Both the position numbers and the translations under genes were made by a program. DNA of 60,892 nucleotides, taken from a virus. Taxonomy: Duplodnaviria; Caudoviricetes. This document shows, piece after piece, positions 1-60,892 of this stretch. The stretch is taken from positions 1 through 60,892 of IMG/VR virus record IMGVR_UViG_3300044820_000060; one strand, written 5' to 3'. Below the pieces are notes generated by a model. It was not told the origin of the DNA, did not search any database, and worked only from the letters and a program-made list of their open reading frames with translations. How positions within the stretch are numbered: the first letter of the stretch is position 1; each line of letters starts with the position of its first letter.

Positions 1-47
1 GGGGTCCACTGGGGGGGTCCACTGGGGGGGTCCACTGGGGGGGTGCT
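1..47 (+). repeat. 13-bp tandem repeat GGGGGGGTCCACT (candidate iterons/origin inside the replication gene)
   Basis: Partial unit 1-10, full units 11-23 and 24-36, degenerate unit from 37; runs off the window edge. Confidence 0.85.
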
Positions 48-436
48 CCATATTGATCGCCAGGAAGAAGGTCCAGGATCGCGTTGCGACGCTGGCGCTT
101 TTGTTCTTCGCGCTGCCTTGCTGCGGCGGTTCTGGCTTCCTTCTCGTCCCACCACTTCGCCAGTTCGTCGCGAACGCGCGCGTTGATGATGCCCGAGTTC
201 GTTTTCATCATCTTGCCCTTGGCAACCAAGCGCGCCATGACAGCGCGATATTGATTGTGGTTTAGGCCGAGGATTCGGGACGCAACCATATCGTTAAGCG
301 GAAGAGCTTCCCCGGTATCGTAGCTATACATGCAGCACCGGCAATATAGTCCCTCTTCCATCAAATCGAGAATGTTGACCGTGCCGGATCGCCAGTCTGA
401 AGGGTAAAACTTGATGAAGGTGACGCCGCCGCTCAT
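2..436 (-). CDS. DUF1376/YdaU-like phage replication initiator (N-terminal part; runs off the window)
   Basis: Hand translation MSGGVTFIKFYPSDWRSGTVNILDLMEEGLYCRCCIYSYDTGEALP... fits the FYPSDW...EEGLY pattern; lies downstream of cro; not in the ORF track because it has no stop in the window. Confidence 0.7.
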   Translation of the reverse strand, partial: MSGGVTFIKFYPSDWRSGTVNILDLMEEGLYCRCCMYSYDTGEALPLNDMVASRILGLNHNQYRAVMARLVAKGKMMKTNSGIINARVRDELAKWWDEKEARTAAARQREEQKRQRRNAILDLLPGDQYGAPPQWTPPVDPPSGP

Positions 437-752
437 CTGCCACCCCGAATCGTCTTCCCGTGAACCGCCGGTTGACACAGCGGGCGTGCAAAAGCAATGG
501 GAGTGTTAACGAAAACCGCTTGTGAATAGCGTGGAAATGGGGTACTTATCATGCGTTGGAACTTTCGTTTTCGATATGACCCAACATGCGTGTGCGTCTT
601 TCGGTGTGCTGTACCGGGGACTTGAGTAAGTGAGCGGAGATTTGCGAGATCGCCGCGGAACGCTAGGTAGACCAGATGACAACTCACGGTTTACCACATG
701 ACGGGTTTGAGGGGAACTGAAATTTAAGACTCGTCCCCGACGTGATTTGATC

Positions 753-780
753 AAGACCGCTCCCGTCAGCGGTCTTTTTC
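753..780 (+). terminator. Intrinsic terminator-like hairpin
   Basis: AAGACCGCT-cccgtc-AGCGGTCTT followed by T-run. Confidence 0.55.
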
Positions 781-868
781 ATTTTAGCGCAGATCGCAGT
801 CGAAAAAATAGGGCGAAATCCGCCCTATTTCATCCCCTCGACGTAATTTCTATGCCGTGCCTTTTGGG

Positions 869-1063
869 CTACACGGGAGATCCGGTCACGTCTTCGGCGG
901 CGGTTTCATCGTCGTCGTCGTCAGCTTCATCTTCTGCATCGAGCACGGCTTCTGCGGCTGCGTTCCATGCCTCCTGGGCGACGCCGGGAAGGTCTTCCCA
1001 GGCAGTCTCTTCCTCGATCTTCGCCGCGTAGGCTTCGTAGGCGATCTTTCCTCTATCGGCCAT
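869..1063 (-). CDS. Small acidic hypothetical protein (64 aa)
   Basis: MADRGKIAYEAY...EDEADDDDDE; GAGGAG RBS upstream of ATG 1063. Confidence 0.75.
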   Translation of the reverse strand: MADRGKIAYEAYAAKIEEETAWEDLPGVAQEAWNAAAEAVLDAEDEADDDDDETAAEDVTGSPV

Positions 1064-1086
1064 GCTCGTACTCCTCTGGTTAAAAA

Positions 1087-2394
1087 CTAGGCAACCGCAA
1101 TCGCCGCGTCCAGCCCGCCGGCCAGCAGACGCGGCAGGATCGTGCGGCCTTCGTAGACGACGCGCCCAGCAACGGGCTTTGCGAGTTTCCTGACGAGGCG
1201 CTTGTTTTTGCTTTCCTCGGTGAAGACCGGCAGCGAGACGGGCGCAAGCCCCTTCCGCTCGCACCATTGCCGGTAGGTTCGATAGTAGACGCCGGTCGTA
1301 TGCTTGCCGCCATCGCTCGGCCTCGTGCATTCCGAATAGAAACCCTCTATAGAGCCCGTAGGAAGCCCAGGGAGCCCGTTTCCATTTTTCCGCGCCATCG
1401 TAGCGGCAACCTCAGAAAGGACGCCTGCGGCCCTGCTGGGCTCGGCCAGCTTCGTTTTTTTTGGTAGCGCCTCGATCTTGGGTGTGTCGGGTTCCATCTC
1501 GACGGGCTTCGTGTCGTTCGCGGGTCCGGTCGGCGCCAGCCTGATCGCGGCCATGACGTCGTGGGAATCCTCGCGCCTCTCCTCGATGGGGTCGAGCAGT
1601 ACGGGTCCGATGCCGATCCGCAGGCAGGCCACGAAGATCACGCAGATCCCGATGAAGATGCCGGTCCCCCAATCCTGGGGCATTCCGAACAGCGTAGATA
1701 GGAACAGCGCGCCGGCATTAGCCGGGGCCGTGACTTGGCTGGCGTCAACGACGTGCGTGCTGATTTCGATCTTGGCTTGCTCGAAGTCCGTCTTTGCCTT
1801 CCGGCTCTCCGCAAGTTCCTGTCGAAGCTTGAACACCTCGCCGCATTGCGTCGCATAGGTCGAGCGCTTGTCGGTGCAGTCGGTCGTGAGCCTCGCCAAG
1901 GTCGAGGACGATCCGTGTCCGAGGTCGATCGCGCGCACGAGCTCGGAGTCGATGGCACCGTTGATCTCATCCTCGCCGCGGAATGTCTTCTTCTTGAGGG
2001 TGTCGAGCGTCCGCTGCGCCTTTTCGATGATGGAGATCTCGCTTGTGACGCGGGCTTGCTCAACCTGGCTGCGGGTTTCCGAGACCATGAAGTGTCCGTT
2101 GAGCCATGCGATCTCCGAAAGCTGGATGAACAATTCGGAAACGATCAGACCGCAAAGGAAGATGCGCCGGACGGTCTGCCGGTTCTCACGCTCAAAGCGC
2201 TTCGCGTGACTGAGACATGTCATCGAGTAGAGGACCGCGACGGCCGAGATTGCGGCGACGATGACGCCCGCGGACCAGTCGGTTCCGGCTCGGGACATGC
2301 TTGATTGCCAGACGATCACGATTGACGCAACGCCAATAACCGCGGCTCCGAGAGAACTAATCGGAGCGCGGCGCACCACATCCCAGCTTACCAT
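1087..2394 (-). CDS. Membrane-anchored coiled-coil protein with C-terminal D5/RFX-like winged helix (paralogue 1)
   Basis: About 3 N-terminal hydrophobic helices, coiled coil with Cys pair (DCTDKRSTYATQC), further TM helix, C-terminal FYSEC...YYRTYRQWCERKG...F...GRVVYEG. Confidence 0.7.
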   Translation of the reverse strand: MVSWDVVRRAPISSLGAAVIGVASIVIVWQSSMSRAGTDWSAGVIVAAISAVAVLYSMTCLSHAKRFERENRQTVRRIFLCGLIVSELFIQLSEIAWLNGHFMVSETRSQVEQARVTSEISIIEKAQRTLDTLKKKTFRGEDEINGAIDSELVRAIDLGHGSSSTLARLTTDCTDKRSTYATQCGEVFKLRQELAESRKAKTDFEQAKIEISTHVVDASQVTAPANAGALFLSTLFGMPQDWGTGIFIGICVIFVACLRIGIGPVLLDPIEERREDSHDVMAAIRLAPTGPANDTKPVEMEPDTPKIEALPKKTKLAEPSRAAGVLSEVAATMARKNGNGLPGLPTGSIEGFYSECTRPSDGGKHTTGVYYRTYRQWCERKGLAPVSLPVFTEESKNKRLVRKLAKPVAGRVVYEGRTILPRLLAGGLDAAIAVA

Positions 2395-2416
2395 TCTTCG
2401 CTTCCCATCTTTCACA

Positions 2417-3007
2417 TCATCGGCGCCGCTCCGCCAGCGATAGCGCCGTCTCAAATTTCTTCAGCCAGTCAGGTTGGATGCTCCGCCGATAGTGCCCGAG
2501 GCAATATTGCGACCGCCCGAAATTAGGGTTCCCGGGAACGCCCTTGAACTGCGCACATCCGCAAAACGTGTGCTCCCCTGCAACCGCGCCGACCGGCCAT
2601 CGGCACTCATTCGGCCCAAGATCCATAAAACGCACTCCACCTGTGCCCACCATAGACGATTCGGGCAAGGATGTGACCACCGGCGGTTTCGTGGCTGGGG
2701 CGGGCTGCTTGACGGGCGCAGTAGGTATTTCCCGTACTTGCGCCTTAGCCGTAACATGGGCTACGGCGGCGGAGTTCCGTTGGCGCGGCGGTACGCGCAT
2801 CGATGACGGTTTTCGGAGTTTCGACGGAGCCACCCCGGGCATTTTGCGATGGATCAGAGAGAGGATGGAATTGCGCGTGCGAACCAATTGGCCATCCGGC
2901 TTCCGTCCGAACCGTTCGGCGATGATGGCGGCGGATTCCCCGTTCATACGAAACTGGAACACGAGTTCACGCTCGGAGTCTGTCCAGGGGGTGTCCACCC
3001 TCTTCAT
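2417..3007 (-). CDS. gcrA: GcrA-family cell-cycle regulator homologue
   Basis: N-terminal WTDSERE...SAAIIA...TRNSILSLIHR; C-terminal FMDLGPNECRWPVG...FCG...YCLGH. Confidence 0.85.
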   Translation of the reverse strand: MKRVDTPWTDSERELVFQFRMNGESAAIIAERFGRKPDGQLVRTRNSILSLIHRKMPGVAPSKLRKPSSMRVPPRQRNSAAVAHVTAKAQVREIPTAPVKQPAPATKPPVVTSLPESSMVGTGGVRFMDLGPNECRWPVGAVAGEHTFCGCAQFKGVPGNPNFGRSQYCLGHYRRSIQPDWLKKFETALSLAERRR

Positions 3008-3202
3008 GGCGTGCGACCTTGTGTGCGGGGGTTGTACACACGCATGACACAAAAGCCCGATAACCACGGGTTGACAACGGTCAAGATTCAAACCACTAAC
3101 GCAAACGCATAATGCGTCAATTCGGGACAGAATCGCTACAGACTCGGGACTCCATGATAAATCTGGATACTAATAATTCACGCCCCCCCCCAATGGGGAG
3201 GG

Positions 3203-3484
3203 TTAGGCCACGGTTTCGAGATGATCCTTGAACCACCCTCTCCACCGCTCGATCTCATCGAAGGGATTCCGATAATGGTCTGGGCGCAGTTCCCAACGTG
3301 GGATGGAATAGCGCTCCTCGAGCGCGGGAACGGCTTCAAGTGGGATGCCCTTCTTGCGCCATTTATTCACTGCTGCACGGCTCAAGCCGCGATCTTTCGC
3401 GACGAGCGGACAGGAGCCGGCGACTTCAATCAGCCGATTGTAGCCGGTGACAAGGCTTTGCTCTGGTGCGCATACTTTGCTCAT
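3203..3484 (-). CDS. cro: Cro-like (YdaS family) HTH regulator
   Basis: GLSRAAVNKW helix-turn-helix and IPRWELRPD motif; divergent from the CI-like gene. Confidence 0.8.
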   Translation of the reverse strand: MSKVCAPEQSLVTGYNRLIEVAGSCPLVAKDRGLSRAAVNKWRKKGIPLEAVPALEERYSIPRWELRPDHYRNPFDEIERWRGWFKDHLETVA

Positions 3485-3491
3485 GCGTGAC

Positions 3492-3520
3492 AGGGTACTT
3501 AAGAGATGACATCGTGTCAA
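3492..3520 (-). promoter_or_regulatory. pR-like sigma70 promoter for cro with an overlapping palindrome
   Basis: TTGACA-17-TACCCT on the minus strand; TGACA-TCG-TGTCA inverted repeat overlaps the -35. Confidence 0.6.
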
Positions 3521-3561
3521 CCAGCGGTGTCGCTGCACCTCCCAAAAAAGGGGAACTGAGT

Positions 3562-4212
3562 ATGAGGTACGATTTCGCGGGACTTCCCCGAAGAATAAAG
3601 GAATCAAGGGAGTGTGCCAAGATGTCACGCGAACAATTGGGAATATTCGTTGGCGGAAAGAGTAGGCAAGCCGTAGCTAGGTGGGAGCAGCCCTATGGTC
3701 GAGAACGAAACTCAGTTCCCGATCTGGAAACAATCAGCGAAATTGCTGATATCCTGCGGGTTGATTTCCTCTGGCTCTTGACGGGACAACGCTACGCTCC
3801 AGACGCCGAGGGTATTCAGGGAGTTTTAATTCCGGTGTTTGCGCTTGAATCATTTCACAAAAAACAGGCCCCATTATTCCACAAACGAACATTAGCAGCG
3901 GCCAGCGATGAAACTGATGGCTTCCGTGTCCCCAACCTAGCGAACGCCCCGGAGTACCTTCCAGGCGACGTCTGCGTAACTGAGCCCGCGAAAGAGCCGC
4001 ATCCGGGAAAGATGATGGTCGCGCGGCTAACCGCCAAGGGCGTCAACGTCTTCGGTCGGTGTGTTGTCATCGGTTTAGGCCCTGGCGGAGAGCCGATCTA
4101 TGAGATCGTGCCTCTCAAAGAGGGGTATCCGCGATTCTCGTCGCAAACTGAGAAGATCGAACTTTTGGCGGTGGTGATCGAACTCCACAAAGACTTGAGA
4201 AATCGCGATTGA
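3562..4212 (+). CDS. cI: CI-like repressor (XRE HTH plus degenerate S24-like C-terminal domain)
   Basis: RIKESR...SREQLG...SRQAVARWE...LRVDFLWLLTG; C-terminal FRV...P.YLPGDVCV.EP...PHPGKMMVARL. Confidence 0.8.
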   Translation: MRYDFAGLPRRIKESRECAKMSREQLGIFVGGKSRQAVARWEQPYGRERNSVPDLETISEIADILRVDFLWLLTGQRYAPDAEGIQGVLIPVFALESFHKKQAPLFHKRTLAAASDETDGFRVPNLANAPEYLPGDVCVTEPAKEPHPGKMMVARLTAKGVNVFGRCVVIGLGPGGEPIYEIVPLKEGYPRFSSQTEKIELLAVVIELHKDLRNRD

Positions 4213-4228
4213 TTTGGTGTAGCGGCGG

Positions 4229-4256
4229 TTGACATCAGTGCTCGAACTGCTATCTT
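4229..4256 (+). promoter_or_regulatory. Sigma70-like promoter immediately after cI
   Basis: TTGACA-16-TATCTT with an extended TG. Confidence 0.6.
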
Positions 4257-4262
4257 GAGCTT

Positions 4263-4356
4263 GTCAGAGCGTGGTCGCCCCCTTCCGAGGAAAACTTCGC
4301 TCTGGCCTCTTGCTGAGTGTTTACCTCCCTAGACTGGCCCTTCGGGGCCTTTTTTT
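4263..4356 (+). ncRNA. Candidate ~95-nt sRNA with an anti-SD-like CCUCC motif
   Basis: Promoter upstream; 5' stem GTCAGAGCG...CGCTCTGGC; TTACCTCCCT; terminator GGCCC-TTCG-GGGCC-T7. Confidence 0.55.
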
Positions 4357-4359
4357 CGT

Positions 4360-4794
4360 TCATTCCTCGCTCGCCAGATAGATCGTCCCGACCATCTCAC
4401 CAGCCTCGAAGCCCATCTCGACCTTCAGATCAACCTGCTTCGCCGCGCGCCACACCCCGGGACGAGGCACGCGCCAGACTGAGGCAAGTATCGTGGTCCC
4501 GTAGTGCCGCCGATGGTGCGCCAGCTTTACGGCTTCCGCAGCGGCCTGAAGCACATCCCAAAGCCGATCATCCTCGCTGTCCCCAAGTCCCTTCCTGGCG
4601 TTGTCCTGGCTGTCCCAAGCCACACAGTCCCGCCAAGCGGCCTCTGAAAGGGCTATCGGCGCTCTGAATCCCGCTTCCCGAGCAACGTCCGCAACATCCA
4701 CAAGTACGCCGTCCTCGAACGCATCTTCGCGCGTGTAATCGTTAATGGTTGTTAACGAATTGAACGCGAACTCTTGCGAATGTAGAGTTGGCAT
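4360..4794 (-). CDS. DUF6573-like protein
   Basis: YTREDAFEDGVLVDV...AREAGFRAPIALSEAAWRDCV...RLWDVL. Confidence 0.7.
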   Translation of the reverse strand: MPTLHSQEFAFNSLTTINDYTREDAFEDGVLVDVADVAREAGFRAPIALSEAAWRDCVAWDSQDNARKGLGDSEDDRLWDVLQAAAEAVKLAHHRRHYGTTILASVWRVPRPGVWRAAKQVDLKVEMGFEAGEMVGTIYLASEE

Positions 4795-4876
4795 TGCCCG
4801 ATCCTCAAATAAAAAGGCCCTTAGTTCTAAGAACTGTAAGGGCCTTTATCTGATTTGGCAACCGCTAGTTTACGAA

Positions 4877-5068
4877 TTACGACTTTTTCAGCGTTTCAAG
4901 CCTGATTTGGTCAAGCGGAGCTTTACCAGAATTTATCGTTTCTACATAAAACCGCTCTCCGTCGTGCCGGAAGACGCCGGCAGTCTCGCCCTTCCACTCA
5001 GGAAGCGGTTCGAACGTGACCCAATCGCCTTGGCGGATAAATCCGTGCTGATTGTAAAATTCAGCCAT
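4877..5068 (-). CDS. Hypothetical protein
   Basis: GGAGGA RBS; overlaps the upstream gene in a leftward run. Confidence 0.6.
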   Translation of the reverse strand: MAEFYNQHGFIRQGDWVTFEPLPEWKGETAGVFRHDGERFYVETINSGKAPLDQIRLETLKKS

Positions 5069-5270
5069 TGGCTTTGTCCTCCGCAATAGCAGCGGCGATC
5101 ATCTCAAGATCCCGCTCCGAGATTGAAACGATCCTGTCATTCGGTCCCTTGCGTCCAGTCGGCCATATCTCGGCGTTCCGGTATCCGTATGTTCCATCAT
5201 CGAGCTTGATGACGCCGGGGCATTGGGCGGTGAATCCGCAGCGGAACGCAGACGGGGTGATTTCCTTCAT
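5061..5270 (-). CDS. Hypothetical protein
   Basis: GAGGA RBS; ATGA overlap with the upstream gene. Confidence 0.65.
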   Translation of the reverse strand: MKEITPSAFRCGFTAQCPGVIKLDDGTYGYRNAEIWPTGRKGPNDRIVSISERDLEMIAAAIAEDKANG

Positions 5271-5632
5271 GATGCGTCCTCTGTAACGGCTAAATCGTTA
5301 CGAACCGCTTCCGTAACGGTTCCGCGCGCCTTGGCGAGCGCTCGAGTGCCGGCGAAAACAGCATCATGCACGTTTAGCCCGACATTCTCAGGAGGTGTAT
5401 AGCTCCTGACTTGCCGCACAAGGTTGTACAGCGCCTCGTAAAGCTCTGGCGCGGCGGCAAACAGATGGGCTTCTGCTTCGCTTGGGATGAATTGAGCCGC
5501 GTAAAGACGGTATGGCTTTCCCTTGGAGTTGATTTGTTCGGGGGCGATAACCTTAAAGCCTTCGTCGGCTGGGTATGTGCCTCTTTTGGCGACTTCGTAA
5601 GGGCCCTTCATCCATTTTGGCGTCTTTGTCAT
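5267..5632 (-). CDS. Conserved phage hypothetical protein
   Basis: AHLFAAAPELYEAL motif typical of phage early proteins; GAGGA RBS. Confidence 0.7.
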   Translation of the reverse strand: MTKTPKWMKGPYEVAKRGTYPADEGFKVIAPEQINSKGKPYRLYAAQFIPSEAEAHLFAAAPELYEALYNLVRQVRSYTPPENVGLNVHDAVFAGTRALAKARGTVTEAVRNDLAVTEDAS

Positions 5633-5639
5633 GGTGTCC

Positions 5640-6725
5640 TCAATACTGGATGCTGGTGAATTCGACCTCACCGCGCGCAATCGCGTCGATGACGGCCTTG
5701 GCTGCGACCTGATCGAGGATTGGCACGGCAGAGAGCAGAGATCCAATTGCCCGCTTCTCGACCTGTGCGCGGTGCCGCTTATTCTGCGCCCGCTTCTCTT
5801 CCTCGGCTGCGGCTTTCTGTTCCGCGGCGATCCGGTCGCGTTCGGCGTCTTCTACCCGGCGCCGTTCGTCCTCAATGGCCTTCGCCGCCGCTGCCTTGCG
5901 TTCCTGCTCGATGCGCTCCTCAAGGGCTTTGGCGGCGTGCTGGCGGCGCGCTTCCTCCTCCTCGGCCTCGCGCAGCCGGCGTTCTTCTGCCGCTGCAGCC
6001 TCGCGCTGGCGGCGCTCCTCAGCTTCCTTGGTGCGTTGTTCGTCCGCAAGACGCTTGGCTTCCTCGCGCTTCCTGGCCTCCTCCTCGGCCTCGCGCTTCG
6101 CTTTCTCCGCGCGTAAAGCCTCAAGCTCGGCGCGCTCGGCCTCTTGCTTGAGGATGCGATCGTGCGCGGCTGTCAGCGTCTCAAGGGCTGCGGCCTTGGC
6201 GTCGACGAAAGCGGGAGTCTCGGGGACTTCCTGTAGACGCTCAATGCGCTCTAAGACCTCCTGCGCAGTCGTGGACTCATAGATGATGACCACATCCCGA
6301 AGGAAGGTAAGAGTCTCGGCGTGCTGCCGTTTGCGCTCCGCTTCTTCGATCTCCCATTGCGTGAGAGGTTCGCGGGCTCGCGCCGCCATGTCGTCGAGCT
6401 TTTCCTTCGCCTCCTTGCGAAGCTTGTTCACGGCATCGATGGACGCACGGGCCTCTTCGGTGAGTTCCTTGCCGGCTGCATCCACCGAAGTCTTGATCGT
6501 GATGAACTTTCGGGCGAATGTTGCGATAGCCTTGCGGCTCTTGTCGGTGGACAGGTCCGGTTCGAAGGTCTTGAGGGCGTGTTCGAGCGCGGCATAGCAG
6601 TGTTCCCGCAGCTTTTCATCCTGAAGGAACTTCGTCGGGTTCGCCTGGACGTGAGAGGCGACGTCGGTAGGGTAGAGCGCAACCTCTGTCGAGGTGGATT
6701 CGGTTTCAACAAGCGTCAATGACAT
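5640..6725 (-). CDS. Phage coiled-coil protein (E/A/R/K-rich)
   Basis: PDLSTDKSRKAIATFA...GKELTE; long charged helix; ends IARGEVEFTSIQY; AGGAG RBS. Confidence 0.8.
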   Translation of the reverse strand: MSLTLVETESTSTEVALYPTDVASHVQANPTKFLQDEKLREHCYAALEHALKTFEPDLSTDKSRKAIATFARKFITIKTSVDAAGKELTEEARASIDAVNKLRKEAKEKLDDMAARAREPLTQWEIEEAERKRQHAETLTFLRDVVIIYESTTAQEVLERIERLQEVPETPAFVDAKAAALETLTAAHDRILKQEAERAELEALRAEKAKREAEEEARKREEAKRLADEQRTKEAEERRQREAAAAEERRLREAEEEEARRQHAAKALEERIEQERKAAAAKAIEDERRRVEDAERDRIAAEQKAAAEEEKRAQNKRHRAQVEKRAIGSLLSAVPILDQVAAKAVIDAIARGEVEFTSIQY

Positions 6726-6736
6726 GGGCAATTCTC

Positions 6737-6886
6737 CTAAAAATGCAGCGCGACGTAGGCGCCAACAACAAAGCTGAGTATGAGAACGGCGGCGAAGATC
6801 GCATCGCGCTTGAAAGCGTTATTCTCCTCGACGAAATCGGGGAGTCCGCGGTGCCAGTCTGGGTGGTCGGTGTTGGGGCGGTTCAT
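6737..6886 (-). CDS. Small membrane protein (49 aa)
   Basis: Hand translation MNRPNTDHPDWHRGLPDFVEENNAFKRDAIFAAVLILSFVVGAYVALHF; ATGA-coupled to the upstream gene. Confidence 0.55.
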   Translation of the reverse strand: MNRPNTDHPDWHRGLPDFVEENNAFKRDAIFAAVLILSFVVGAYVALHF

Positions 6887-7158
6887 AGCCGGTCCTTCTC
6901 AACGCGAGCGATGCGAGACAGGATCTCGGGGACGGACTCAAGAACGCCGTACTCGTCGTCCTGGGTTCCGGTTCTGACCCATGTTTTGACGCTGCCGCTA
7001 AGTGTGTTCACCGCACACACGAACGAAGCGATCGCATCAACGCGAAATACCGTCGGTGCGTTGTTGGTGTTCGTCAGCACGATGCACCGGGCCTTGTAAA
7101 GTTCCTCTTCCATTGTGGAGAGGACTTCATCAACAGTCGGGATGATTGTTTCGGTCAT
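6883..7158 (-). CDS. Hypothetical protein
   Basis: GAGGA RBS before ATG 7158; C-terminal VLESVPEILSRI. Confidence 0.65.
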   Translation of the reverse strand: MTETIIPTVDEVLSTMEEELYKARCIVLTNTNNAPTVFRVDAIASFVCAVNTLSGSVKTWVRTGTQDDEYGVLESVPEILSRIARVEKDRL

Positions 7159-7166
7159 GACGGTCC

Positions 7167-7433
7167 TCAATGCTTCGCTGTGAGTTCGTGGAGCAGCGCC
7201 TTCTTGCGCTTCAGAGCAGCGGAAAGGACCAGCAATTGATTGAGGTCATAGAGCCAACTGTTGGTGTCCCTGCGGGATCGGACAGCGGCAAGCGTCCGCT
7301 CAATGCGCGTGATGATCCACCGAACGTGGTAGACGGCTGCAACCTTGTCCTTCCAGCCTCGAACGGTGTCATCAGAGGGGAAGTCCTGGCCGAGCCAGTA
7401 AGTGACGCCTTTGCTTTCTTGTGTGTGTTGCAT
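7167..7433 (-). CDS. Hypothetical protein
   Basis: Fills a gap in the leftward operon. Confidence 0.6.
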   Translation of the reverse strand: MQHTQESKGVTYWLGQDFPSDDTVRGWKDKVAAVYHVRWIITRIERTLAAVRSRRDTNSWLYDLNQLLVLSAALKRKKALLHELTAKH

Positions 7434-7442
7434 GGTGCTGAC

Positions 7443-7655
7443 CTATTGGCGTTTCATGCGGGTTTCGTGTGAAACAGTGGTTCCACTAGTGACAAGTGTT
7501 GGTTTACCTTCTTCCCAAAATGCAATGCCGACAAGGGCCAGCGCTCTGATAGCCGTGGCTCTAGGCGGGATCGGGCTCTGCGTCGCGCGCCAGGCGTCGA
7601 TCTGCTTGCTGAAGTTGTTGATGTCAGGAACTTCGATAGAGGGGGTTTTGGCCAT
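7443..7655 (-). CDS. Ribbon-helix-helix-like regulator
   Basis: KQIDAWRATQSPIPPRATAIRAL pattern; AGGAGG RBS. Confidence 0.6.
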   Translation of the reverse strand: MAKTPSIEVPDINNFSKQIDAWRATQSPIPPRATAIRALALVGIAFWEEGKPTLVTSGTTVSHETRMKRQ

Positions 7656-7677
7656 TGTGCCTCCTTTGCTATCGGGT

Positions 7678-7742
7678 AGTTTACGGGAAATACGGGATAG
7701 GTGTCAACTTGTGTTTGACGGTTTCGGCACCTTTGGTATACG
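7678..7742. promoter_or_regulatory. Divergent promoters with TACGGGA direct repeats
   Basis: Minus strand TTGACA-18-TAAACT; plus strand TTGACG-16-TATACG; TACGGGA at 7682 and 7691. Confidence 0.45.
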
Positions 7743-7750
7743 AATAAGGG

Positions 7751-9268
7751 ATGAGATATATAAGCCTCTTCAGCGGCATCGAAGCCGCATCCTGCGCATT
7801 TCATCCGCTAGGCTGGGAACCAGTCGCCTTTGCCGAGACGGATCGTGCTGCGTGCGAACTGCTGGCGTATCGCTGGCCCGGTGTGCCGAACTTGGGCGAT
7901 GTCAGCAAAATCACCGATGAGCAGATCAAGACGCTCGGGCGCATCGATGTCGTGGTTGCGGGCTGGCCGTGCCAGGACGTGAGCATCGCCGGCAAGAGAA
8001 AGGGGTTCAAGGATGTCAACGGCACGAGCACGCGCTCTGGCCTTTTCTTCGAGGCAATCAGACTTATTCGAGCAGCAAATCCTCGATGGCTCGTCGCAGA
8101 AAACGTCCCAGGACTCTTCAGCAGCCACGGTGGACGAGACTTTGCAACGGTGGTTGGTGAAACACTTGGGCTCACCTTTGACGTACCGCGAGGCGGGTGG
8201 CCAAACTCCGGTATTGCAGCCAGCGCAAGAGGGCGCCTCGAATGGGCAGAGTTGGACGCGCAGTTCTGGCACCTGGCGCAACGGCGCGAGCGTGTGTTCT
8301 TTGTCGGATATTTTGGAGCCGACTGGAGTGATTTCGGCCCGATATTACTTGAGCGGGAAAGCTTGCTCTGGAATCCTCCGCCGAGCCGACAATCGCGGAA
8401 AGACCTTGCCCCCACAATTAGCGCATGCACTTCAGGCGGTGGCGGACTCGGGACGGACTTCGATCTCGATGGAGGATTGATCGAGGTCACGCACGCGCCC
8501 CGTGCCGATGGCTTCGACGCGAGCGAGGATGGCACGGGGCGCGGGACGCCGCTTGTGCCGGTCGCATTCGGCGGTAACAACACATCAGGCCCTATCGCCG
8601 TCTCGACGGCGATAAACGCCAAGGGCGGCAGCGGGCGGATGGATTTTGAGACGGAGACGCTGATTGCGTTCTCGTGCAAAGACCACAGGAACGATGCGCA
8701 GTCTGACATAGCGCCCGCCATGCGCGCCATGAACCACACCGAAAGCCATGCGAATGCAGGCGGACAGTTGGCGGTTGCTTTTGCCTTGCGTGGCCGGGAA
8801 GGCGGCGCAATGCCTGAAATGGAAGGCGACACGGCGGGTGCGCTGCGGGCGGCTTCTGGCGGGTCGAGCAGGAGTTATGTGGCGTTCCATGAGAACCAAC
8901 GTGGAGAGCTCACGGTCAACGATACAGCGGGAAGCCTGAAAGTCGGCGGGGGTAAACCAGGCCAGGGTTATCCTGCTGTGCAAGGACCGTGTGGAGTTCG
9001 GCGCCTCGTTCCCGTCGAGTGCGAGCGCTTAATGGGCGTGCCTGATAATTATACGCGCATCCCCACTCGTATCTACGCCAGCAAACCCCGATCGAAGCAT
9101 TACGACAAATACCCGGACCAATACGACCGCAACGAGGATGGGACGTGGACGCGCTACGCGGCGGACGGTCCAAGGTATAAGCAACTCGGTAACTCGTTCC
9201 CCGTTCCCGTCGTTCGCTGGATCGGGACTCGCATCGCCGCAGTTGACAAAATGCTGCGGAATCTGTGA
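7751..9268 (+). CDS. DNA (cytosine-5) methyltransferase, orphan
   Basis: Motifs FSGIEA (I), GWPCQD (IV), ENVPG (VI), QRRERVF (VIII), RRLVPVECERLMG (IX), YKQLGNS (X). Confidence 0.95.
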   Translation: MRYISLFSGIEAASCAFHPLGWEPVAFAETDRAACELLAYRWPGVPNLGDVSKITDEQIKTLGRIDVVVAGWPCQDVSIAGKRKGFKDVNGTSTRSGLFFEAIRLIRAANPRWLVAENVPGLFSSHGGRDFATVVGETLGLTFDVPRGGWPNSGIAASARGRLEWAELDAQFWHLAQRRERVFFVGYFGADWSDFGPILLERESLLWNPPPSRQSRKDLAPTISACTSGGGGLGTDFDLDGGLIEVTHAPRADGFDASEDGTGRGTPLVPVAFGGNNTSGPIAVSTAINAKGGSGRMDFETETLIAFSCKDHRNDAQSDIAPAMRAMNHTESHANAGGQLAVAFALRGREGGAMPEMEGDTAGALRAASGGSSRSYVAFHENQRGELTVNDTAGSLKVGGGKPGQGYPAVQGPCGVRRLVPVECERLMGVPDNYTRIPTRIYASKPRSKHYDKYPDQYDRNEDGTWTRYAADGPRYKQLGNSFPVPVVRWIGTRIAAVDKMLRNL

Positions 9269-9509
9269 ACCAACAGTTGACATAACCCTCCTTCCGTGCA
9301 ACAAATACCCCTGCCCGAAAACGCAGAAAGAGGCGGAGTTCGGAAAGTTTAGCGCCGGGCTCCGTCTCGCTTGCGGGTTGACAAAACCAGAGAGGTTTTT
9401 AACGGAGAACGGTCATGTAGTGCCACCGGAACTTGGGGCCATCGCCGGCCTAGCTCTAAGTCGTAATTATGAGGGTTTACACCAGCTGATTGTTCGAACG
9501 ACGAGGCGT

Positions 9510-9880
9510 GAATAAGGCGAGCGGCGGTGAGATCCCGCCAACAGTTTCGCGGCGATGCCGCAACGAGTTTCTGGGTGGATGCGAGGCGTTAAGGTGTTGC
9601 GCTAATCTGGCTGATCTGCCGGGTTGGAAACAATTCGGGGCTGCACCCAGGAAACTAATCCCCTCCTCGGAGGGTTCGAGTAGACCGCGTAGCCGGTGTT
9701 TCCGGCGGTGAAGATGGTGGCGTCATCGTGTGGGTAGGGCGGCACAGCCCGAGAGCAGAGCGCAGATCCGGTTCGGCTTCGCGGCCAGCTTTAGCTGGGG
9801 GTCTTTCATACCCGGCCAATCTCGCAGTCAGTCACCAAAACGAAGCCGGGAATCTCCAACAGGGGTTCCCGGCTTTTCTG
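9510..9880 (+). ncRNA. Candidate large structured ncRNA
   Basis: No credible ORF; many nested stems including the long-range GTTTCTGGGTG/CACCCAGGAAAC pair; ends in a terminator; 5' boundary approximate. Confidence 0.4.
9843..9880 (+). terminator. Intrinsic terminator
   Basis: AAGCCGGGAATCTC-caaca-GGGGTTCCCGGCTT followed by a T-rich tail. Confidence 0.7.
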
Positions 9881-9899
9881 TTTCTCAATGGCGGCAAAG

Positions 9900-9935
9900 A
9901 AAAAGGCCAGCGAATCGTTGATCCGTGGCCTTTTT
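9900..9935. terminator. Bidirectional terminator-like hairpin ending the FtsK operon
   Basis: AAAAAGGCCA...TGGCCTTTTT. Confidence 0.55.
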
Positions 9936-10023
9936 GAAACGTAGGCATCAGCCGCCCACCGTGTTCCGACCTTCAGAATGTGCTATTTCCTATCTCCCAT
10001 GTCAAGTCGTTTCCCGGCTTTTC

Positions 10024-10179
10024 TTATGCCTTTCGGATGGCACCAATTACGAAGAAGGCGACGGTGAAAAGGATGGTGCTGAGTTCATGATCAACCTGCG
10101 TACGCGGCCCAAACAAGAGAGCGGGCACGTTAGCGCAGGCCATACCCAAGGCGTACATTTGCCAATCGCGGAGTGTCAT
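10024..10179 (-). CDS. Small two-helix membrane protein
   Basis: MTLRDWQMYALGMACANVPALLFG...ILFTVAFFVIGAIRKA; AGGAAGGA RBS. Confidence 0.6.
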   Translation of the reverse strand: MTLRDWQMYALGMACANVPALLFGPRTQVDHELSTILFTVAFFVIGAIRKA

Positions 10180-10213
10180 CTTAGGTTCCTTCCTGTAAAG
10201 CGTTGGTTGTCGC

Positions 10214-11407
10214 TCAGCCGACAACAACTTTCAGATCGGCGTGCTTGAGAGCGATCCCGCGATAGTGCCGCCGGCCGTTCTCCTCGATGCGATCGATCTT
10301 GTGGGTGTCCCTCATGGCGTTGCCGAAGAGAGTTAGGTTTAGGTGTCCCACCTTCTTCCCCTTGCACCATCCGATATAGGACTCATGGGCCTTCGCGCAT
10401 TGGAGCTTTTCGCCGGGTGTCTTGACTGTCCTCTCCTTAAGCCAGTCCCCCACGTCACCTGTCTCTGTGTCTGTCTTGGGTGTCCTCTTCGGAGGTGTCT
10501 TCGGAGGCGTCTTCTTCGGCGCCGGGGTGTCCTTCGGTGTCTCATGAGTGACAGGAGACGGATGAGTGACAGTTTGAGTGACAACGGGCAAGGTGTCCTT
10601 TCTCGCCAGAGAGACACCGAACAGGGCCAGGATGATCATGGGGCCGCTGAAGGCCAGGAGTTCGACGCCAAGTGCGAAGCCGATCTTGCGCCACTCCGAG
10701 ACTGTCTCGTTGGCATAGGGCGTCACGGGCGACACCACGGCCATGATGCGGATGAGCTTCGCCGCGGTCGGGTCGACGTCTTTCGGCAGGGGCCCGAGGT
10801 CCGCGAGAGCTTGCCGCGTTTTTGCGATAGCATCCTTGGTCGAGGACTCCTCGCGGGTGAGGTCTCTGTCTCGTGTGGCCTTATCGAGAGCCACCTTGGC
10901 GTCGGTAGCCTGCTTCCCGAGAGAGAGACAGTTCGGCCCTCGTCCCCTGCGACACTCGGCGTCCCGTGATGTCTCCGCGCTGCGCAAGTCAGCGGCCTTC
11001 GTCGTCACGGTCTCATCGCTGGTGACGACGTGCGCGGCGATCATCTTCTGTGCTGTCTCAAGCCTGGTGATCTCTGTCCTCAGTCCATCCGCGCGCGTCA
11101 GCTTCTCTCTGGCCGAGCCGGTGAGATACGCCTGGATCACCTCGCCACTGTCCAAGGCGTTCGCGAAGTTGAGGATAAGGAGGACAGCGCCGACCACAAA
11201 GCACGTCCCTTGGTGCAGAGGGTCCGCGAGTCTCTTTACCGCGAAAGGTAGAGCAGCCATCACCAAGACGGACATGAGGAAGAAGACAGCCACGCCGGCA
11301 TCTCTCGCATTGGAGATAGTCTCTATGTGAGGGAGGACATTGCAGAGAGCCGAAGGGGCCACGCAAGCTGTCGCGAGACCTCCAGCTATCAAGCGTTGAG
11401 AGTTCAT
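10214..11407 (-). CDS. Membrane-anchored coiled-coil protein with C-terminal D5/RFX-like winged helix (paralogue 2)
   Basis: About 3 TM helices, coiled coil with ECRRGRGPNC, TM helix, T/P-rich linker, DVGDWLKER...AHESYIGWC...FGNAM...GRRHYRGIAL. Confidence 0.8.
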   Translation of the reverse strand: MNSQRLIAGGLATACVAPSALCNVLPHIETISNARDAGVAVFFLMSVLVMAALPFAVKRLADPLHQGTCFVVGAVLLILNFANALDSGEVIQAYLTGSAREKLTRADGLRTEITRLETAQKMIAAHVVTSDETVTTKAADLRSAETSRDAECRRGRGPNCLSLGKQATDAKVALDKATRDRDLTREESSTKDAIAKTRQALADLGPLPKDVDPTAAKLIRIMAVVSPVTPYANETVSEWRKIGFALGVELLAFSGPMIILALFGVSLARKDTLPVVTQTVTHPSPVTHETPKDTPAPKKTPPKTPPKRTPKTDTETGDVGDWLKERTVKTPGEKLQCAKAHESYIGWCKGKKVGHLNLTLFGNAMRDTHKIDRIEENGRRHYRGIALKHADLKVVVG

Positions 11408-11859
11408 GGTCTCTGTCCTTTGAGAGTAGCTGTCGCGCAAGGTGTCTTGAGACTAGCTGTCCACGCTCTTTGGTTCGCAGGTATTGCGTCGGCGCAGCCG
11501 CAGGTATACCGGCGAAAAACCGGCCTAATTGGGCAAAAAGGCCAGCAAAACGTGCGTTTTTGCCGATCACGTGGGGAAATCACGTTATACCGGCGACCGC
11601 GGCCACGTGAGGTGTCTTTGTGTCGGGACGTGCTCATCGTATCGTCACCTTATGAGGGACGTTGTTCCGGTTTGAAACGCGGTCCATCCTGACGCGAGGG
11701 TGGTCTCTCATCTCCTGCTTGATGATGCTCTCGGATGCTCCCGTTACCTTCCTCACACGCATGATCAGATCCGTGGACGTCCACTCTCCTCGCAGGAGGT
11801 CGATCTGGTGTCTCACACGCTCCCTTGCGTCGGAGAGACGCTTGCCGCGACGGGGTGTC
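10304..11859 (+). repeat. Co-oriented GGTGTC(Y) motif cluster
   Basis: Exact GGTGTC at 10304, 10342, 10416, 10479, 10494, 10526, 10536, 10592, 11441, 11611, 11807, 11854; GAGTGACA three times near 10546-10583. Confidence 0.75.
11404..11637 (-). CDS. Small basic hypothetical protein
   Basis: ATGA overlaps with both neighbours; no recognisable motif. Confidence 0.35.
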   Translation of the reverse strand: MSTSRHKDTSRGRGRRYNVISPRDRQKRTFCWPFCPIRPVFRRYTCGCADAIPANQRAWTASLKTPCATATLKGQRP

Positions 11860-13529
11860 TCTGTCTCATCGCCCTCCACGTCGAAGTCCTGGTAGTCCGG
11901 CTTGCCGAGTCTCTTCAGCGCCTTCACGGCGTCCTCTACCTCTTCCTCGGAGACGTAGGCGCCATGAGCGCGGGTGAGTTTGCCTCCGGTAAGGTAGAGC
12001 ATGTCTCCCTTTCCAAGCAGGGCTTCCGCTCCGCTCTTCCCGATGATGGTTCTGGAGTCGATTTCGTTTGCCATCTGAAAGCAGACACGGAATGGGAAGT
12101 TGGCCTTAGTCACCCCGGCGAGGACGTTGACGCTTGGTCGCTGCGTGGCAAGGATGAGGTGTATCCCGGCTTTGCGCGCCGCTTGCGCAAGACGCTGGAT
12201 GATTGTCTCGATCCGATCTCGATCGGCCGGCTTCCTCATATTCGCCATAAGATCAGCAACCTCGTCGACAACGACGACGATGTAGGGAAGCCTCTCGTTA
12301 ACCTTGGCGTTGTAGCTTGCAAGTGTCTTGGCCCCGACAGCTTCCAACTTCTCGTACCGCGCATCCATCTCATCTGCGATACCCTGAAGCGTAGCAATGG
12401 CCTTGTTCGTGTCGGTGACGACTGGACATAGCAGGTGCGGGACATCCTTGTATGGCCCGAACTCAACGCGCGCCGGGTCAATCAGAGCGATCCGCAACTC
12501 TTCTGGCGGGTGCCCGAAAAGGAGGGACAGGATCAGCACATTCAGTTCTACGGATTTTCCTGATCCGGTTGTACCGGCCACCAGCATGTGAGGCATTGTC
12601 GCGAGGTCTACGATTAACGGATCTCCGTTTGTGGCCTTGCCCAAGATGAGAGCCAACACCGCTTGGCTGTTTCTGTAGGCTTCAGACTTGACCATCTCTC
12701 GAAACAGGATCATCTCGCGCTTGTCGTTGGGTAGTTCAACGCCAATCGTCTTTGGCCCGAGGTTGGGGATGATGCGTACAGACTCAGAACCCATGTTGCG
12801 AGCAACGTCATCCGCCCGCGCAACGATCGCGTCCGACTTCGTACCCTTGGCTAATTCAATCTCGTAAAGCGTGATGACAGGGCCAGTCTTGACACTCTTG
12901 ATCTCTCCTTCGAAGCCATAGTCGCCCAACGTCTCCATCAAGGCTTCAGCCTGGCGCTTGACGGCCGGGTTACTGTGCCGCACAGGCGCGGCTCCGCACT
13001 TAAGCGCGTCTTCTGGCCGCTTTGGGTCAATGAAATGGTCGTAGGGGATCTTCGGAACGATCGGGACGAAGAAGTTCAGCCGTTCGGCCCCGGGGAAGCG
13101 TCGCGCGAACAGTTCTTCAATCTTGGACGCCACGAGAACAGGCACGGGCGTCTCGAAACGCCATACAGCAATGATCGCGCCACGGTAGGGAAAGGTGACT
13201 GCCGGCGGCGTCTGAAGGAGTCCCAGAGCGTCTTGTTGGCTGAACGGTAGACGGACACAGATCGCCGATACATCGCGAATATCGTCGAAATCTGGGCGCC
13301 TGATGAGAAATGAGCGCGGACAGCCGGCGAGGCAGCGCACTTCGCGGCCAAAAGATTGCTGCTCCGAAATGAACTTGTTGGCTTCGGGCCGGTCCACATC
13401 CCCATCATAGGGGATGGTGTCAACATACCGCCGGTTCCCGTCGATTGCGACAAGGAGCCACGGAGTCTTCGGAAGCAGTCTTTGAAGCAGGATTGGCATG
13501 TCCTGCAAAATAGCGCCATTTATGGCCAT
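11634..13529 (-). CDS. FtsK/SpoIIIE-family DNA translocase with N-terminal degenerate RepB/AEP primase-like domain and no TM domain
   Basis: GPVITLYEIEL alpha domain; Walker A GTTGSGKS; Walker B YIVVVVDE; RKAGIHLILATQRP; GAEALLGKGDML; divergent helical C-terminus. Confidence 0.93.
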   Translation of the reverse strand: MAINGAILQDMPILLQRLLPKTPWLLVAIDGNRRYVDTIPYDGDVDRPEANKFISEQQSFGREVRCLAGCPRSFLIRRPDFDDIRDVSAICVRLPFSQQDALGLLQTPPAVTFPYRGAIIAVWRFETPVPVLVASKIEELFARRFPGAERLNFFVPIVPKIPYDHFIDPKRPEDALKCGAAPVRHSNPAVKRQAEALMETLGDYGFEGEIKSVKTGPVITLYEIELAKGTKSDAIVARADDVARNMGSESVRIIPNLGPKTIGVELPNDKREMILFREMVKSEAYRNSQAVLALILGKATNGDPLIVDLATMPHMLVAGTTGSGKSVELNVLILSLLFGHPPEELRIALIDPARVEFGPYKDVPHLLCPVVTDTNKAIATLQGIADEMDARYEKLEAVGAKTLASYNAKVNERLPYIVVVVDEVADLMANMRKPADRDRIETIIQRLAQAARKAGIHLILATQRPSVNVLAGVTKANFPFRVCFQMANEIDSRTIIGKSGAEALLGKGDMLYLTGGKLTRAHGAYVSEEEVEDAVKALKRLGKPDYQDFDVEGDETETPRRGKRLSDARERVRHQIDLLRGEWTSTDLIMRVRKVTGASESIIKQEMRDHPRVRMDRVSNRNNVPHKVTIR

Positions 13530-13532
13530 CGC

Positions 13533-14558
13533 CTAGATCACTCCATCCCCAATAGTCACCCCCTGATACGCATCACCAACCGAATCAAGTCCGCCATCAG
13601 ATTTCATCCGCGCTTTGAACGCAGCGAGATCCATCGGAGCGGTTTTGTTCTCTTTGCAAAAAGTGCTGTATTTTGCGTGTGCGTCGGCTATCGACACTGA
13701 CTGTTTAGGATCGGGAGAGATCTTGACGCAGCGTGCCAGCCAGATTTTGAACACTCTGGAGACATCTTGATCGTCGGCCGGCTTCGGAGGTGGTTGTGTG
13801 CCCGCCCCGGGATAGCCTGTATGCGGCTCGCGCCAGATCGCATTACCTGTCTCTGCCGAGAACGGAGAGCCATAGGCCGATAAACCATGAGCGGCGCCAA
13901 GCATCAGGACGGCGGCGGCATAGGTGAGCCACGCCCGCTGCAGGTCTTCGTCTGTTCGCGGCGCTCCTGGCCAGCGGATTTCCCATTTCGGAGCTCGTTC
14001 ATTCTCACGCTTCGCGTCGGCTAATTCGGCGGAAAGTTCTTCGCGCAGCCCGCACCGATAGCCGCGATAAATGCAATCATCGGACACGGCCCTGAGATTG
14101 GCGCGCAGCCCATCAAGTGAGCGAACGTGCCGGAAAGCCTGTGTCGGGATCGTCGGCGGGTAAAAAATCAGGAAATAGGCGATCACCGCCGACGCCGCCC
14201 ATGAAATTGCAAGGCACAGGTTGAGAAGCCGCCAGTTCGTCGCGGTCCAGTCGTCCCGGCGTTGCCGCAGGTATGGTATTCCGTGGAACAGGCCGGCCAG
14301 CGACGCCGAGACATAGGCAATGATCGAAGCCAGGATCGCCGCAACGATTGGTGTCGGCCATAGAATCCAAAGGACGCCGAAAAAGTTGAAGACAGCAATC
14401 AGCTTACCGATCGCGTTGCTGTTTCTGGAAAGCTCGGACGGCAGGCGCGTCGTTCCGACGGCCCCGCGCAACCCTTGTTCGATGTGATAGGGCAACGGCG
14501 GCGGCGAAGAATTTGTGTTCTTCGCCTGGAAGGTTACAGTTTGGAGTTCGCCGCTCAC
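13533..14558 (-). CDS. Membrane-anchored protein with C-terminal D5/RFX-like winged helix (paralogue 3)
   Basis: About 3 TM helices, DDCIYRGYRC...LSAELA, TM helix, VFKIWLARCV...AHAKYSTFCKE...FKARM...YQGV. Confidence 0.75.
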   Translation of the reverse strand: MSGELQTVTFQAKNTNSSPPPLPYHIEQGLRGAVGTTRLPSELSRNSNAIGKLIAVFNFFGVLWILWPTPIVAAILASIIAYVSASLAGLFHGIPYLRQRRDDWTATNWRLLNLCLAISWAASAVIAYFLIFYPPTIPTQAFRHVRSLDGLRANLRAVSDDCIYRGYRCGLREELSAELADAKRENERAPKWEIRWPGAPRTDEDLQRAWLTYAAAVLMLGAAHGLSAYGSPFSAETGNAIWREPHTGYPGAGTQPPPKPADDQDVSRVFKIWLARCVKISPDPKQSVSIADAHAKYSTFCKENKTAPMDLAAFKARMKSDGGLDSVGDAYQGVTIGDGVI

Positions 14559-14806
14559 GGTTGTTTCTCCGTCCTCTCAGGGTCCATCGCGGCGGCATGA
14601 AGTTTATCGTCGGCGGATTTGGCCCGAGACCTGTCGCGCTCCCCCAATAGTCTAGCAACTTCCGCTTCATGTGCGGCTTGACGAAGCTCATTTTGCCGTC
14701 GACGTTCCTCTGCGGCATCCATTTCGGCCCTGACAGCCTCAACGGTCTTATGCCCATAGAATTTTGCAGGCTTATAGGTGGGTGCCTTTATGAGAGATTT
14801 GCTCAT
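14555..14806 (-). CDS. Small coiled-coil protein
   Basis: MSKSLIKAPTY...AEERRRQNELRQAAHEAE; 4-nt overlaps at both ends. Confidence 0.65.
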   Translation of the reverse strand: MSKSLIKAPTYKPAKFYGHKTVEAVRAEMDAAEERRRQNELRQAAHEAEVARLLGERDRSRAKSADDKLHAAAMDPERTEKQP

Positions 14807-15207
14807 TCTGCGGCTTTCCTGATGGCTGGGAGGTTTTTTCTTTTGGCGATGCGCTGCTGCGCTGGCGGCGCTATCAGTTCGCCCTTGATCGTCTCGCCTC
14901 TTCGCCCAAACAACTCGCGTGCGATGGTCAGAAGGCCAACGAAAAGGAAAACCGCAATCGCCCAAACAAGCGGCGTCCAGTCAACCGTGATGTGTCGGTA
15001 TGTGTGCTCAGTTCGGGTGATCTGCTGCGCTGGCCCAGAACGGATAAACGCTTCGACGATCCAGCCGATAAAAACGCCGCCGATCATCATGATCTGCGCG
15101 GCCTTCGCCGGTATGCGATACGCTGCACAGAGAGCCAAGCCAAAGAGCAGGCCGATGATTCCCCAAACAAGGCCAGCGATGAAAAAATCCGAAAAAGGAG
15201 GTTCCAT
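14803..15207 (-). CDS. Three-TM membrane protein
   Basis: Three hydrophobic stretches; TAATG and ATGA coupling. Confidence 0.7.
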   Translation of the reverse strand: MEPPFSDFFIAGLVWGIIGLLFGLALCAAYRIPAKAAQIMMIGGVFIGWIVEAFIRSGPAQQITRTEHTYRHITVDWTPLVWAIAVFLFVGLLTIARELFGRRGETIKGELIAPPAQQRIAKRKNLPAIRKAAE

Positions 15208-15728
15208 TAGCGGTGCCTCTTACGCTGCACGGGTTTGTGAAGTCGCTTCAGGTGTGTCATGAGCGGTCGCACATCAGGCAGGACCGCTGCAGGCGCTAGG
15301 GCCGGGACAGGCTGCACGGTCTGCGGTACGGTGGTCACGTGATCAGGTGCCGGGAATTTCGGATGCCAGCGCCAATGTGCCGGCGCGAAATACCAGTACG
15401 CGCCGAGACCTATCGCCAGGACGGCCAGGATCACGCCATACGCCCGTATGTGTCCGACGCGGGTAACGACGCGCCAACTGTCCTCAAGCCACTGGATAAG
15501 CAGGATCGGAGCTTTGGCGACAGCAAAGCCGAGGACAACGCCGAGGCCGACTTGAACCGCAAGAATATCGGTGAACAGCGCGACGATCCCGACGCTCGCA
15601 TACATCACGAGAATGCAAGCGAGCGCATACAGGAATCCGACGCTGACACGGACAAAGTGGCCGAGGTCGGAGATGTCCTCGACGATCTCATTTTCAATTA
15701 CGGTGAGGATGGGCTGCGGCTTCTTCAT
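15207..15728 (-). CDS. Three-TM membrane protein with Pro-rich tail
   Basis: Hydrophobic stretches; GGAGG RBS; ATGA coupling. Confidence 0.7.
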   Translation of the reverse strand: MKKPQPILTVIENEIVEDISDLGHFVRVSVGFLYALACILVMYASVGIVALFTDILAVQVGLGVVLGFAVAKAPILLIQWLEDSWRVVTRVGHIRAYGVILAVLAIGLGAYWYFAPAHWRWHPKFPAPDHVTTVPQTVQPVPALAPAAVLPDVRPLMTHLKRLHKPVQRKRHR

Positions 15729-16345
15729 CTGGACACCTCAAGCTGACGCAGAGGCAACCGTTTATTGACGGGCGAGGCACGCGAGGGCGCTGTGCAGATC
15801 GCCCGGTGTTCGGGGCACCAGATAGAGCCCGGCGCGCGGTCGCGTCCGCAGTAGAGCAGGCTCGAAGCCTCCTCGATGTAATGGCACTGTCCGGTTCGAA
15901 GCCGCTCGAACGAGACATCAAGCGTAATATTGACAGTCCTGCCACGAAATGGTTGCGGGTTTTGCTTCGGCGCAAATGTCCGCTTTTTTGTCCGCTTCGG
16001 TTCGGTCGGATTCGCTGCGCGCTGTGCCGCCAGCCAGCGTATCCGCCCCTGGCGCACTTGCTTCTTGCGGAGTTGTGGATCTTTGTGAGCTAGTCCTAGC
16101 CTGGCAATCTTCCCGATCACGGCGTCTTCGGTGATCGGCAGAGCGTCAGGAAAAGCCACTGGATCGTTCAGGCGCGCGGCAATCGCGCTGCACGTCAATC
16201 CAAGCCCATCAGCCCACAGCGCGATAAGGAGGTCTACGCGAGGGCCGGTCCACGGGCTTATCTTGTCGTTACGGCCTGCGCCCCTTTTGGGTTTTGGTGC
16301 CGGGGGCCTCGTCGTCGGGAATTGGAGAAGATGGTGAATACTCAT
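15725..16345 (-). CDS. gcrA: Second GcrA-family homologue
   Basis: WTGPRVDLLIALWADG...SAIAARL...TEDAVIGKIARLGL; L..GQCHY...LYCG...WCPEHRAIC. Confidence 0.8.
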   Translation of the reverse strand: MSIHHLLQFPTTRPPAPKPKRGAGRNDKISPWTGPRVDLLIALWADGLGLTCSAIAARLNDPVAFPDALPITEDAVIGKIARLGLAHKDPQLRKKQVRQGRIRWLAAQRAANPTEPKRTKKRTFAPKQNPQPFRGRTVNITLDVSFERLRTGQCHYIEEASSLLYCGRDRAPGSIWCPEHRAICTAPSRASPVNKRLPLRQLEVSR

Positions 16346-16866
16346 AGAGTATCCTCATCCGTAGAAACAAACCCGAGCTTCTCAAGGTGCAGACTTGTGC
16401 AATATAGGATGAAGTTTGTGACTGAGCGTCGGTCGGCGGCTGCGGCGCGCTTAATCATTTCGTATTCATTAGGAGGAATGATTAGCGTCAATCTTGATGC
16501 AGGGAGTTCTCCGGTTCCCCTGTGTCTGCCTTTTCTTATTTTATCTGCTGCATTGTCGGCGCTTGTCCCAGGAAACAAATGAGACGGTCGAACACAAGGC
16601 GGATAGTCACACTTGTGGCACACCTCAAAACCAATTGGATCAATGCCGGTCTCTAAGAAATAAGATACACGGTGGGCGCAGCGCAAAGCACCGGAGACAT
16701 TAAACTGTCCATATTCCTTGAGTTCGAGAGCTGGTATCCAGGGCCAGCATCCGTCCTCGTCTTCTGTCTTGAGAACATTTCTCCAAAAACGGGAAATATC
16801 TTCAGAAGTTAGGCTCGGGATCGGTCTTCCTAGATAGGGGGGAAGAAGGTACTGCCCTGTTGCCAC
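16342..16866 (-). CDS. HNH endonuclease fused to a C-terminal RHH (DUF1778-like) domain
   Basis: CWPW...YGQF...AHRVSY...VCHKCDYPPCVRPSHLFPGTSADNAAD; RLTLIIPPNEYEMIKRAAAADRRSVTNFI. Confidence 0.85.
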   Translation of the reverse strand: MATGQYLLPPYLGRPIPSLTSEDISRFWRNVLKTEDEDGCWPWIPALELKEYGQFNVSGALRCAHRVSYFLETGIDPIGFEVCHKCDYPPCVRPSHLFPGTSADNAADKIRKGRHRGTGELPASRLTLIIPPNEYEMIKRAAAADRRSVTNFILYCTSLHLEKLGFVSTDEDTL

Positions 16867-17128
16867 TTTTTGGCTCCTCGTTGACTGTCAAGTCAACAAG
16901 GGCATCCGGTACAGGGAGCTTATTCTCCTTGAACCATCGGATAGCTTGCTCGGCAAGCGCAAAACGAACCCATTCTGCGAACTTCATTTTTCGTCGTCCG
17001 GCCACGTCTTCAAGCGCGGCCTTCCAGCTTTTGTCGCAGCGTATGCGGAATTGGTCATCCAATGGCATCACAGCGTTTTGAATGATCCGCATGAGTTCGT
17101 AAAGCCCCTTCTTGACTGAGGTATCCAA
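16802..17128 (-). CDS. Ribbon-helix-helix regulator heading the operon (start uncertain, possibly 17068)
   Basis: QFRIRCDKSWKAALEDVAGRRKMKFAEWVRFAL. Confidence 0.6.
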   Translation of the reverse strand: MDTSVKKGLYELMRIIQNAVMPLDDQFRIRCDKSWKAALEDVAGRRKMKFAEWVRFALAEQAIRWFKENKLPVPDALVDLTVNEEPKSGNRAVPSSPLSRKTDPEPNF

Positions 17129-17370
17129 AGAGCATACAATAGGTACACGCGAAAGGCAATAGCCAATCGTTTACGTTGCCAACTATGGATACCAAAGGCG
17201 GCAACCAGAAGTGAGCGCAACAGACCAAACTTTCGGAGATAAAAACCTAATGAGACACGGCGCGACCGCGCCACGCACAAGGTACAAGTTCTGATTTTTC
17301 TAAAGGGAAATGCCTCTTGCCTTGCTGTACGGCGGGCAAGAGGTTCCTTTCAAAAAGGAAGCGGTAAGCC

Positions 17371-17544
17371 ATGGGCGAAAAAAAACAGCCAATCACGGTC
17401 AAAAAGGACGGCGCGACTATCACCGCCTCGTCCAAGGAAGCGCTGAAGGCGTTCGCGGAAAAGAAGTTCAAGGCCGAAGAGTTGCAGGGCGAAATCGTCA
17501 CGACCGACAAGGACGGCTTCGTGATCAACATCGAGAAGCGCTGA
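17371..17544 (+). CDS. Small K/E-rich protein (57 aa)
   Basis: Hand translation MGEKKQPITVKKDGATITASSKEALKAFAEKKFKAEELQGEIVTTDKDGFVINIEKR; AAGGA RBS; TGATG overlap with the next gene. Confidence 0.65.
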   Translation: MGEKKQPITVKKDGATITASSKEALKAFAEKKFKAEELQGEIVTTDKDGFVINIEKR

Positions 17545-17975
17545 TGCTCCCGGCGCGCAGGTTCGGCCACCTCGACCATCTCATTGCGAATCTGTGGTGG
17601 GGTGCTGACTGCGGGCCGGTCGCCCTGGCGGCGATTCTGGGTCTACGTCTTGGAGACGTGCGCCGCCTCATCCCCGAGGGAAAGCCGCAACACGCCCTCG
17701 ACACGGCGCTGCTTCCCGAGATAATCCGGTGCGCGGGGCGATCTTATCGACTGGTGGGTCAGAGATTACCGGAGCACGGGATTGCCCTAATCAAGTTCGG
17801 CGGATGGCGGAAGCAGCCGGCGCATTGGGTAGCGGTATCAGGCTCTCATGCGCTCGACAGCACCTCTTGCCGGTGGGTTCCCGCGCTGGCGTGGCTGCGG
17901 TTTCTCGCGGTGTTGTCTATTTTGCTTGGCGGCAATGGCCGGTGGTGGGTGTATGTCGGCATCGAGGTCGAATAA
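17544..17975 (+). CDS. Papain-fold (C39-like) cysteine peptidase candidate
   Basis: ADCGPVALAAILG (Cys), AHWVAV (His), ALDS (Asp). Confidence 0.6.
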   Translation: MLPARRFGHLDHLIANLWWGADCGPVALAAILGLRLGDVRRLIPEGKPQHALDTALLPEIIRCAGRSYRLVGQRLPEHGIALIKFGGWRKQPAHWVAVSGSHALDSTSCRWVPALAWLRFLAVLSILLGGNGRWWVYVGIEVE

Positions 17976-18052
17976 CTCTGTGCGCTTTGCGTTTTTGGAT
18001 GGACACTTAAAATAGAACTGGCGTAAACCTAAATTTGACAATGGAGGACACT

Positions 18053-18265
18053 ATGAAAGAAGCGATTGAGCAGATAATCAGGTTGTGCAGGGAAATAACC
18101 GACGCCTGCGGAGAAGACGCCGATTGGGAATCCGAGGTCGAAAGACGCCAGCTTGATCATGAGACTGCAACCGTTATTCTGACGTTGCTTAATGCGGCGG
18201 TGTGCGGTGATCAGTACATGAGGACGCTGCTTCCTGCATTGCTCGAAGCGCCGATGCGACATTAG
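18053..18265 (+). CDS. Hypothetical protein
   Basis: GGAGGA RBS. Confidence 0.65.
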   Translation: MKEAIEQIIRLCREITDACGEDADWESEVERRQLDHETATVILTLLNAAVCGDQYMRTLLPALLEAPMRH

Positions 18266-18275
18266 GAGAAAGAGC

Positions 18276-18431
18276 ATGGTTAGATATATTCTTGTGTTAT
18301 TGGCCATCGCCCTTGCTTTGCTTGGGGCATGGCCGCTCTTGGAAGGCGGTCGGCCGGTCATTGGGTCATGGGTGATCGCTTTTTGCTTGGGTTGGTTCGC
18401 TGTTAGAGCTAGGACCAGCGACCGTCCTTGA
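18276..18431 (+). CDS. Small two-TM membrane protein (51 aa)
   Basis: Hand translation MVRYILVLLAIALALLGAWPLLEGGRPVIGSWVIAFCLGWFAVRARTSDRP; AGGAG RBS. Confidence 0.55.
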   Translation: MVRYILVLLAIALALLGAWPLLEGGRPVIGSWVIAFCLGWFAVRARTSDRP

Positions 18432-18459
18432 TGGCAACGGGACACGAGGGGGACAGGTA

Positions 18460-18651
18460 ATGACCTCTAGACGCCAGAGTAAGTTCGGTGCCAGCAAGAA
18501 GATTTTTCCTTACACACCCAAGCGCCCTTGGAAAGACCTAACAGACGAAGAACGGGCGCTCATACGCAAAGAGATTGATCTTAGAAAGGCACAGAAAGAA
18601 AGGCTCTCGGTTGCCTTGCAACAGGGCAAGGTTTTGAAAGCGGTAACATAG
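18460..18651 (+). CDS. Small basic hypothetical protein
   Basis: GAGGGGG RBS. Confidence 0.55.
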   Translation: MTSRRQSKFGASKKIFPYTPKRPWKDLTDEERALIRKEIDLRKAQKERLSVALQQGKVLKAVT

Positions 18652-18779
18652 TATCAAGCTCGGCGCGAGGCTACGTCAACTTAGTGCAAACTTTGCTTTT
18701 TTCGTGCGGATTGCGGTAGATTTTTCCGAAACCGGACATCAAGCAGAGGATTTTTAGAATATCCGTGTGGTTTAGAGGG

Positions 18780-19350
18780 GTTCCCTTCCTCGGCATCCAG
18801 TCAGATGCAAAGGAAGGGGTTTTAAATGTGTTACAGTCCCCGAGCGTAGGCGATTTCTCGCTTCCGCAATCCCCTCGCCCGGAGGGATAGGTCCGGGCGG
18901 TCCTCTCCTGCTCTGTTTCTCAGACAAGCAGGACGAGCCAGCAGAGAAAGCAAATGCCAGCTATGGCCCAAGATACACGCACGCAGACCTGCGTCAACCT
19001 CAATTCTACAAGTCAGACTTAACCACCGCCGAGATTAGAGCTTGGTGGTCGGTAGGCCATGCACGGTAGACGGTAGCGCCAAGTTCATGAAACGCCCTTA
19101 CTATGAGACCGCTGAGGGGCGGCGCAGCACCTAAGAGACTGACGCGCGCGGGCCGGGAGAAACCCCGGATAAAGGTAGGAGCCGAGTGGTACTGATTTCC
19201 GGCTCGTACTGAGAACAGTCCGCCGTTGGCGAGTCAATTCGACCAGCGGGCCATGCCGGGGGCCTCGTCCGAAAGGATCAGACAACATCGAGCATTTGGC
19301 ACTGGTCCAAGCCGAGAAAACATCTCGGCAAGGGCAACCTGTGCCAATTT
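18780..19350. ncRNA. Candidate structured noncoding region
   Basis: ~840-bp gap without a credible ORF, packed with hairpins and multibranch stems. Confidence 0.4.
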
Positions 19351-19497
19351 AGAAGCCTGAACCGAAGGATCAGCTCTTAAGGATAAGGTAAAACAACCTT
19401 AATATTAAGGTAGTAGGGCGGGTGCGGTGTGTTGCAGAATTGCCGCACAACCTAAGATGGGCGTAAGACTAAAGTAACACAATAGATAGGGATTGAG

Positions 19498-19710
19498 ATG
19501 GACGAAACCGGAGACATTGAACTTGCCGAAGACACGAAGAAAAAGGCCGTTTGCGGGAAGTGCTCTCACTTTGGCGGGCCACACCATCATAACTTTGGAA
19601 TGTGCATGGCTGACGACGATGTTCCTCTGCACGGCCTCTATCGAAGCCATTGTCCAAAATATGAACCGTTGAAGAAGAAAATGCGGGTACAGGGGGAGAT
19701 GCGGATCTAG
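19498..19710 (+). CDS. Small Cys-containing hypothetical protein
   Basis: CGKCSHF...GMC...CPKY. Confidence 0.5.
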   Translation: MDETGDIELAEDTKKKAVCGKCSHFGGPHHHNFGMCMADDDVPLHGLYRSHCPKYEPLKKKMRVQGEMRI

Positions 19711-19713
19711 GGC

Positions 19714-19983
19714 CTATGTGCGACCGTGTTTGATGTCGATCAGCGCGGCCTTGGCGTCGTTGCTGTTTTCGAACTCTCCGCCGATGTAAGCACCGAAATC
19801 CGTGACGATGAACCAAACGCGCGTGGTGGTCCTGCAATTCAATCGATGCCGCACCCACCACCGAGTCTCCTCGCCGCGGTCGAGCAGCCGATAGAACGGG
19901 TTCCCTCCCGCCGAGGTGCCTTCCTGCCAGGTATATCGCCCGTCGATGACAGGTGCCTCGCAAAATAAATCAGCTTGTGCCAT
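19714..19983 (-). CDS. Hypothetical protein
   Basis: ORF with phage-like composition. Confidence 0.5.
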   Translation of the reverse strand: MAQADLFCEAPVIDGRYTWQEGTSAGGNPFYRLLDRGEETRWWVRHRLNCRTTTRVWFIVTDFGAYIGGEFENSNDAKAALIDIKHGRT

Positions 19984-20103
19984 GCCCGCACGTTAACCGC
20001 AGGTTCACGGCGCGTCAATCGCACCTTGTCAACTTCAGGGATCTGTGACTATCTTCGGTGCGTCGGTTGTGCTGCGTTGAGACTGGCAATCAGCGGGGCA
20101 TCG

Positions 20104-20742
20104 GTGGCAGGCAAGACCAGCAAGCGCGAGCTCGCAAAGCAGCGCTCCCAATACGAAATTCTCGTCCGCGAATCCCTCAACACCATGTCCCGATATTTAA
20201 CGATGCACAGACCGTGCACCGATTTCTTGGAGTTCCAAGAGGGGTCTATCATCGAGGACATTCGCCGCCGGGGCCGATTGCGCCGGCATCACGTCCTGGC
20301 ATGGGCCAAATGGTGGGCGGTCGTGTGCGCGGCCCACGGGAGCACAGGCGGCATGACGGTGAGCTATCAGGAGCGCGTTGACACCTCCCTGCCGGTCGAT
20401 CCTCTGAGCGAGTACAGCCTGTACTTCAACAACAGCGAGGAGCTTGAGCGCGCCATCGATCGGTCTAAGCCGTACATCTACCTAACATCGGCGGCGGACG
20501 AGTATGCGCGGCTTTGGGAGTGGCTACGGCACGAGGAGCGGGGATTGATCGAGCAGCTTACCCGAGATTATCACCGAGCGAGCGGGCACCGAGACGTCCA
20601 CGCATCGACGTTGACCACACTCGGCATGGTGATGTCCGGCTACTCGGATAACCGGCAGTCGATTAGCGCGGGAGTAAGCCGGGTGCAGGCTTGTTTGAAT
20701 TCTGTTGCGGAATTTTACAGATTCCCTATTATGCAGGCTTGA
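20104..20742 (+). CDS. Putative late-gene regulator/antiterminator (Q-like by position)
   Basis: GTG start inferred; its stop overlaps a strong sigma70 promoter, as in the lambda Q-pR' layout; no direct motif match. Confidence 0.45.
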   Translation: MAGKTSKRELAKQRSQYEILVRESLNTMSRYLTMHRPCTDFLEFQEGSIIEDIRRRGRLRRHHVLAWAKWWAVVCAAHGSTGGMTVSYQERVDTSLPVDPLSEYSLYFNNSEELERAIDRSKPYIYLTSAADEYARLWEWLRHEERGLIEQLTRDYHRASGHRDVHASTLTTLGMVMSGYSDNRQSISAGVSRVQACLNSVAEFYRFPIMQA

Positions 20743-20767
20743 CAGACTCCGCCCGGCTTGCTATGTT
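20739..20767 (+). promoter_or_regulatory. pR'-like late promoter
   Basis: TTGACA-17-TATGTT with an extended TG, followed by a structured leader. Confidence 0.65.
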
Positions 20768-20910
20768 GCGATTCGTCGGGAGAATTGCGCCTTGCGCTAA
20801 GCGCGGTGCGGTCGGGGTAACGAACTGAACTCCTGATTTCATTGGGAAATTTAGTCTTGCGTCCGCAAATTCGGCTGTGAAAACAGCAAGGGCGTCGACG
20901 CGAATCACTC

Positions 20911-21096
20911 ATGACCATCATTCATCAGGCAGGCATCGCGTTGATCGCGGCCTCCTTTTTTGTGCTCGCGCTCATGGTCGCGAGGGTCATTCGTGCAGCG
21001 GCCAGGGGCCAGGACGTGAACGCGGTGCCGATCGAGGTCTATTCGGGGATCTCGATCGCTTGTTGTGTTGTGGGGCTCGGCCTCCTCATCGCGTGA
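20911..21096 (+). CDS. Small two-TM membrane protein
   Basis: Two hydrophobic helices. Confidence 0.5.
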   Translation: MTIIHQAGIALIAASFFVLALMVARVIRAAARGQDVNAVPIEVYSGISIACCVVGLGLLIA

Positions 21097-21168
21097 GATA
21101 GACGAGCCACGCATTGAGGTGCATCGTCCGGTGTTGCGCACGACGCTTCGTTGGTGTGAGGTAGCGGG

Positions 21169-21396
21169 TCATTTGAACGTGACTCCCTTTCCATAGACCC
21201 ATTCGAAATTAACGCAGTCTCCGCCATCGGTGATGATGACACGCTTGGTGAAGCCCATGCGGGCTCCGACGCTGTTGCAGTAGTGGTGAGCGGCGTCTAC
21301 GGCCTCCTTGGGGCCGACATTGCGCCGGACATATTCCGATGTGCCATCCTCGAAGAACTGGCACACAGAGAACTCCTCGCGGTCCTGGGTGGTCAT
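21169..21396 (-). CDS. Phage hypothetical protein
   Basis: EFSVCQFFEDG..EYVRR...RVIITDGGDC..FEW; ATGA coupling. Confidence 0.7.
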   Translation of the reverse strand: MTTQDREEFSVCQFFEDGTSEYVRRNVGPKEAVDAAHHYCNSVGARMGFTKRVIITDGGDCVNFEWVYGKGVTFK

Positions 21397-21581
21397 TGGG
21401 TTGCCTCATGGTGTTCGCAGGCTTCATACCGATTATAAGCGCCATCGTAATTGTTCTCGCAGCGCGCATAAGCCTCGGCAGTTTCCAAACAATCGAAAAC
21501 GATTGGATTGCCGGCTGAGTAGTTGACGGTCCCGACATATTCGCCGGTCCATTTGTTGTAGATCGCGACTTGGTAAAGCAT
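21393..21581 (-). CDS. Hypothetical protein
   Basis: GGAGGG RBS; TGATG overlap with the upstream frame. Confidence 0.6.
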   Translation of the reverse strand: MLYQVAIYNKWTGEYVGTVNYSAGNPIVFDCLETAEAYARCENNYDGAYNRYEACEHHEATQ

Positions 21582-21827
21582 CACGCCCTCCACGCTGCGC
21601 GAAGATCGGCTTGCGCGGATTCGTATCGCCTCATGGCGCGCTGGTAGGCGGTGCGCTTCCAGGCTCTAGCGGCCTCCCAAGCGAGCGCAAAAATAAACAC
21701 GCCAAGGCAGATAAGACCGCCGACGAAGCAGGCGGCGGTAATCGCGCCGCGGTAGTGGGTACTTTTGAAATTAAAGCCCATTGACATAGGCTAGCCTAAC
21801 GGAATCGACCATGCCATATTCAGAGGC

Positions 21828-22082
21828 ATGACACAGGAAACACCACGCAAAAAACGCCCCCGTGATCCGGCTCAGCTCGCCAAGTTAGTTGTCGATGTGG
21901 CAACGGGTGAGATTGAGGATCGGGAGCCGACCCCAGAAGAACAAGGCAAAGACGCGGCGGCGGTCAGTCTCGGGCGGCGCGGCGGTCTCAAAGGTGGCAA
22001 GGCTCGCGCAGAAAACATGACATCAGAGCGTCGTGCGGAGATCGCAAAGAAGGCGGCGGCGACGCGTTGGGCGAAGAAATAA
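21828..22082 (+). CDS. Small basic nucleic-acid-binding protein of a type often found beside IS transposases
   Basis: KRPRDPAQLAKLVVDVATGE...AAVSLGRRGGLKGGKARAENMTSERRAEIAKKAAATRW. Confidence 0.85.
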   Translation: MTQETPRKKRPRDPAQLAKLVVDVATGEIEDREPTPEEQGKDAAAVSLGRRGGLKGGKARAENMTSERRAEIAKKAAATRWAKK

Positions 22083-22267
22083 GCTATCTATTCGATCACA
22101 AATAGATCGCCGGAAACCAAATCCGGCGAGCTTTGTTTTTACAGGAGGGAAGGCTGCCATGAAACACTCGATCAAAGATTGGAACTCGATGATCCTGGCA
22201 AGAATGACAGGCCTTCCTTGCTCCCCTGGCACCTTGGAGAGTAATAACGATCCCTGTAATCCCAATG

Positions 22268-22615
22268 TCAGGATAACTTCCGATGCTGAATATTTAGCAC
22301 GGGGTTCCAGCGCTGGATCAGATCGCGCTCCTCAGTCAACCGAGCTTGCTCTCCGGCTGGTGTGGTGTGCGACATAACGTGCGTAGCGCCGATGCGTGAT
22401 GCGTCATCCCAGCGTTCATGGCTTGGAATTCGGGCTTGCAGATCGTCTGCTTGTCCGAAATAGAGAGGGACAAAGTTGCCGTTCGCCGAACGCTTTACAA
22501 AAGCGTAGTTTCCACCCTCCGCTTTGATGTTTTGTGCGATCTTTGGGCTGTTGAGAAACCAGTAGCGATAGGTTTTTCCGGATTGACCCGGCCAGTCGAT
22601 GAAGTCGTTAGGCAT
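22268..22615 (-). CDS. GIY-YIG-like nuclease domain protein
   Basis: GGNYAF...LYFGQADDLQARI..H...EERDLIQRWNPVLN. Confidence 0.7.
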   Translation of the reverse strand: MPNDFIDWPGQSGKTYRYWFLNSPKIAQNIKAEGGNYAFVKRSANGNFVPLYFGQADDLQARIPSHERWDDASRIGATHVMSHTTPAGEQARLTEERDLIQRWNPVLNIQHRKLS

Positions 22616-22704
22616 AGCTATTTCCTGTGTGAATCGTTCATTACATGACGGCAACTTGCATCGCCGCCAAATTCTGATATGATTCGCACGCTGAAAAGCG
22701 TGCG

Positions 22705-22791
22705 CGGAGGCGGTAGGATTCGAACCTACGAGACCTGCGACAGTCCGGCGGTTTTAAAGACCGCTGCATTCGACCACTCTGCCACACCTCC
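22705..22791 (-). tRNA. tRNA-Ser-type body with UUA anticodon (putative ochre suppressor)
   Basis: Acceptor GGAGGTG/CGCCTCC with G73; D-arm TGGCAGAGTGGTCGAATGC; anticodon arm GCGGT-CTTTAAA-ACCGC; long variable arm; T-arm GTAGG-TTCGAAT-CCTAC; no encoded CCA. Confidence 0.88.
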
Positions 22792-22973
22792 TTGAAGGCG
22801 CTTACCACGGCCCGTCTCTCTAGCTTTCCACGGCGACTAGAGACGGGCCTTAATGTTATCGGCCCGCACGTCGGCAAGTTGGAACGCGGGGCCTATCGCT
22901 CTTCTCGTCATCAATAACCTCGCAACTTGATTGCGCGTCATTTTGTAGCCCGCGCAACTCGGAGTCATACCCA

Positions 22974-23102
22974 CTACCCAAGCCTGCCACGAATTGACAT
23001 AGCGACTTGCTTAGCCGCGTCGTCGTCCCGCGCCTCGAAGTGAAGCTTCTCATGAGCACGGACGTTGAAGCTCCGGGTAAGTAGATACAGATACATTGTC
23101 AT
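22974..23102 (-). pseudogene. ORF truncated at the right inverted repeat of the cassette
   Basis: GGAG RBS; MTMYLYLLTRSF...MSIRGRLG; the TAG stop is supplied by the IR. Confidence 0.45.
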
Positions 23103-23153
23103 GGTGTTCTCCATAAAGGTTGTGGCCCTCCTAAGAGGGCCGTTGTGGGGTGG

Positions 23154-23450
23154 TTAGTACGATGCGTGAACTACGATTTCATCGCGCCCGTTTAGGTCGC
23201 GCTGAACAGCAGCGGCAAGCTTGAACGGGCTTTTCTCTAGCTTGCGCCAGTAGCCCATCGCCTCCGGTTCGTTGCGTGCGTCGATGATGACTTCCTGCCA
23301 TTGGTTGCCATCAGGCGATGGGATTATTGCGATAACCTCGCTTCCGACGATTATCCGCCAACCGTCTTTCGCGTAGAGCCGATCCTTGAGGGTAAGCCCT
23401 TCGACAAGCCAAGCTTGGCGACCGTTCCATTGATCTTTAGTAACTCGCAT
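23154..23450 (-). CDS. Hypothetical protein
   Basis: AAGGA RBS; followed by a GGCCCTC/GAGGGCC hairpin. Confidence 0.65.
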   Translation of the reverse strand: MRVTKDQWNGRQAWLVEGLTLKDRLYAKDGWRIIVGSEVIAIIPSPDGNQWQEVIIDARNEPEAMGYWRKLEKSPFKLAAAVQRDLNGRDEIVVHASY

Positions 23451-23703
23451 AGGTCTTTTCCTTTCGGTGGTTGGTGAAACCCTCAAGGGGGACCGATCTC
23501 GAAAATAGTTAGGCGTTACAGCCCAAGCTCCGGTTGCGGTTTCGGCGCGTGATCGTAGACCTTCATCCGCCGGGTCTTATGCGGTTCGCGCCAGGCCGGT
23601 GTTCTGTGCCTGTGAGTTGGAATGTAGGACAATCGCCCATACCAGTCAAGCGCCTTTTGAAATTTTTCTTGAAAAAAAATATTGATCGTCCTAGTTTATC
23701 ACC

Positions 23704-23910
23704 ATGGAAACTAGGACGAATGAAGATTTCAGGCAATGCCTGCGGGATTTGGATGTCTCCCAGCGTAAATTCGCTGACGAGATTGATACCGATTATTCCG
23801 CCGTCAATCGCTGGGCGCTTGGCAAGGCCAAGGTTCCCGGCGCGGTTTGGGCTTATCTCCGCTTGAAGTTCGAGATTCGCGAACTTGCCAAGAAAGCGGG
23901 GATGAGATGA
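23704..23910 (+). CDS. XRE-family HTH regulator
   Basis: LRDLDVSQRKFADEI...AVNRWALGKAKVP; the inverted repeat TCGTCCTAGTTT/AAACTAGGACGA spans its start. Confidence 0.8.
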   Translation: METRTNEDFRQCLRDLDVSQRKFADEIDTDYSAVNRWALGKAKVPGAVWAYLRLKFEIRELAKKAGMR

Positions 23911-24323
23911 GCAGCGGCAAAGCCCTAGACGAACTGCAACGAATCAACCTGCGCCAGCGTCGCGCTGAAGGTCTCGCGATTGAGATAGAGCGGCGGATTG
24001 AAAAAGCGTCGCCGTACATCCGCTACGAGGCGTCGCATGGAGCGCGACGGGCGATTTCAAATGCGATTCGCGACGTTCTAATGGAAGTCGGCGCGGATCT
24101 GATCACCGATCACGACCGATCGGAAGCCGGTCTTCCGCCTCGCGGTCCTGATGGATGGACGGTACAGGAGCTTCACGCGATAGAGCGCAGGCGCCTCGAA
24201 GCGCTGTACGCGCCTTTTGTGATTCGAAAGATCGATTCCTTGCCTCTCGATTTCAGTGAGATCGAAAATGACGGTCCGGTGTCTCCTAACTCGATACCGA
24301 TAGACGACAAAAAAGGCGGCTAA
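23907..24323 (+). CDS. Hypothetical protein
   Basis: ATGA overlap with the HTH gene. Confidence 0.65.
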   Translation: MSSGKALDELQRINLRQRRAEGLAIEIERRIEKASPYIRYEASHGARRAISNAIRDVLMEVGADLITDHDRSEAGLPPRGPDGWTVQELHAIERRRLEALYAPFVIRKIDSLPLDFSEIENDGPVSPNSIPIDDKKGG

Positions 24324-24352
24324 CTCGCCGCCTCCTTCAGCTTCTCACGGTC

Positions 24353-24541
24353 TCATGATTGAGGCCAAAGACGCTCCAAAAGAAGATTGGCGACTATAGC
24401 CAGGTCGAAGCATCCATCAATGGTAACAGGATTGCCGCGCTCATAATCGGATAACATTCCTATAAAGCAGTTATGATCGCCCTCGACTAGGCCATCATAA
24501 ATGGCGCGGACGACTTCATCAAGGGAAGGACGATCAGACAT
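24353..24541 (-). CDS. Hypothetical protein
   Basis: GGGGG RBS; IDGCFDL..VA. Confidence 0.55.
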   Translation of the reverse strand: MSDRPSLDEVVRAIYDGLVEGDHNCFIGMLSDYERGNPVTIDGCFDLAIVANLLLERLWPQS

Positions 24542-24632
24542 TGCGCGCCCCCATTTTCCATTCGACCATGCATTTTATGAAATACGACCAATACATTTTG
24601 ATTCTCCTGTTTTTGCGGTGATGAGGGCGTGC

Positions 24633-25211
24633 CTAGTCGCAATGGTCTTCAGCGTGGCCTACAGTTTGTGCTCGTAGTATGCTCCGTATCGTCTCAGCGC
24701 TCGCTCCTAGAGCCGTTCCGATCGCTTTAAGCGACAATCCTTCGCCTCGGAGCTTCAAGGCTTCAGCGGCCAAGGCTTCAGTTTTGCGTGGGCGACCGAT
24801 CTGGGCGCTAGCCAAATGATTGTAATACTCATATATGTGGAATACAGGCTGCATTGGCCAGCCTGGAATTGGATGAAATACATAAGTCGGAGGGGTTTCT
24901 TCGCCTATAGGGTTAGGTCCAGCCATGTCAGAAACTATTTTGGAAATAGTTTCTTGCAAAACCGCGAGCGGAGCATCGAACCATTCGAGTTCTCCTATCC
25001 GGCAATAGGAGAAAGCCTTATGCGCCGCTCTTTCCGCCTTCCACACGTTCTCAAGTTCAATCGGATATGAGGATTTGATTGTTCCTGATGAGCAATCATG
25101 TGGGTGCTGTGAGCGATTATGTCTAAGGCCGCTTCGTCTGCGTTTTGAAGATCTGGAGCATCCAACCTTATAGGGTGGCTTATCGGTTCCAAAAATATAG
25201 ATTTCAGCCAT
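24633..25211 (-). CDS. GIY-YIG (T5orf172/MUG113-like) protein with C-terminal HTH
   Basis: IYIF...YKVGCS...AERAAH..F...ELEWF; GRPRK...LRGEGLSLKAIG..LGASAETIRSIL; GGAGG RBS. Confidence 0.75.
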   Translation of the reverse strand: MAEIYIFGTDKPPYKVGCSRSSKRRRSGLRHNRSQHPHDCSSGTIKSSYPIELENVWKAERAAHKAFSYCRIGELEWFDAPLAVLQETISKIVSDMAGPNPIGEETPPTYVFHPIPGWPMQPVFHIYEYYNHLASAQIGRPRKTEALAAEALKLRGEGLSLKAIGTALGASAETIRSILRAQTVGHAEDHCD

Positions 25212-25244
25212 CTTAACCTCCAAGACAAAGATGTGATTTGATGT

Positions 25245-25445
25245 TCAGGTTTTTCGGTGCGCCCGCTGGTCCAGAAAGAAGCGAATAGCTGCCAGTACGA
25301 CCGCATTTCGCTTTGGCGGGACTTCCTGTGCGCTACACCACTCGTCCAGTTCTCGAAGAAGGTCTGCACTGAGGCGGACCGATATTGCTGTGTCGTGTTT
25401 CCGAGGCATTAGGCTTCTTCGCTCTCGTCTGCCTCTGTCGATCAT
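25245..25445 (-). CDS. CopG-like RHH regulator
   Basis: AISVRLSADLLRELDEW...RNAVVLAAIRFFL; palindrome TGTATATCA-ca-TGATATACA upstream at 25477-25496. Confidence 0.7.
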   Translation of the reverse strand: MIDRGRRERRSLMPRKHDTAISVRLSADLLRELDEWCSAQEVPPKRNAVVLAAIRFFLDQRAHRKT

Positions 25446-25555
25446 TTGGTTCTTTCTCCTGTGTCGATGACCCTAATGTATATCACATGATATACAATAT
25501 CAAGAGAGCTTAAACTACAGAAACGAAAGGTGCGACAAAATGACCGAGAAAAGTT

Positions 25556-26122
25556 ATGGCTCCGCGTAAAGAACGCGACGAATCAAAGCCGGTCGTTGAC
25601 GCATCTGAAGTTGATCAAGGTGGCCGCCCGACAAAGTATGACGAGGCGTTTGCCGCGCAAGCAAAGGTGCTTTGCGAGAAGGGTTTCACTGACATTGAAC
25701 TCGCGAACTTCTTCAAGGTCCACGTCGCAACGATCTATCGTTGGCTGGCGAAATACCCTGAGTTTTGCGAGGCCATAAAGAGCGGAAAAGACGCCAGCGA
25801 CGAGCGCGTTGAACGCAGCCTGTATCACAAGGCAATCGGCTATACATACGAGAGCGAGAAGATTTTCCAGTTCCAAGGCGAGGTCGTTCGCGCTAAATCG
25901 GTTGAGCATGTTCCGCCTGACACGACTGCGGCGATCTTCTGGCTGAAGAACCGGCGTAAAGAACAATGGCGCGACAAGCACGAGATTGACCAGAACATCA
26001 ATGTTTCGATCGAAGGCATGAACGCCGAGGAACTTAGGAATTATGTCCAGCGAGAGATTGCGGACCTTGGCCTTGGCGATGAAACGGCTAAGGCTTCTGG
26101 AAGAACGCGAGTCTCACACTGA
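25556..26122 (+). CDS. terS: Terminase small subunit
   Basis: GGRPTKY...GFTDIELANFFKV...PEFCEAIK...VERSLY..AIGY...PPDTTAAIFWLKNR. Confidence 0.9.
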   Translation: MAPRKERDESKPVVDASEVDQGGRPTKYDEAFAAQAKVLCEKGFTDIELANFFKVHVATIYRWLAKYPEFCEAIKSGKDASDERVERSLYHKAIGYTYESEKIFQFQGEVVRAKSVEHVPPDTTAAIFWLKNRRKEQWRDKHEIDQNINVSIEGMNAEELRNYVQREIADLGLGDETAKASGRTRVSH

Positions 26123-27683
26123 ACCGGGCGGACTGATCCGGTTCGTTCGGTATTTCTGGCCGTGTGTTGAGCCTGCGCGCCCTCTCATCGAAGGCTGGCC
26201 GTTAGAAGCTGTCTGCGATCATCTGGAAGCCGTTTCGCGCGGTGAGATAACGCGGCTCTTGATCAACGTGCCGCCGGGCTTCATGAAGTCCATGTGCGCC
26301 AACGTATTTTGGCCCGCTTACGAGTGGGGCGCGTTAGGTATGCCGACATATCGGTTCATCGCGGCAAGCTATTCGCAAAGCCTTACGCTCCGTGATAACG
26401 TGCGGTTTCGCAACGTGATCATGTCGCCCGAGTATCGGGAGATGTACGGCGATGTGTTTGCGCCATCGAGGGATCAGTTCAATCTGGTCAAGGTGGCGAA
26501 CAATCAAACCGGCTGGAAGCTCGCGACATCGGTGGGTGGTGTCGGCACTGGCGAAAGATCTGACAGATTCGTCATTGATGACGGAAATTCGGTCAAAGAA
26601 GCCGAGTCCGAGGCGATTATCGCCTCAACGAATCAATGGTTTCTCGAAGTTGTTCCGACACGCTTGAACGACGCGGCAACCGGCGCCATCGTGAACATTC
26701 AGCAGCGGACCGGCGAGAACGATATTTCTGGCACCATCCTCGATAAGCATCTCGCGTATGAGCACCTTATCATCAGGATGGAGCACGATGTTAGGTATTC
26801 CAAGGTTCCAACGTGCATCGGGTGGACTGATCCGCGCACCGAGGACGGCGAGCTTGCATGGCAGGCGCGGTTTCCTCGCGACGTTGTGGATGAACTCAAG
26901 GCGACGATGGGGCCTTATGCGACGGCTGGCCAGTTCCAGCAATCGCCCGAGCCGCGCGGCGGCGGTATCCTGAAGCGTGAATACTGGAACATCTTGCCAG
27001 ATGAGGATGAGGCCGGAAATCCGGTCAAGGTTCCGTTGTGCGATTATGTTGTCGCCTCGCTTGATCCGGCGTTTACATCCAAGGAAGAGAACGATCCTAG
27101 CGCGTTGACGATTTGGGGGACGTTCGACGATGAGGACGGCAATCGCGCGGTTCTCATGCTGTATGCCTGGCAGAAGTGGCTACCGCTTCACGGCCCCACA
27201 ATTGAGCGCTGGCCGGGGGAAAGCAATTCGGCATACAAGGCGCGCACCAAAGTCAATTGGGGGCTGGTGGAGCACGTAGCGGACGCTGTGAAGCGTTTCA
27301 AGGTCGACCGGCTTCTGATCGAGGACAAAGCCAGCGGCCACGATGTCAACATCGAGATGCTTCGCCTCTATCAAGACCTATGCTCTTACGAGCTCGTGAA
27401 CCCTGGCCGGTTCGACAAGGTTGCGCGGGCGATCCGCGTCCAGCCGATATTCAGCGAGGGTCAGGTTTGGCGTCCGGACCGCAATTGGGCGCAACTAGTT
27501 GAGGATGAATGCGCGGTCCTTCCTCGCGGTAAGCACGACGATTTGGCCGACTCGGCAACGCAAGCGCTCTATTGGCTTCGTGAGCGAGGCTTCCTCACTC
27601 GCCGTTCCGAGAAAGCCGCGGCGAACCTTCGCGCGGCGCGGGACTACAAGTCGGTGTCGCAAGGGCCGCTTTATCCGGTTTGA
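26043..27683 (+). CDS. terL: Terminase large subunit
   Basis: LLINVPPGFMKS Walker A; FVIDD Walker B; GQFQQSP; SLDPAF...DPSA; IEDKASG; HDDLADS. Confidence 0.95.
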   Translation: MSSERLRTLALAMKRLRLLEERESHTEPGGLIRFVRYFWPCVEPARPLIEGWPLEAVCDHLEAVSRGEITRLLINVPPGFMKSMCANVFWPAYEWGALGMPTYRFIAASYSQSLTLRDNVRFRNVIMSPEYREMYGDVFAPSRDQFNLVKVANNQTGWKLATSVGGVGTGERSDRFVIDDGNSVKEAESEAIIASTNQWFLEVVPTRLNDAATGAIVNIQQRTGENDISGTILDKHLAYEHLIIRMEHDVRYSKVPTCIGWTDPRTEDGELAWQARFPRDVVDELKATMGPYATAGQFQQSPEPRGGGILKREYWNILPDEDEAGNPVKVPLCDYVVASLDPAFTSKEENDPSALTIWGTFDDEDGNRAVLMLYAWQKWLPLHGPTIERWPGESNSAYKARTKVNWGLVEHVADAVKRFKVDRLLIEDKASGHDVNIEMLRLYQDLCSYELVNPGRFDKVARAIRVQPIFSEGQVWRPDRNWAQLVEDECAVLPRGKHDDLADSATQALYWLRERGFLTRRSEKAAANLRAARDYKSVSQGPLYPV

Positions 27684-27811
27684 GCGCGGCCTTCATATTA
27701 GGAACATGAGGGTCTTGCTGGGTTAAAGCCTTAGTTTTGCTGTGTTTTTCCGCCAAGGTTCTGCTGCGAATAGGCACTGAGTAGGCACGGCAGCGAAAAA
27801 CAGGGGCGAAA

Positions 27812-28243
27812 ATGGCAATCAGGTTCGAACGCATTGCGGAGCCGGTGAAGCGGAAGCCAGCGGCCAAGATCGAGGAAGGGTTGAAGGAAGCTCTCACGAT
27901 CGCCAAGGGCGAGGCAAAGCCTGCGAGGGTCGCCAAGGTCAAGGTCCACGGTGAACGTGACCGGCCAGCGATGCAGCCGAAAGTGCTCACGTCGACCGTA
28001 GAGGCCAAGAAACCGGCCAAGGTGGCGACGAAGCGCCGGAAAGCCGAGACTGAGAAGCCGTTACCTAACATACCTCACAAAGATATACCTCACACGGAAA
28101 GCATACCTCACAAGGTCAAAGCTCCGAAGATCACGCCAGCGGAGCGCACGAAGGCGTGGCGCGCGGAGAACGCTGACAAGCACCGGGCATCGCATCGGGA
28201 TTACATGCGCAAGCGTCGCGCGAAGCCGGAAGCCTCGGCCTAG
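27812..28243 (+). CDS. Basic hypothetical protein with internal 10-bp repeats
   Basis: C-terminal PAERTKAWRAENADKHRASHRDYMRKRR; ATACCTCACA three times. Confidence 0.65.
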   Translation: MAIRFERIAEPVKRKPAAKIEEGLKEALTIAKGEAKPARVAKVKVHGERDRPAMQPKVLTSTVEAKKPAKVATKRRKAETEKPLPNIPHKDIPHTESIPHKVKAPKITPAERTKAWRAENADKHRASHRDYMRKRRAKPEASA

Positions 28244-28351
28244 TGTCTCGTGGGCAGTGCCTCGATGTACCACCGATGAGCGCACCACCCAGCGGCGAAC
28301 GATGCGGCGATGACGATGGCGATCAAGGTCTCACCTCTTCAAGTTCATCGG

Positions 28352-28702
28352 TCATCGGATACCGCTGATGTTTGTCCAAAGAAGCCGTATCGCGATAATG
28401 GCATCCTCGCAGGCTTCTCCGATGGTATGAAGGTCTTCTTCGGTAAGCGGAGCGTCCTTATGTCGAGCAAGGTCTTCGGCGTACTTAAGCGCCGGGATAG
28501 CGTTCTTGACACGAGTCGCAAGGCTATCGGGTTCGGCAGTCTTTGCGGCGATCATGGCTTGATCCTTTAACCGCTTGATGGCCTCTTCGTCTCCACCCAC
28601 GATAGCGGCGAAGTCCAGTGCATCGACATCGATGGCGATGAGATCGGGCAACAGTTGGTTGCGAAGTTGATCGAGGGTGAGATTTTCGGGTTCGTCAGCC
28701 AT
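28352..28702 (-). CDS. Hypothetical protein (moron-like, opposite strand)
   Basis: 116-aa helical ORF MADEPENLTL... Confidence 0.55.
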   Translation of the reverse strand: MADEPENLTLDQLRNQLLPDLIAIDVDALDFAAIVGGDEEAIKRLKDQAMIAAKTAEPDSLATRVKNAIPALKYAEDLARHKDAPLTEEDLHTIGEACEDAIIAIRLLWTNISGIR

Positions 28703-28741
28703 CTGGCGATAGTATCATCAGGACAAACGGAAGGGAAGCCA

Positions 28742-29080
28742 ATGTCCGAAGCAGCAGAAGCCACGGCACCGGAGCCGCAAGTCGCGACACCTCCGACGAA
28801 CTTCATTGATGCCTTGGAGAGCTATTTCCGCGTAACCGCATTTGGGTTGATCGTGACGAACCAGCAGATCCCCGCTCATGTGATGTGGGAGGCGATGGCG
28901 GCGGCGATGGGCGCGGTTATCTCGGGAGCCACCAAAAGCCAGGACATCGCGGCGACGCTGAGCGCTCGCGAGCATTTGTCGAAGGTGATGACGGACGCGG
29001 TTAAGAAACGCTATCCTGCGCTCGACATGGGCAACATTGCCTCGGTCGCGGCGAACTCGAATGGGTTGCGGGGGTATTGA
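28742..29080 (+). CDS. Hypothetical protein
   Basis: AAGGGA RBS; coupled to the next gene. Confidence 0.65.
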   Translation: MSEAAEATAPEPQVATPPTNFIDALESYFRVTAFGLIVTNQQIPAHVMWEAMAAAMGAVISGATKSQDIAATLSAREHLSKVMTDAVKKRYPALDMGNIASVAANSNGLRGY

Positions 29081-29424
29081 TGGCTTGCTTTGCGAACGGG
29101 CTGAAGCCGGAAGACCTTGAGAAGTTGGCGCGCGACATGAAGCCGTTGAGGCATTCTACGTTCCCGATTTGGACGGCCGGACGGCTGCATGTCGACGATG
29201 GCGAGTTTCAGCCAGTCACGGAACGGCACGCCGAGTCTTTCTTACATCGAGAGTGGGGTATCCCGATCAAGATTGATCGTCGTCCCTGGTACAAGGTGTC
29301 ATCGGCCGAACTGTTCTACCGTTCTCGCGCTGGACGGGCTGCGCTTCGGCGGGGGATCGCTGATCGCATGAGCGAGATTACGGACAGATTTCTTCTCCTG
29401 GAGTTGACGGGAGGGCGGGGCTGA
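29080..29424 (+). CDS. Hypothetical protein
   Basis: TGATG coupling at both ends. Confidence 0.55.
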   Translation: MACFANGLKPEDLEKLARDMKPLRHSTFPIWTAGRLHVDDGEFQPVTERHAESFLHREWGIPIKIDRRPWYKVSSAELFYRSRAGRAALRRGIADRMSEITDRFLLLELTGGRG

Positions 29425-29639
29425 TGCACGTTCCAATGGGCGCGACCCAATACAATCGCGGCTTCACGCAGCCCGACACCAAGAAGCCCTTCTTCACCGA
29501 GGATTATCTGGCCGGTCTCGTGCTCGCGGTTTCGCCGGATGACTCCGAATATCAGCGGACATCGAGCGAGGTCGCCGCGAAGCTGGCAAACATGCCGGAC
29601 TATCGCAACCCGTACAAATACGGAGCTTGGTATGAGTGA
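29424..29639 (+). CDS. Hypothetical protein
   Basis: GGAGGG RBS; coupled. Confidence 0.55.
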   Translation: MHVPMGATQYNRGFTQPDTKKPFFTEDYLAGLVLAVSPDDSEYQRTSSEVAAKLANMPDYRNPYKYGAWYE

Positions 29640-30171
29640 CGGCGCCAAGATCGAGGTAGACCTCTGGGCCAAGGCTAGGTCGTCTGATCTGCATGTTTTC
29701 GTGCAGGAGACGCACCACGCGAGGCGGCTGGGCGGCGAGTATCGTCCTGTGACGGTTGAGGAGTGGGACGCGGCGTTTACTCGGTGGCTAGTGGCTAAGG
29801 GGCGGGTGCGGGCTTCTGCAGTTTTTGAGGCGTGGTCATACGAACCTGTTGAGATCGTTCGCTCCATAGACGAGATCAATCCTGACCCTGCGCTTATGGA
29901 TGGTGCCGTTGTCGCCCACATCGGTGAGCCTATCGACCTCGGGGAGATGGAGACGGTTGCGGCCGATCCTGATGCGGCGGCGGAGCGCGTTGCTTCCATC
30001 GTTTCCACAGGCGGGAAGATGCCTCCATATCGGTATCAGGATACACCATCAGACTCAGGTTCTATTTCCTGGCCCGTTGACGGCAATGGCATCCTTGATC
30101 CGAAGGCGGCGGCGGAACAGGTGCGCAAGGTGAAGCGCGACGCCGTGAAGGCCAAAGCCAAGCGGGTATAA
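29632..30171 (+). CDS. Hypothetical protein
   Basis: GGAG RBS before ATG 29632. Confidence 0.6.
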   Translation: MSDGAKIEVDLWAKARSSDLHVFVQETHHARRLGGEYRPVTVEEWDAAFTRWLVAKGRVRASAVFEAWSYEPVEIVRSIDEINPDPALMDGAVVAHIGEPIDLGEMETVAADPDAAAERVASIVSTGGKMPPYRYQDTPSDSGSISWPVDGNGILDPKAAAEQVRKVKRDAVKAKAKRV

Positions 30172-30218
30172 CGTCAACCGCCAATTGACCAGCCGATACC
30201 GAGCGGTTACGGTGGGGC

Positions 30219-30308
30219 ATGGACACGTTTGCCTTATCGTTCTGGATAGCCGCGACGCTCTTTTGCGTTGATTTCTGGCTTGCGGTTTATCGTTTGGTGG
30301 TCGGATGA
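30219..30308 (+). CDS. 29-aa hydrophobic peptide
   Basis: MDTFALSFWIAATLFCVDFWLAVYRLVVG; promoter TTGACC-17-TACGGT ends just upstream of the ATG. Confidence 0.45.
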   Translation: MDTFALSFWIAATLFCVDFWLAVYRLVVG

Positions 30309-30379
30309 GCAATCTAGCGCTTTGGGTCATGGTGGCGATCAACGTGGTGTTCTGGGGTGCGTGGCTGTGGTGGATGTGA
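30305..30379 (+). CDS. 24-aa Trp-rich hydrophobic peptide
   Basis: MSNLALWVMVAINVVFWGAWLWWM; ATGA and GTGA overlaps. Confidence 0.45.
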   Translation: MSNLALWVMVAINVVFWGAWLWWM

Positions 30380-30600
30380 CGCCGGAAGAGATTGCCGCGA
30401 AGCTCCATAGCGATCTGAAGGACTGCGTGACGTGGCGTGCCGTTTCTGAAGGCGGATATGCGGGTATGTCCAGGGCCGAGTCCATCACCGATGAACATGC
30501 GCAGCTTGCGCTCCTGACGAAAGCGATCCGCGAGGCCGAGCAGCGCGGCGAAGCGCGTACCGCAGCCCTTGCGGCGAAGATGATAGCCGAGGTTAGGTAA
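30376..30600 (+). CDS. Hypothetical protein
   Basis: GTG start overlapping the previous stop; TPEEIAAKL... Confidence 0.5.
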   Translation: MTPEEIAAKLHSDLKDCVTWRAVSEGGYAGMSRAESITDEHAQLALLTKAIREAEQRGEARTAALAAKMIAEVR

Positions 30601-30608
30601 AGTATCCC

Positions 30609-30938
30609 ATGCTGACCGAAGATGAATACAATAGGGCCATGAAGCGCATAGATGAAATCTTCATGGCTGAAGCAGGAACGGCAGAGGGTGAGGAACTGGA
30701 TCGTCTTGCGTCATCCGTCGAAGAATACGAAAATAAGCATTTCCCCATGCTGCCACAAGTAGTTATTGCGATCAGAGATCGCATGAAAGAACTTGGTGTG
30801 CGTCAGCGCGATCTTGTTAAGGCTGGTATGAGGCGTGGGCATGTTTCTGAGATTGTGAACGGCAAGCGCGGCGTATCAAAAGCAAGCGCTAAGATATTTT
30901 CAAAAACTCTCGGCATTCCGCTTGAAAAGCTGATCTAG
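30609..30938 (+). CDS. higA: HigA-like antitoxin (orphan)
   Basis: TEDEYNRAMKRIDEIF.A..GT.EGEELD.L...VEEYE.KHFP plus HTH RQRDL...VSEIVNGKR. Confidence 0.85.
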   Translation: MLTEDEYNRAMKRIDEIFMAEAGTAEGEELDRLASSVEEYENKHFPMLPQVVIAIRDRMKELGVRQRDLVKAGMRRGHVSEIVNGKRGVSKASAKIFSKTLGIPLEKLI

Positions 30939-30964
30939 CTAAGCCACAGAGGCAACCATCTCCC

Positions 30965-33091
30965 ATGATCCCAGCCCTATCTCAGCCTGTGCCGCGAGGC
31001 ACCGGGAAGGTTCTGCCGTTCCCCGGCCTGGACCTCGCGCCTGGGGTGAGTTTCGACCCGGACGAAGGTTGCTTGTATATCGAAGATGCTGACGGCGGCG
31101 TTACGATCGACTTTAATCCAAACCTTGGCGACGACGAAGGCAAGGACAGCAAGCACGGCGACAACCTTGCGGAGCAACTGAGCGAGCAGGTTTTGAACCA
31201 GATCGCCTCGGACGTTCTCGAAGGCATCGAGCAGGATGAACGCTCCCGGTCGCAATGGATCAGCCAGCGCGAGCGCGGGATGGATCTCCTCGGGATCAAG
31301 CTTGAGAATCCGCGGACGGATGCAGCGAGTTCGAGCGCACCGCTTGAGGGTATGTCAACGGTTCGGCACCCCTTACTGAATGAAGCTTGCCTGCGCTTCC
31401 AGGCGAACGCCAGGGGCGAGCTTTTGCCATCGGACGGCCCTGTGAAGGTGAAGAACGCAGGCCAGCCCACGAGCGTACAGGACGAGCAGGCGCAGCAGCT
31501 TGAGGACGATCTGAATGTGTTCCTCACGAGCACTTGCAAAGAATACTATCCCGATACCGATCGCATGTTGTTTCAGGTCGGCTTTTCGGGCGCGGGCTTC
31601 AAGAAGGGTTATCACTGCCCGCTTCGGAGGAGGCCGGTCCTCGAGAGCGTAGACGCGAAAGACCTGATCGTCGATAACACCGCGACGGACCTCATGAACG
31701 CGGCGCGCGTGACGCACCGCATTTCGATGTCACCGGCAACCTTGATCAGGATGCAGTTGGCCGGCGCATATCGTGACGTCGATATCGGGGAGCCGGACGA
31801 GGATATTCCGCAGCTTGATCGCAAGATCGGGACGCTCCAAGGCATCACCAAGTCACAGAACACGCGGACGAAGGAAACGCAGCACACGATTTACGAGTCC
31901 TATTGCGACTACGACATTCCAGGGTTCGAGCACGAGCAGGACGGCAAGAAGACCGGGCTCCCGCTTCCCTACAAGATCGTGATCGAGAAGACCTCACAGA
32001 AGATCGTTGAAATCCGGCGGAACTGGAAAGAGGGCGACGAGGACTGCATCAAGCGGCGTGTCTTTGTCCTGTATCCGTTCGTCCCGATGTTTGGCTTCTA
32101 TCCCTCTGGCCTCCTTCACATCCTCGGCAACACGACGCAGGCGATCACGGCGGCTTGGCGCATCGTCACCGACTCGGGGATGTTTGCGAACTTCCCGGGG
32201 TTCCTCTATGCGAAGGGCGGCGAGCGGCAGGCAACGACATCATTCCGAGTAGCGCCTGGCACTGGCGCGGCGGTCGATGCGGTCGGTGGAGACATCCGCA
32301 AACAAATCATGCCTCTGCCGTACAAAGAGGCAGGGCCAGCCTTTATCCAGTTCATCAACAATGTCGCGGAAACTGGCGGGCGTCTCGGCGGCACGGCTGA
32401 AATCCAGGTCGGTGAGGGGCGGCAAGACGCGCCGGTCGGCACGACGCTGGCGATGATCGATCAGGCTCAGAAGATCATCTCTGCGGTCCACAAGCGGATT
32501 CACGCGGCGCAGGCCGAGGAATTTGAAATCCTGAAGGAGTTGCTGAGCGAAGACCCCGAAGCCCTCTGGCGGCATCGTCGGGACGGCGCGACGCCTTGGA
32601 ATGCCGATACCCTGAAGGCTGCTCTCGAAAACAGCGACATGGTTCCGCGTGCCGATCCGAACACGCCTTCACAGCTTCACCGGCAGATGAAGGTCGCGGC
32701 GTTGCTGCAGCGGGCAGACATGCACCCCGATCTATACGACCATCAGGCGGTTGAGGAATACGCCTTGCGGGAAATTGGGATTGCTGACCCTGACAGGTTC
32801 TTCGTCAAGGTCGATCCGAATGCGGCGGCGGCTGCGCCTCCTCCCGATCCGAACCTGATGAAGACACAGGGAAATATTGCGGTCGCGAAGATGAAGATCG
32901 ACGCGGCGGCGCAAGACCGCGCTCTCAAGCAGCAGCAGATTGCGGCACAGATGCAGACGGCGGCGGCGGACAGGGCGAGCCGGGAGAACATCGCGAAACT
33001 CCAACTCGCCCGTGAGTTGGCGGTCCATCCTCTGTCTCAATCTGTAATTGCAGACCAGAACCCCGGATTGGCCTCGGGCGTTGGCGCTTAG
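30965..33091 (+). CDS. Portal protein
   Basis: 708 aa after terL; HPLLNEACLRFQANARGELLPSDGPVK; APVGTTLA; SAVHKRIH..QAEEF. Confidence 0.88.
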   Translation: MIPALSQPVPRGTGKVLPFPGLDLAPGVSFDPDEGCLYIEDADGGVTIDFNPNLGDDEGKDSKHGDNLAEQLSEQVLNQIASDVLEGIEQDERSRSQWISQRERGMDLLGIKLENPRTDAASSSAPLEGMSTVRHPLLNEACLRFQANARGELLPSDGPVKVKNAGQPTSVQDEQAQQLEDDLNVFLTSTCKEYYPDTDRMLFQVGFSGAGFKKGYHCPLRRRPVLESVDAKDLIVDNTATDLMNAARVTHRISMSPATLIRMQLAGAYRDVDIGEPDEDIPQLDRKIGTLQGITKSQNTRTKETQHTIYESYCDYDIPGFEHEQDGKKTGLPLPYKIVIEKTSQKIVEIRRNWKEGDEDCIKRRVFVLYPFVPMFGFYPSGLLHILGNTTQAITAAWRIVTDSGMFANFPGFLYAKGGERQATTSFRVAPGTGAAVDAVGGDIRKQIMPLPYKEAGPAFIQFINNVAETGGRLGGTAEIQVGEGRQDAPVGTTLAMIDQAQKIISAVHKRIHAAQAEEFEILKELLSEDPEALWRHRRDGATPWNADTLKAALENSDMVPRADPNTPSQLHRQMKVAALLQRADMHPDLYDHQAVEEYALREIGIADPDRFFVKVDPNAAAAAPPPDPNLMKTQGNIAVAKMKIDAAAQDRALKQQQIAAQMQTAAADRASRENIAKLQLARELAVHPLSQSVIADQNPGLASGVGA

Positions 33092-33127
33092 GCCATACAT
33101 CAACACACACGAAGACGAGATCTCCAC

Positions 33128-33649
33128 ATGGAATCCTTCAAAGCCCAAGCCAAGAAAAACCTGCACCGCCGGATTGAAGAGGCTGGCGGAAAAGTCGGCC
33201 GCGCTGCTGGCGGTCACGTCCATTCTGATGCGAAGCAGGACATCGCTTTGATCAAGAGAGAAGTCAAACCTGACGCCCTGAAGCGCGCCGCTGGCGGGAG
33301 CGTGAAGCACAAAAAGCCTCACACCCAAATTAACATCGCAGTTGCGCCGCATGGTGACGGGCCGGTCCCCGCTCCCGGCGGTGTTGGGGCTGCGGCGCCC
33401 GCTCCGCTTCCCAGGCCAGCGCCGCAGCCCATCCCTGCGGGTGGACCGAACATAGGCGCATTGCCGGGTGGTCGTCCAATGCCAACTGCGCCGGGGCCAA
33501 TGGGGCCGATGGGTGCGAAGCATGGCGGCAAGGTTGCGCGGGCGGCTGGTGGCAAAGTCCACATGACGGCAGGCGCGGCCAATGGCGAGGGCCGTTTGGA
33601 AAAGATCAAGGAATACGGCGCTAAGGCTGGCGTTCGGAAGACGAAATAA
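33128..33649 (+). CDS. Probable virion protein with repeated xxGGxV motifs
   Basis: EAGGKV, AAGGHV, AAGGSV, KHGGKV, AAGGKV; Pro/Gly-rich. Confidence 0.7.
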   Translation: MESFKAQAKKNLHRRIEEAGGKVGRAAGGHVHSDAKQDIALIKREVKPDALKRAAGGSVKHKKPHTQINIAVAPHGDGPVPAPGGVGAAAPAPLPRPAPQPIPAGGPNIGALPGGRPMPTAPGPMGPMGAKHGGKVARAAGGKVHMTAGAANGEGRLEKIKEYGAKAGVRKTK

Positions 33650-33772
33650 AAAACGCAGGCGAACGAGAGTTCCCGTTCCTAACCTGCGTTTCCTGGCTCG
33701 GCTTACCGCCGGTTGCCAACCTGAAGCGGAAAACCCTGTCGTCACTCTGGCTAAGGGTGATTAGCGCCAGGG
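33648..33772 (-). ncRNA. Candidate ~125-nt sRNA antisense to late transcription
   Basis: TTGAAA-17-TAAAAT promoter (33805-33777); stems; terminator AAACGCAGG...CCTGCGTTTTTT. Confidence 0.55.
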
Positions 33773-33827
33773 CTTGATTTTATAAAACTAGTGCATGCGT
33801 TTCAAGCACAAAAAGGCCATTGATCGC

Positions 33828-34070
33828 ATGACCATCGAACCAAAAGTCGTCTCCATCCACGGCGACATTCACGATCCCCGTGTAGCCTCTGATGTCGTTG
33901 TCGCTGTTCTCGAGAAGCAGCTTGAGAAAGCGCGGGCCGGTGAGATCGTCGGTGTGGCAGTCGCCTTCACGTATTTCGACATGGCCTCCGGCTACGACAG
34001 CGCGGGGATTATTCCGCATAGCCTGATTGGCGCGGTGGCAAAGCTTCAGCATGAGCTCGTGAGCAAGTGA
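33828..34070 (+). CDS. Hypothetical protein
   Basis: VVAVLEKQLEKARAGEIVGVAVA. Confidence 0.65.
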   Translation: MTIEPKVVSIHGDIHDPRVASDVVVAVLEKQLEKARAGEIVGVAVAFTYFDMASGYDSAGIIPHSLIGAVAKLQHELVSK

Positions 34071-34306
34071 GCTTCGACGCCAAGATCCAAAGAGAGTTCC
34101 TTCGGCGCGTCCGCGAGTTAGAGCAGCGCGCCGTCGATGTTTTGTGCTGCGGACGAGTTGAGAGTTTCGACGATTACAAGCAATGGACCGGCTACCTTCG
34201 TGCGATCAAGGAGATTTTGGAAGCCCTTGAGGCATCGCGGAAGGCTGTATTGAACGAGGGAAGAGAAGAACATGCCGATAGCACCGACGAAGATTTTAGA
34301 GATTGA
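34067..34306 (+). CDS. Hypothetical protein preceding the GroES-like gene
   Basis: G.VESFDDYKQWTGYLRAI; GTGA coupling. Confidence 0.7.
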   Translation: MSFDAKIQREFLRRVRELEQRAVDVLCCGRVESFDDYKQWTGYLRAIKEILEALEASRKAVLNEGREEHADSTDEDFRD

Positions 34307-34682
34307 AGAAGGCGACGATCCAAAGGCCGTTGTCCTGAATGCGCTTGAGGGCACGTTCGACACTTGGCGCGTTTTGAAGAACGAGGTGATCGTGGCGACC
34401 GCGCCCGCAGCCTCGAAGACGCGCGGCGGGATCTTCATGCCGGACAAGACGAAGGCCGAGACACGCTTTCAGGGGACCGTCGGCCTGATCATGGCCCTCG
34501 GTGAGACCGCTTTCGATGATGCGTCGCGCTGGCCGAACGAAGACACGAGGCCAAAGGTCGGAGATTGGGTGCATTATCGCGCTTCCTCGACCGAGGAATT
34601 TGCAGTGAGCGACATTTCCTGCCGGTACGTGCTCGACACGTCCATCCATAGCGTCGTTCCCGGGCCAGAAGGCATCCGCTGA
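34272..34682 (+). CDS. GroES-like co-chaperonin
   Basis: KTRGGIFMPD...GLIMALGETAF...KVGDWV.. Confidence 0.8.
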   Translation: MPIAPTKILEIEEGDDPKAVVLNALEGTFDTWRVLKNEVIVATAPAASKTRGGIFMPDKTKAETRFQGTVGLIMALGETAFDDASRWPNEDTRPKVGDWVHYRASSTEEFAVSDISCRYVLDTSIHSVVPGPEGIR

Positions 34683-35791
34683 TGGGCAGGAACAAGCATT
34701 TGCGCGACCAAGTTCGCGGACAGGCAAAGCCAAAGGCCGAACCTGAGACAGAAGAACTCGACCCATTGGACGCCTTGAACGGCGACATGGAGCCGGAAGA
34801 GGAAATTGAAGACCTCCACGCCGAGGAACCGGAATCTGAGGCCGAAGTTGAAGGCGACGATCCCCTCTCTGCCCTGAAAAAGCAGTATGAGGCGATCCAG
34901 GCTGAGAAAAAGGCCATCGAAGACCGCTTGAAAGAGCGCGAAGCGGCGGATGCAAGGGCCAAATCCGAGGCTGACGAGCACCGCCGGGGCCGCGAGGACG
35001 CCGAAAAACGCCTTCGTGACGAGCAAAAGCGCCGCGAAGAGGCCGAGGAGCACCGTTTCAAGGCCGAGAAAGAGACGCTAGTCGGCCATAAGTCGGTTCT
35101 CGAGCACGCGATCGCCGCTTCAAAGGCCGATATCGAGAATGCAAAGCGCGCTTATGCGGCTGCGCTGACCGATATGGACTATGCAGCGGCTGCGGATGCC
35201 CAGGAAAAGCTTACCGAGGCGAAATATCAGGTCACGAAGCTTACCGAAGGCTATGAACAGCTTGAGGAGCGGATAAATGCCCCGGCACCGGCCAGGGAAC
35301 AGCCCAAACAGGAGCGCCAGGCCGAACCGCAGGGCGATCCATGGGAAGCTGCCATCGCCAATTACTCCGAAGGCGACAAGCAATGGCTGCGCGCTCACCG
35401 TGACGACCTCGCCAATCCTTCTCGCCAGCAGTTGGCCCAGGCCGCAGACACAACAGCGGTCGCGAAGTACAATCTAAAGCGCGGGACCGACGAGTATTAC
35501 AGTTTCCTCGACGAGTTCATGGGCTATGCGGACCCTTCCGAGGGTGATGCCGATCCAGAACCGGAACAAGTGCCTCAGAAGCCCGCAGCGAAGCCCAGGA
35601 GCCCTGTTCTTCCGTCCGCCCCTGTCTCAAGGGCGAACACGAACAACGGCTCACAGGCCCAAGCCTACCTCACACCGGAGGAAAAGGCGACGGCACGCGA
35701 TCTTGGGATGTCTTTCGCAAAATATGCGCAGTGGAAAGACAATATCGCCAAGGGCAAAACGCATCTCAGATTTCAGCACGAAGGTAACTAA
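34682..35791 (+). CDS. Capsid scaffolding protein
   Basis: Acidic N-terminus, long coiled coil, C-terminal LTPEEKATARDLGMSFAKYA; upstream of the capsid gene. Confidence 0.8.
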   Translation: MGRNKHLRDQVRGQAKPKAEPETEELDPLDALNGDMEPEEEIEDLHAEEPESEAEVEGDDPLSALKKQYEAIQAEKKAIEDRLKEREAADARAKSEADEHRRGREDAEKRLRDEQKRREEAEEHRFKAEKETLVGHKSVLEHAIAASKADIENAKRAYAAALTDMDYAAAADAQEKLTEAKYQVTKLTEGYEQLEERINAPAPAREQPKQERQAEPQGDPWEAAIANYSEGDKQWLRAHRDDLANPSRQQLAQAADTTAVAKYNLKRGTDEYYSFLDEFMGYADPSEGDADPEPEQVPQKPAAKPRSPVLPSAPVSRANTNNGSQAQAYLTPEEKATARDLGMSFAKYAQWKDNIAKGKTHLRFQHEGN

Positions 35792-35793
35792 CG

Positions 35794-36399
35794 ATGGCCC
35801 AAGCAGAAATTAAGGGCCGCGAAGCTGCCCGTGGTGAAGCACGCCCTCCCGTTCGTCCCGACGTTCGTCCCGAACAACGTCCTCCCCAGCGCTTGGAGCC
35901 AGGACAGTTTATCGGTCGTGACGGCGAAATCCTGTCGTTCGCGAGGGGGCAGGAATACGGAGCCGACGAGTTCCATGTTCCCGAGGAAATGAAAGAGCCT
36001 GGATGGTCTTACCAGTGGATCGCAGCGACGGTCCACAACAAGCCCAACCACGGTGAAATGCGCGAGATGATGGCGAATGGCTGGCGCCCGGTCAAACCCA
36101 CTCAACTCGGCGGCTACTTCGAGCGCTATGCCGAAGGCCGCGATCACATCGAGTACAAGGGTCTGATCCTGATGGAACGGCCCGAGGCCATGACCGAAGC
36201 TGCCAGGGAACGGGATCGGCGCGCTGCTGACGCTCAGTTTGGCCGGCACCTCAAACGGGTGGACTCGGACGTTGCGATGCCCAAGGGTTTCGCATTCGAC
36301 CCATCCAAGACGCAGTTCCGCCGCGGCGAGCGTGAAGAAGTGCCATCGGATCTCAAGCCGAGATACCGGGCACAGGTGACTCCTGCTGGGGATGAATAA
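35794..36399 (+). CDS. Head-module protein
   Basis: PGWSYQWIA...GWRPV...GLILMERP. Confidence 0.7.
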   Translation: MAQAEIKGREAARGEARPPVRPDVRPEQRPPQRLEPGQFIGRDGEILSFARGQEYGADEFHVPEEMKEPGWSYQWIAATVHNKPNHGEMREMMANGWRPVKPTQLGGYFERYAEGRDHIEYKGLILMERPEAMTEAARERDRRAADAQFGRHLKRVDSDVAMPKGFAFDPSKTQFRRGEREEVPSDLKPRYRAQVTPAGDE

Positions 36400-36535
36400 T
36401 CTCAGTCTTGACGCTTTGAGACTGCTCGTCCCAATAGATTCTTTGCCAAGTTCCGTGGACCATAAGTTGGGCGATCCGCTCTGGCGTGTAGCCTAGCTTC
36501 TCAAGAAGTTCATCGAGTATCTGTTTCTCTTCCAT
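36353..36535 (-). CDS. Small hypothetical protein (opposite strand)
   Basis: MEEKQILDELLEKLGYTPE... Confidence 0.35.
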   Translation of the reverse strand: MEEKQILDELLEKLGYTPERIAQLMVHGTWQRIYWDEQSQSVKTEIIHPQQESPVPGISA

Positions 36536-36685
36536 GTCTAACATTCTATCCGCTTCTCCTGAAAAGGTCTAGCGCGCCGCCCGCGCCGGGCAGGCTTCTT
36601 CACCTACAAAACGCCAACTCATCCGCAGCGCGACGCGCCGTCCCTCGGATCGATTGACCATCATCAATTCGAGGGTTTTTCTCAA

Positions 36686-37357
36686 ATGGCAAATACGTCC
36701 AACCCCTTCGGCTTCCGTTTTTGGGGACCGAAGTACGGTGGCGGGACTTACGGCCTGCTCACCAAATACATCGCAGCGGGATATGGCACAGCGCTTTATC
36801 GCGGCGACCTCGTGACCTACGTCAACAACACGGCAACCGGCTATATTCAGCAGGGCGCAGCCGCGCAGGGCGTAAAGAACGCCTACAACGTCGGCATCTT
36901 TTACGGCGTCGAGTATTTCTCTGTTGCCAAGGGCAGTCAGATTTTCTCGACCTATTGGCCGGCATCAGACCACTCCGCCACTCCCGGCGGCGATGGCAAG
37001 GCGCTCGTCATCCCGCTGTATGGATCCAATGGCCCGAACCTCTTTGAGGTCCAGGTCGACAACTCGTCCGGCTCACCCTTCACGCTCTCGTCTGTTGGCA
37101 GCAACGTCGATATCGTCGTGGGTACGGGTACTGTCACCAGCGGATACGCTCAGTCCTCCATGCAGATCCTTGCTTCGTCGCTCGCGACCGGCCAGGGCTC
37201 CTCGGGTGCTACGGGCTTGAACTATCCGTTCCGCGTGTTCGACCTCTTCTCGAATTACGCTGCTCCCGGCCAGAATGGCGCCGACAACACGACGGCTTAC
37301 AACCACGTCATTGTCGAACCGAACCCGAATATCGTCGCAACCGCTGGTCTCTACTAG
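36686..37357 (+). CDS. Capsid decoration/minor capsid protein
   Basis: MANTSNPFGFR...ALYRGDLV...GIFYGVEY; directly upstream of the major capsid gene. Confidence 0.75.
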   Translation: MANTSNPFGFRFWGPKYGGGTYGLLTKYIAAGYGTALYRGDLVTYVNNTATGYIQQGAAAQGVKNAYNVGIFYGVEYFSVAKGSQIFSTYWPASDHSATPGGDGKALVIPLYGSNGPNLFEVQVDNSSGSPFTLSSVGSNVDIVVGTGTVTSGYAQSSMQILASSLATGQGSSGATGLNYPFRVFDLFSNYAAPGQNGADNTTAYNHVIVEPNPNIVATAGLY

Positions 37358-37369
37358 GAGGGCTGAGTC

Positions 37370-38278
37370 ATGACTGTTTTAGCATCAATCAGAAACCAGC
37401 TCCTTCCCGGATTGCTGGAAATCTCGGGCGAATACCCGAAGGCAAAGGCCGAGTGGCAAAAGGTCTTCGTGACCAAAACCTCTCGTATGGCTCAAGAGCG
37501 CTCGCTGCAGGTTCGCTACGTCGGTCCCGCACGCCAGAAACAGGAAACCGGCTCGGTCTATTACGATAACGAGTCCGGCGACCGTTGGGTCTACACCATG
37601 GAGCCCATCGAGGCGACCATCGGTTATTCGATGAGCCGCAAAGCCGTTGATGACGGCCTCTATCGCGAGAACTTCAATCCCGCGAACCTTGGGCTTCAAC
37701 AGGCCATGCGCGCCTTCTGGAACGCAACCGCGGCCAACGTGCTCAACACGGCTGGAACCTACAACGCATCCGTCGGCGGCGACGGGCAGGCGATCCTGTC
37801 CACCGCGCATCCGAACGACATCGGCGCATGGGCGAACACCCACTCCACGCCGTTGTCGCTCAACGAGGCTTCTCTGATCTCTGCCGCTAAGGCAATTCGG
37901 ACGAACTTCGTCGACGAGGCCGGTATCCTTCAGGACATCTTCATCGAGGATCTGATCATCCCCGTGAACCTGGAAGACACCGCTATGCGGCTCCTGCAGA
38001 CGGAGTTGCAGCCGGGGTCGGCCAACAACGACGTGAACGTGATCCCGAAGATCGCGGGTGGCGTGAAGAAATATGAGGTTTTTAGGTATCTAACTTCTTC
38101 GTATGCTTGGTTTGCGACGACCACAGTAAAGTCTCTGATTAGACTTGAGCGCAAACCGTTTGAGCCTGATATGTACGTGGACTTTGACACTCAATCGTTG
38201 AAGGTTACTGCGTATGAACGTGCCGGGTTCTTTGTAAACGACCCAAGGGGACTTTGGGGCGAGCTAGCCACAAGTTAA
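37370..38278 (+). CDS. Major capsid protein
   Basis: LLPGL...AANVLN...GGDGQAILSTAHP...LNEASL...PGSANNDVN...YLTS..AWF...DPRGLWG. Confidence 0.88.
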   Translation: MTVLASIRNQLLPGLLEISGEYPKAKAEWQKVFVTKTSRMAQERSLQVRYVGPARQKQETGSVYYDNESGDRWVYTMEPIEATIGYSMSRKAVDDGLYRENFNPANLGLQQAMRAFWNATAANVLNTAGTYNASVGGDGQAILSTAHPNDIGAWANTHSTPLSLNEASLISAAKAIRTNFVDEAGILQDIFIEDLIIPVNLEDTAMRLLQTELQPGSANNDVNVIPKIAGGVKKYEVFRYLTSSYAWFATTTVKSLIRLERKPFEPDMYVDFDTQSLKVTAYERAGFFVNDPRGLWGELATS

Positions 38279-38287
38279 ATTATTGAT

Positions 38288-38322
38288 ATGGCTCGCAAAT
38301 AAAACTTGCGAGCCATGTTGTT
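38288..38322 (+). terminator. Terminator after the capsid gene
   Basis: ATGGCTCGCAA-ataaaac-TTGCGAGCCAT followed by GTTGTT. Confidence 0.6.
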
Positions 38323-38351
38323 CGTGATATGTTCCTGGTATTTTCTACCAT

Positions 38352-39152
38352 ATGGGAAGTACCAGGATGCCAGCAGAATACAAATGGAAGCTAAGCGATA
38401 GGGCCGCCGATCTTCCATACGACCCCAAAGATTACGATGCTCCTCCAACCACTTGTGTTGCCGAAGATTGCGACCGCCCTGTTCGTGCGCGAGGTATGTG
38501 CCTCATGCACTGGAAGCGGTTTGAGCGAAACGGTTCTCTTGACTTGCTCAAAAGCAATTACGGAAAGCGGCCAGCGGCGACAAGGGCTGAGCGGCGGTGG
38601 CGAGCGCGTTGGGAGCGAGTTAGAAAAGGCGACTACGGCGAGCATACATGGAGCAGCCCTAAGCACTTTCGCGAAACGGTTGGCGATCCTCCAGACGAAG
38701 ATTGTCGTTTCTTGAGGAAGAAGGATAAATCGAAGCCGATTGGTCCCGACAATTTTATCTGGCTAACAAGAGATGGAAGCATTGAGGCGTCAGAAAGAAA
38801 ACATATAGAAAAAAAGTCAAGGAAAAAACATGCAAAGTATGTGGCGCGATACAACAAAAGTGTGCATTTGCAAAAGATGTACGGCGTCACGATGGCTGAA
38901 TTCAATACGATGTATCTTCTTCAGGGCGGTATATGCGCCATTTGCGGCAATCCTGAAAAATCAAAAAACCAAGACGGAACTACAAAGTATCTGGCCGTAG
39001 ATCACGATCATAAGACAGGTGCGGTCAGAGGACTTCTCTGTAGAAAATGCAATCATATGCTTGGGTATGGCAATGATGACCCAGAGGTATTGAAGCAAGC
39101 CGCTAAATATCTTCTGGACCATAACAAAATAAGTAAGAGCAAGCGTAAATGA
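38352..39152 (+). CDS. Endonuclease VII-type HNH homing endonuclease
   Basis: N-terminal CVAEDC...ARGMCLMHW; QGGICAICG...LAVDHDHKTGAVRGLLCRKCN..LG; AT-rich; start may be 38367. Confidence 0.9.
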   Translation: MGSTRMPAEYKWKLSDRAADLPYDPKDYDAPPTTCVAEDCDRPVRARGMCLMHWKRFERNGSLDLLKSNYGKRPAATRAERRWRARWERVRKGDYGEHTWSSPKHFRETVGDPPDEDCRFLRKKDKSKPIGPDNFIWLTRDGSIEASERKHIEKKSRKKHAKYVARYNKSVHLQKMYGVTMAEFNTMYLLQGGICAICGNPEKSKNQDGTTKYLAVDHDHKTGAVRGLLCRKCNHMLGYGNDDPEVLKQAAKYLLDHNKISKSKRK

Positions 39153-39189
39153 GTTTCACCAAGTTACTATAAAAAGAGGAGTTAATACT

Positions 39190-40497
39190 TTGGCATACGG
39201 TTCCATCACGAACTTCCCCTACGGAGTTACCTCATTTGGTATCCCCGTACTCGGAAGCGGCGGCGGTATTCCGCTCACCAACACAGGCGGACATTATTGG
39301 TTCGTCAGTTCAATGCTCGGAAACAACGGCAATTCCGGGTCATTCTCTTCGCCTTTCGCAACGCTCTCTTATGCGCTGGGTATCTCCGGTCTTCAGGCCA
39401 ATGACACGATCGTTGTTCTGGAAGGCCACACGGAGAACGTGACGGCTGCGGCTGGCATTCTGTGCTCGGTGGCTGGCGTCGATATCGTCGGGCAAGGTGC
39501 AGGAATCGGCATTCCGACGATCACATTCAAGACCGCAACAACTGCGACGTTCAAAATTACGGGCGCTGGCACGACTATTTCGGGCATCAAGTTCGTAAGC
39601 GGCATTAACTCGCTTGTAACGACGCTCGACATTCAGGCCAAGGGCGTTGTGATCCAGGGTAATGTGTTCCAGGATGACGGCACGAACACCGCCCTTTCGT
39701 TTATCGACTTCGCTGGCGCTTCGGCCAATGCCTCTGACGGCACGAAGATCCTCGGGAACTATTTCTACAATCCGACGGCTGGCAACTTCAATCACGCGAT
39801 TGGCTTGACGACGGTCCAAGACAATATCGAGATTGGCGGCAACTATATCGTCGGCAGTTTCGCTCTCTCCGGCATCCACAACATCACCGGCAAGGTGATG
39901 ACGAACCTCAATGTGCATGACAACTACGTGCGCAATTTGACGGCTTCGAAGCCTGCGCTGAACTTTATCTCAGCGTCAACGGGTGTGGCGTACCGCAACG
40001 TCTTCGAGCCAGGCGCGAATACACCGAACTCTGCGATCTTCGGAACGGCGCTTGACCCTTCAGGTGGCAACATCGGGCAGGGCGGGCGTCTCGATGCTGG
40101 TTCTGAGTTCTGGGTTGTTAAAACGGGTGTCGTGTCGAGCACGATCGTTACGGGCGGCGTCGATCTTTCTGTGGTGTCCATTGGTGGCCCCATCGCCATT
40201 ACGGATGCCATTGTGAAGACGGACGGCACCGGCCTTGCGGGTGGCACGAACTTCCAGATCCAGACCAACAATGCCAAGGGCGCGGCGGTCTTCTTCTCGA
40301 ACGCGGTGTCCGGCTTGGGTGCAAACGCTACCGTCAACCTGACGGGCGCGGGCGTCACCAAGACTGAAACGGTTCTGGAAACCGGCAAGAAGATTCAGCT
40401 TTCTAGCACGGGCTCGAACTGCACAGGTGCAGGAACCATCGACGTTTACCTCAAGTGCATTCGCCTTACGGCGGGCGCTGACGTTTCCCTCGTGTAG
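39190..40497 (+). CDS. Virion structural protein with probable beta-helix
   Basis: TNFPYGVTSFGIPV N-terminus; GNSGSFSSPFATL; DTIVVLEGHTE; TTG start with GAGGAG RBS. Confidence 0.75.
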   Translation: MAYGSITNFPYGVTSFGIPVLGSGGGIPLTNTGGHYWFVSSMLGNNGNSGSFSSPFATLSYALGISGLQANDTIVVLEGHTENVTAAAGILCSVAGVDIVGQGAGIGIPTITFKTATTATFKITGAGTTISGIKFVSGINSLVTTLDIQAKGVVIQGNVFQDDGTNTALSFIDFAGASANASDGTKILGNYFYNPTAGNFNHAIGLTTVQDNIEIGGNYIVGSFALSGIHNITGKVMTNLNVHDNYVRNLTASKPALNFISASTGVAYRNVFEPGANTPNSAIFGTALDPSGGNIGQGGRLDAGSEFWVVKTGVVSSTIVTGGVDLSVVSIGGPIAITDAIVKTDGTGLAGGTNFQIQTNNAKGAAVFFSNAVSGLGANATVNLTGAGVTKTETVLETGKKIQLSSTGSNCTGAGTIDVYLKCIRLTAGADVSLV

Positions 40498-40573
40498 CGG
40501 CTAGCGCCTAGTCGTAGACATCCCAACAACCAACAACGCTGCCTCCCGGTTCAATGGGAGGCAGCAAGCAGGT

Positions 40574-41059
40574 TTATCCTGAACAATGGAAGTCTCCAAA
40601 AATCATTTTGGCTGCTGCGCAGTATGCTTCGTGAGCCTCTTCTGGAGTAGAAAAGTATCCAAGATGATTATTTTTTCCGTTAACAGTGATGCCAGCCTTC
40701 CATAGCTTGGCATTGGTATTCCAAGCGACTCCTTTGAAGCCGCTTCTATTGGTAGGCCGTCTCTTTGTGTTGGCTTGGTTCTGCGAGTTTGTAGCAGGAC
40801 GTAAATTCTGTATTCGGTTATTAACCTTGTCTAAATCTGCGTGATCAATACGCTTCGGCATATATCCATGATGCCATAGGAATATAACCCTATGGAGTGG
40901 GTATAACCGATATGAAATGTGGACTTGGTAGTAACCGTTAGAATGCAGACATCCTGCAATCTGTCCGCGTTTCACCCTACCGACCGGCGATGCGCGCCAA
41001 GTTAGATAGCCATCTTCGTGATAGTCGAATAGTTCTCTAACTTGCTCTTGAGTAAGCAT
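40574..41059 (-). CDS. HNH-AP2 homing endonuclease
   Basis: LTQEQVRELFDY...HRVIF...IDHADLDKVNNRIQNLR...SGFKGV...HLGYFSTPEEAHEAY. Confidence 0.92.
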   Translation of the reverse strand: MLTQEQVRELFDYHEDGYLTWRASPVGRVKRGQIAGCLHSNGYYQVHISYRLYPLHRVIFLWHHGYMPKRIDHADLDKVNNRIQNLRPATNSQNQANTKRRPTNRSGFKGVAWNTNAKLWKAGITVNGKNNHLGYFSTPEEAHEAYCAAAKMIFGDFHCSG

Positions 41060-41256
41060 GAAACACCTCTGTCGTGTTTGTCTGGATGATGAGGTGAGGC
41101 AGGCCGTCCAGAAAACGGCTTTTCGGGTGATCATTCCCTAGCCCCAGCCATAATGTGGGAATTAATGCAAGCAAAATCAAGGCAATGGTTAGCGGCGCCC
41201 GCTAGTTTCGCCTACACCCCCCAAATTGGCCGGATGGCCTATAAGGATAATCAGAT

Positions 41257-41757
41257 ATGTCTAGAGCGAGACATTCGACTCACAAAGCCCATGAGGGCAA
41301 AGAACACAAGGAACACGAGGGCAAGAAGCATCACCGCGCACGCGGCGGCGCTCTTCCTGAGATCGCAGGCGGAGATCCGCAGGTTCTTGCGGAAGCCAAG
41401 GCTAAGAAGAATGTCGGCGTAATCGAGGGCGAGAAGTCCAAAAAGCGCGGCGACCGCATGGCTGTCAAGCGCGGCGGCAAAGTCCACGAGCGCGCCCACG
41501 GTGGCCGGGTGAAGGGTTCCGATCTTAGCCCGTTCTCATCGGCTCATGACGGGGGACCGAAGGTCTCCGAAGGCTCCGAGAATGAGCACTATGAGGCAGA
41601 GCACAAGCGCGGCGGCAAGGTTAGTAAGCGTGCTCATGGCGGCAAGGTCGAGCATCACGGCTCGCATACTGAACACCTCCATCACGAGGAGCACGGCCAT
41701 CATGTGAAGAAGGCTGTGCGCGGTCATGGGGAGCGCTCCAAAGGGGGGCGTTGCTGA
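41257..41757 (+). CDS. His/Lys-rich protein with xxGGxV repeats
   Basis: ARGGAL, KRGGKV, AHGGRV, KRGGKV, AHGGKV; SPFSSA. Confidence 0.7.
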   Translation: MSRARHSTHKAHEGKEHKEHEGKKHHRARGGALPEIAGGDPQVLAEAKAKKNVGVIEGEKSKKRGDRMAVKRGGKVHERAHGGRVKGSDLSPFSSAHDGGPKVSEGSENEHYEAEHKRGGKVSKRAHGGKVEHHGSHTEHLHHEEHGHHVKKAVRGHGERSKGGRC

Positions 41758-41980
41758 GGACGGCGAACGTCGCCGGGAAGGCGGGAAATTGACTTCTGAG
41801 GCCAGAAAGTCGCTTCCGAAGTCTGATTTCGTCTTCCCCGGCGAGCGCAGATATCCAATTGAGGACGAAAACCACGCGAGGAACGCTCTCTCGCGTGTGT
41901 CTCAATTCGGAACGCCGTCCGAGAAAAAGAAGGTCCGCAGCGCGGTCCACCGTAAGTTTCCGGCGATAGGGTCCGACTAA
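41726..41980 (+). CDS. DUF6582-like small basic protein (start uncertain; possibly frameshift-fused to the upstream gene)
   Basis: KLTSEARKSLPKSDFVFPGERRYPIEDENHARNALSRV. Confidence 0.7.
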   Translation: MGSAPKGGVAEDGERRREGGKLTSEARKSLPKSDFVFPGERRYPIEDENHARNALSRVSQFGTPSEKKKVRSAVHRKFPAIGSD

Positions 41981-42345
41981 TGGCACAGCCACGCAGATAC
42001 ACTTATACAGCCGCTACGGCGGTCCAGGGTGGCCAGGATGTCATCAATCTGGATTGGAATATCGTTCCATTTCAGGCATCCATCCTCGTCGATCTCGTTT
42101 CCGGCCTGATCACCTATTCTGTCGAGTTTACGACCGACAATCTCGACACAGGAAACCCGACGACATGGCGCTGGCTTCCCTTGGCAGGTTTTCCCTACGG
42201 GACGACTGCTAATGCCTCCAATCCATCCGCCGCGCCGAATCCCTTGCAGTGGACGTTGAATTTTCCCGTCACGGCGATCCGGCTCAACATTCAATCCCTC
42301 ACTGGAACGGTGAATTTCTCCGTTATCCAGGGCCACGATATCTAG
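41980..42345 (+). CDS. Virion structural protein
   Basis: YSVEFTTDN...FPVTAIRLN; TAATG coupling. Confidence 0.7.
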   Translation: MAQPRRYTYTAATAVQGGQDVINLDWNIVPFQASILVDLVSGLITYSVEFTTDNLDTGNPTTWRWLPLAGFPYGTTANASNPSAAPNPLQWTLNFPVTAIRLNIQSLTGTVNFSVIQGHDI

Positions 42346-42356
42346 GAGAATTCAAC

Positions 42357-42926
42357 ATGGCTCTTTGGCAACCGGGATATTTCCCGGCGATGACGTATGC
42401 CCGCAAGGTCTTCATAGGTTCTACTACCTATGCCGGCATTGCAATCCCCGCTTACAACGCTACTGCGCAAGTCTTTGGTTTATGGAATCCTGCGGGTTCT
42501 GGTGTTGATCTGACCCTCGTCAAACTCAATCTCGCTATCGCAACGCAGGGCACACAAGCGCAGTCCGCTCTTGGTTTATCCTATCTTCCGAACACAGGTA
42601 ATGCCGTCGGCGCGTCCGGTGCTCCGATCACGGCATTCACGCAGACGGCTTCGGTCCCCGGTCTTGTTGGCGACGCCGCTGGCGTCGCGGCTCCAAGCGC
42701 CGGTCGCTTTACGCTCTCGGCAACGACCATTGCGCCAACCTTCTTCTACAACCTGTCTCTGAGTGAAACAGCAGGATCTACGCCTCAAGGTATCTTTTGG
42801 GCGCAGCACGACTTCGATGGGTGCGTTTCGATCGCTCCCGGAACCTATGTCGGCCTCGGCGGATCGGCCGCTCCCGGTTCGACGTATCAGGCTACGCTCA
42901 TCTGGTTCGAAACCCCGGCGGTCTGA
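42357..42926 (+). CDS. Virion structural protein
   Basis: AGGAG RBS; FGLWNPAGSGVDL. Confidence 0.7.
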   Translation: MALWQPGYFPAMTYARKVFIGSTTYAGIAIPAYNATAQVFGLWNPAGSGVDLTLVKLNLAIATQGTQAQSALGLSYLPNTGNAVGASGAPITAFTQTASVPGLVGDAAGVAAPSAGRFTLSATTIAPTFFYNLSLSETAGSTPQGIFWAQHDFDGCVSIAPGTYVGLGGSAAPGSTYQATLIWFETPAV

Positions 42927-42928
42927 TC

Positions 42929-42959
42929 AAGGGTGCTTCGGCACCCTTCTTTCATTTTT
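42929..42959 (+). terminator. Intrinsic terminator
   Basis: AAGGGTGC-TTCG-GCACCCTT followed by a T-rich tail. Confidence 0.7.
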
Positions 42960-42972
42960 CGAGAGAGATTCC

Positions 42973-44268
42973 ATGGCCTATAATCCATCAAAGCTCTATC
43001 AGCTTTACAGTTCGGCGGCGAAGGTTACGGCGTGGCTGTACATCACGACCGATACCTTTGCGACGGTTAGTGCGTCGAACTATTTTTCAGATGCGTTGCT
43101 TCGACGGGTTAAGCCAGGGGATTCTATTTCTGTCTTGGTGTTCACAACCACGCTCCCAGATGGAGAACTTAGTGGGTTCTCTTCGTTGACGCCATCTGTG
43201 TTTAGTGCGGTCACGTCTTCGGGTGGGACTATTGCTGCTGTGACTAGCGGCAATTCTCAATACGGCCTAAGCGGCCCGAACCTCCAGAATAACAATTACA
43301 CCTTCGCCCTCTCCGACATGGGCTCGGGTGTCGAGCACACAGATTCGTCCAGCGCCTACACTTGGTCGATTCCGCCACGCTCGACCGTTGCGTGGCCGAC
43401 GACCCTAATGCCTACGATAAAAGGCTTCAACAGCCGCAGTTCGGGAACCCTGACGATTGCACCGGGATCTGGCGTAACGCTGACTTCGGGCGGCACTTCC
43501 GGCTCGGTTACGATTGCGGCTTATAGCACTTTCGTCCTTTCGATGGACTCAGCCGACAATTGGATTCTCGAAACGGGTTCGGCGTCCAGCGGCCTAACGA
43601 TCAACACGACGACGACCAGCGGTGCAACGGCCGGGCAGCTTCTCTATTCTGACGGTTCGAAGCTGCAGGCCGGTGGAGCGGTTAAAACATCTTCCCTTGC
43701 TCTTGGCGGGGCGACGATAGGAACGGACGCTCTCGGCGTAACCGGAACGGTATCAATTTCATCGACACTTACACTTAACGGGGCTGCGGCGCTTTCGTCG
43801 CCAGCAGCAGGCCAGTACCAAATACAATTCGGCGGAACGACCGCGGTAGATTATGCGATTTCTACAGCGGCCACGTGGACATACGCATTCGGCGCAGGGT
43901 ACACGTCCACTGTTGACGCGACTGGTTTTAGGTCAACTGCGCCAACATCTATCGGTTGCCAAATCCGGTTAACACAAACGGGGATATCCGACTGGAAAAT
44001 AGTAAACGTCGGCAACTCAGCGGATCTTCAAATATCTGCATCCGGCGTTAGGGCGCTCGCTTGCGATACGGCCGGTAATGTCCAGTTTGGAACAGGGGCG
44101 GTCATCGCAACAAATGCCACGAATGGGTTTGCTTATCTGCCGACATGCGCGGGAACCCCAACGGGAACGCCTACCGTGCGAACTGGCGGCGTGCCGGCGA
44201 TTTATGACACTACGGGCAACAAGCTCTGGGTCTATCGCGGTGGCGCTTGGGCTGGTGTAGCTATCTAA
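42973..44268 (+). CDS. Tail fibre/structural protein
   Basis: S/T/G-rich; C-terminal ATNATNGFAYLPTCAGTPTGTP...YDTTGNKLWVY. Confidence 0.75.
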   Translation: MAYNPSKLYQLYSSAAKVTAWLYITTDTFATVSASNYFSDALLRRVKPGDSISVLVFTTTLPDGELSGFSSLTPSVFSAVTSSGGTIAAVTSGNSQYGLSGPNLQNNNYTFALSDMGSGVEHTDSSSAYTWSIPPRSTVAWPTTLMPTIKGFNSRSSGTLTIAPGSGVTLTSGGTSGSVTIAAYSTFVLSMDSADNWILETGSASSGLTINTTTTSGATAGQLLYSDGSKLQAGGAVKTSSLALGGATIGTDALGVTGTVSISSTLTLNGAAALSSPAAGQYQIQFGGTTAVDYAISTAATWTYAFGAGYTSTVDATGFRSTAPTSIGCQIRLTQTGISDWKIVNVGNSADLQISASGVRALACDTAGNVQFGTGAVIATNATNGFAYLPTCAGTPTGTPTVRTGGVPAIYDTTGNKLWVYRGGAWAGVAI

Positions 44269-46307
44269 TGAGCGGTACCTTGGCCATCGCGGGGGGTTCG
44301 GCCAATTACGGTCTGAGCCTCTTACAATCCTCTCTCGCGTGGTGGAATGTACAAGCCGCTGGCGCGGCGACTACAGTAACCATCACAACAAACATGAACC
44401 TGTCAACTCAATGGAGCGCTGGCAATAATATTACCATCACATCGGGGATTTCTGATCCTGACGGGGGAACCTCGGCTTATAGACTAACCACAAATGGCTC
44501 GGGTGGGTGGTACGTCGGGAGCGCTTCCGCTGCAAATTATTATGCCGGTTACTCTAGGATGACCGGAAAAGTTCTTGTGTCCGACAATAGCGGATGGCGG
44601 CTCACTCCAGGGTCTTTCGCGGTCAGCGCTTACGGTTTCGCAACGGAAACCCAGGCAGGCGAAAACGTAGACGGTGAAGATCAGCTTGCATACCAGTACA
44701 GCAGTAATTGGATGCTTGGGAACCAATGGCAGAAATACAAGGGAACGGCGTGGCGCACGTTTTCTTTCGAAAGCATCGTATCTAACGTAAACGGCGACCA
44801 GTATGTTGTACCTGGGCGTGCAGAGTCCAACAGTGCGGCTTCTGGCGTCACGATTCTGGGAGACCTCTACCAAGTTCAATGCACGCAAACGCGCCTCGTA
44901 TCCATAAGCCCTAGCGCGGGCTCGGTGAGTCTTGCGCAGGCAACCAATAATAACCGGTCATGCATCGTGCCGAACGGCTGGCTCGGCAATAGCATGGCAT
45001 TCAATACCGAAGCGCCCGAAGCGTCGATGAGCGCGGCGGTGGCAGTCGGCACGGGCGCATGGTTTGCTTGCGGGGTTTTGCAGCCCACCAAAACCGATTC
45101 TTACCCAAGCGGAAATCCCGTCAACATATTCACGCTCACCGGATCAACAGCGGCGATCAGCCTCACAGCGGTACAAGCCGCTGCCGGCGACCGCTATCAC
45201 GGTCAATGGGGCTGGTCATTCAAGAATGATGCAGGCACAACCACATCAGGCACATTCGCAAATTCGCGGCTTCCTTCAGTGCCCGTGGCTGTCGGCCTTT
45301 ACTATGATGGCTCAAGCAATCTCTCTTTGTGGGTGGATGGCGTTCAAGTCGGGTCAAACGCAGCGGTTTCCGGCACCACGACGCTAACAGGCTGCTCGAT
45401 CAGCGGCGGCGACGCGCGGCTGGCCTGGGTCCAGAAGCTTATCAGTCTCGGCGCAAAAACGGCGCCTCAAATCGCAACACTCCGGCTAACCATGCGCAAT
45501 GTGGCCGGTCTTCCCGCCGCATGGAAGCTCGTTATTCACAGCGGCCAGTCAAACTCCGTTTCGTATGGGACGATCAATCAACGGGCCAGAGGAAGCGCGC
45601 CCTTCGTGCTTGGCTCGGCGTGGTCCATGCGTGAATATGACACAAAGGACGGTTCTGCCGATACACCTTGGCAGTCCTACCCGTTTAACAAGTTTTTGAA
45701 TTTTGGGGGCACCACAAACATCTACTACGGTCCCGGCGCATCCTTTTTAGATGAGGCCACCGCGAACGGAAGTTATGGCTGGGTGGTCGTGTCCACGGGC
45801 GTAGGAGGCACACCCATTGAGCAGTGGTTATCCGGCAACCCCGAGCAAATGCACATCGCCGCAGTGGTCCCGCAAGCCGTCGCGGACCTCGGAACGACGC
45901 TCATATATTACGCAGGCTTTACATTCGTCCAAGGCGAAGCAAACGCTTCGGGCGGCACGAGCTACCCAGGCGGATATCTGCAAGCGCAGATCGATCTGGC
46001 TGCGTGGATGCAGACAACATTCGGAAACGGAACGCCTGCGAATGTTGTGATCCACCGGCTAAATTCATATTTCAACAACAACAATTCGCCTTACGCATCC
46101 CCCGCAACGATAGACGCTGCTCAAGACGCATTTGTGGCCACTAATCCAAGCTTATTTTTCGAGAGCCGTTTGGATATTCAAGCCACTTCTCCGTATTTCG
46201 ATGGGATACACTATCCTGTAGGCTACGGGAGAACCGCATTAGGGCGTAATTTATTCAGAGCACTTAAGGGATTAGCTTTGATAACCGATCCGTCCACATT
46301 GCAGTAG
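44268..46307 (+). CDS. Tail spike with LamG-like domain and SGNH (sialate O-acetylesterase-like) domain
   Basis: LWVDGVQVG; HSGQSN; GVGGTPIEQW; FVQGEAN; DGIHY. Confidence 0.8.
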   Translation: MSGTLAIAGGSANYGLSLLQSSLAWWNVQAAGAATTVTITTNMNLSTQWSAGNNITITSGISDPDGGTSAYRLTTNGSGGWYVGSASAANYYAGYSRMTGKVLVSDNSGWRLTPGSFAVSAYGFATETQAGENVDGEDQLAYQYSSNWMLGNQWQKYKGTAWRTFSFESIVSNVNGDQYVVPGRAESNSAASGVTILGDLYQVQCTQTRLVSISPSAGSVSLAQATNNNRSCIVPNGWLGNSMAFNTEAPEASMSAAVAVGTGAWFACGVLQPTKTDSYPSGNPVNIFTLTGSTAAISLTAVQAAAGDRYHGQWGWSFKNDAGTTTSGTFANSRLPSVPVAVGLYYDGSSNLSLWVDGVQVGSNAAVSGTTTLTGCSISGGDARLAWVQKLISLGAKTAPQIATLRLTMRNVAGLPAAWKLVIHSGQSNSVSYGTINQRARGSAPFVLGSAWSMREYDTKDGSADTPWQSYPFNKFLNFGGTTNIYYGPGASFLDEATANGSYGWVVVSTGVGGTPIEQWLSGNPEQMHIAAVVPQAVADLGTTLIYYAGFTFVQGEANASGGTSYPGGYLQAQIDLAAWMQTTFGNGTPANVVIHRLNSYFNNNNSPYASPATIDAAQDAFVATNPSLFFESRLDIQATSPYFDGIHYPVGYGRTALGRNLFRALKGLALITDPSTLQ

Positions 46308-46322
46308 ATCAGGAACCCAAGA

Positions 46323-46562
46323 ATGACCGACAACAGCACCATTTCACGCGAAGAAGCAAACGACCTTATTCAAGCCGTCGCAGCCCAGCGCGACGCGCAC
46401 GCCAACAACGAGGCGCAATTGAGCGCGGCTCTTGCTGCAAAAGACCGTAAATATGCGGCGGAACTTGCGGCCAAGGATGCGAAGATTTCTGCGCTGGAAA
46501 AAGCTCTGCAAGCCATCCCGTCCAATATCGTCGACATCAAGCATCAGGATGAAGCGGCCTGA
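46323..46562 (+). CDS. Small coiled-coil protein (possible fibre chaperone)
   Basis: AGGA RBS; heptad pattern. Confidence 0.65.
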   Translation: MTDNSTISREEANDLIQAVAAQRDAHANNEAQLSAALAAKDRKYAAELAAKDAKISALEKALQAIPSNIVDIKHQDEAA

Positions 46563-46584
46563 TCCCAAACGTAGAGAGAAACAC

Positions 46585-46612
46585 AAGGGTCGCTGAGCGG
46601 CCCTTTTTTATT
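46585..46612 (+). terminator. Intrinsic terminator
   Basis: AAGGGTCGC-TGA-GCGGCCCTTTTTT. Confidence 0.7.
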
Positions 46613-46621
46613 GGGTGATCG

Positions 46622-47332
46622 ATGAGCGTGCTAACTAGCCAGCCGGCCACGGGGACGTTCTCATTTTCGCCCAGCGCAGCCGATGTGGTCGGAAACGCCT
46701 TCCGCAAAATTCAGATCCCTCGGGCCGAACTAACGACCGAGCACCTGTTCGACGCGGCGATGGAGTCGAATTTCCTCGCGATTGATATCTCGAACCGGAA
46801 TCCGAACGGGTGGCAAGGGGAGGTTCTTTCTCAGCCTCTCACGCAGGGGACCGCGACTTACATACTGACGGGCCGAACGATCCTCATCCCGATAGCGACT
46901 CTCGTCACGACGGATAGCTCTGGAAACGTCACAGAGCGCGTTCTGGGGTCCATAAGCCGGTCGGACTATGCGACATACCCGAACAAGGCTTATCAGGCTC
47001 CGCCGACTTCGATTCTCTTTCAGCTTCTCAATCCGCCGGCGATCACGCTCTACCCGACGCCTGACGGAAACGGACCCTATAGCGTAAGCATGTGGTCGTT
47101 CCGGCAAATGCAGGACGTTGATCTCGTGAATGGGTACTCGTTGGACGCGCCGTACCGCTTTCTCGACAGCTACGCCACCGGCCTCGCGGCAAGGCTGGCC
47201 CAGATTTATCGACCGGAGCAGGCTGACAAGCTTGAGGCGCTGTTCGAGGCCCGGTTCAAGCGGGCGGCTGCAACGGATCAAGAGGCGACTCCGATCGCCA
47301 TAATTCCTGGTCTTCAGGGGTATTATCGCTGA
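46622..47332 (+). CDS. Head-tail adaptor-like protein
   Basis: ISRSDYATYPNK...ITLYPTPD...PYRFLDSYATGLAARLA. Confidence 0.7.
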   Translation: MSVLTSQPATGTFSFSPSAADVVGNAFRKIQIPRAELTTEHLFDAAMESNFLAIDISNRNPNGWQGEVLSQPLTQGTATYILTGRTILIPIATLVTTDSSGNVTERVLGSISRSDYATYPNKAYQAPPTSILFQLLNPPAITLYPTPDGNGPYSVSMWSFRQMQDVDLVNGYSLDAPYRFLDSYATGLAARLAQIYRPEQADKLEALFEARFKRAAATDQEATPIAIIPGLQGYYR

Positions 47333-47676
47333 TGGGCTACCGTGCTTTCCGAGGCCACGCCGAACTCGACGTGGACGACATCCGCGCGTTCGCAATCTGC
47401 GATGGCTGCGGTCAGCTATGGAATCATGACCGGCTGTCCTGGCAATACCAATGGCAGGGTCCAACGCTGGTCAACCTGCATAAACTGGTTTGCCCGACGT
47501 GTCTCGACGTCCCGAACCCGACGCTAAAGAGCATCGTTCTCCCGCCCGATCCCGTTCCGGTCTTCAATTCACGACCGCCAAATCCCAACGACATCACGAC
47601 CATCCGAACCACGGAAGACGGTAACACGCGCGTCACCGAGGATGGGAACACTCGCACAACCGAGGAAAGTATTTAG
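47332..47676 (+). CDS. Zn-ribbon tail-module protein
   Basis: AICDGCG...LVCPTCLDVPNP...PPDPVPVFNSRP. Confidence 0.7.
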   Translation: MGYRAFRGHAELDVDDIRAFAICDGCGQLWNHDRLSWQYQWQGPTLVNLHKLVCPTCLDVPNPTLKSIVLPPDPVPVFNSRPPNPNDITTIRTTEDGNTRVTEDGNTRTTEESI

Positions 47677-49929
47677 ATGGGCACCGATACAATCTCGCAG
47701 CTTCCGGTCGCCATCGCAGTCAGCGCCAATACCGATTATCTTGAACTCTCCCAAGCCACGGGAAATCCATCTTCTCCCTACGTCAGCAAGCGCATTCTTG
47801 CGAGCCAGCTTATTGTCAATGGGTCCGGCGGCGGCGGGTCTTCAACTAATATCTCCGCAACGGAGACGTCCAATTCGGTATCCATCGCCTCGTCAACAGG
47901 TACAGGCACGACAATCCCGGCCGCGACGGCTTATCTTGCTGGTGTTCTTGATAGCGCAAGAGCCGCCAAGATTGACGGACTTGCGACAATCGCGACGTCT
48001 GGGAGCGCCCATGATCTTGTGGCTGGCACGGTGCCTTCCGCCAGGATGCCAACCCCGGGAGCGGCAAGCCTCGGCGGCATCAAAGCCGCGACGGCGCCTG
48101 CCAATCAATTCCAAACAGGCGTCGATACGAGCGGCAATCCGACCTTTGCTCAGCCGTCCTTTTCCAATATCGCCGCCTCTGTTTCCCCTTCCCAACTCCC
48201 GACGCCAACCGCCTCGACGCTGGGCGGAGTCCTTTCGGCGATAGCGGGAACGGGTACAGTCCAGACGGGCATAGATGCTTCAGGAAACCCCGTCTTTTCG
48301 GGGCTACCAACGCCAACCGCTTCGACGTTAGGCGGCGTGGAGAGCTTCACAGCGCCGTCCCATCAATGGGTCAACTCCATCTCATTGTCGGGCGTTCCAT
48401 CCTCCGCTCAACCGGCATTCACGGATATATCCGGCTCTGTTGCCGCGGCGCAATTACCAAACCCAACCGCTTCGACACTTGGCGGTGTCCAATCGCTTGC
48501 CGCCGTCACGCACAAATACATCAACGCGATCTCGACATCAGGTGTCCCGAGCGCCGCGCAACCTGTTACAGCAGATTTGGCTGACGGTGCTCCGATCCTC
48601 GGGATTACCCGCGCGCAGATCGCCTCTTACAATCTGTCGCCGTTCACGCGGTTCGTGACAACCAACGGTGCCGCATGGGTCCAGGGCAACTCATCCGGCC
48701 CGATGGCGATCCAAGACGCGGCAGCGAGGTGGTGGAATATTGACCTATCCGGGTCTGGAAAGACTGCTTCCATCCTTTGGTTTGGTGGCGTTGGCGACGG
48801 TTCGACGGACAATCTGGCGGCTTTCAACGCTGCGATAGCCGCTGGCGTCAAGACGCTCTATATCCCGACCGGGACTTTCAAAATAACGGGCAATGTCGCT
48901 TGTGGAACGTCTGCCCTCAAACTCGTCGGGGATGGCGCTGGGAATAGCATAATTTCGGCTACGTCCGGTACTTTCGATATGTTTTCGTGGGCCACATCCG
49001 GGTTTGATGGTGGCTGCATCGGAATAAAATTCTTATCGACCGGCATGACTGGCGGCAACATCCTCTCCATCAAGAACCAGCAAAGGTTCACCATTCGAGA
49101 TTGCGTATTCGGTAACGGTTACAATCACATCTATATCGAGGATCAGAACGTCCTCACGATCACCGATTGTGTGAGTTCCGGCGCAGGGGGTGCTTATGCG
49201 ATCCGAAATCTTGGAACGGCGCTCGGGAACGCGAACGTCCTCAATCTCCACAATCTGGAAATCGGGTTCGCGACAAACACATCATCATCGCCCGTTGGGA
49301 TCATCATCGACGGCGCTGTGAATACGATCAACATCACCCACACGGCGGTCACGAAGGGCTATCGAGGACTTTCGGTTGTGAACACGGTGGGCCTATCCAC
49401 ATCGACAACGCTGTTCATTTCAGCCTTCAACTTCCAGTCCGATTATCCCTATGATTCCGCGATTTATCTCACAGGTGGCGCATCTGGGACAACGGGCCAA
49501 CATCAGTTTGTCGCCTGCTATGCTCATGCCTCGCAATCGTCGGATAATATCTATGTCGATACGTCGGCGCGAGACGTGAAATTTATCGGCCTAGAGTCCA
49601 CGGGCGGCTACAAGCGCGCCGTCAACATGCTCGGGAAGTACATCTACGTTTTGAGCGGCGCGCAGATCGCGGCCAATTCTCAGGCGGGGTCTGCCTCATA
49701 TCCTGGCATCGAACTTGGGGCTTCATCGGTCGGATGCCACGTTCACGATAGCCTCGTGGGGCTGTGGTCCGGGTTTCAAACCGAAAAGCAGTCCTATGGC
49801 GTCGTCACAGACGTTGGCGCGACCTACTACAATATCACCGGCAACAATTTCCACGGCAACGTCACCGGGGCCGTCCAAGACAACGCTGCTCACGGGGCCT
49901 CCGTGATTGCCAACAATATTACGGCTTGA
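47677..49929 (+). CDS. Tail spike with pectate-lyase-like beta-helix
   Basis: Four repeats of the LPTPTASTLGGV type; WFGGVGDGSTDNLAAFNAAI...LYIPTGTF; beta-helix C-terminus. Confidence 0.85.
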   Translation: MGTDTISQLPVAIAVSANTDYLELSQATGNPSSPYVSKRILASQLIVNGSGGGGSSTNISATETSNSVSIASSTGTGTTIPAATAYLAGVLDSARAAKIDGLATIATSGSAHDLVAGTVPSARMPTPGAASLGGIKAATAPANQFQTGVDTSGNPTFAQPSFSNIAASVSPSQLPTPTASTLGGVLSAIAGTGTVQTGIDASGNPVFSGLPTPTASTLGGVESFTAPSHQWVNSISLSGVPSSAQPAFTDISGSVAAAQLPNPTASTLGGVQSLAAVTHKYINAISTSGVPSAAQPVTADLADGAPILGITRAQIASYNLSPFTRFVTTNGAAWVQGNSSGPMAIQDAAARWWNIDLSGSGKTASILWFGGVGDGSTDNLAAFNAAIAAGVKTLYIPTGTFKITGNVACGTSALKLVGDGAGNSIISATSGTFDMFSWATSGFDGGCIGIKFLSTGMTGGNILSIKNQQRFTIRDCVFGNGYNHIYIEDQNVLTITDCVSSGAGGAYAIRNLGTALGNANVLNLHNLEIGFATNTSSSPVGIIIDGAVNTINITHTAVTKGYRGLSVVNTVGLSTSTTLFISAFNFQSDYPYDSAIYLTGGASGTTGQHQFVACYAHASQSSDNIYVDTSARDVKFIGLESTGGYKRAVNMLGKYIYVLSGAQIAANSQAGSASYPGIELGASSVGCHVHDSLVGLWSGFQTEKQSYGVVTDVGATYYNITGNNFHGNVTGAVQDNAAHGASVIANNITA

Positions 49930-49939
49930 GGAGGCGACA

Positions 49940-50740
49940 ATTACCACGACAATTTACAAAGGGGCCACGCTTCCTGCGAATGGCGGGGACTCAGGCGTAT
50001 GGGGCCCAGAATTGAACGGAAGCCTATCTACATTTGATGCTAACCTCGGCGGCATCGCGGCAATTTCCGTCAGCAACGCCAACGTCACCCTGACTACCAA
50101 TCAGGACAGTATGCTCATCCTCAGAGTGACAGGCACTCTGACTGGAAATGTTCAAATTACGAGTGCGTGCCAGGGTCAGAAAATTATCGAGAACCTTACG
50201 ACCGGAGCCTTTGCCGTCACCATCACAAACGGCGTCGGCACCCCGTTCACCTTGCCGCAGGGCATAGCGGCTCTTGTGATCTTCGATTCAACGAATGGAT
50301 CCCGGCGCGGAAATAGCGAGTTCGCTTCAGGAACATCGACGGTCTTCTATCAGACAAATGCTCCGGTCGGATGGACGCAGAACACGAGCTACAGCGATTA
50401 CGCCATGCGGATCGTGAACGGCGGAACACCCGCCGCGCACGCTGGATCACGAGGGGCTTCTATCGCGTTCGCAACCCAATTGAGCGTGGATGGCCATGCG
50501 CTTTCCGTTCTGGAAATGCCATCACACGCCCATACCGATTCCGGTCACACACACCCAATCGGCCCTAACTATGGAACTGCGGGAGGAGCAACCTTTCTTG
50601 CTCCACTTCAAAATTCACTAAGCGGGGCGACTGGTCTTGGCTACGCCAGCATCCAACCCACGGGCGGCGGGCAGGTTCACGCGCACACGTTCACGCTCGG
50701 TGTGAACTACATAGATTTCATTCTCGCCAGCAAAAATTGA
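49940..50740 (+). CDS. Tail fibre/collar protein (probable ATT start)
   Basis: PANGGDSGVWG; FASGT..VFYQTNAPVGWT; LSVLEMPSHAH; GGAGG RBS 5 nt before ATT 49940. Confidence 0.75.
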   Translation: MTTTIYKGATLPANGGDSGVWGPELNGSLSTFDANLGGIAAISVSNANVTLTTNQDSMLILRVTGTLTGNVQITSACQGQKIIENLTTGAFAVTITNGVGTPFTLPQGIAALVIFDSTNGSRRGNSEFASGTSTVFYQTNAPVGWTQNTSYSDYAMRIVNGGTPAAHAGSRGASIAFATQLSVDGHALSVLEMPSHAHTDSGHTHPIGPNYGTAGGATFLAPLQNSLSGATGLGYASIQPTGGGQVHAHTFTLGVNYIDFILASKN

Positions 50741-51078
50741 TGAGGCAGATCCCCGACGGCCCGAAAGACCTGACTTGTCCGTTCCGAGGCAAGTCTATGG
50801 ATAGGGTATGCAAAAGCTGTCCCCTATGGGTCCATATCCGCGGCAAAGACAAAAACACGGGCGAAGACTGCGACTCCTGGAACTGCTCTCTCGCGTGGTT
50901 GCCTGCGCTTTTGATTGAAACGGCACATCAAGCTCGGAGCGGAGCGGCAGCGACCGAATCGTTCCGCAATGAGATGGTCAAGCAGAATGAAGCGGCCCGC
51001 GTTATCCCGCTTGGTCAAATCGGCCAATCCATCGAAGCCTACAAGCGCCTCGCACTTCCAAATGGAGGCTCCGAATGA
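50737..51078 (+). CDS. Cys-rich tail-associated protein
   Basis: CPLWVHIRGKDKNTGE..D.WNC..AWLP.LLIE...AAATESFRNEMV. Confidence 0.75.
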   Translation: MMRQIPDGPKDLTCPFRGKSMDRVCKSCPLWVHIRGKDKNTGEDCDSWNCSLAWLPALLIETAHQARSGAAATESFRNEMVKQNEAARVIPLGQIGQSIEAYKRLALPNGGSE

Positions 51079-51770
51079 GCCTGACCTATTCGTCTTACGT
51101 CACAGCGATCCAAACGCTGATGCCGACGACATCTGCGGATGTGGACTTCGCCTCGATTTTTCCTTCAGCGATCGACTATGCGGAACAACGGCTTTACCGC
51201 GAACTCGACCTCCTCTCGACCGTAAACCGGGATACATCCGGCACGGTCACAGCCAACTCGAGGACGTTCACGCTTCCTCAGTCGATTGGCCTCTTTGTCG
51301 TTGTCGATGGGATCAATATCATAACCCCTGTCGGTTCAACGGCGAGCAACGGCACGCGCAATCCTCTCGTTCCGGCCTCTCGCTCCTACATCGATTTCGT
51401 CTGGCCCTCAGAGACGGCGGCGAGCGCCGCCACGGTCCCGAGCCTATGGGCTCCCGTCACCGACCAAATCATCTTGCTCGGCCCTGCTCCCGGCGCCGGG
51501 TTTGCGGTTGAGGTCATTGGGACAATCCGCCCGACTCCGATCTCGGCAAGTAACACGACTACCTTTTTGAGCCTCAACCTGCCGGACCTTTTCGTCGCGG
51601 CGACCATGATCTTCATCTCGGGCTACATGAAGAACTATGGAGCTCAATCCGACGATCCAAAATTAGCGGTTTCTTGGGACTCCCAATACGACAAGCTTTT
51701 TGCCTCGGCAAATGCTGAAGAGATGCGCCGGAAATTTGGGCACTTCGCTCCAGCGGTTGCGAAACGCTAA
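51075..51770 (+). CDS. Tail adaptor/tubular-like protein
   Basis: IDYAEQRLYREL...LGPAP...TTFLS.NLPDL. Confidence 0.75.
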   Translation: MSLTYSSYVTAIQTLMPTTSADVDFASIFPSAIDYAEQRLYRELDLLSTVNRDTSGTVTANSRTFTLPQSIGLFVVVDGINIITPVGSTASNGTRNPLVPASRSYIDFVWPSETAASAATVPSLWAPVTDQIILLGPAPGAGFAVEVIGTIRPTPISASNTTTFLSLNLPDLFVAATMIFISGYMKNYGAQSDDPKLAVSWDSQYDKLFASANAEEMRRKFGHFAPAVAKR

Positions 51771-53827
51771 TGCCCTTCGCAACCGTCAAGTTGAAACCCG
51801 GCGTTAACTCGCTTCTGACGCCTCTTCAGAACGAGGCCGGATACTCCACCTCGCAACTTGGCCGGTTCAAGGCTGGCCTCTTTCAAACTGTTGGAGGCTG
51901 GGTCAAGTACGTCACATCTTCTGCGCTTTCAGGGGTTCCCCGCGTCCTCCATGCTTGGGAAGACCTCAATCAGAACGGCTGGCTGGCCGGCGCAACGACG
52001 ACGACGCTTTCGGTCTCGAACAATGCGGGCACCTTCTCGGACATCACCCCGCAAGTCCTCACCACCAATCCCGCCGTAAATTTCTCGACGTCTTTAGGCT
52101 CTCCGACGGTAACAATCGTTGACGCCAGCCTGACTGCGCCACTGACAACCGCAGACACCGTGACCTTCAACACGCCGGTTGCGGTCGGGGGCCTCATTCT
52201 GTCGGGCGTCTATCAGGTCCAGAGCGTCCTTTCCACGACCTCCTACACTATTACAGCAGCAACGAACGCCACCGCGAACGTCTCGAATGGCGGCGCTGTC
52301 CCGAGCTTCACGACCACAAGCGGCTCACCCTCTGTCACCGTGGCACTCGCTGCACATGGTCTGACGGCGGGACAATCGGTCGTTTTCCCTGTCTCGACCA
52401 CCGTTGGCGGACTCACGATCTCCGGGAGTTATTCCGTCTCGTCCGTGACAGACTCAAGTCACGTCGTCATCGCGGTTGGCACCCCGGCTTCGTCTGGCGC
52501 CACCGCTTCCATGAACGCCGGAAATGCGCAGTTCGTCTATGGGATCACGCTCGGAACATCGGTCAATTCTGGGACGGGGTATGGATACGGAGCTTACGGC
52601 GCTGGGCTCTATGGCGGGACTGGAGCGGTCGCGACCATCACAGGAACGGACCTGGCGTCACCGGATTGGACGGCCGATAATTGGGGGCAGGACTTAATCG
52701 CATGTCCCGCCGGGGGGTCGATTTACTACTGGCAACCCAATGGGGCTTACACCAACGCCACGCCCATCATCGGGGCTCCGCAATACAATCAAGGGATCTT
52801 CGTCTCGGCGCGCTATCAAATCCTGGTGGCCTATGGTTCGACTCCGCTTCAAAACGGTATCGGCGTCGCTCAGGATCCCCTCTTCGTGCGATGGTGCGAT
52901 CAGAGCAACTTCTTTTCATGGTTTCCTACGGTCACAAATCAGGCAGGCGGGCAGAGGCTTTATTCCGGGTCACGCATCATCGCCGGGTACGGCGGACCAC
53001 TGACGGACCTTCTTTGGACAGACATTGATTTGTGGTCAATGTCTTACATGGGAACGCCCTTCATTTATGGTTTCAATAAGGTAGCGGACAACTGCGGAAT
53101 TGTTGGAGCACATGCCTTCGCGACGCTCGCCAGCAAGATTTTCTGGATGAGCACCTCGAATTTCTTCTCAACAGACGGCTCAAGCGTTCAAGCCCTTCCG
53201 TGCTCGGTTTGGGATACCGTGTTTCAGGATTTAGACCGAACCAACGCCTGGAAGTGTGTCGCATGGTCGAATACCCCGGCCAATGAAGTGTGGTTCTTCT
53301 ATCCGTCTCTCTCGGGTGGAACTGGCGAATGCGACAAGTACGCCAAAATCAACACCATCGAGCAGGTCTGGGACACGGGAACGCTTCAGCGCTCGGCTGC
53401 AATCGATCAATCTGTCCTTGGGAATCCCATTGCAGCATCAGCAACGGGCGTCACCTATCAGCACGAAACAAGCATCTATGCTGATGGCGCTCCGATCCCC
53501 TCGTCTTTCCAAACAGGTCTATTTGCCCTTAGCGAAGGCGAGGAGTTCATCTTTGTGGATCGGATATATCCTGACATGCGTTGGGGTTTGGCCGGTGGCG
53601 CACAAACGTCGAGCGTCCAGATCACGCTCTATGCTCAAGACGACTCCAGCGGCGATAATCCCATCGATCCTCCGAGGGCCTACGGACCTTTCACGGTTAA
53701 TGCGAGCACACCCTACATCCCGGTTCGCATCCGGGGCCGGTATATGTCGATGGCCATGACCGTCATAAGCGGGTTTTCTCGGATCGGCGCAATCAAATAT
53801 CGCTTTTCGCCCGACGGGAGACGCTAG
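51770..53827 (+). CDS. Tail nozzle/DNA stabilisation protein
   Basis: LKPGVN...WTADNWGQDL...VRWCDQ...TNQAGG.RL...EVWFFYPS...RIRGR. Confidence 0.8.
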   Translation: MPFATVKLKPGVNSLLTPLQNEAGYSTSQLGRFKAGLFQTVGGWVKYVTSSALSGVPRVLHAWEDLNQNGWLAGATTTTLSVSNNAGTFSDITPQVLTTNPAVNFSTSLGSPTVTIVDASLTAPLTTADTVTFNTPVAVGGLILSGVYQVQSVLSTTSYTITAATNATANVSNGGAVPSFTTTSGSPSVTVALAAHGLTAGQSVVFPVSTTVGGLTISGSYSVSSVTDSSHVVIAVGTPASSGATASMNAGNAQFVYGITLGTSVNSGTGYGYGAYGAGLYGGTGAVATITGTDLASPDWTADNWGQDLIACPAGGSIYYWQPNGAYTNATPIIGAPQYNQGIFVSARYQILVAYGSTPLQNGIGVAQDPLFVRWCDQSNFFSWFPTVTNQAGGQRLYSGSRIIAGYGGPLTDLLWTDIDLWSMSYMGTPFIYGFNKVADNCGIVGAHAFATLASKIFWMSTSNFFSTDGSSVQALPCSVWDTVFQDLDRTNAWKCVAWSNTPANEVWFFYPSLSGGTGECDKYAKINTIEQVWDTGTLQRSAAIDQSVLGNPIAASATGVTYQHETSIYADGAPIPSSFQTGLFALSEGEEFIFVDRIYPDMRWGLAGGAQTSSVQITLYAQDDSSGDNPIDPPRAYGPFTVNASTPYIPVRIRGRYMSMAMTVISGFSRIGAIKYRFSPDGRR

Positions 53828-54469
53828 GTGGCAGACTCAAATATGGGCATGGTCACTGCGGCGCAAAATGCCGTGGTCCAGCTTGGAAACATCTACAAGG
53901 CGCTGGCGGCTCAAGGTGCTCCATCAAACATGGTGGGCGCAACCGCTGGCGTGAATGGTTCATCGGGCCTCGTTCCCGCGCCCGTGGCCGGCCAGCAAAC
54001 ATACGTTTTGAACGGCGCCGGGATTTGGGTTGCCATAAACACCGCCAATATCGTCGGAACCGCGACAAACGATAGCGCGGCGGCTGGCCATATCGGTGAG
54101 GTCGTCACATCGAACATAGCGGTCGGAAGCGCAGTCGCGTTAACGAACGGATCTCCCGCAAACATAACATCCATATCGCTCACGGGCGGCGATTGGGATG
54201 TCTATGGATATTTCTCGACGAATCCGGCTGGAACAACGGCGATAACTTCCGTTCTGTGCGGGATCTCAACGACCTCTGCAAATCTCGGCAATTTTCCATC
54301 AAGACTGATCGGAACAACGCTCGCGACCGGCTATCAAACAAGCCTTCCATGCGCGACGCAACAGATCAGCCTTGCCTCAACGACAACGGTTTACCTCGTC
54401 GGGCAAGCCAACTTTACAGTCTCCACTTGCGGCGGGTTTGGGTACATCACAGCACGACGGGCACGGTAG
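53828..54469 (+). CDS. Tail-associated structural protein
   Basis: GLVPAPVAG; GTATNDSAAAGHIGE; TSISLTGGDWDV; ends ITARRAR. Confidence 0.7.
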   Translation: MADSNMGMVTAAQNAVVQLGNIYKALAAQGAPSNMVGATAGVNGSSGLVPAPVAGQQTYVLNGAGIWVAINTANIVGTATNDSAAAGHIGEVVTSNIAVGSAVALTNGSPANITSISLTGGDWDVYGYFSTNPAGTTAITSVLCGISTTSANLGNFPSRLIGTTLATGYQTSLPCATQQISLASTTTVYLVGQANFTVSTCGGFGYITARRAR

Positions 54470-54471
54470 GT

Positions 54472-55623
54472 ATGACGGTTGATCTTTCCACCTTGCCGCA
54501 AAGGCTCTTGAATCACGAAGCCAGTCGAGCCGACCGCGCGCCGACTGAAGCGCAGAAGGAAGCTGGGAATTATCGCAAGGGACATATCCGGCTTCATGGA
54601 CTCGACATCACCATCGAAAACGCCAAGGGGTCGGTGCGTTCTGGCGTAGGCAAGAACGGTAAGAAATGGTCCGTCGCCCTACCTGATCATTATGGCTACG
54701 TGAAGCGCAGTTTAGGTGCTGATGGGGATCACGTTGACGTCTACATTGGTCCCCACCCGACAAGCCTCGAAGTTTTCGTCGTTGATCAGGTTGATAGCGG
54801 GTCCAAGAAGTTCGACGAGCACAAGGTCATGCTCGGCTATGACAGAGAAGAGAGCGCTTTGTCCGCCTATCACAAGGCGTTTTCTGATGGCAAAGCCAAG
54901 GATCGCATTGGCGGCGTCACGAGAATGAGCATCGAAGATTTCAAACAATGGCTTCGCGCCGGGGATACATCCAAACCGATTGGAAAGAAGATGCCGCTCC
55001 TGAAGGGCAAAGAGAACATAGGCCATAATATCAAGGAAATAGAGCGGGATGGGCACCCAAGGGACCAAAGCATCGCCGCAGCCTTGAGGGTCGCGAAGCG
55101 CGCGAACGGTGGGCATGTTGGTCCCCTCGTTGGAACAACGCCGGGCCGCGCCGACGAGGTCGAAACGACGGTTCCTGATGGAAGCCATGTGATCCCGGCG
55201 GACATCGTGGCGCACCTTGGCGGCGGAAATTCTCTCGCCGGCCTGGACCTTCTGAACAAGCGCTTTCCGCATCGCGCATTTGGCGGCGGGATCGGAATGC
55301 CAAGAATTCCGGGGGCTCCCCGCATACCTCATTTGGGAATGCCGCGAATCCCCCATCCACACATAACCGCGCCGCCGCATCTTGCGGGCGTCCCTGGACT
55401 CTCGGGCTCACATTTCGCGAAGGGCGGCGAACCTACGCAGGTTCCGTGTAAACTTTCGGATGGCGAGTTCGTGGTCGGCCCCGATCACGTCCGCGAACTT
55501 GGTCAGGGCGACCCTGAGAGAGGTCATCGCACCCTGGACGAAATGATCTTGAAGCTCCGCAAGGAATCGATCGCCAAGCAAAAGGCACTTCCCGCGCCCG
55601 TAGGCTCCCACAAACAGAAATAG
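54472..55623 (+). CDS. Fusion protein: InPase-like (polyvalent-protein) domain plus internal virion domain
   Basis: PTEAQKEAGNYRKGH...IEN.KGS.RSG...HYGY...GADGDHVDVYIG...FDEHKVMLG; then GRADEV...VIPADIV and LSDGEFVV. Confidence 0.8.
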   Translation: MTVDLSTLPQRLLNHEASRADRAPTEAQKEAGNYRKGHIRLHGLDITIENAKGSVRSGVGKNGKKWSVALPDHYGYVKRSLGADGDHVDVYIGPHPTSLEVFVVDQVDSGSKKFDEHKVMLGYDREESALSAYHKAFSDGKAKDRIGGVTRMSIEDFKQWLRAGDTSKPIGKKMPLLKGKENIGHNIKEIERDGHPRDQSIAAALRVAKRANGGHVGPLVGTTPGRADEVETTVPDGSHVIPADIVAHLGGGNSLAGLDLLNKRFPHRAFGGGIGMPRIPGAPRIPHLGMPRIPHPHITAPPHLAGVPGLSGSHFAKGGEPTQVPCKLSDGEFVVGPDHVRELGQGDPERGHRTLDEMILKLRKESIAKQKALPAPVGSHKQK

Positions 55624-55634
55624 GACATCTCCTC

Positions 55635-56135
55635 ATGAGAATGCACGAAGCAACCAGCGCGCCGCTGGCGGCTCAAGCCTTGCCGCGCGTCCGCCGTGCT
55701 GTTGAATCTGATTTGGAAGAAGTGCTCCAACTCGGAAGGGATCTCCATGCCGAGAACGGCTTGATGGGTCTGGACGAGGATTTGATCCGCCAAGCCGCGG
55801 TCCAGGCGATCATGCACAACAATGGCATCGTGGGTGTGATCGGCAAAGACCCTATCGAGGCGATGATTTACCTCGGGTTAAGACAGTATTGGTACACCAA
55901 GGACGTGCATTTAGAAGAAATGCTCGCCTACGTTCGTCCTGACCACCGCCGCTCCAAGAACGCCATCGCCCTGATCGAGTTCGCCAAATCGGCATCTCTC
56001 AGCCTTGGTATTCCCCTCCTTATCGGTATCGTTTCAAACGAGAAGACTACCCAAAAAATCCGCCTTTACGAACGGCGTCTCGGCAAGCAGTCGGGCGCAT
56101 ATTTCGTGTATAACGGGCACACCGGAAAAGGTTAA
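55635..56135 (+). CDS. GNAT-like acetyltransferase
   Basis: VRRAVESDL...YVRPDHRRS..A..LIEFAK...RLYER. Confidence 0.75.
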   Translation: MRMHEATSAPLAAQALPRVRRAVESDLEEVLQLGRDLHAENGLMGLDEDLIRQAAVQAIMHNNGIVGVIGKDPIEAMIYLGLRQYWYTKDVHLEEMLAYVRPDHRRSKNAIALIEFAKSASLSLGIPLLIGIVSNEKTTQKIRLYERRLGKQSGAYFVYNGHTGKG

Positions 56136-56141
56136 GCCTCT

Positions 56142-59100
56142 ATGGGCAACTCCGCACAAACGAACACTGCAAATAACACTGCGACCAATTCGGCTACCAA
56201 CGCCAATTCTGCAACGAATTATGGTTCGAATACGGGATCCAACACCGCCCAAACCTCGAACTATTCGAGCGCGACAGGTCCGAGTGCGGCGGGCCAGGCC
56301 CTTATCAATCAGGCCACGAATCCATCGAATACGATTTCGAATATCTCTTCGTTCATGAGTCCATACACCCAATCGGTGTTGAACTCACAAGTTGCCCTTC
56401 AGAACCAGCAGGACGCACAGCAACAGAGCCAATTGTCGGGGAATGCTGCCTCGGCTGGTGCTCTCGGCGGGGATCGCGCGGTTCTGGCTGGGGCGTCTCT
56501 CGCTGGACAGCAGGCGCTCGCGAACAATGCGGCGAACTCACAGACCTTGCAGGCTGGATATGGTCAAGCGCTCAACGCGGCGCAGCAGACGGCGGGCCAG
56601 CAGTTACAGGGCGCGGGATTGAGCGGAACGCAGACTGCGGGCGGACAGCAATCGGCAGGATCGACCGCATCATCCACCCTCGGTGGCACACAGTCTTCGC
56701 AAAATAGCGCGACGGCCGGAACGAGTGCGGGAACAGGATCGTCGACTACGACGCAGATCCCCGGCTTGGCTTCAAACATCGGTCTCGGCGTAGGTCTTCT
56801 CGGAATGCTCAAGGACGGCGGGCGTGTTGATCGTGCCGACGGCGGAAGGGCGAGCATCGGCGGGATACAGGCTTTCGACAATGGCGGTGGCGTGGCCGGT
56901 CAGTTCGTGTTCGTCCCTGGCCAGAACGGAGCGCCGGGGCAGTATGTCTGGGTGCCGGCGCAGTCGGGTCAAGGCCAGGGCGGCGGGCAAGGGGCCGGTC
57001 AAGGCGCAAACGCCTCTCCCGTGCAGCAAGGCGCACAGCAAGCCAAGGGCATTGGCGAGATGTACCAGCTTGGCCAGAAGGCGCGTCAGGGACTCGGAAA
57101 CCTGTTCGACTCCATGGGAAGTGGTCAGGGCTCGGGGAACGGGGCCATTTCCAAGCTTTTCGGGTCGTCTTCCACGCCTACAATCGGTGACGGCGGCTGG
57201 TCGACCGGAACACAGACCTCGGGGCTTGTTGGATCGGGCGGGATCGGTAACAGTGTCAGCAACCTCGGAAGCAGCATCAGCAGCGGCGCGAGCGATCTTG
57301 GGAGCAGCGTCAGCAGCGGTTTAAGCAGTCTCGGGAGTTCGATGGGTTTCGCCAAGGGCGGATCGACCTCGGCGCAACCATCCACGGCGTTCTTTAATGG
57401 TGCGCCCGCTCTCCCTGCCTTGAGCGTGCCGGGAGTTTCGGCTCCAAACGTCTCCATGCCGAACATCCCTGCGCCCAATGTTCCGCAAGCGGCAATGCCG
57501 AGTGTTTCCTTTCCCTATGTTCCGACTGCTCACACGTCATCGGGAAAAGGATCAGGCGGCGCGGTGCGCGGCTTTGCGGCGGGCGGAGATGCTGATTTTA
57601 ACGATAGTGATGCGGACTATACCATCGGGGACGCATTTAAGGATGGCGATAGCGCGTTGCTCAAGCCAAGTTCGATCTCGTCCTCGTTCCTGGATCGTGC
57701 GCTTGCCAAGCAATCCTTCCCGTCAGGCGGAATCTCCAAGGATGAGACCGCCCCCTCCCTCTTGAGCGCGTATCAAAATGCACAAGGGAACGTCTATCCC
57801 CCGGCGGTTTATGCCGACCCTCAAGGGCCGGTGTCTCTCGGAACGCCAGAACATCGGCGCTTTCCCGACGAGGCTCCTGCCCCCGCAACACCGCAAGACA
57901 TTCTGCGGATGCTCGCCAATGAAAATTCAGCGCTCAAAGACAAGCTTTCGGCGCTTGCTGCGGATAAGGCCGCTCAACCCTCTGCTGCGGCTTCTACCCC
58001 TCACGTTGACGAAGACGCAGGGCGCGACGTTGCTGCCAGCGGTTTTATGAATCCACTTCCGGCTGAAGCGTTGCGCGGGCCAGTGTTCCGTTCTGACGCC
58101 AGCAATTTGTCGAGCGCCCCCGCTTCAACTCCAACTCCGGTCGCGCCTTCCGCAAATACGCCATGGCAAACGAGCGTCGAAGGCGCTTCGCCTGCGCCAT
58201 CCACACCCGCCGCACCATCAGAGGCCCCAGAAGGCGGCTATTTGGCGCGAGCGATCCGCGATTTCCATCCTCTCGACCCCTTGGAGAAATTACGCCAACT
58301 TCTCAACCCCGATCCCACAGAATACCCCGGCGCAAAGTGGGGACCAGCCATCCCGGATGCCCCTCGCAAGCCCAAAGGGGAAATGCCGATTGCGGAGTCT
58401 CCGACTGCGGATTGGGCTGGCGCTTTCGGCGTGAAGCCAGAGGCGAAGCCAAACCTGTCGGCTGCACCGCAACTCACACCCGACAACACACCACTTCCGG
58501 CGCGCCGTCCGGCAAACTTGGGACAACCTGTTATCCCGCCGTCGATCGCGCAGGATGCAGCCGCCCGCGCTGATACTGTCCGTAAGGGCATGGAAGGCAT
58601 GACCACCGATCAGCCGCCTCCAGGAACAGTCATCAAAGGAAACACGGACGCGGATATTTCGCAGGTTCAGGGCGGTTCTCCTACCTTGGCGCAGCCAATT
58701 CCGACCCCCGCACCTCTCTCCACCGTTCCTGCTCCCGCTGATGCCGTTACACAGCCGACCGACGTCCGCCCCCCCGTCATGGGTGGAAAGCGCGGCGTCG
58801 TTCAGTCCGTTGTCCAAGAGGCACGGGCCAATGGCATGTCGGACAACGCGATCAGAGGTCTTCTCGCTAACGTCAAGGATGAGTCTGGCTTCGATCCAGG
58901 TTTGCGCCATCCCGATCAGCCGAAATGGGGCGGAGAGGCCCACTATGCCCACGGGCTTTTTCAAGAGGGCGGCGCGGAATGGAACCATTACGTCTCGTGG
59001 CTTAAGCAGAATGCTCCGAACGGAAAGTGGGATGATCCGCAGCTTCAAACTCGCTTCCTCGCACAGAACCTTCAGCAGAACTATCCGGCTGTCTGGAAGG

Positions 59101-60275
59101 CGATGAACGAAGGGACGCCAGAAGACGCGGCTCAAGCCTTTGTGTCCGGCTACCTTCGGCCAGCACGGCAGTTTGAGGACGCCCGCAGCGCTCAATATGG
59201 CCGTGGCGTTCCTCAGATCGAGGATTTCGTTAACGGCGCGGTCGGCGGCATCAAGTCGGGCATCAACACCATCGGCGGAGGCATTCAATCCGCCGGCGAA
59301 GGCGTCTCTCACACCATTGGCGGGATTGCGGACCATATCCGAGGATTCCTCGGCGGACAGAGCCAAAACCCGCAGCATGACGCAGGACTGTTCCAAAGCC
59401 TGTTCGGCGTGAACCCCTTCAATATGTCGGACGACTCCCGCAATAGGCTCATGCGGGCGGCAACGCTGGTTTCAGCCTATGGGGCGAACAAGCTCCCTGA
59501 AGGGCTTGAGCACATCCAAGAACTCGACGTGAAACAAAAGGCCGCTGCGAGACAGGCCCAGCACGACGCGCAGACGCTACAGATGGAACTCGCCAAGATG
59601 GCGGAGACCTCGCGCCATAATCAGGTCGAGGAGAACCTTCCGAAGAACAGGTTCACCCCTGGATATGGGATTGATCCGGCGACCGGCCAACAGGTCATGG
59701 GATCGTACAGCACGGACAAGGACGGCAATGCCATCTTCCATGCCAATCAGCCCATGTTCCCACGCGGCGCTGGTTCTGCGATGGGTGGTGGTCATGCTGG
59801 CGGCGTGTATGAGGTCAAGCGGCAGGCATACCTTGCGGTCCATAAGGGCGACGAGCAAGGGGCTTTGGAATACGCCTCTGGGCATAAATCCATGAGCGAT
59901 ACCGATGTCCAGAAGGCGGCAGCACAACTTGCGCAGAAAGATGCGGCGACCGAAGGCGTCATGGGCCAGAAATACAAGCCCTACATCGAGGAACGCACGA
60001 AGTTCTGGTCTGAGGCGCTTCGCCATGGATCTCAGGCTGCGGCTGCGCCTCAACAAGCTGCCCCAGCCCAACAGCCCGCACCAACCCAGAGCGCAGCCCC
60101 CGCACCAGTCGATCATGCTCAGCGCTACAAGCAGAACCCTGCCGCCGCCATTGCTGATGCACAGAGCGCCGTGAAGCGCGGAGCCGATCCTGCGAAGACC
60201 GAGGCCATGCTTAAAAGCTATGGGATTCCAGCCGATCAAGCCCATCAGGCTATTGTTGCGGCGGCAGGTCAATAA
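56142..60275 (+). CDS. DNA ejection/pilot protein with a phage tail lysozyme-like domain
   Basis: FMSPYTQSV...AGALGGDR...GYGQAL; GMSDNAIRGLLANVKDESGFDP...AHGLFQ...AAQAFVSGYLRP. Confidence 0.8.
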   Translation: MGNSAQTNTANNTATNSATNANSATNYGSNTGSNTAQTSNYSSATGPSAAGQALINQATNPSNTISNISSFMSPYTQSVLNSQVALQNQQDAQQQSQLSGNAASAGALGGDRAVLAGASLAGQQALANNAANSQTLQAGYGQALNAAQQTAGQQLQGAGLSGTQTAGGQQSAGSTASSTLGGTQSSQNSATAGTSAGTGSSTTTQIPGLASNIGLGVGLLGMLKDGGRVDRADGGRASIGGIQAFDNGGGVAGQFVFVPGQNGAPGQYVWVPAQSGQGQGGGQGAGQGANASPVQQGAQQAKGIGEMYQLGQKARQGLGNLFDSMGSGQGSGNGAISKLFGSSSTPTIGDGGWSTGTQTSGLVGSGGIGNSVSNLGSSISSGASDLGSSVSSGLSSLGSSMGFAKGGSTSAQPSTAFFNGAPALPALSVPGVSAPNVSMPNIPAPNVPQAAMPSVSFPYVPTAHTSSGKGSGGAVRGFAAGGDADFNDSDADYTIGDAFKDGDSALLKPSSISSSFLDRALAKQSFPSGGISKDETAPSLLSAYQNAQGNVYPPAVYADPQGPVSLGTPEHRRFPDEAPAPATPQDILRMLANENSALKDKLSALAADKAAQPSAAASTPHVDEDAGRDVAASGFMNPLPAEALRGPVFRSDASNLSSAPASTPTPVAPSANTPWQTSVEGASPAPSTPAAPSEAPEGGYLARAIRDFHPLDPLEKLRQLLNPDPTEYPGAKWGPAIPDAPRKPKGEMPIAESPTADWAGAFGVKPEAKPNLSAAPQLTPDNTPLPARRPANLGQPVIPPSIAQDAAARADTVRKGMEGMTTDQPPPGTVIKGNTDADISQVQGGSPTLAQPIPTPAPLSTVPAPADAVTQPTDVRPPVMGGKRGVVQSVVQEARANGMSDNAIRGLLANVKDESGFDPGLRHPDQPKWGGEAHYAHGLFQEGGAEWNHYVSWLKQNAPNGKWDDPQLQTRFLAQNLQQNYPAVWKAMNEGTPEDAAQAFVSGYLRPARQFEDARSAQYGRGVPQIEDFVNGAVGGIKSGINTIGGGIQSAGEGVSHTIGGIADHIRGFLGGQSQNPQHDAGLFQSLFGVNPFNMSDDSRNRLMRAATLVSAYGANKLPEGLEHIQELDVKQKAAARQAQHDAQTLQMELAKMAETSRHNQVEENLPKNRFTPGYGIDPATGQQVMGSYSTDKDGNAIFHANQPMFPRGAGSAMGGGHAGGVYEVKRQAYLAVHKGDEQGALEYASGHKSMSDTDVQKAAAQLAQKDAATEGVMGQKYKPYIEERTKFWSEALRHGSQAAAAPQQAAPAQQPAPTQSAAPAPVDHAQRYKQNPAAAIADAQSAVKRGADPAKTEAMLKSYGIPADQAHQAIVAAAGQ

Positions 60276-60892
60276 TGCTTGACAGCGAGAACCCCTTCGA
60301 AGCGCTTGTTCCGCAGAGCAGCGCTCCGTCTTCCGCGCCCGATGCGCAGTCGAGCCAGAATCCTTTCGATGCCCTTGTACCAGCGGCGACATCCCCGGCG
60401 AGCGGTAAGCAGACTGTTCCGAATCCGTTTGGAACTCCCACACCAAAAGAACCGATCGGAACATGGGGCGCGATCAAGGGCGCCGGACTGCGTGGATTAC
60501 GAGAAGGACTGACGTCCACCGCACAAGGCTTCACGCCCTTCGAGGACCGTCCGCAAGAAGAACAAGGCCAGGACGAGGTTTCGCAACTCCTCAACCAGCC
60601 CATCTCGCAAGGATGGACAGACCCTCGGTGGTGGGGCGCGCACATCGCGCACGGCGCGGCATCGAGTTCGCCCGCGCTCGCAACCGGGATGGTCGGCTCT
60701 GCGCTTGGCAGTGAGGCCGGTCCTTGGGGCACGCTGGCCGGCGGCGCGGCAGGCTTCGGCCTTGGGTCCGCTCTACAGACGGTCGCGCCCGCCTACCAGA
60801 AGGCTCGCTCGGAAGGTTTGAATCACGACGACGCCGTGAACCGCGCACTTGCTGAGACCGGCATCGCCACGGCGTTCGCGTCCGCAATGGGC
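60275..60892 (+). CDS. Large ejection/internal virion protein (N-terminal part; runs off the window)
   Basis: TAATG coupling; hand translation MLDSENPFEAL...NPFDAL...NPFG... with Gly-rich helices; open to the window end. Confidence 0.75.
   Translation, partial: MLDSENPFEALVPQSSAPSSAPDAQSSQNPFDALVPAATSPASGKQTVPNPFGTPTPKEPIGTWGAIKGAGLRGLREGLTSTAQGFTPFEDRPQEEQGQDEVSQLLNQPISQGWTDPRWWGAHIAHGAASSSPALATGMVGSALGSEAGPWGTLAGGAAGFGLGSALQTVAPAYQKARSEGLNHDDAVNRALAETGIATAFASAMG

Follow-up and report, generated by a model that had tools for sequence, protein, structure and literature searches.

Where a phage gene for an FtsK-like ATPase ends, a six-letter word recurs on one strand; what does it mean, and which protein, if any, reads it? 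The window that we analysed is a whole IMG/VR tailed-phage record (IMGVR_UViG_3300044820_000060) of 60,892 nucleotides. A first-pass annotation had reported eight exact GGTGTC within 294 bp (10304-10597) and four further copies up to 11859, all on the plus strand, with just two inverted copies, at 10613 and 10731, and our recount agrees on every figure. The eight copies of the main cluster (10304..10597, plus strand; GACACC in the mRNA sense) start at 10304, 10342, 10416, 10479, 10494, 10526, 10536 and 10592. The four copies of a second, looser group (11441..11859, plus strand) start at 11441, 11611, 11807 and 11854; the first two of these are non-coding, a point that the first-pass annotation did not make, and the last two fall within the FtsK-like gene, at its 3' end. 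The 12 same-strand copies run from 225 nt inside the end of that gene to 1.3 kb downstream of it, and the array spans 1.56 kb, including an 849-bp gap. Spacings in the main cluster are irregular (38, 74, 63, 15, 32, 10 and 56 bp), and helical phasing is absent (Rayleigh R 0.08-0.11). The whole window holds 40 GGTGTC (32 on the plus and 8 on the minus strand) against a dinucleotide-shuffle mean of 25.6, and 2 of 100 shuffles reach 40.

Two minus-strand genes surround the array. The first encodes an FtsK-like ATPase of 631 aa (P0002; 11634..13529, minus strand) with FtsK alpha and motor domains, matched in Pfam by PF17854 (E 5.4e-20) and PF01580 (E 4.6e-55). With cellular FtsK of Hyphomicrobiales, this alpha and motor core shares 47-50% identity. 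No Pfam family matches the N-terminal 190 aa, and the protein has neither an FtsK_4TM domain nor a membrane domain, PF13491 being found in nearly all of the cellular matches listed. The gamma domain, PF09397, is present in all cellular matches listed except P0066; it is absent from the whole phage protein, and a search with the final 92 aa alone does not detect it either at E up to 5. The C-terminus is modelled as an H-S-H-H-S-S domain (residues 569-630, encoded at 11640..11825, minus strand; pLDDT 67-78) within a model that is poor overall (pLDDT 46, from 2 sequences). This domain is the best-conserved part of the ATPase when compared with P0006, its sole full-length relative, and the C-terminal 92 aa have no family, plasmid-protein or PDB sequence match. 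Defence matches of the ATPase in PADLOC (SspH, mad8, HerA) reflect only the generic FtsK/HerA core and were rejected.

A 226-nt spacer (11408..11633) separates this gene from the P0001/P0003 gene (10214..11407, minus strand), which encodes a 397-aa membrane protein; its start was placed at ATG 11407, with AAGGA upstream. P0001 begins with three membrane helices, followed by a long helical loop that has a conserved E-C...C and by a fourth membrane helix; a basic, disordered linker then leads to a winged helix at the C-terminus. All eight copies of the main cluster lie inside this minus-strand gene, five of them in the K/T/P-rich linker (10469..10594, minus strand; model residues 257-298, pLDDT below 50) and three in the folded winged-helix-like domain (10247..10465, minus strand; H-S-H-H-S-S, pLDDT 92-96). 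Both proteins end in modelled H-S-H-H-S-S domains after flexible linkers, and the two C-terminal domains are not alike by BLASTP (E 0.49). The family of P0001 comprises 191 representatives at E<=1e-3 and is unannotated. In a family search, P0001 showed no domain recognisable as that of an initiator, helicase or primase, no PDB sequence relatives were found, PADLOC returned nothing for the protein, and the likeness of its C-terminus to RFX_DNA_binding (E 4.6e-4) is weak and fails Pfam's cut-off. P0001 is a predicted membrane-tethered DNA-binding protein according to its model and is of interest by itself. A small hydrophobic ORF of 51 aa (10024..10179, minus strand, from ATG 10179) is the last gene of the minus-strand operon, with a hairpin terminator after it at 9842-9876.

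The GGTGTC cluster exceeds what protein, codon usage and dinucleotides give. Codon-preserving shuffling, the check proposed together with the original observation, leaves the enrichment in place (2.5-3.0 copies expected, 8 seen). Synonymous permutation gave a mean of 2.56 copies (P 0.0006). When dinucleotides were kept as well as protein and codons, the mean was 2.49 and 8 copies were reached in 0 of 1500 shuffles; the maximum for any hexamer per 300 nt in those 1500 shuffles was 7. Moreover, a naive Poisson scan ranks the cluster as the window's strongest local hexamer cluster. Among the 40 genes of at least 150 aa, the P0001 ORF has the highest word count and ties for the lowest shuffle P (0/300) with 2417-3091 (CCGCCG, 5 copies). 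The family-wise P for any gene reaching 8 is 0.052 with triplet-period words and 0/250 without them. The two copies in the 226-nt spacer are also more than expected (Poisson P 1.2e-3; dinucleotide-shuffle P 0.0074). Since the word is commoner than the encoded proteins require, the array is a candidate docking site for the FtsK-like pump.

The shuffles used do not model slippage, a source of repeated words, and this bears on a first rival explanation, according to which the cluster would be a by-product without DNA-level function, arising from a slippage-prone linker, a local preference for GAG, AAG, AGR, ACA and GAC, and chance copies. We give this explanation a substantial chance, clearly short of even. 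Five of the eight clustered copies are in the disordered, fast-evolving linker, whose length and sequence differ between family members and which is not conserved. TRF detects there a degenerate 12-nt tandem repeat of P-K-T-P units (10479..10519, plus strand) that includes the copies at 10479 and 10494. The linker also carries three adjacent, exact TGAGTGACA units (10545..10583, plus strand; V-T-Q / V-T-H), starting at 10545, 10563 and 10575, as the first-pass annotation had counted. Codon usage is odd over 10.2-12.05 kb (GAG 0.90 vs 0.53, AGA+AGG 0.42 vs 0.18, ACA 0.37 vs 0.21); indeed, compared with 38 other genes, that of the P0001 gene and the FtsK 3' end is shifted toward making these words. 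The local abundance of GTCTC/GAGAC noted earlier is also confirmed, with 16 and 8 in the 10-12 kb bin vs about 2 per 2-kb bin elsewhere, and the 10.2-12.05 kb stretch is enriched in GAGAC/GACAC in both orientations. Together with the odd codon usage, this two-orientation enrichment means that a compositional quirk could underlie the signal. However, shuffles that keep protein, codons and dinucleotides still yield 2.5 copies vs 8, and the distribution of the copies over reading frames is a further difficulty for a by-product.

As previously described, the copies fall in different reading frames, and all three are used. The GAC-ACC phase, read as D-T, occurs three times (KDT, KDT, RDT), and the xxG-ACA-CCx phase, read as E/K/R-T-P, four times, plus an ETP at 11854 in the FtsK-like gene; the third phase gives G-H-L at 10342 and R-H-Q at 11807. 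Linker copies alternate between the D-T and T-P frames, unlike an in-frame slippage product, and the three copies in the folded domain of P0001 occupy one frame each, which also argues against a by-product. The copies share a longer context: RGGTGTCYY (RRGACACCY in the gene sense) fits 10 of the 12 array copies, including 7 of 8 in the main cluster, vs 1 of 26 GGTGTC elsewhere. The window contains 11 matches to this 9-mer, ten of them in 10303-11861 and all ten on the plus strand (10:0), a strand bias that counts against a by-product. Shuffles give a mean of 2.68 matches and 0 of 100 reach 11, with the reservation that P values for the 9-mer are inflated because it was defined after the data had been seen. 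Flanking purines of GGTGTC are largely forced by K/R/E codons, and allowing one mismatch to the 9-mer reveals no enrichment in the window (80 vs 65.8 expected). At its two GGTGTC copies the spacer holds two identical AAGACACCT (sense) 9-mers, another point against a by-product. Frame independence, the two non-coding copies and the common 9-mer context bear out the earlier statement that amino-acid repeats alone are insufficient, and they favour a DNA-level word over a pure amino-acid repeat.

We then considered that the signal could be real and have another role, as an operator or iteron for another phage or host factor (in the P0001 promoter region or at an origin) or at the RNA level. In the transcribed sense, each of the 12 copies reads GACACC, which suits an RNA-level function. 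Two of them belong to the spacer, which also contains two 15-nt direct repeats (11420-11434 and 11447-11461), just upstream of the P0001 start codon, and paired CACGTG; a terminator-like hairpin (11566-11542, minus strand) completes the spacer. The C-terminal domain of P4-type primase binds octamer iterons in P4, and P0001 has at its C-terminus a weak likeness to this domain of phage P4/D5-type primases (phrog_1829, E 4.5e-4; Atlas structural rows, TM 0.21-0.36). However, a search of 9800-12000 gave no sigma-70-like promoter, the surroundings of the array lack an AT-rich stretch for unwinding (lowest 40-nt GC 0.40 in 9.7-12.2 kb), and there is no GC-skew turn at 10-12 kb. The irregular spacing also speaks against this explanation, as does Rfam, in which no family matched; RNA folding of the spacer gives a z of -2.2 only. 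Another role of this kind is in our view improbable. The AT-richest spot of the window lies near 23660.

The first-pass annotation had also envisaged a KOPS-like role. We examined this in the form of an oriented word distributed over the genome that would guide the motor to a defined end or site. The excess of plus-strand copies in the window (32 of 40) would fit such a guide, and the ratio is still 11:4 in the late region with plus-strand genes. Outside 10214-11900, however, the skew of 20:6 ranks 60 of 1803 hexamers (P 0.009, uncorrected), and as strand skew is not exceptional outside the cluster, the word is not KOPS-like. Moreover, the 9-mer is matched by only 1 of the 26 GGTGTC elsewhere, and Pfam detects no FtsK gamma domain in the motor. 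This part of the earlier proposal is thus not upheld, and we regard a genome-wide guide as highly improbable.

Conservation was examined in L001, the only homologous DNA found (one metagenome scan), which is 76% identical. This homologue keeps six of the eight main-cluster copies vs a hexamer background of 36% (P 0.03; one homologue). Two linker copies have been lost through amino-acid changes and one copy has been gained, a turnover that favours a by-product. The same can be said of the synonymous sites, since those in the motif are not significantly better kept than those elsewhere (12/13 vs 139/185, P 0.14; one homologue). Searches for further relatives covered several databases. Against phages, tblastn of P0001 and P0127 gave no match and blastn of 9800-13600 gave short FtsK-core pieces only; P0003 and the P0002 C-terminus had no match among plasmids. 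Scans of viral contigs with P0001, A1, P0002, A3 and P0125 and of genome contigs with A1 and A3 were also negative, alignment A2 being too diverse for use in scans. Three other sequencing runs contain only identical 151-154-nt pieces of the stretch and therefore supply no variants.

According to these results, we tentatively prefer to see in GGTGTC a local recognition array of the clt kind, read by one or the other of the adjacent winged helices, a reading whose chance we place near even and somewhat under it. A 9-bp word, on one strand, would be written across the FtsK-like 3' end, the spacer, and the linker and winged-helix DNA of P0001, and would act in cis as a recognition site read by a winged helix encoded on the spot. 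The first candidate reader is the C-terminal domain of the FtsK-like protein, which may load or dock at the array in the way that Streptomyces TraB/TraA does at clt; the second is the winged helix that P0001 tethers to the membrane. Binding of either protein to the array would load or anchor the DNA for translocation. What favours this reading is the excess over shuffles, the use of three frames and of spacer copies, the common 9-mer, the clt-like position, the two H-S-H-H-S-S ends and the retention of six of eight copies in L001. It is weakened by the position of five of the eight clustered copies in a low-complexity linker that is prone to slippage and contains a 12-nt tandem repeat, by the irregular spacing, wide span, possible compositional quirk and largely forced flanking purines, and by motif synonymous sites that are not significantly better kept in L001. 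Two further points weaken it: the P0002 C-terminus has no matches and a poor model, and the array is found in a tailed phage rather than in a conjugative element.

A broader scenario can be built on the same elements, in which a temperate tailed phage would possess a split TraB/FtsK pump, with a soluble motor, a separate inner-membrane protein bearing a tethered winged helix, and the array in the linker of this partner. We consider it unlikely, yet conceivable. The motor would have taken its alpha-beta core from a host FtsK and replaced the gamma domain by a winged helix of its own, the second winged helix hanging from the inner-membrane protein on a disordered basic tether. A docking array with a GACACC core, on one strand, would be contained in the partner gene, in the DNA coding for its linker, and phage DNA might then be loaded onto, or anchored at, the membrane pump in a sequence- and direction-specific manner. 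To our knowledge, such loading at a membrane pump is known solely from chromosome segregation and Streptomyces conjugation.

The two main explanations have different implications. If the docking site is real, the 9-bp word and the two small winged helices form a testable cis/trans pair, which bears on the role of a phage-encoded FtsK-like motor in tailed phages. It would also mean that a disordered linker can carry an overprinted recognition array in systems other than actinomycete conjugation. If the cluster is a by-product, it is a warning that codon-preserving shuffles alone cannot clear low-complexity linkers.

Short protein-binding repeats across DNA coding for a flexible linker are known from phage iteron arrays, and iterons in coding DNA are exemplified by lambda ori in gene O and by P4 alpha with its ori/crr octamers. 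The array resembles these systems in its repeated words across linker-coding DNA and in the weak P4-primase likeness of the P0001 winged helix. It differs from them in being irregular and without an adjacent AT-rich region, and P0001 lacks a recognisable initiator, helicase or primase domain. A second comparison is with the cellular translocases, in which the FtsK gamma domain reads KOPS and SpoIIIE reads SRS. The likeness lies in the alpha and motor domains (47-50% identical) and in a short one-strand word beside a probable winged helix. However, the phage motor lacks the PF09397 and 4TM domains that the cellular matches carry, and its word is local, not skewed genome-wide.

The closest parallel that we can draw is with the clt loci of Streptomyces plasmids. 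The phage probably infects an alphaproteobacterium, and the genes of the record include a terminase-like one, one for a cI-type repressor, two that are GcrA-like and an HNH gene; no plasmid matched P0003, and the context of a conjugative plasmid or AICE of a mycelial actinomycete, with rep, int and spd genes, was not encountered. The host element is thus a tailed phage, in contrast to the actinomycete conjugative plasmids that carry clt, and the pairing of array and reader is here only predicted. In addition, unlike TraB, the phage motor has no membrane segments, and its C-terminal domain has no sequence similarity to plasmid proteins. The repeats of clt are read by the C-terminal winged helix of the FtsK-like TraB/TraA (PMC3583192, PMC4447253), in published loci that span about 50-175 bp (PMC3583192), whereas the phage array covers 1.56 kb, mostly inside the next gene. 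In pWTY27, clt takes in 16 bp of the 3' end of traA, which is FtsK-like, together with the next 159 bp, and contains four direct TGACACC repeats bound by TraA in EMSA and footprinting (PMC3583192). The clt loci of pWTY27, pSVH1 and pJV1 and the phage array have in common clustered direct repeats of 7-9 bp that lie where an FtsK-like gene ends or a little beyond. With pWTY27 the resemblance goes further, since its TGACACC contains the GACACC core of the phage array and since in both cases the copies straddle the end of the motor gene; the likeness, drawn regardless of the strand relative to traA, consists of this core and of the position at the end of the gene.

All twelve plus-strand copies of GGTGTC reported by the first-pass annotation were recovered in the window, as were the two inverted copies at 10613 and 10731. 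The eight clustered copies all lie within the minus-strand gene 10214-11407, which encodes P0001, a 397-aa membrane protein; five fall in its disordered linker and three in its folded domain. Read in the sense of this gene as GACACC, the word encodes D-T at 10592, 10526 and 10304, (E/K/R)-T-P at 10536, 10494, 10479 and 10416, and G-H-L at 10342. Two further copies occupy the last 75 codons of the gene for P0002, the FtsK-like protein (11634-13529, minus strand), where they are read as E-T-P (11854) and R-H-Q (11807), and the remaining two (11611 and 11441) are non-coding, in the 226-nt spacer between both genes. The copies were said to fall in different reading frames, and this is indeed the case, since three frames are used in addition to non-coding DNA.

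The number of copies exceeds what the protein requires. Permutation of synonymous codons within the ORF left 2.56 copies on average (sd 1.37), compared with 8 in the actual sequence (P 0.0006); when dinucleotides were also kept the mean was 2.49, and 8 copies were reached in 0 of 1500 shuffles, the maximum for any hexamer per 300 nt being 7. The enrichment thus persisted in the codon-preserving shuffles that had been set as a refutation test, and the GGTGTC observation is real: amino-acid repeats alone do not explain it. Of the 40 genes encoding 150 aa or more, two had a shuffle P of 0 (300 shuffles), that of P0001 and the GcrA-like gene 2417-3091, in which CCGCCG occurs 5 times against a shuffle mean of 2.97 and also exceeds the synonymous shuffles. 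Family-wise (40 genes, 250 replicates), a count of 8 was obtained in 5.2% when triplet-period words such as GCGGCG were allowed and in 0 when they were excluded. In a naive Poisson scan, the cluster ranks first among the local hexamer clusters of the window.

At the DNA level, two copies in the spacer correspond to a P of 1.2e-3 (Poisson) or 0.0074 (dinucleotide shuffles), and the sense strand reads AAGACACCT at both of them and at 10494. The 9-mer RGGTGTCYY fits 10 of the 12 copies here versus 1 of 26 elsewhere, and matches the window 11 times (10 within 10303-11861, all on the plus strand) against a shuffle mean of 2.68, with 11 reached in 0 of 100, but these figures overstate the case because the 9-mer was defined post hoc and its flanking purines are partly forced by K/R/E codons. 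We tentatively favour, at a little short of an even chance, a clt-like one-strand recognition array for one of two adjacent winged helices, which would be overprinted mainly on the disordered linker of P0001. Some other regulatory role of the word, or one exerted through RNA, appears improbable.

A strong rival, and a serious possibility, is that slippage and local codon bias produced the cluster. TRF detects a 12-nt tandem repeat at 10479-10519, which three TGAGTGACA units adjoin, and neither the length nor the sequence of the linker is constant within the P0001 family. Codon usage in 10.2-12.05 kb differs from that of 38 other genes (GAG 0.90 vs 0.53, AGA+AGG 0.42 vs 0.18, ACA 0.37 vs 0.21), and GAGAC/GACAC pentamers are enriched there in both orientations. 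GTSTC occurs 31 times on the plus strand of 10-12 kb versus about 1.8 per kb elsewhere. Moreover, the GGTGTC copies are irregularly spaced, with no phasing, and one-mismatch copies are not enriched.

Comparative evidence for the array is thin. Searches of phages, plasmids, viral contigs, genome contigs and metagenomes yielded a single homologous DNA, the 1578-bp metagenome contig L001, with 76% identity across ORF nucleotides 192-1027 and unrelated flanks. Six of the eight aligned copies are intact in it, compared with 36% of all hexamers (P 0.03); two were lost via amino-acid changes and one was gained via a synonymous change. Synonymous sites were kept at 12 of 13 positions inside the motif versus 139 of 185 outside, which is not significant (P 0.14). 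Pieces of the stretch from other sequencing runs were all identical, without variants. The contig itself is mosaic (1-310 and 1118-1578): P0001 homology begins and ends abruptly, and the reading frame runs on into unrelated sequence past L-Q-C of the winged-helix domain.

The start of P0001 was placed at ATG 11407 because its relatives share the N-terminal helix and AAGGA lies upstream. Shortly upstream of this codon come two direct repeats of 15 nt, TTGAGAGTAGCTGTC and TTGAGACTAGCTGTC, at a distance of 27 nt (11420-11461) and with one GGTGTC copy between them, an arrangement that could be operator-like. The family consists of unannotated metagenomic and phage proteins (191 representatives at E<=1e-3, 81 at E<=1e-10), and the ten relatives whose names were looked up were hypothetical or unnamed. 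Three N-terminal membrane helices are followed by a helical loop of 152 residues whose E-C...C is invariant, a fourth membrane helix and a basic tail. In the model (25 sequences, pLDDT 85.7), residues 257-298 are disordered and residues 304-372 adopt an H-S-H-H-S-S layout (pLDDT 92-96). This C-terminal domain weakly matches RFX (E 4.6e-4, under the Pfam cut-off) and the C-terminus of phrog_1829, a DNA primase (E 4.5e-4); its Atlas structural rows are weak, to P4/D5-type primase C-termini.

P0002 (631 aa) carries the FtsK alpha and motor domains, without membrane segments or a gamma domain in the Pfam search; PF13491 and PF09397 are both present in nearly all cellular FtsK hits listed. No family match was obtained for its first 190 residues or for its last 92. 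The former (12960-13529, minus strand) stand in place of the cellular FtsK membrane part and are common to P0006, its one full-length relative, which is 58% identical and most alike in the C-terminal part. Residues 569-630 show an H-S-H-H-S-S layout at pLDDT 67-78, in a model of low overall quality (pLDDT 46, built from two sequences). Upstream, a 341-aa protein (13533-14558, minus strand) has no Pfam, PHROG or PADLOC family match.

The window is a whole IMG/VR virus record, a linear one that CheckV estimates to be 83% complete, and looks like a temperate tailed phage, with genes for a cI-type repressor, an HNH protein, a C5 methyltransferase, a terminase-like large ORF and two GcrA-like proteins (PF07750; 2417-3091 and 15725-16345, both minus strand; E 1.6e-8 and 5.4e-14). 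An alphaproteobacterial host is suggested because the P0002 motor core shares 47-50% identity with FtsK proteins of Hyphomicrobiales (e.g. Xanthobacter, Dichotomicrobium, Ancylobacter). The contig's first bases (1-44) form a perfect 13-bp tandem repeat, GGGGTCCACTGGG, in 3.4 copies, which could be a feature of the genome end or an artefact of the assembly. A strong hairpin with a 15-bp stem, followed by T runs (9842-9876), separates the converging methyltransferase gene and minus-strand operon and is probably a two-way terminator. AT content in the window peaks at about 23654-23700 (40-nt GC 0.20), in the region that separates the early genes from the late ones, and this spot is a candidate for a promoter or an origin.

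A KOPS-like guide acting genome-wide is very improbable, because the strand ratio outside the cluster, 20:6, ranks only 60th of 1803 hexamers. The clt regions of Streptomyces plasmids are instead local arrays, as in the window; PMC4447253 and PMC4170104 describe direct 8-bp repeats recognised by the FtsK-like TraB. Among plasmid proteins, no relative of the P0002 C-terminus was detected. According to PMC3583192, the clt of pWTY27 comprises 16 bp within the traA 3' end and 159 bp beyond, and TraA footprints cover its four TGACACC repeats. This repeat, as given there, includes the GACACC core of the window array and has a matching position with respect to the translocase gene, which we would regard not as homology but as a striking parallel.

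Follow-up and report, generated by a model that had tools for sequence, protein, structure and literature searches.

Why does a phage that reads the standard genetic code carry a tRNA whose anticodon matches a stop codon? The question is raised by a 60,892-nt stretch of viral DNA, referred to here as the window, which is a linear IMG/VR record with a CheckV completeness of 83%. ARAGORN found a single tRNA in it, at 22704-22791 on the minus strand, called as 'tRNA-Stop' with the anticodon tta at sequence position 35. In our judgment the best answer, with a probability of about 0.6, is that this is a maintained tRNA that would be charged with serine and would decode UAA, and probably UAG, as a natural ochre suppressor, forming the 3' part of a transposon-cargo cassette kept by the phage. 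The initial annotation had located the tRNA correctly, but the minus strand, the leader and the transposon origin were absent from it. The gene has the following parts:

22705..22791, minus strand: class II (Ser-type) tRNA gene with the anticodon UUA (ARAGORN, Rfam, minimum-energy fold, stems of relatives)
22755..22757, minus strand: anticodon 5'-UUA-3' within the loop CUUUAAA (ARAGORN and reading of the minus strand)
22705, minus strand: discriminator G73 (read from the minus strand)
22685..22704, minus strand: GC-rich hairpin CGCACGC-UUUUCA-GCGUGCG, immediately 3' of G73 and without a U tract (sequence reading)

The Rfam family RF00005 matched 22705-22791 on the minus strand over its full length (model positions 1-71 of 71), with E 1.6e-10 and 60.1 bits where the gathering score is 29; this agrees with ARAGORN, and no other Rfam family exceeded its threshold in the window. 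Folded at minimum energy, the 87 nt form a class II cloverleaf with stems of 7 (acceptor), 3 (D), 5 (anticodon), 5 (variable) and 5 bp (T). The acceptor stem, GGAGGUG/CGCCUCC, has 7 bp and includes one U:G pair, the variable region of 18 nt holds the 5-bp stem, and the anticodon stem GCGGU/ACCGC, as read from the minus strand, carries the 7-nt loop C-U-UUA-A-A with U33. The anticodon is the complement of UAA, as in an ochre suppressor, and probably pairs with UAG through wobble at U34. ARAGORN, Rfam and the fold all bear out the intact cloverleaf with a UUA anticodon and a CU-UUA-AA loop that had been described initially. Recognition by SerRS depends on a long variable arm, G73, G1:C72, G2:C71, A3:U70, C11:G24 and a 3-bp D stem, and every one of these features is present, including the two (G73 and the long variable arm) that had been pointed out before. 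SerRS and LeuRS do not read the anticodon, and the run A36-A37-A38 favours i6A37. G73 is followed directly by CGC, and therefore no CCA is encoded, as had also been noted. The hairpin immediately downstream may be a 3' processing or termination element; the terminator scan did not call it. Two mechanically listed ORFs (22641-22877 and 22856-23059) overlap the tRNA and its leader and are probably not genes.

The initial annotation allowed for a base-call error or a decayed copy, and neither holds. A Logan re-assembly of one peat-metagenome DNA run gave a 50,695-nt contig (word depth 20.8) that is identical to the window over 22400-23200, with no variant letters, the anticodon included; this run is possibly the source sample and so is not independent of the window record. 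A search of sequencing runs for the sequence listed this one DNA run and no RNA run. The identical re-assembly, at a depth of 21, and the equal anticodon arm in many independent loci speak against a base-call error. A 24-nt arm was found exactly in three further viral contigs, and the 17-nt arm GCGGUCUUUAAAACCGC at 120 or more sites in metagenome contigs and at 119 in species-representative genomes. Among the matches listed from metagenomes, genomes and viral contigs, 168 of 244 pattern sites are ARAGORN tRNAs with the anticodon tta. By our own arithmetic about 70 chance matches to a 17-mer are expected in 596 Gb, which is consistent with the remaining, non-tRNA sites. Because the sites were collected by an exact match to the 17-nt arm, its constancy across loci is by construction. 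By their bodies these UUA tRNAs can be sorted into three sets: Ser-like, Leu-like (more numerous than the first, with the D arm GGUGGAAUUGGUAGACAC, and with A73 wherever members were inspected) and others.

The closest copies among the matches listed, at 95% identity, are in a Stellaceae MAG and a Hyphomicrobium MAG, followed by Parvibaculum (93%) and other alphaproteobacterial MAGs (89-93%), several of which, including Parvibaculum, encode CCA; a copy in an Arenicellales MAG is 90% identical to the window tRNA. When 23 distinct Ser-like members are compared, the letters of the stems vary in a compensatory manner and pairing is kept: the T stem is complete (5/5) in every one, the acceptor stem (7/7) in 22 and the D stem (3/3) in 20. 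G1:C72, G2:C71 and C11:G24 are invariant in this set, and G73 is present in 21 of the 23. The third pair of the T stem is A:U in the window and G:C in 15 of the 23. These compensatory changes across relatives contradict a decayed copy, and the tRNA at 22705-22791 is confirmed as a genuine, conserved gene.

The gene had also been described as one base away from tRNA-Ser(UGA), which holds nominally for the loop but not for the body. In the genome that contains the bacterial locus L251, tRNA-Ser(UGA) is 73% identical to the window tRNA and the UUA copy of the same genome is 92% identical, and therefore the suppressor is an old, separate lineage and no recent point mutant. The nearest named matches in 50,697 phage records are genes annotated as tRNA-Ser at no more than 82% identity, with T4-like tRNA-Ser at 81-82%.

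Several other contigs show what can become of such genes. In the viral contig L002 (2977-3045) the cassette tRNA ends after the variable arm, so copies of the cassette can decay; it adjoins remnants of a protein W, described below (137 aa, 86% identical to that of L251), and of a transposase (102 aa, 93%). In the UUA tRNA of phage G002 (L003:2977-3087) the variable region is 41 nt long and contains an extra hairpin; ARAGORN missed this tRNA, which Rfam scores at 57.9 bits. ARAGORN places about 30 further tRNAs of this phage in a separate cluster, two of them Lys tRNAs whose extra arms are long. Two viral contigs (L405 and L406) have Leu-like UUA tRNAs with an encoded CCA and lack the leader, W and transposase. 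Small arrays of irregular tRNAs, resembling those reported from acidobacterial soils, occur in 12 metagenome loci (L139, L147, L154, L186, L200, L201, L218, L220, L230, L234, L160 and L213), in which the UUA tRNA has a tRNA-Thr-like gene immediately ahead of it or is followed by a tRNA whose anticodon is UAU or CUA.

Judged from alignments with its relatives, the tRNA closes, on the 3' side, a cassette of about 230 nt. In this unit, which recurs in Alphaproteobacteria and in other phages, the tRNA is preceded by a leader ORF of 24 codons with its Shine-Dalgarno site and by a covarying hairpin. The leader has these features:

22918..22921, minus strand: GAGG resembling a Shine-Dalgarno site, upstream of the leader ATG by 6 nt (similar motif in the 14 ORF-bearing leaders)
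22837..22911, minus strand: 24-codon mini-ORF of the leader, closed by TAG, MTRRAIGPAFQLADVRADNIKARL (sequence reading; homologous ORF in 14 of 17 leaders)
22809..22849, minus strand: conserved leader hairpin GGCCCGUCUCU ... AGAGACGGGCC (alignment A2, covariation; also in the centroid fold)
22801..22878, minus strand: outer helix around the hairpin, CUUGCC (22878-22873) with GGUAAG (22806-22801) (covariation)
22795..22937, minus strand: leader region homologous to transposon-borne cassettes (nhmmer leader profile, E 5.5e-27)

Over 110-140 nt on the 5' side of the tRNA the nucleotide sequence is conserved despite unrelated flanking genes, and the leader profile search recovered 17 distinct sequences. 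Fourteen of them have an ORF of 20-27 codons with a Shine-Dalgarno site and an ATG, ending 35-55 nt before the tRNA. The window mini-ORF opens with tandem AGA codons, and its stop lies within the 5' arm of the hairpin. Just behind the start codon, residues remain basic although their codons change synonymously or conservatively (AGA AGA, AGG AGA, CGG AAA, AAA AAA), which suggests that the leader ORF is translated. Base pairs were counted in alignment A2, which holds 12 leaders. In the hairpin, 8 of 12 pairs are changed on both sides, and in the outer helix 3 of 6 pairs covary with 94.4% of cells paired. For the 18 pairs of both helices together, 92.6% of cells are paired and 11 pairs are changed on both sides. 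None of 500 shuffles matched the observed covariation score, and sliding the partners by 1-3 columns as a control lowered the paired share to 33-46%. The window leader has diverged to about 75% identity with its ORF and helices retained, and the window holds the profile match, the mini-ORF with its Shine-Dalgarno site and ATG, the covarying hairpin and the UUA tRNA together. Rfam returned no family for the leader even at E values up to 10, no sigma-70-like promoter was found in 22300-23600, and the terminator scan detected no canonical terminator at the hairpins.

The same leader is not tied to one amino acid. In three cases (L340, L314/L355 and L168) it precedes Leu-like UUA tRNAs with A73 that share the acceptor stem and the anticodon arm, and therefore UAA decoding, rather than the amino acid, looks to be what is selected. 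Ribosomes on the mini-ORF may open the helices and in this way couple maturation or yield of the tRNA to translation. We also considered that the tRNA senses itself by suppressing the stop of its own leader, and rejected this as a general mechanism: the 14 leader ORFs end in TGA (nine), TAA (three) or TAG (two, including the window), and a tRNA with the anticodon UUA cannot read TGA.

In bacterial loci the leader and tRNA adjoin a divergent protein of about 265 aa, here called W, with a transposase of about 280 aa beyond it. The transposase is nearest to the IS1 family (NF033558, E 7.4e-15, 55.4 bits against a curated cut-off of 100); its matches to Pfam DDE_Tnp_IS1 are weak, and an N-terminal zinc ribbon is present in many loci. 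Inverted repeats of 17 nt, perfect or nearly so (GGTAGTGTCTCAGTTTG ... CAAACTGAGACACTACC), enclose transposase, W, leader and tRNA. Among 10 elements checked for an 8-bp direct target duplication, it was perfect in eight, matched at 7 of 8 positions in one and was absent from one. The zinc ribbon, inverted repeats and 8-bp duplications are in keeping with the IS1 family. Repeats, duplication and transposase occur together in L251, L288, L314, L003 and others, and with inverted repeats intact and targets duplicated these transposons are demonstrably mobile. Where a UUA-tRNA locus spans 4 kb or more, this transposase lies within reach in 31 of 70 cases, and W is found in 11 of the 14 such loci that are Ser-like. 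From these repeats and neighbours, we conclude that the cassette is cargo of IS1-like transposons in Alphaproteobacteria, usually beside W. In phage G002 (98,782 bp, with terminal repeats, rated 100% complete) a 1,856-bp element is flanked by a perfect 8-bp duplication, with its transposase reduced to a 105-aa remnant; by these marks, a cassette-bearing element is seen to have transposed into a complete phage genome.

W itself matched no Pfam, NCBIfam or PADLOC family, and the Atlas gave only unnamed clusters. Its AlphaFold model has a mean pLDDT of 75, and a Foldseek search of the PDB returned nothing at E <= 0.001; the weak rows were mostly winged-helix-containing proteins. The transposase is more widespread, with homologues in 42 of 301 sampled alphaproteobacterial genomes, a tally that takes in one unpublished genome (G243) on which no other result rests. 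The idea that a UUA tRNA is a general trait of this transposase family was rejected: tRNA, leader and W were present in one of 29 alphaproteobacterial loci, which was already known, and an Rfam tRNA scan of 20 further transposase loci found none. Seven of the 29 loci have both repeats and are 2.0-3.2 kb long. Domain scans of other elements of the family showed different cargo, including proteins with the SocA/Panacea antitoxin domain; in L430 (121-1068), L443 (2462-3034) and L431 (2366-2836) such proteins (L430 and L443), or an aspartyl-protease-like protein, occupy the slot of W and the tRNA. Within the transposons nothing consistent emerged as a gene interrupted by TAA, and the W and transposase genes mostly end in TGA. 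In a single case (L290:3655-4515) the transposase has an in-frame TAA at a codon conserved as Glu in relatives, which the UUA tRNA of that element could read through.

The window retains only part of this arrangement. Its homology to the cassette is limited to about 22705-22937, which runs from G73 to the Shine-Dalgarno site. No inverted repeats were found in the window within 3 mismatches, nor up to 4 in a second scan, and tblastn at E 0.01 detected neither a transposase nor W. The window thus does not qualify as one of the IS1-like transposons, which are marked by GGTAGTG repeats, an 8-bp duplication and a transposase. The tRNA sits in a leftward run of small unknown ORFs beside a rightward packaging and structural block, and PHROG and Pfam scans gave a tailed-phage layout:

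25556-27683, rightward block: small and large terminase (PHROG/Pfam)
30965-33091: portal (PHROG/Pfam)
37370-38278: probable Mu-gpT-like head protein (PHROG/Pfam)
56142-60275, plus strand: 1,377-aa protein with a tail-lysozyme domain (PHROG/Pfam)
38352-39152 (plus), 40574-41134 (minus), 16342-16866 (minus) and 24633-25223 (minus): endonuclease VII / HNH genes and a T5orf172 (GIY-YIG-like) protein
11634-13529 (minus), 7751-9268 (plus) and 3466-4212 (plus): FtsK/SpoIIIE-like protein, DNA methyltransferase and repressor-like protein

The endonuclease VII / HNH genes lie within the head-tail module and elsewhere and are probably homing-endonuclease insertions. Given the FtsK/SpoIIIE-like, methyltransferase and repressor-like genes, the phage may be temperate or plasmid-like. 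Against 50,697 phage records the flanks of the tRNA had no match while the tRNA alone did, and the structural region gave one weak match. A search of IMG/VR with the neighbouring 128-aa protein and the large terminase found no backbone relatives.

The phage uses the standard code, and TAA and TAG are true stops in it, as the initial annotation had held. Of 80 ORFs in the window, 19 end in TAA, 21 in TAG and 40 in TGA. Read with the standard code, the window has a coding density of 0.899; taking TAA as sense raises this to 0.915, a gain below that for TAG or TGA. Terminase and portal are intact under table 11, and the tRNA does not fit the pattern of a suppressor in a recoded phage. The TAA-ended genes include head and tail genes. 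No excess of back-up stops was found after TAA, with a median in-frame extension of 21 codons against 18 after TGA. With 19 of 80 ORFs ending in TAA and no such excess, efficient suppression would therefore damage the phage's own proteins. Regulated read-through, which had been proposed initially, gains indirect support from the conserved leader, but a target gene was not found: the window contains no conserved gene that is interrupted by TAA.

Two places may nonetheless be listed as junctions. The first is the TAA stop of a 166-aa ORF at 55635-56135 (plus strand), which has a weak PHROG match to an acetyltransferase; the in-frame ATG of the 1,377-aa protein at 56142-60275 follows two codons on. 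No other large TAA junction in frame lies between plausible genes of the window. The second is in phage G002, whose capsid gene (L410:6715-8247, Phage_capsid_2) stops at a TAA beyond which 219 more codons are open in the same frame, possibly a read-through extension or a separate in-frame gene. Candidate junctions of this kind are no commoner than chance allows.

Under the preferred reading, that of a maintained ochre suppressor, the cassette would be transcribed with the leftward block of small genes, and the precursor would be trimmed before a host enzyme adds CCA. Host SerRS, blind to the anticodon, would then charge the tRNA, which would compete with release factors at UAA and lead to insertion of serine and C-terminal extension of the product. 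The translated leader, with its stop in the hairpin, probably couples tRNA output to translation. Serine charging and reading of UAA are to be expected because the fold is canonical, the serine identity set is complete, A36-A37-A38 is present, Ser- and Leu-type bodies interchange and SerRS and LeuRS ignore the anticodon.

Other readings account for parts of the evidence. The cassette might be a neutral hitch-hiker, a leftover of a transposon or of recombination with a host that is useless to the phage and has not yet decayed. It is transposon cargo elsewhere, one element jumped into another phage (G002), the L002 copy is truncated, and the window shows neither a target gene nor adapted stop usage, in line with such a history. 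However, transposase, W and both terminal repeats have gone without trace in the window, yet exactly what lies between the Shine-Dalgarno site and G73 is intact, every stem is paired with a compensatory A:U in the T stem, and the leader at about 75% identity still keeps its ORF and helices; we regard a useless remnant as unlikely, though worth keeping in mind. Somewhat more doubtful is a role as a conditional poison of termination, in which the tRNA would be the harmful half of addiction- or defence-type cargo, a mobile toxin restrained by W and the ribosome-sensing leader hairpin that poisons termination once released. The phage would have captured the ungated half and would use it to derange host termination during take-over, or to interfere with such systems. 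In favour, W, whose model gave weak winged-helix-type matches, is present in 11 of 14 Ser-like loci of 4 kb or more, the sister elements L430 and L443 carry SocA/Panacea-domain proteins of toxin-antitoxin type in the same cargo slot, and Mukai et al. (PMC5389517) report that allo-tRNAs arrest or kill E. coli when induced and lie near toxin-antitoxin genes. Against it, the argument from the cargo slot is one of position, PADLOC reported nothing for W, the transposase or the window neighbours, and the phage's own TAA-ended genes would also be affected.

Programmed read-through of one particular phage gene, giving a longer minor isoform, appears improbable. The TAA of 55635-56135 with the in-frame ATG of the lysozyme-domain protein two codons on, the TAA at the end of the likely major head gene (37370-38278) and the 219 in-frame codons beyond the G002 capsid gene are what one would look for. 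About one third of neighbouring gene pairs are in frame by chance, however, no Pfam domain runs across a TAA, and the cassette occurs on unrelated backbones without shared flank proteins, to which a generic role is better suited. A function outside translation, as a decoy for an anticodon nuclease, a seryl donor for a tRNA-dependent enzyme or a regulatory RNA, seems very improbable to us. The window loop differs by one base from that of tRNA-Lys(UUU), which would suit a decoy. The cloverleaf is fully canonical (7/5) with an ordinary T arm, the window contains no associated enzyme, and the interchange of Ser- and Leu-type bodies behind one leader argues against a serine-specific donor. The related suggestion that the gene allows escape from anticodon nucleases found no support, and a UUA tRNA is unable to replace a serine decoder. 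In favour of a function outside translation, Mukai et al. (PMC5389517) suggest that some irregular soil tRNAs play no part in it.

Among known systems, psu1 of phage T4, reportedly obtained from its tRNA-Ser as a laboratory suppressor by McClain in 1970, is similar in that a phage tRNA-Ser body carries a nonsense anticodon and is said to be charged regardless of it. It is a laboratory-selected mutant, whereas the window tRNA belongs to a natural, conserved lineage with its own regulatory leader. Recoded phages (crAss-like, Lak and others) likewise encode tRNAs that read a stop codon, but in the accounts drawn on they use TAG or TGA as sense in many genes, whereas the window keeps the standard code and the stop concerned is TAA. 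Orphan Sup-UUA tRNA genes have been annotated without explanation, in the portions of the reports used here, in phage G (PMC12484599) and Klebsiella phage phiKp24 (PMC8386662), which as described there also keep TAA as a stop. Those genes lie within the large tRNA sets of jumbo phages, and that of phiKp24 is described with arginine identity; unlike them, the window is a 61-kb phage with a sole tRNA of Ser type, a conserved leader ORF and homology to transposon cargo.

Soil bacterial tRNAs with serine identity and mismatched anticodons, including UUA, were reported by Mukai et al. 2017 (PMC5389517; reviewed in PMC7609411). The portion of their supplementary table used here lists UUA entries, one of them with the arm AGCGGTCTTTAAAACCGC, identical to that of the window. 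Allo-tRNAs have an 8/4 or 9/3 acceptor/T branch in that account and the window tRNA has 7/5, so that the anticodon arm alone is shared and the window tRNA falls outside the allo-tRNAs. The same source places irregular tRNAs near toxin-antitoxin genes and a transposon-related protein. Inverted repeats, target duplications and a leader are not described in the portions of its text consulted (PMC5389517), and a term search of its supplement, figures aside, did not find the words transposase, IS1 or leader. The elements of the relatives resemble the IS1 family in their terminal repeats starting GGTAGTG, in 8-bp duplications and in a transposase with a zinc ribbon, HTH and DDE. They differ from IS1 with other passengers in that the passenger is tRNA(UUA) with a leader and W, and the window is without the transposon's defining parts. 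In the literature searched, again with the supplement figures of Mukai et al. aside, the leader-tRNA(UUA) cassette, W and an IS1-like or IS1-borne suppressor tRNA are undescribed. Orphan UUA tRNAs in phages were already known; the leader-bearing cassette and the transposon ancestry of an ochre-suppressor-type tRNA are new.

The orphan UUA tRNAs of standard-code phages can now be tied to a defined and experimentally tractable unit of about 230 nt, which on present comparisons looks like a mobile read-through device. It exists with Ser or Leu identity and on demonstrably mobile transposons, one of them within a complete phage genome. If the doubtful reading as a gated weapon were true, it would be a toxin made of tRNA that spreads by transposition between bacteria and phages. 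More broadly, the finding hints that soil Alphaproteobacteria, Acidobacteria and their phages pass natural nonsense suppression among themselves as a horizontally acquired trait, which bears on stop-codon reassignment, and such naturally regulated suppressor tRNAs may be possible tools.
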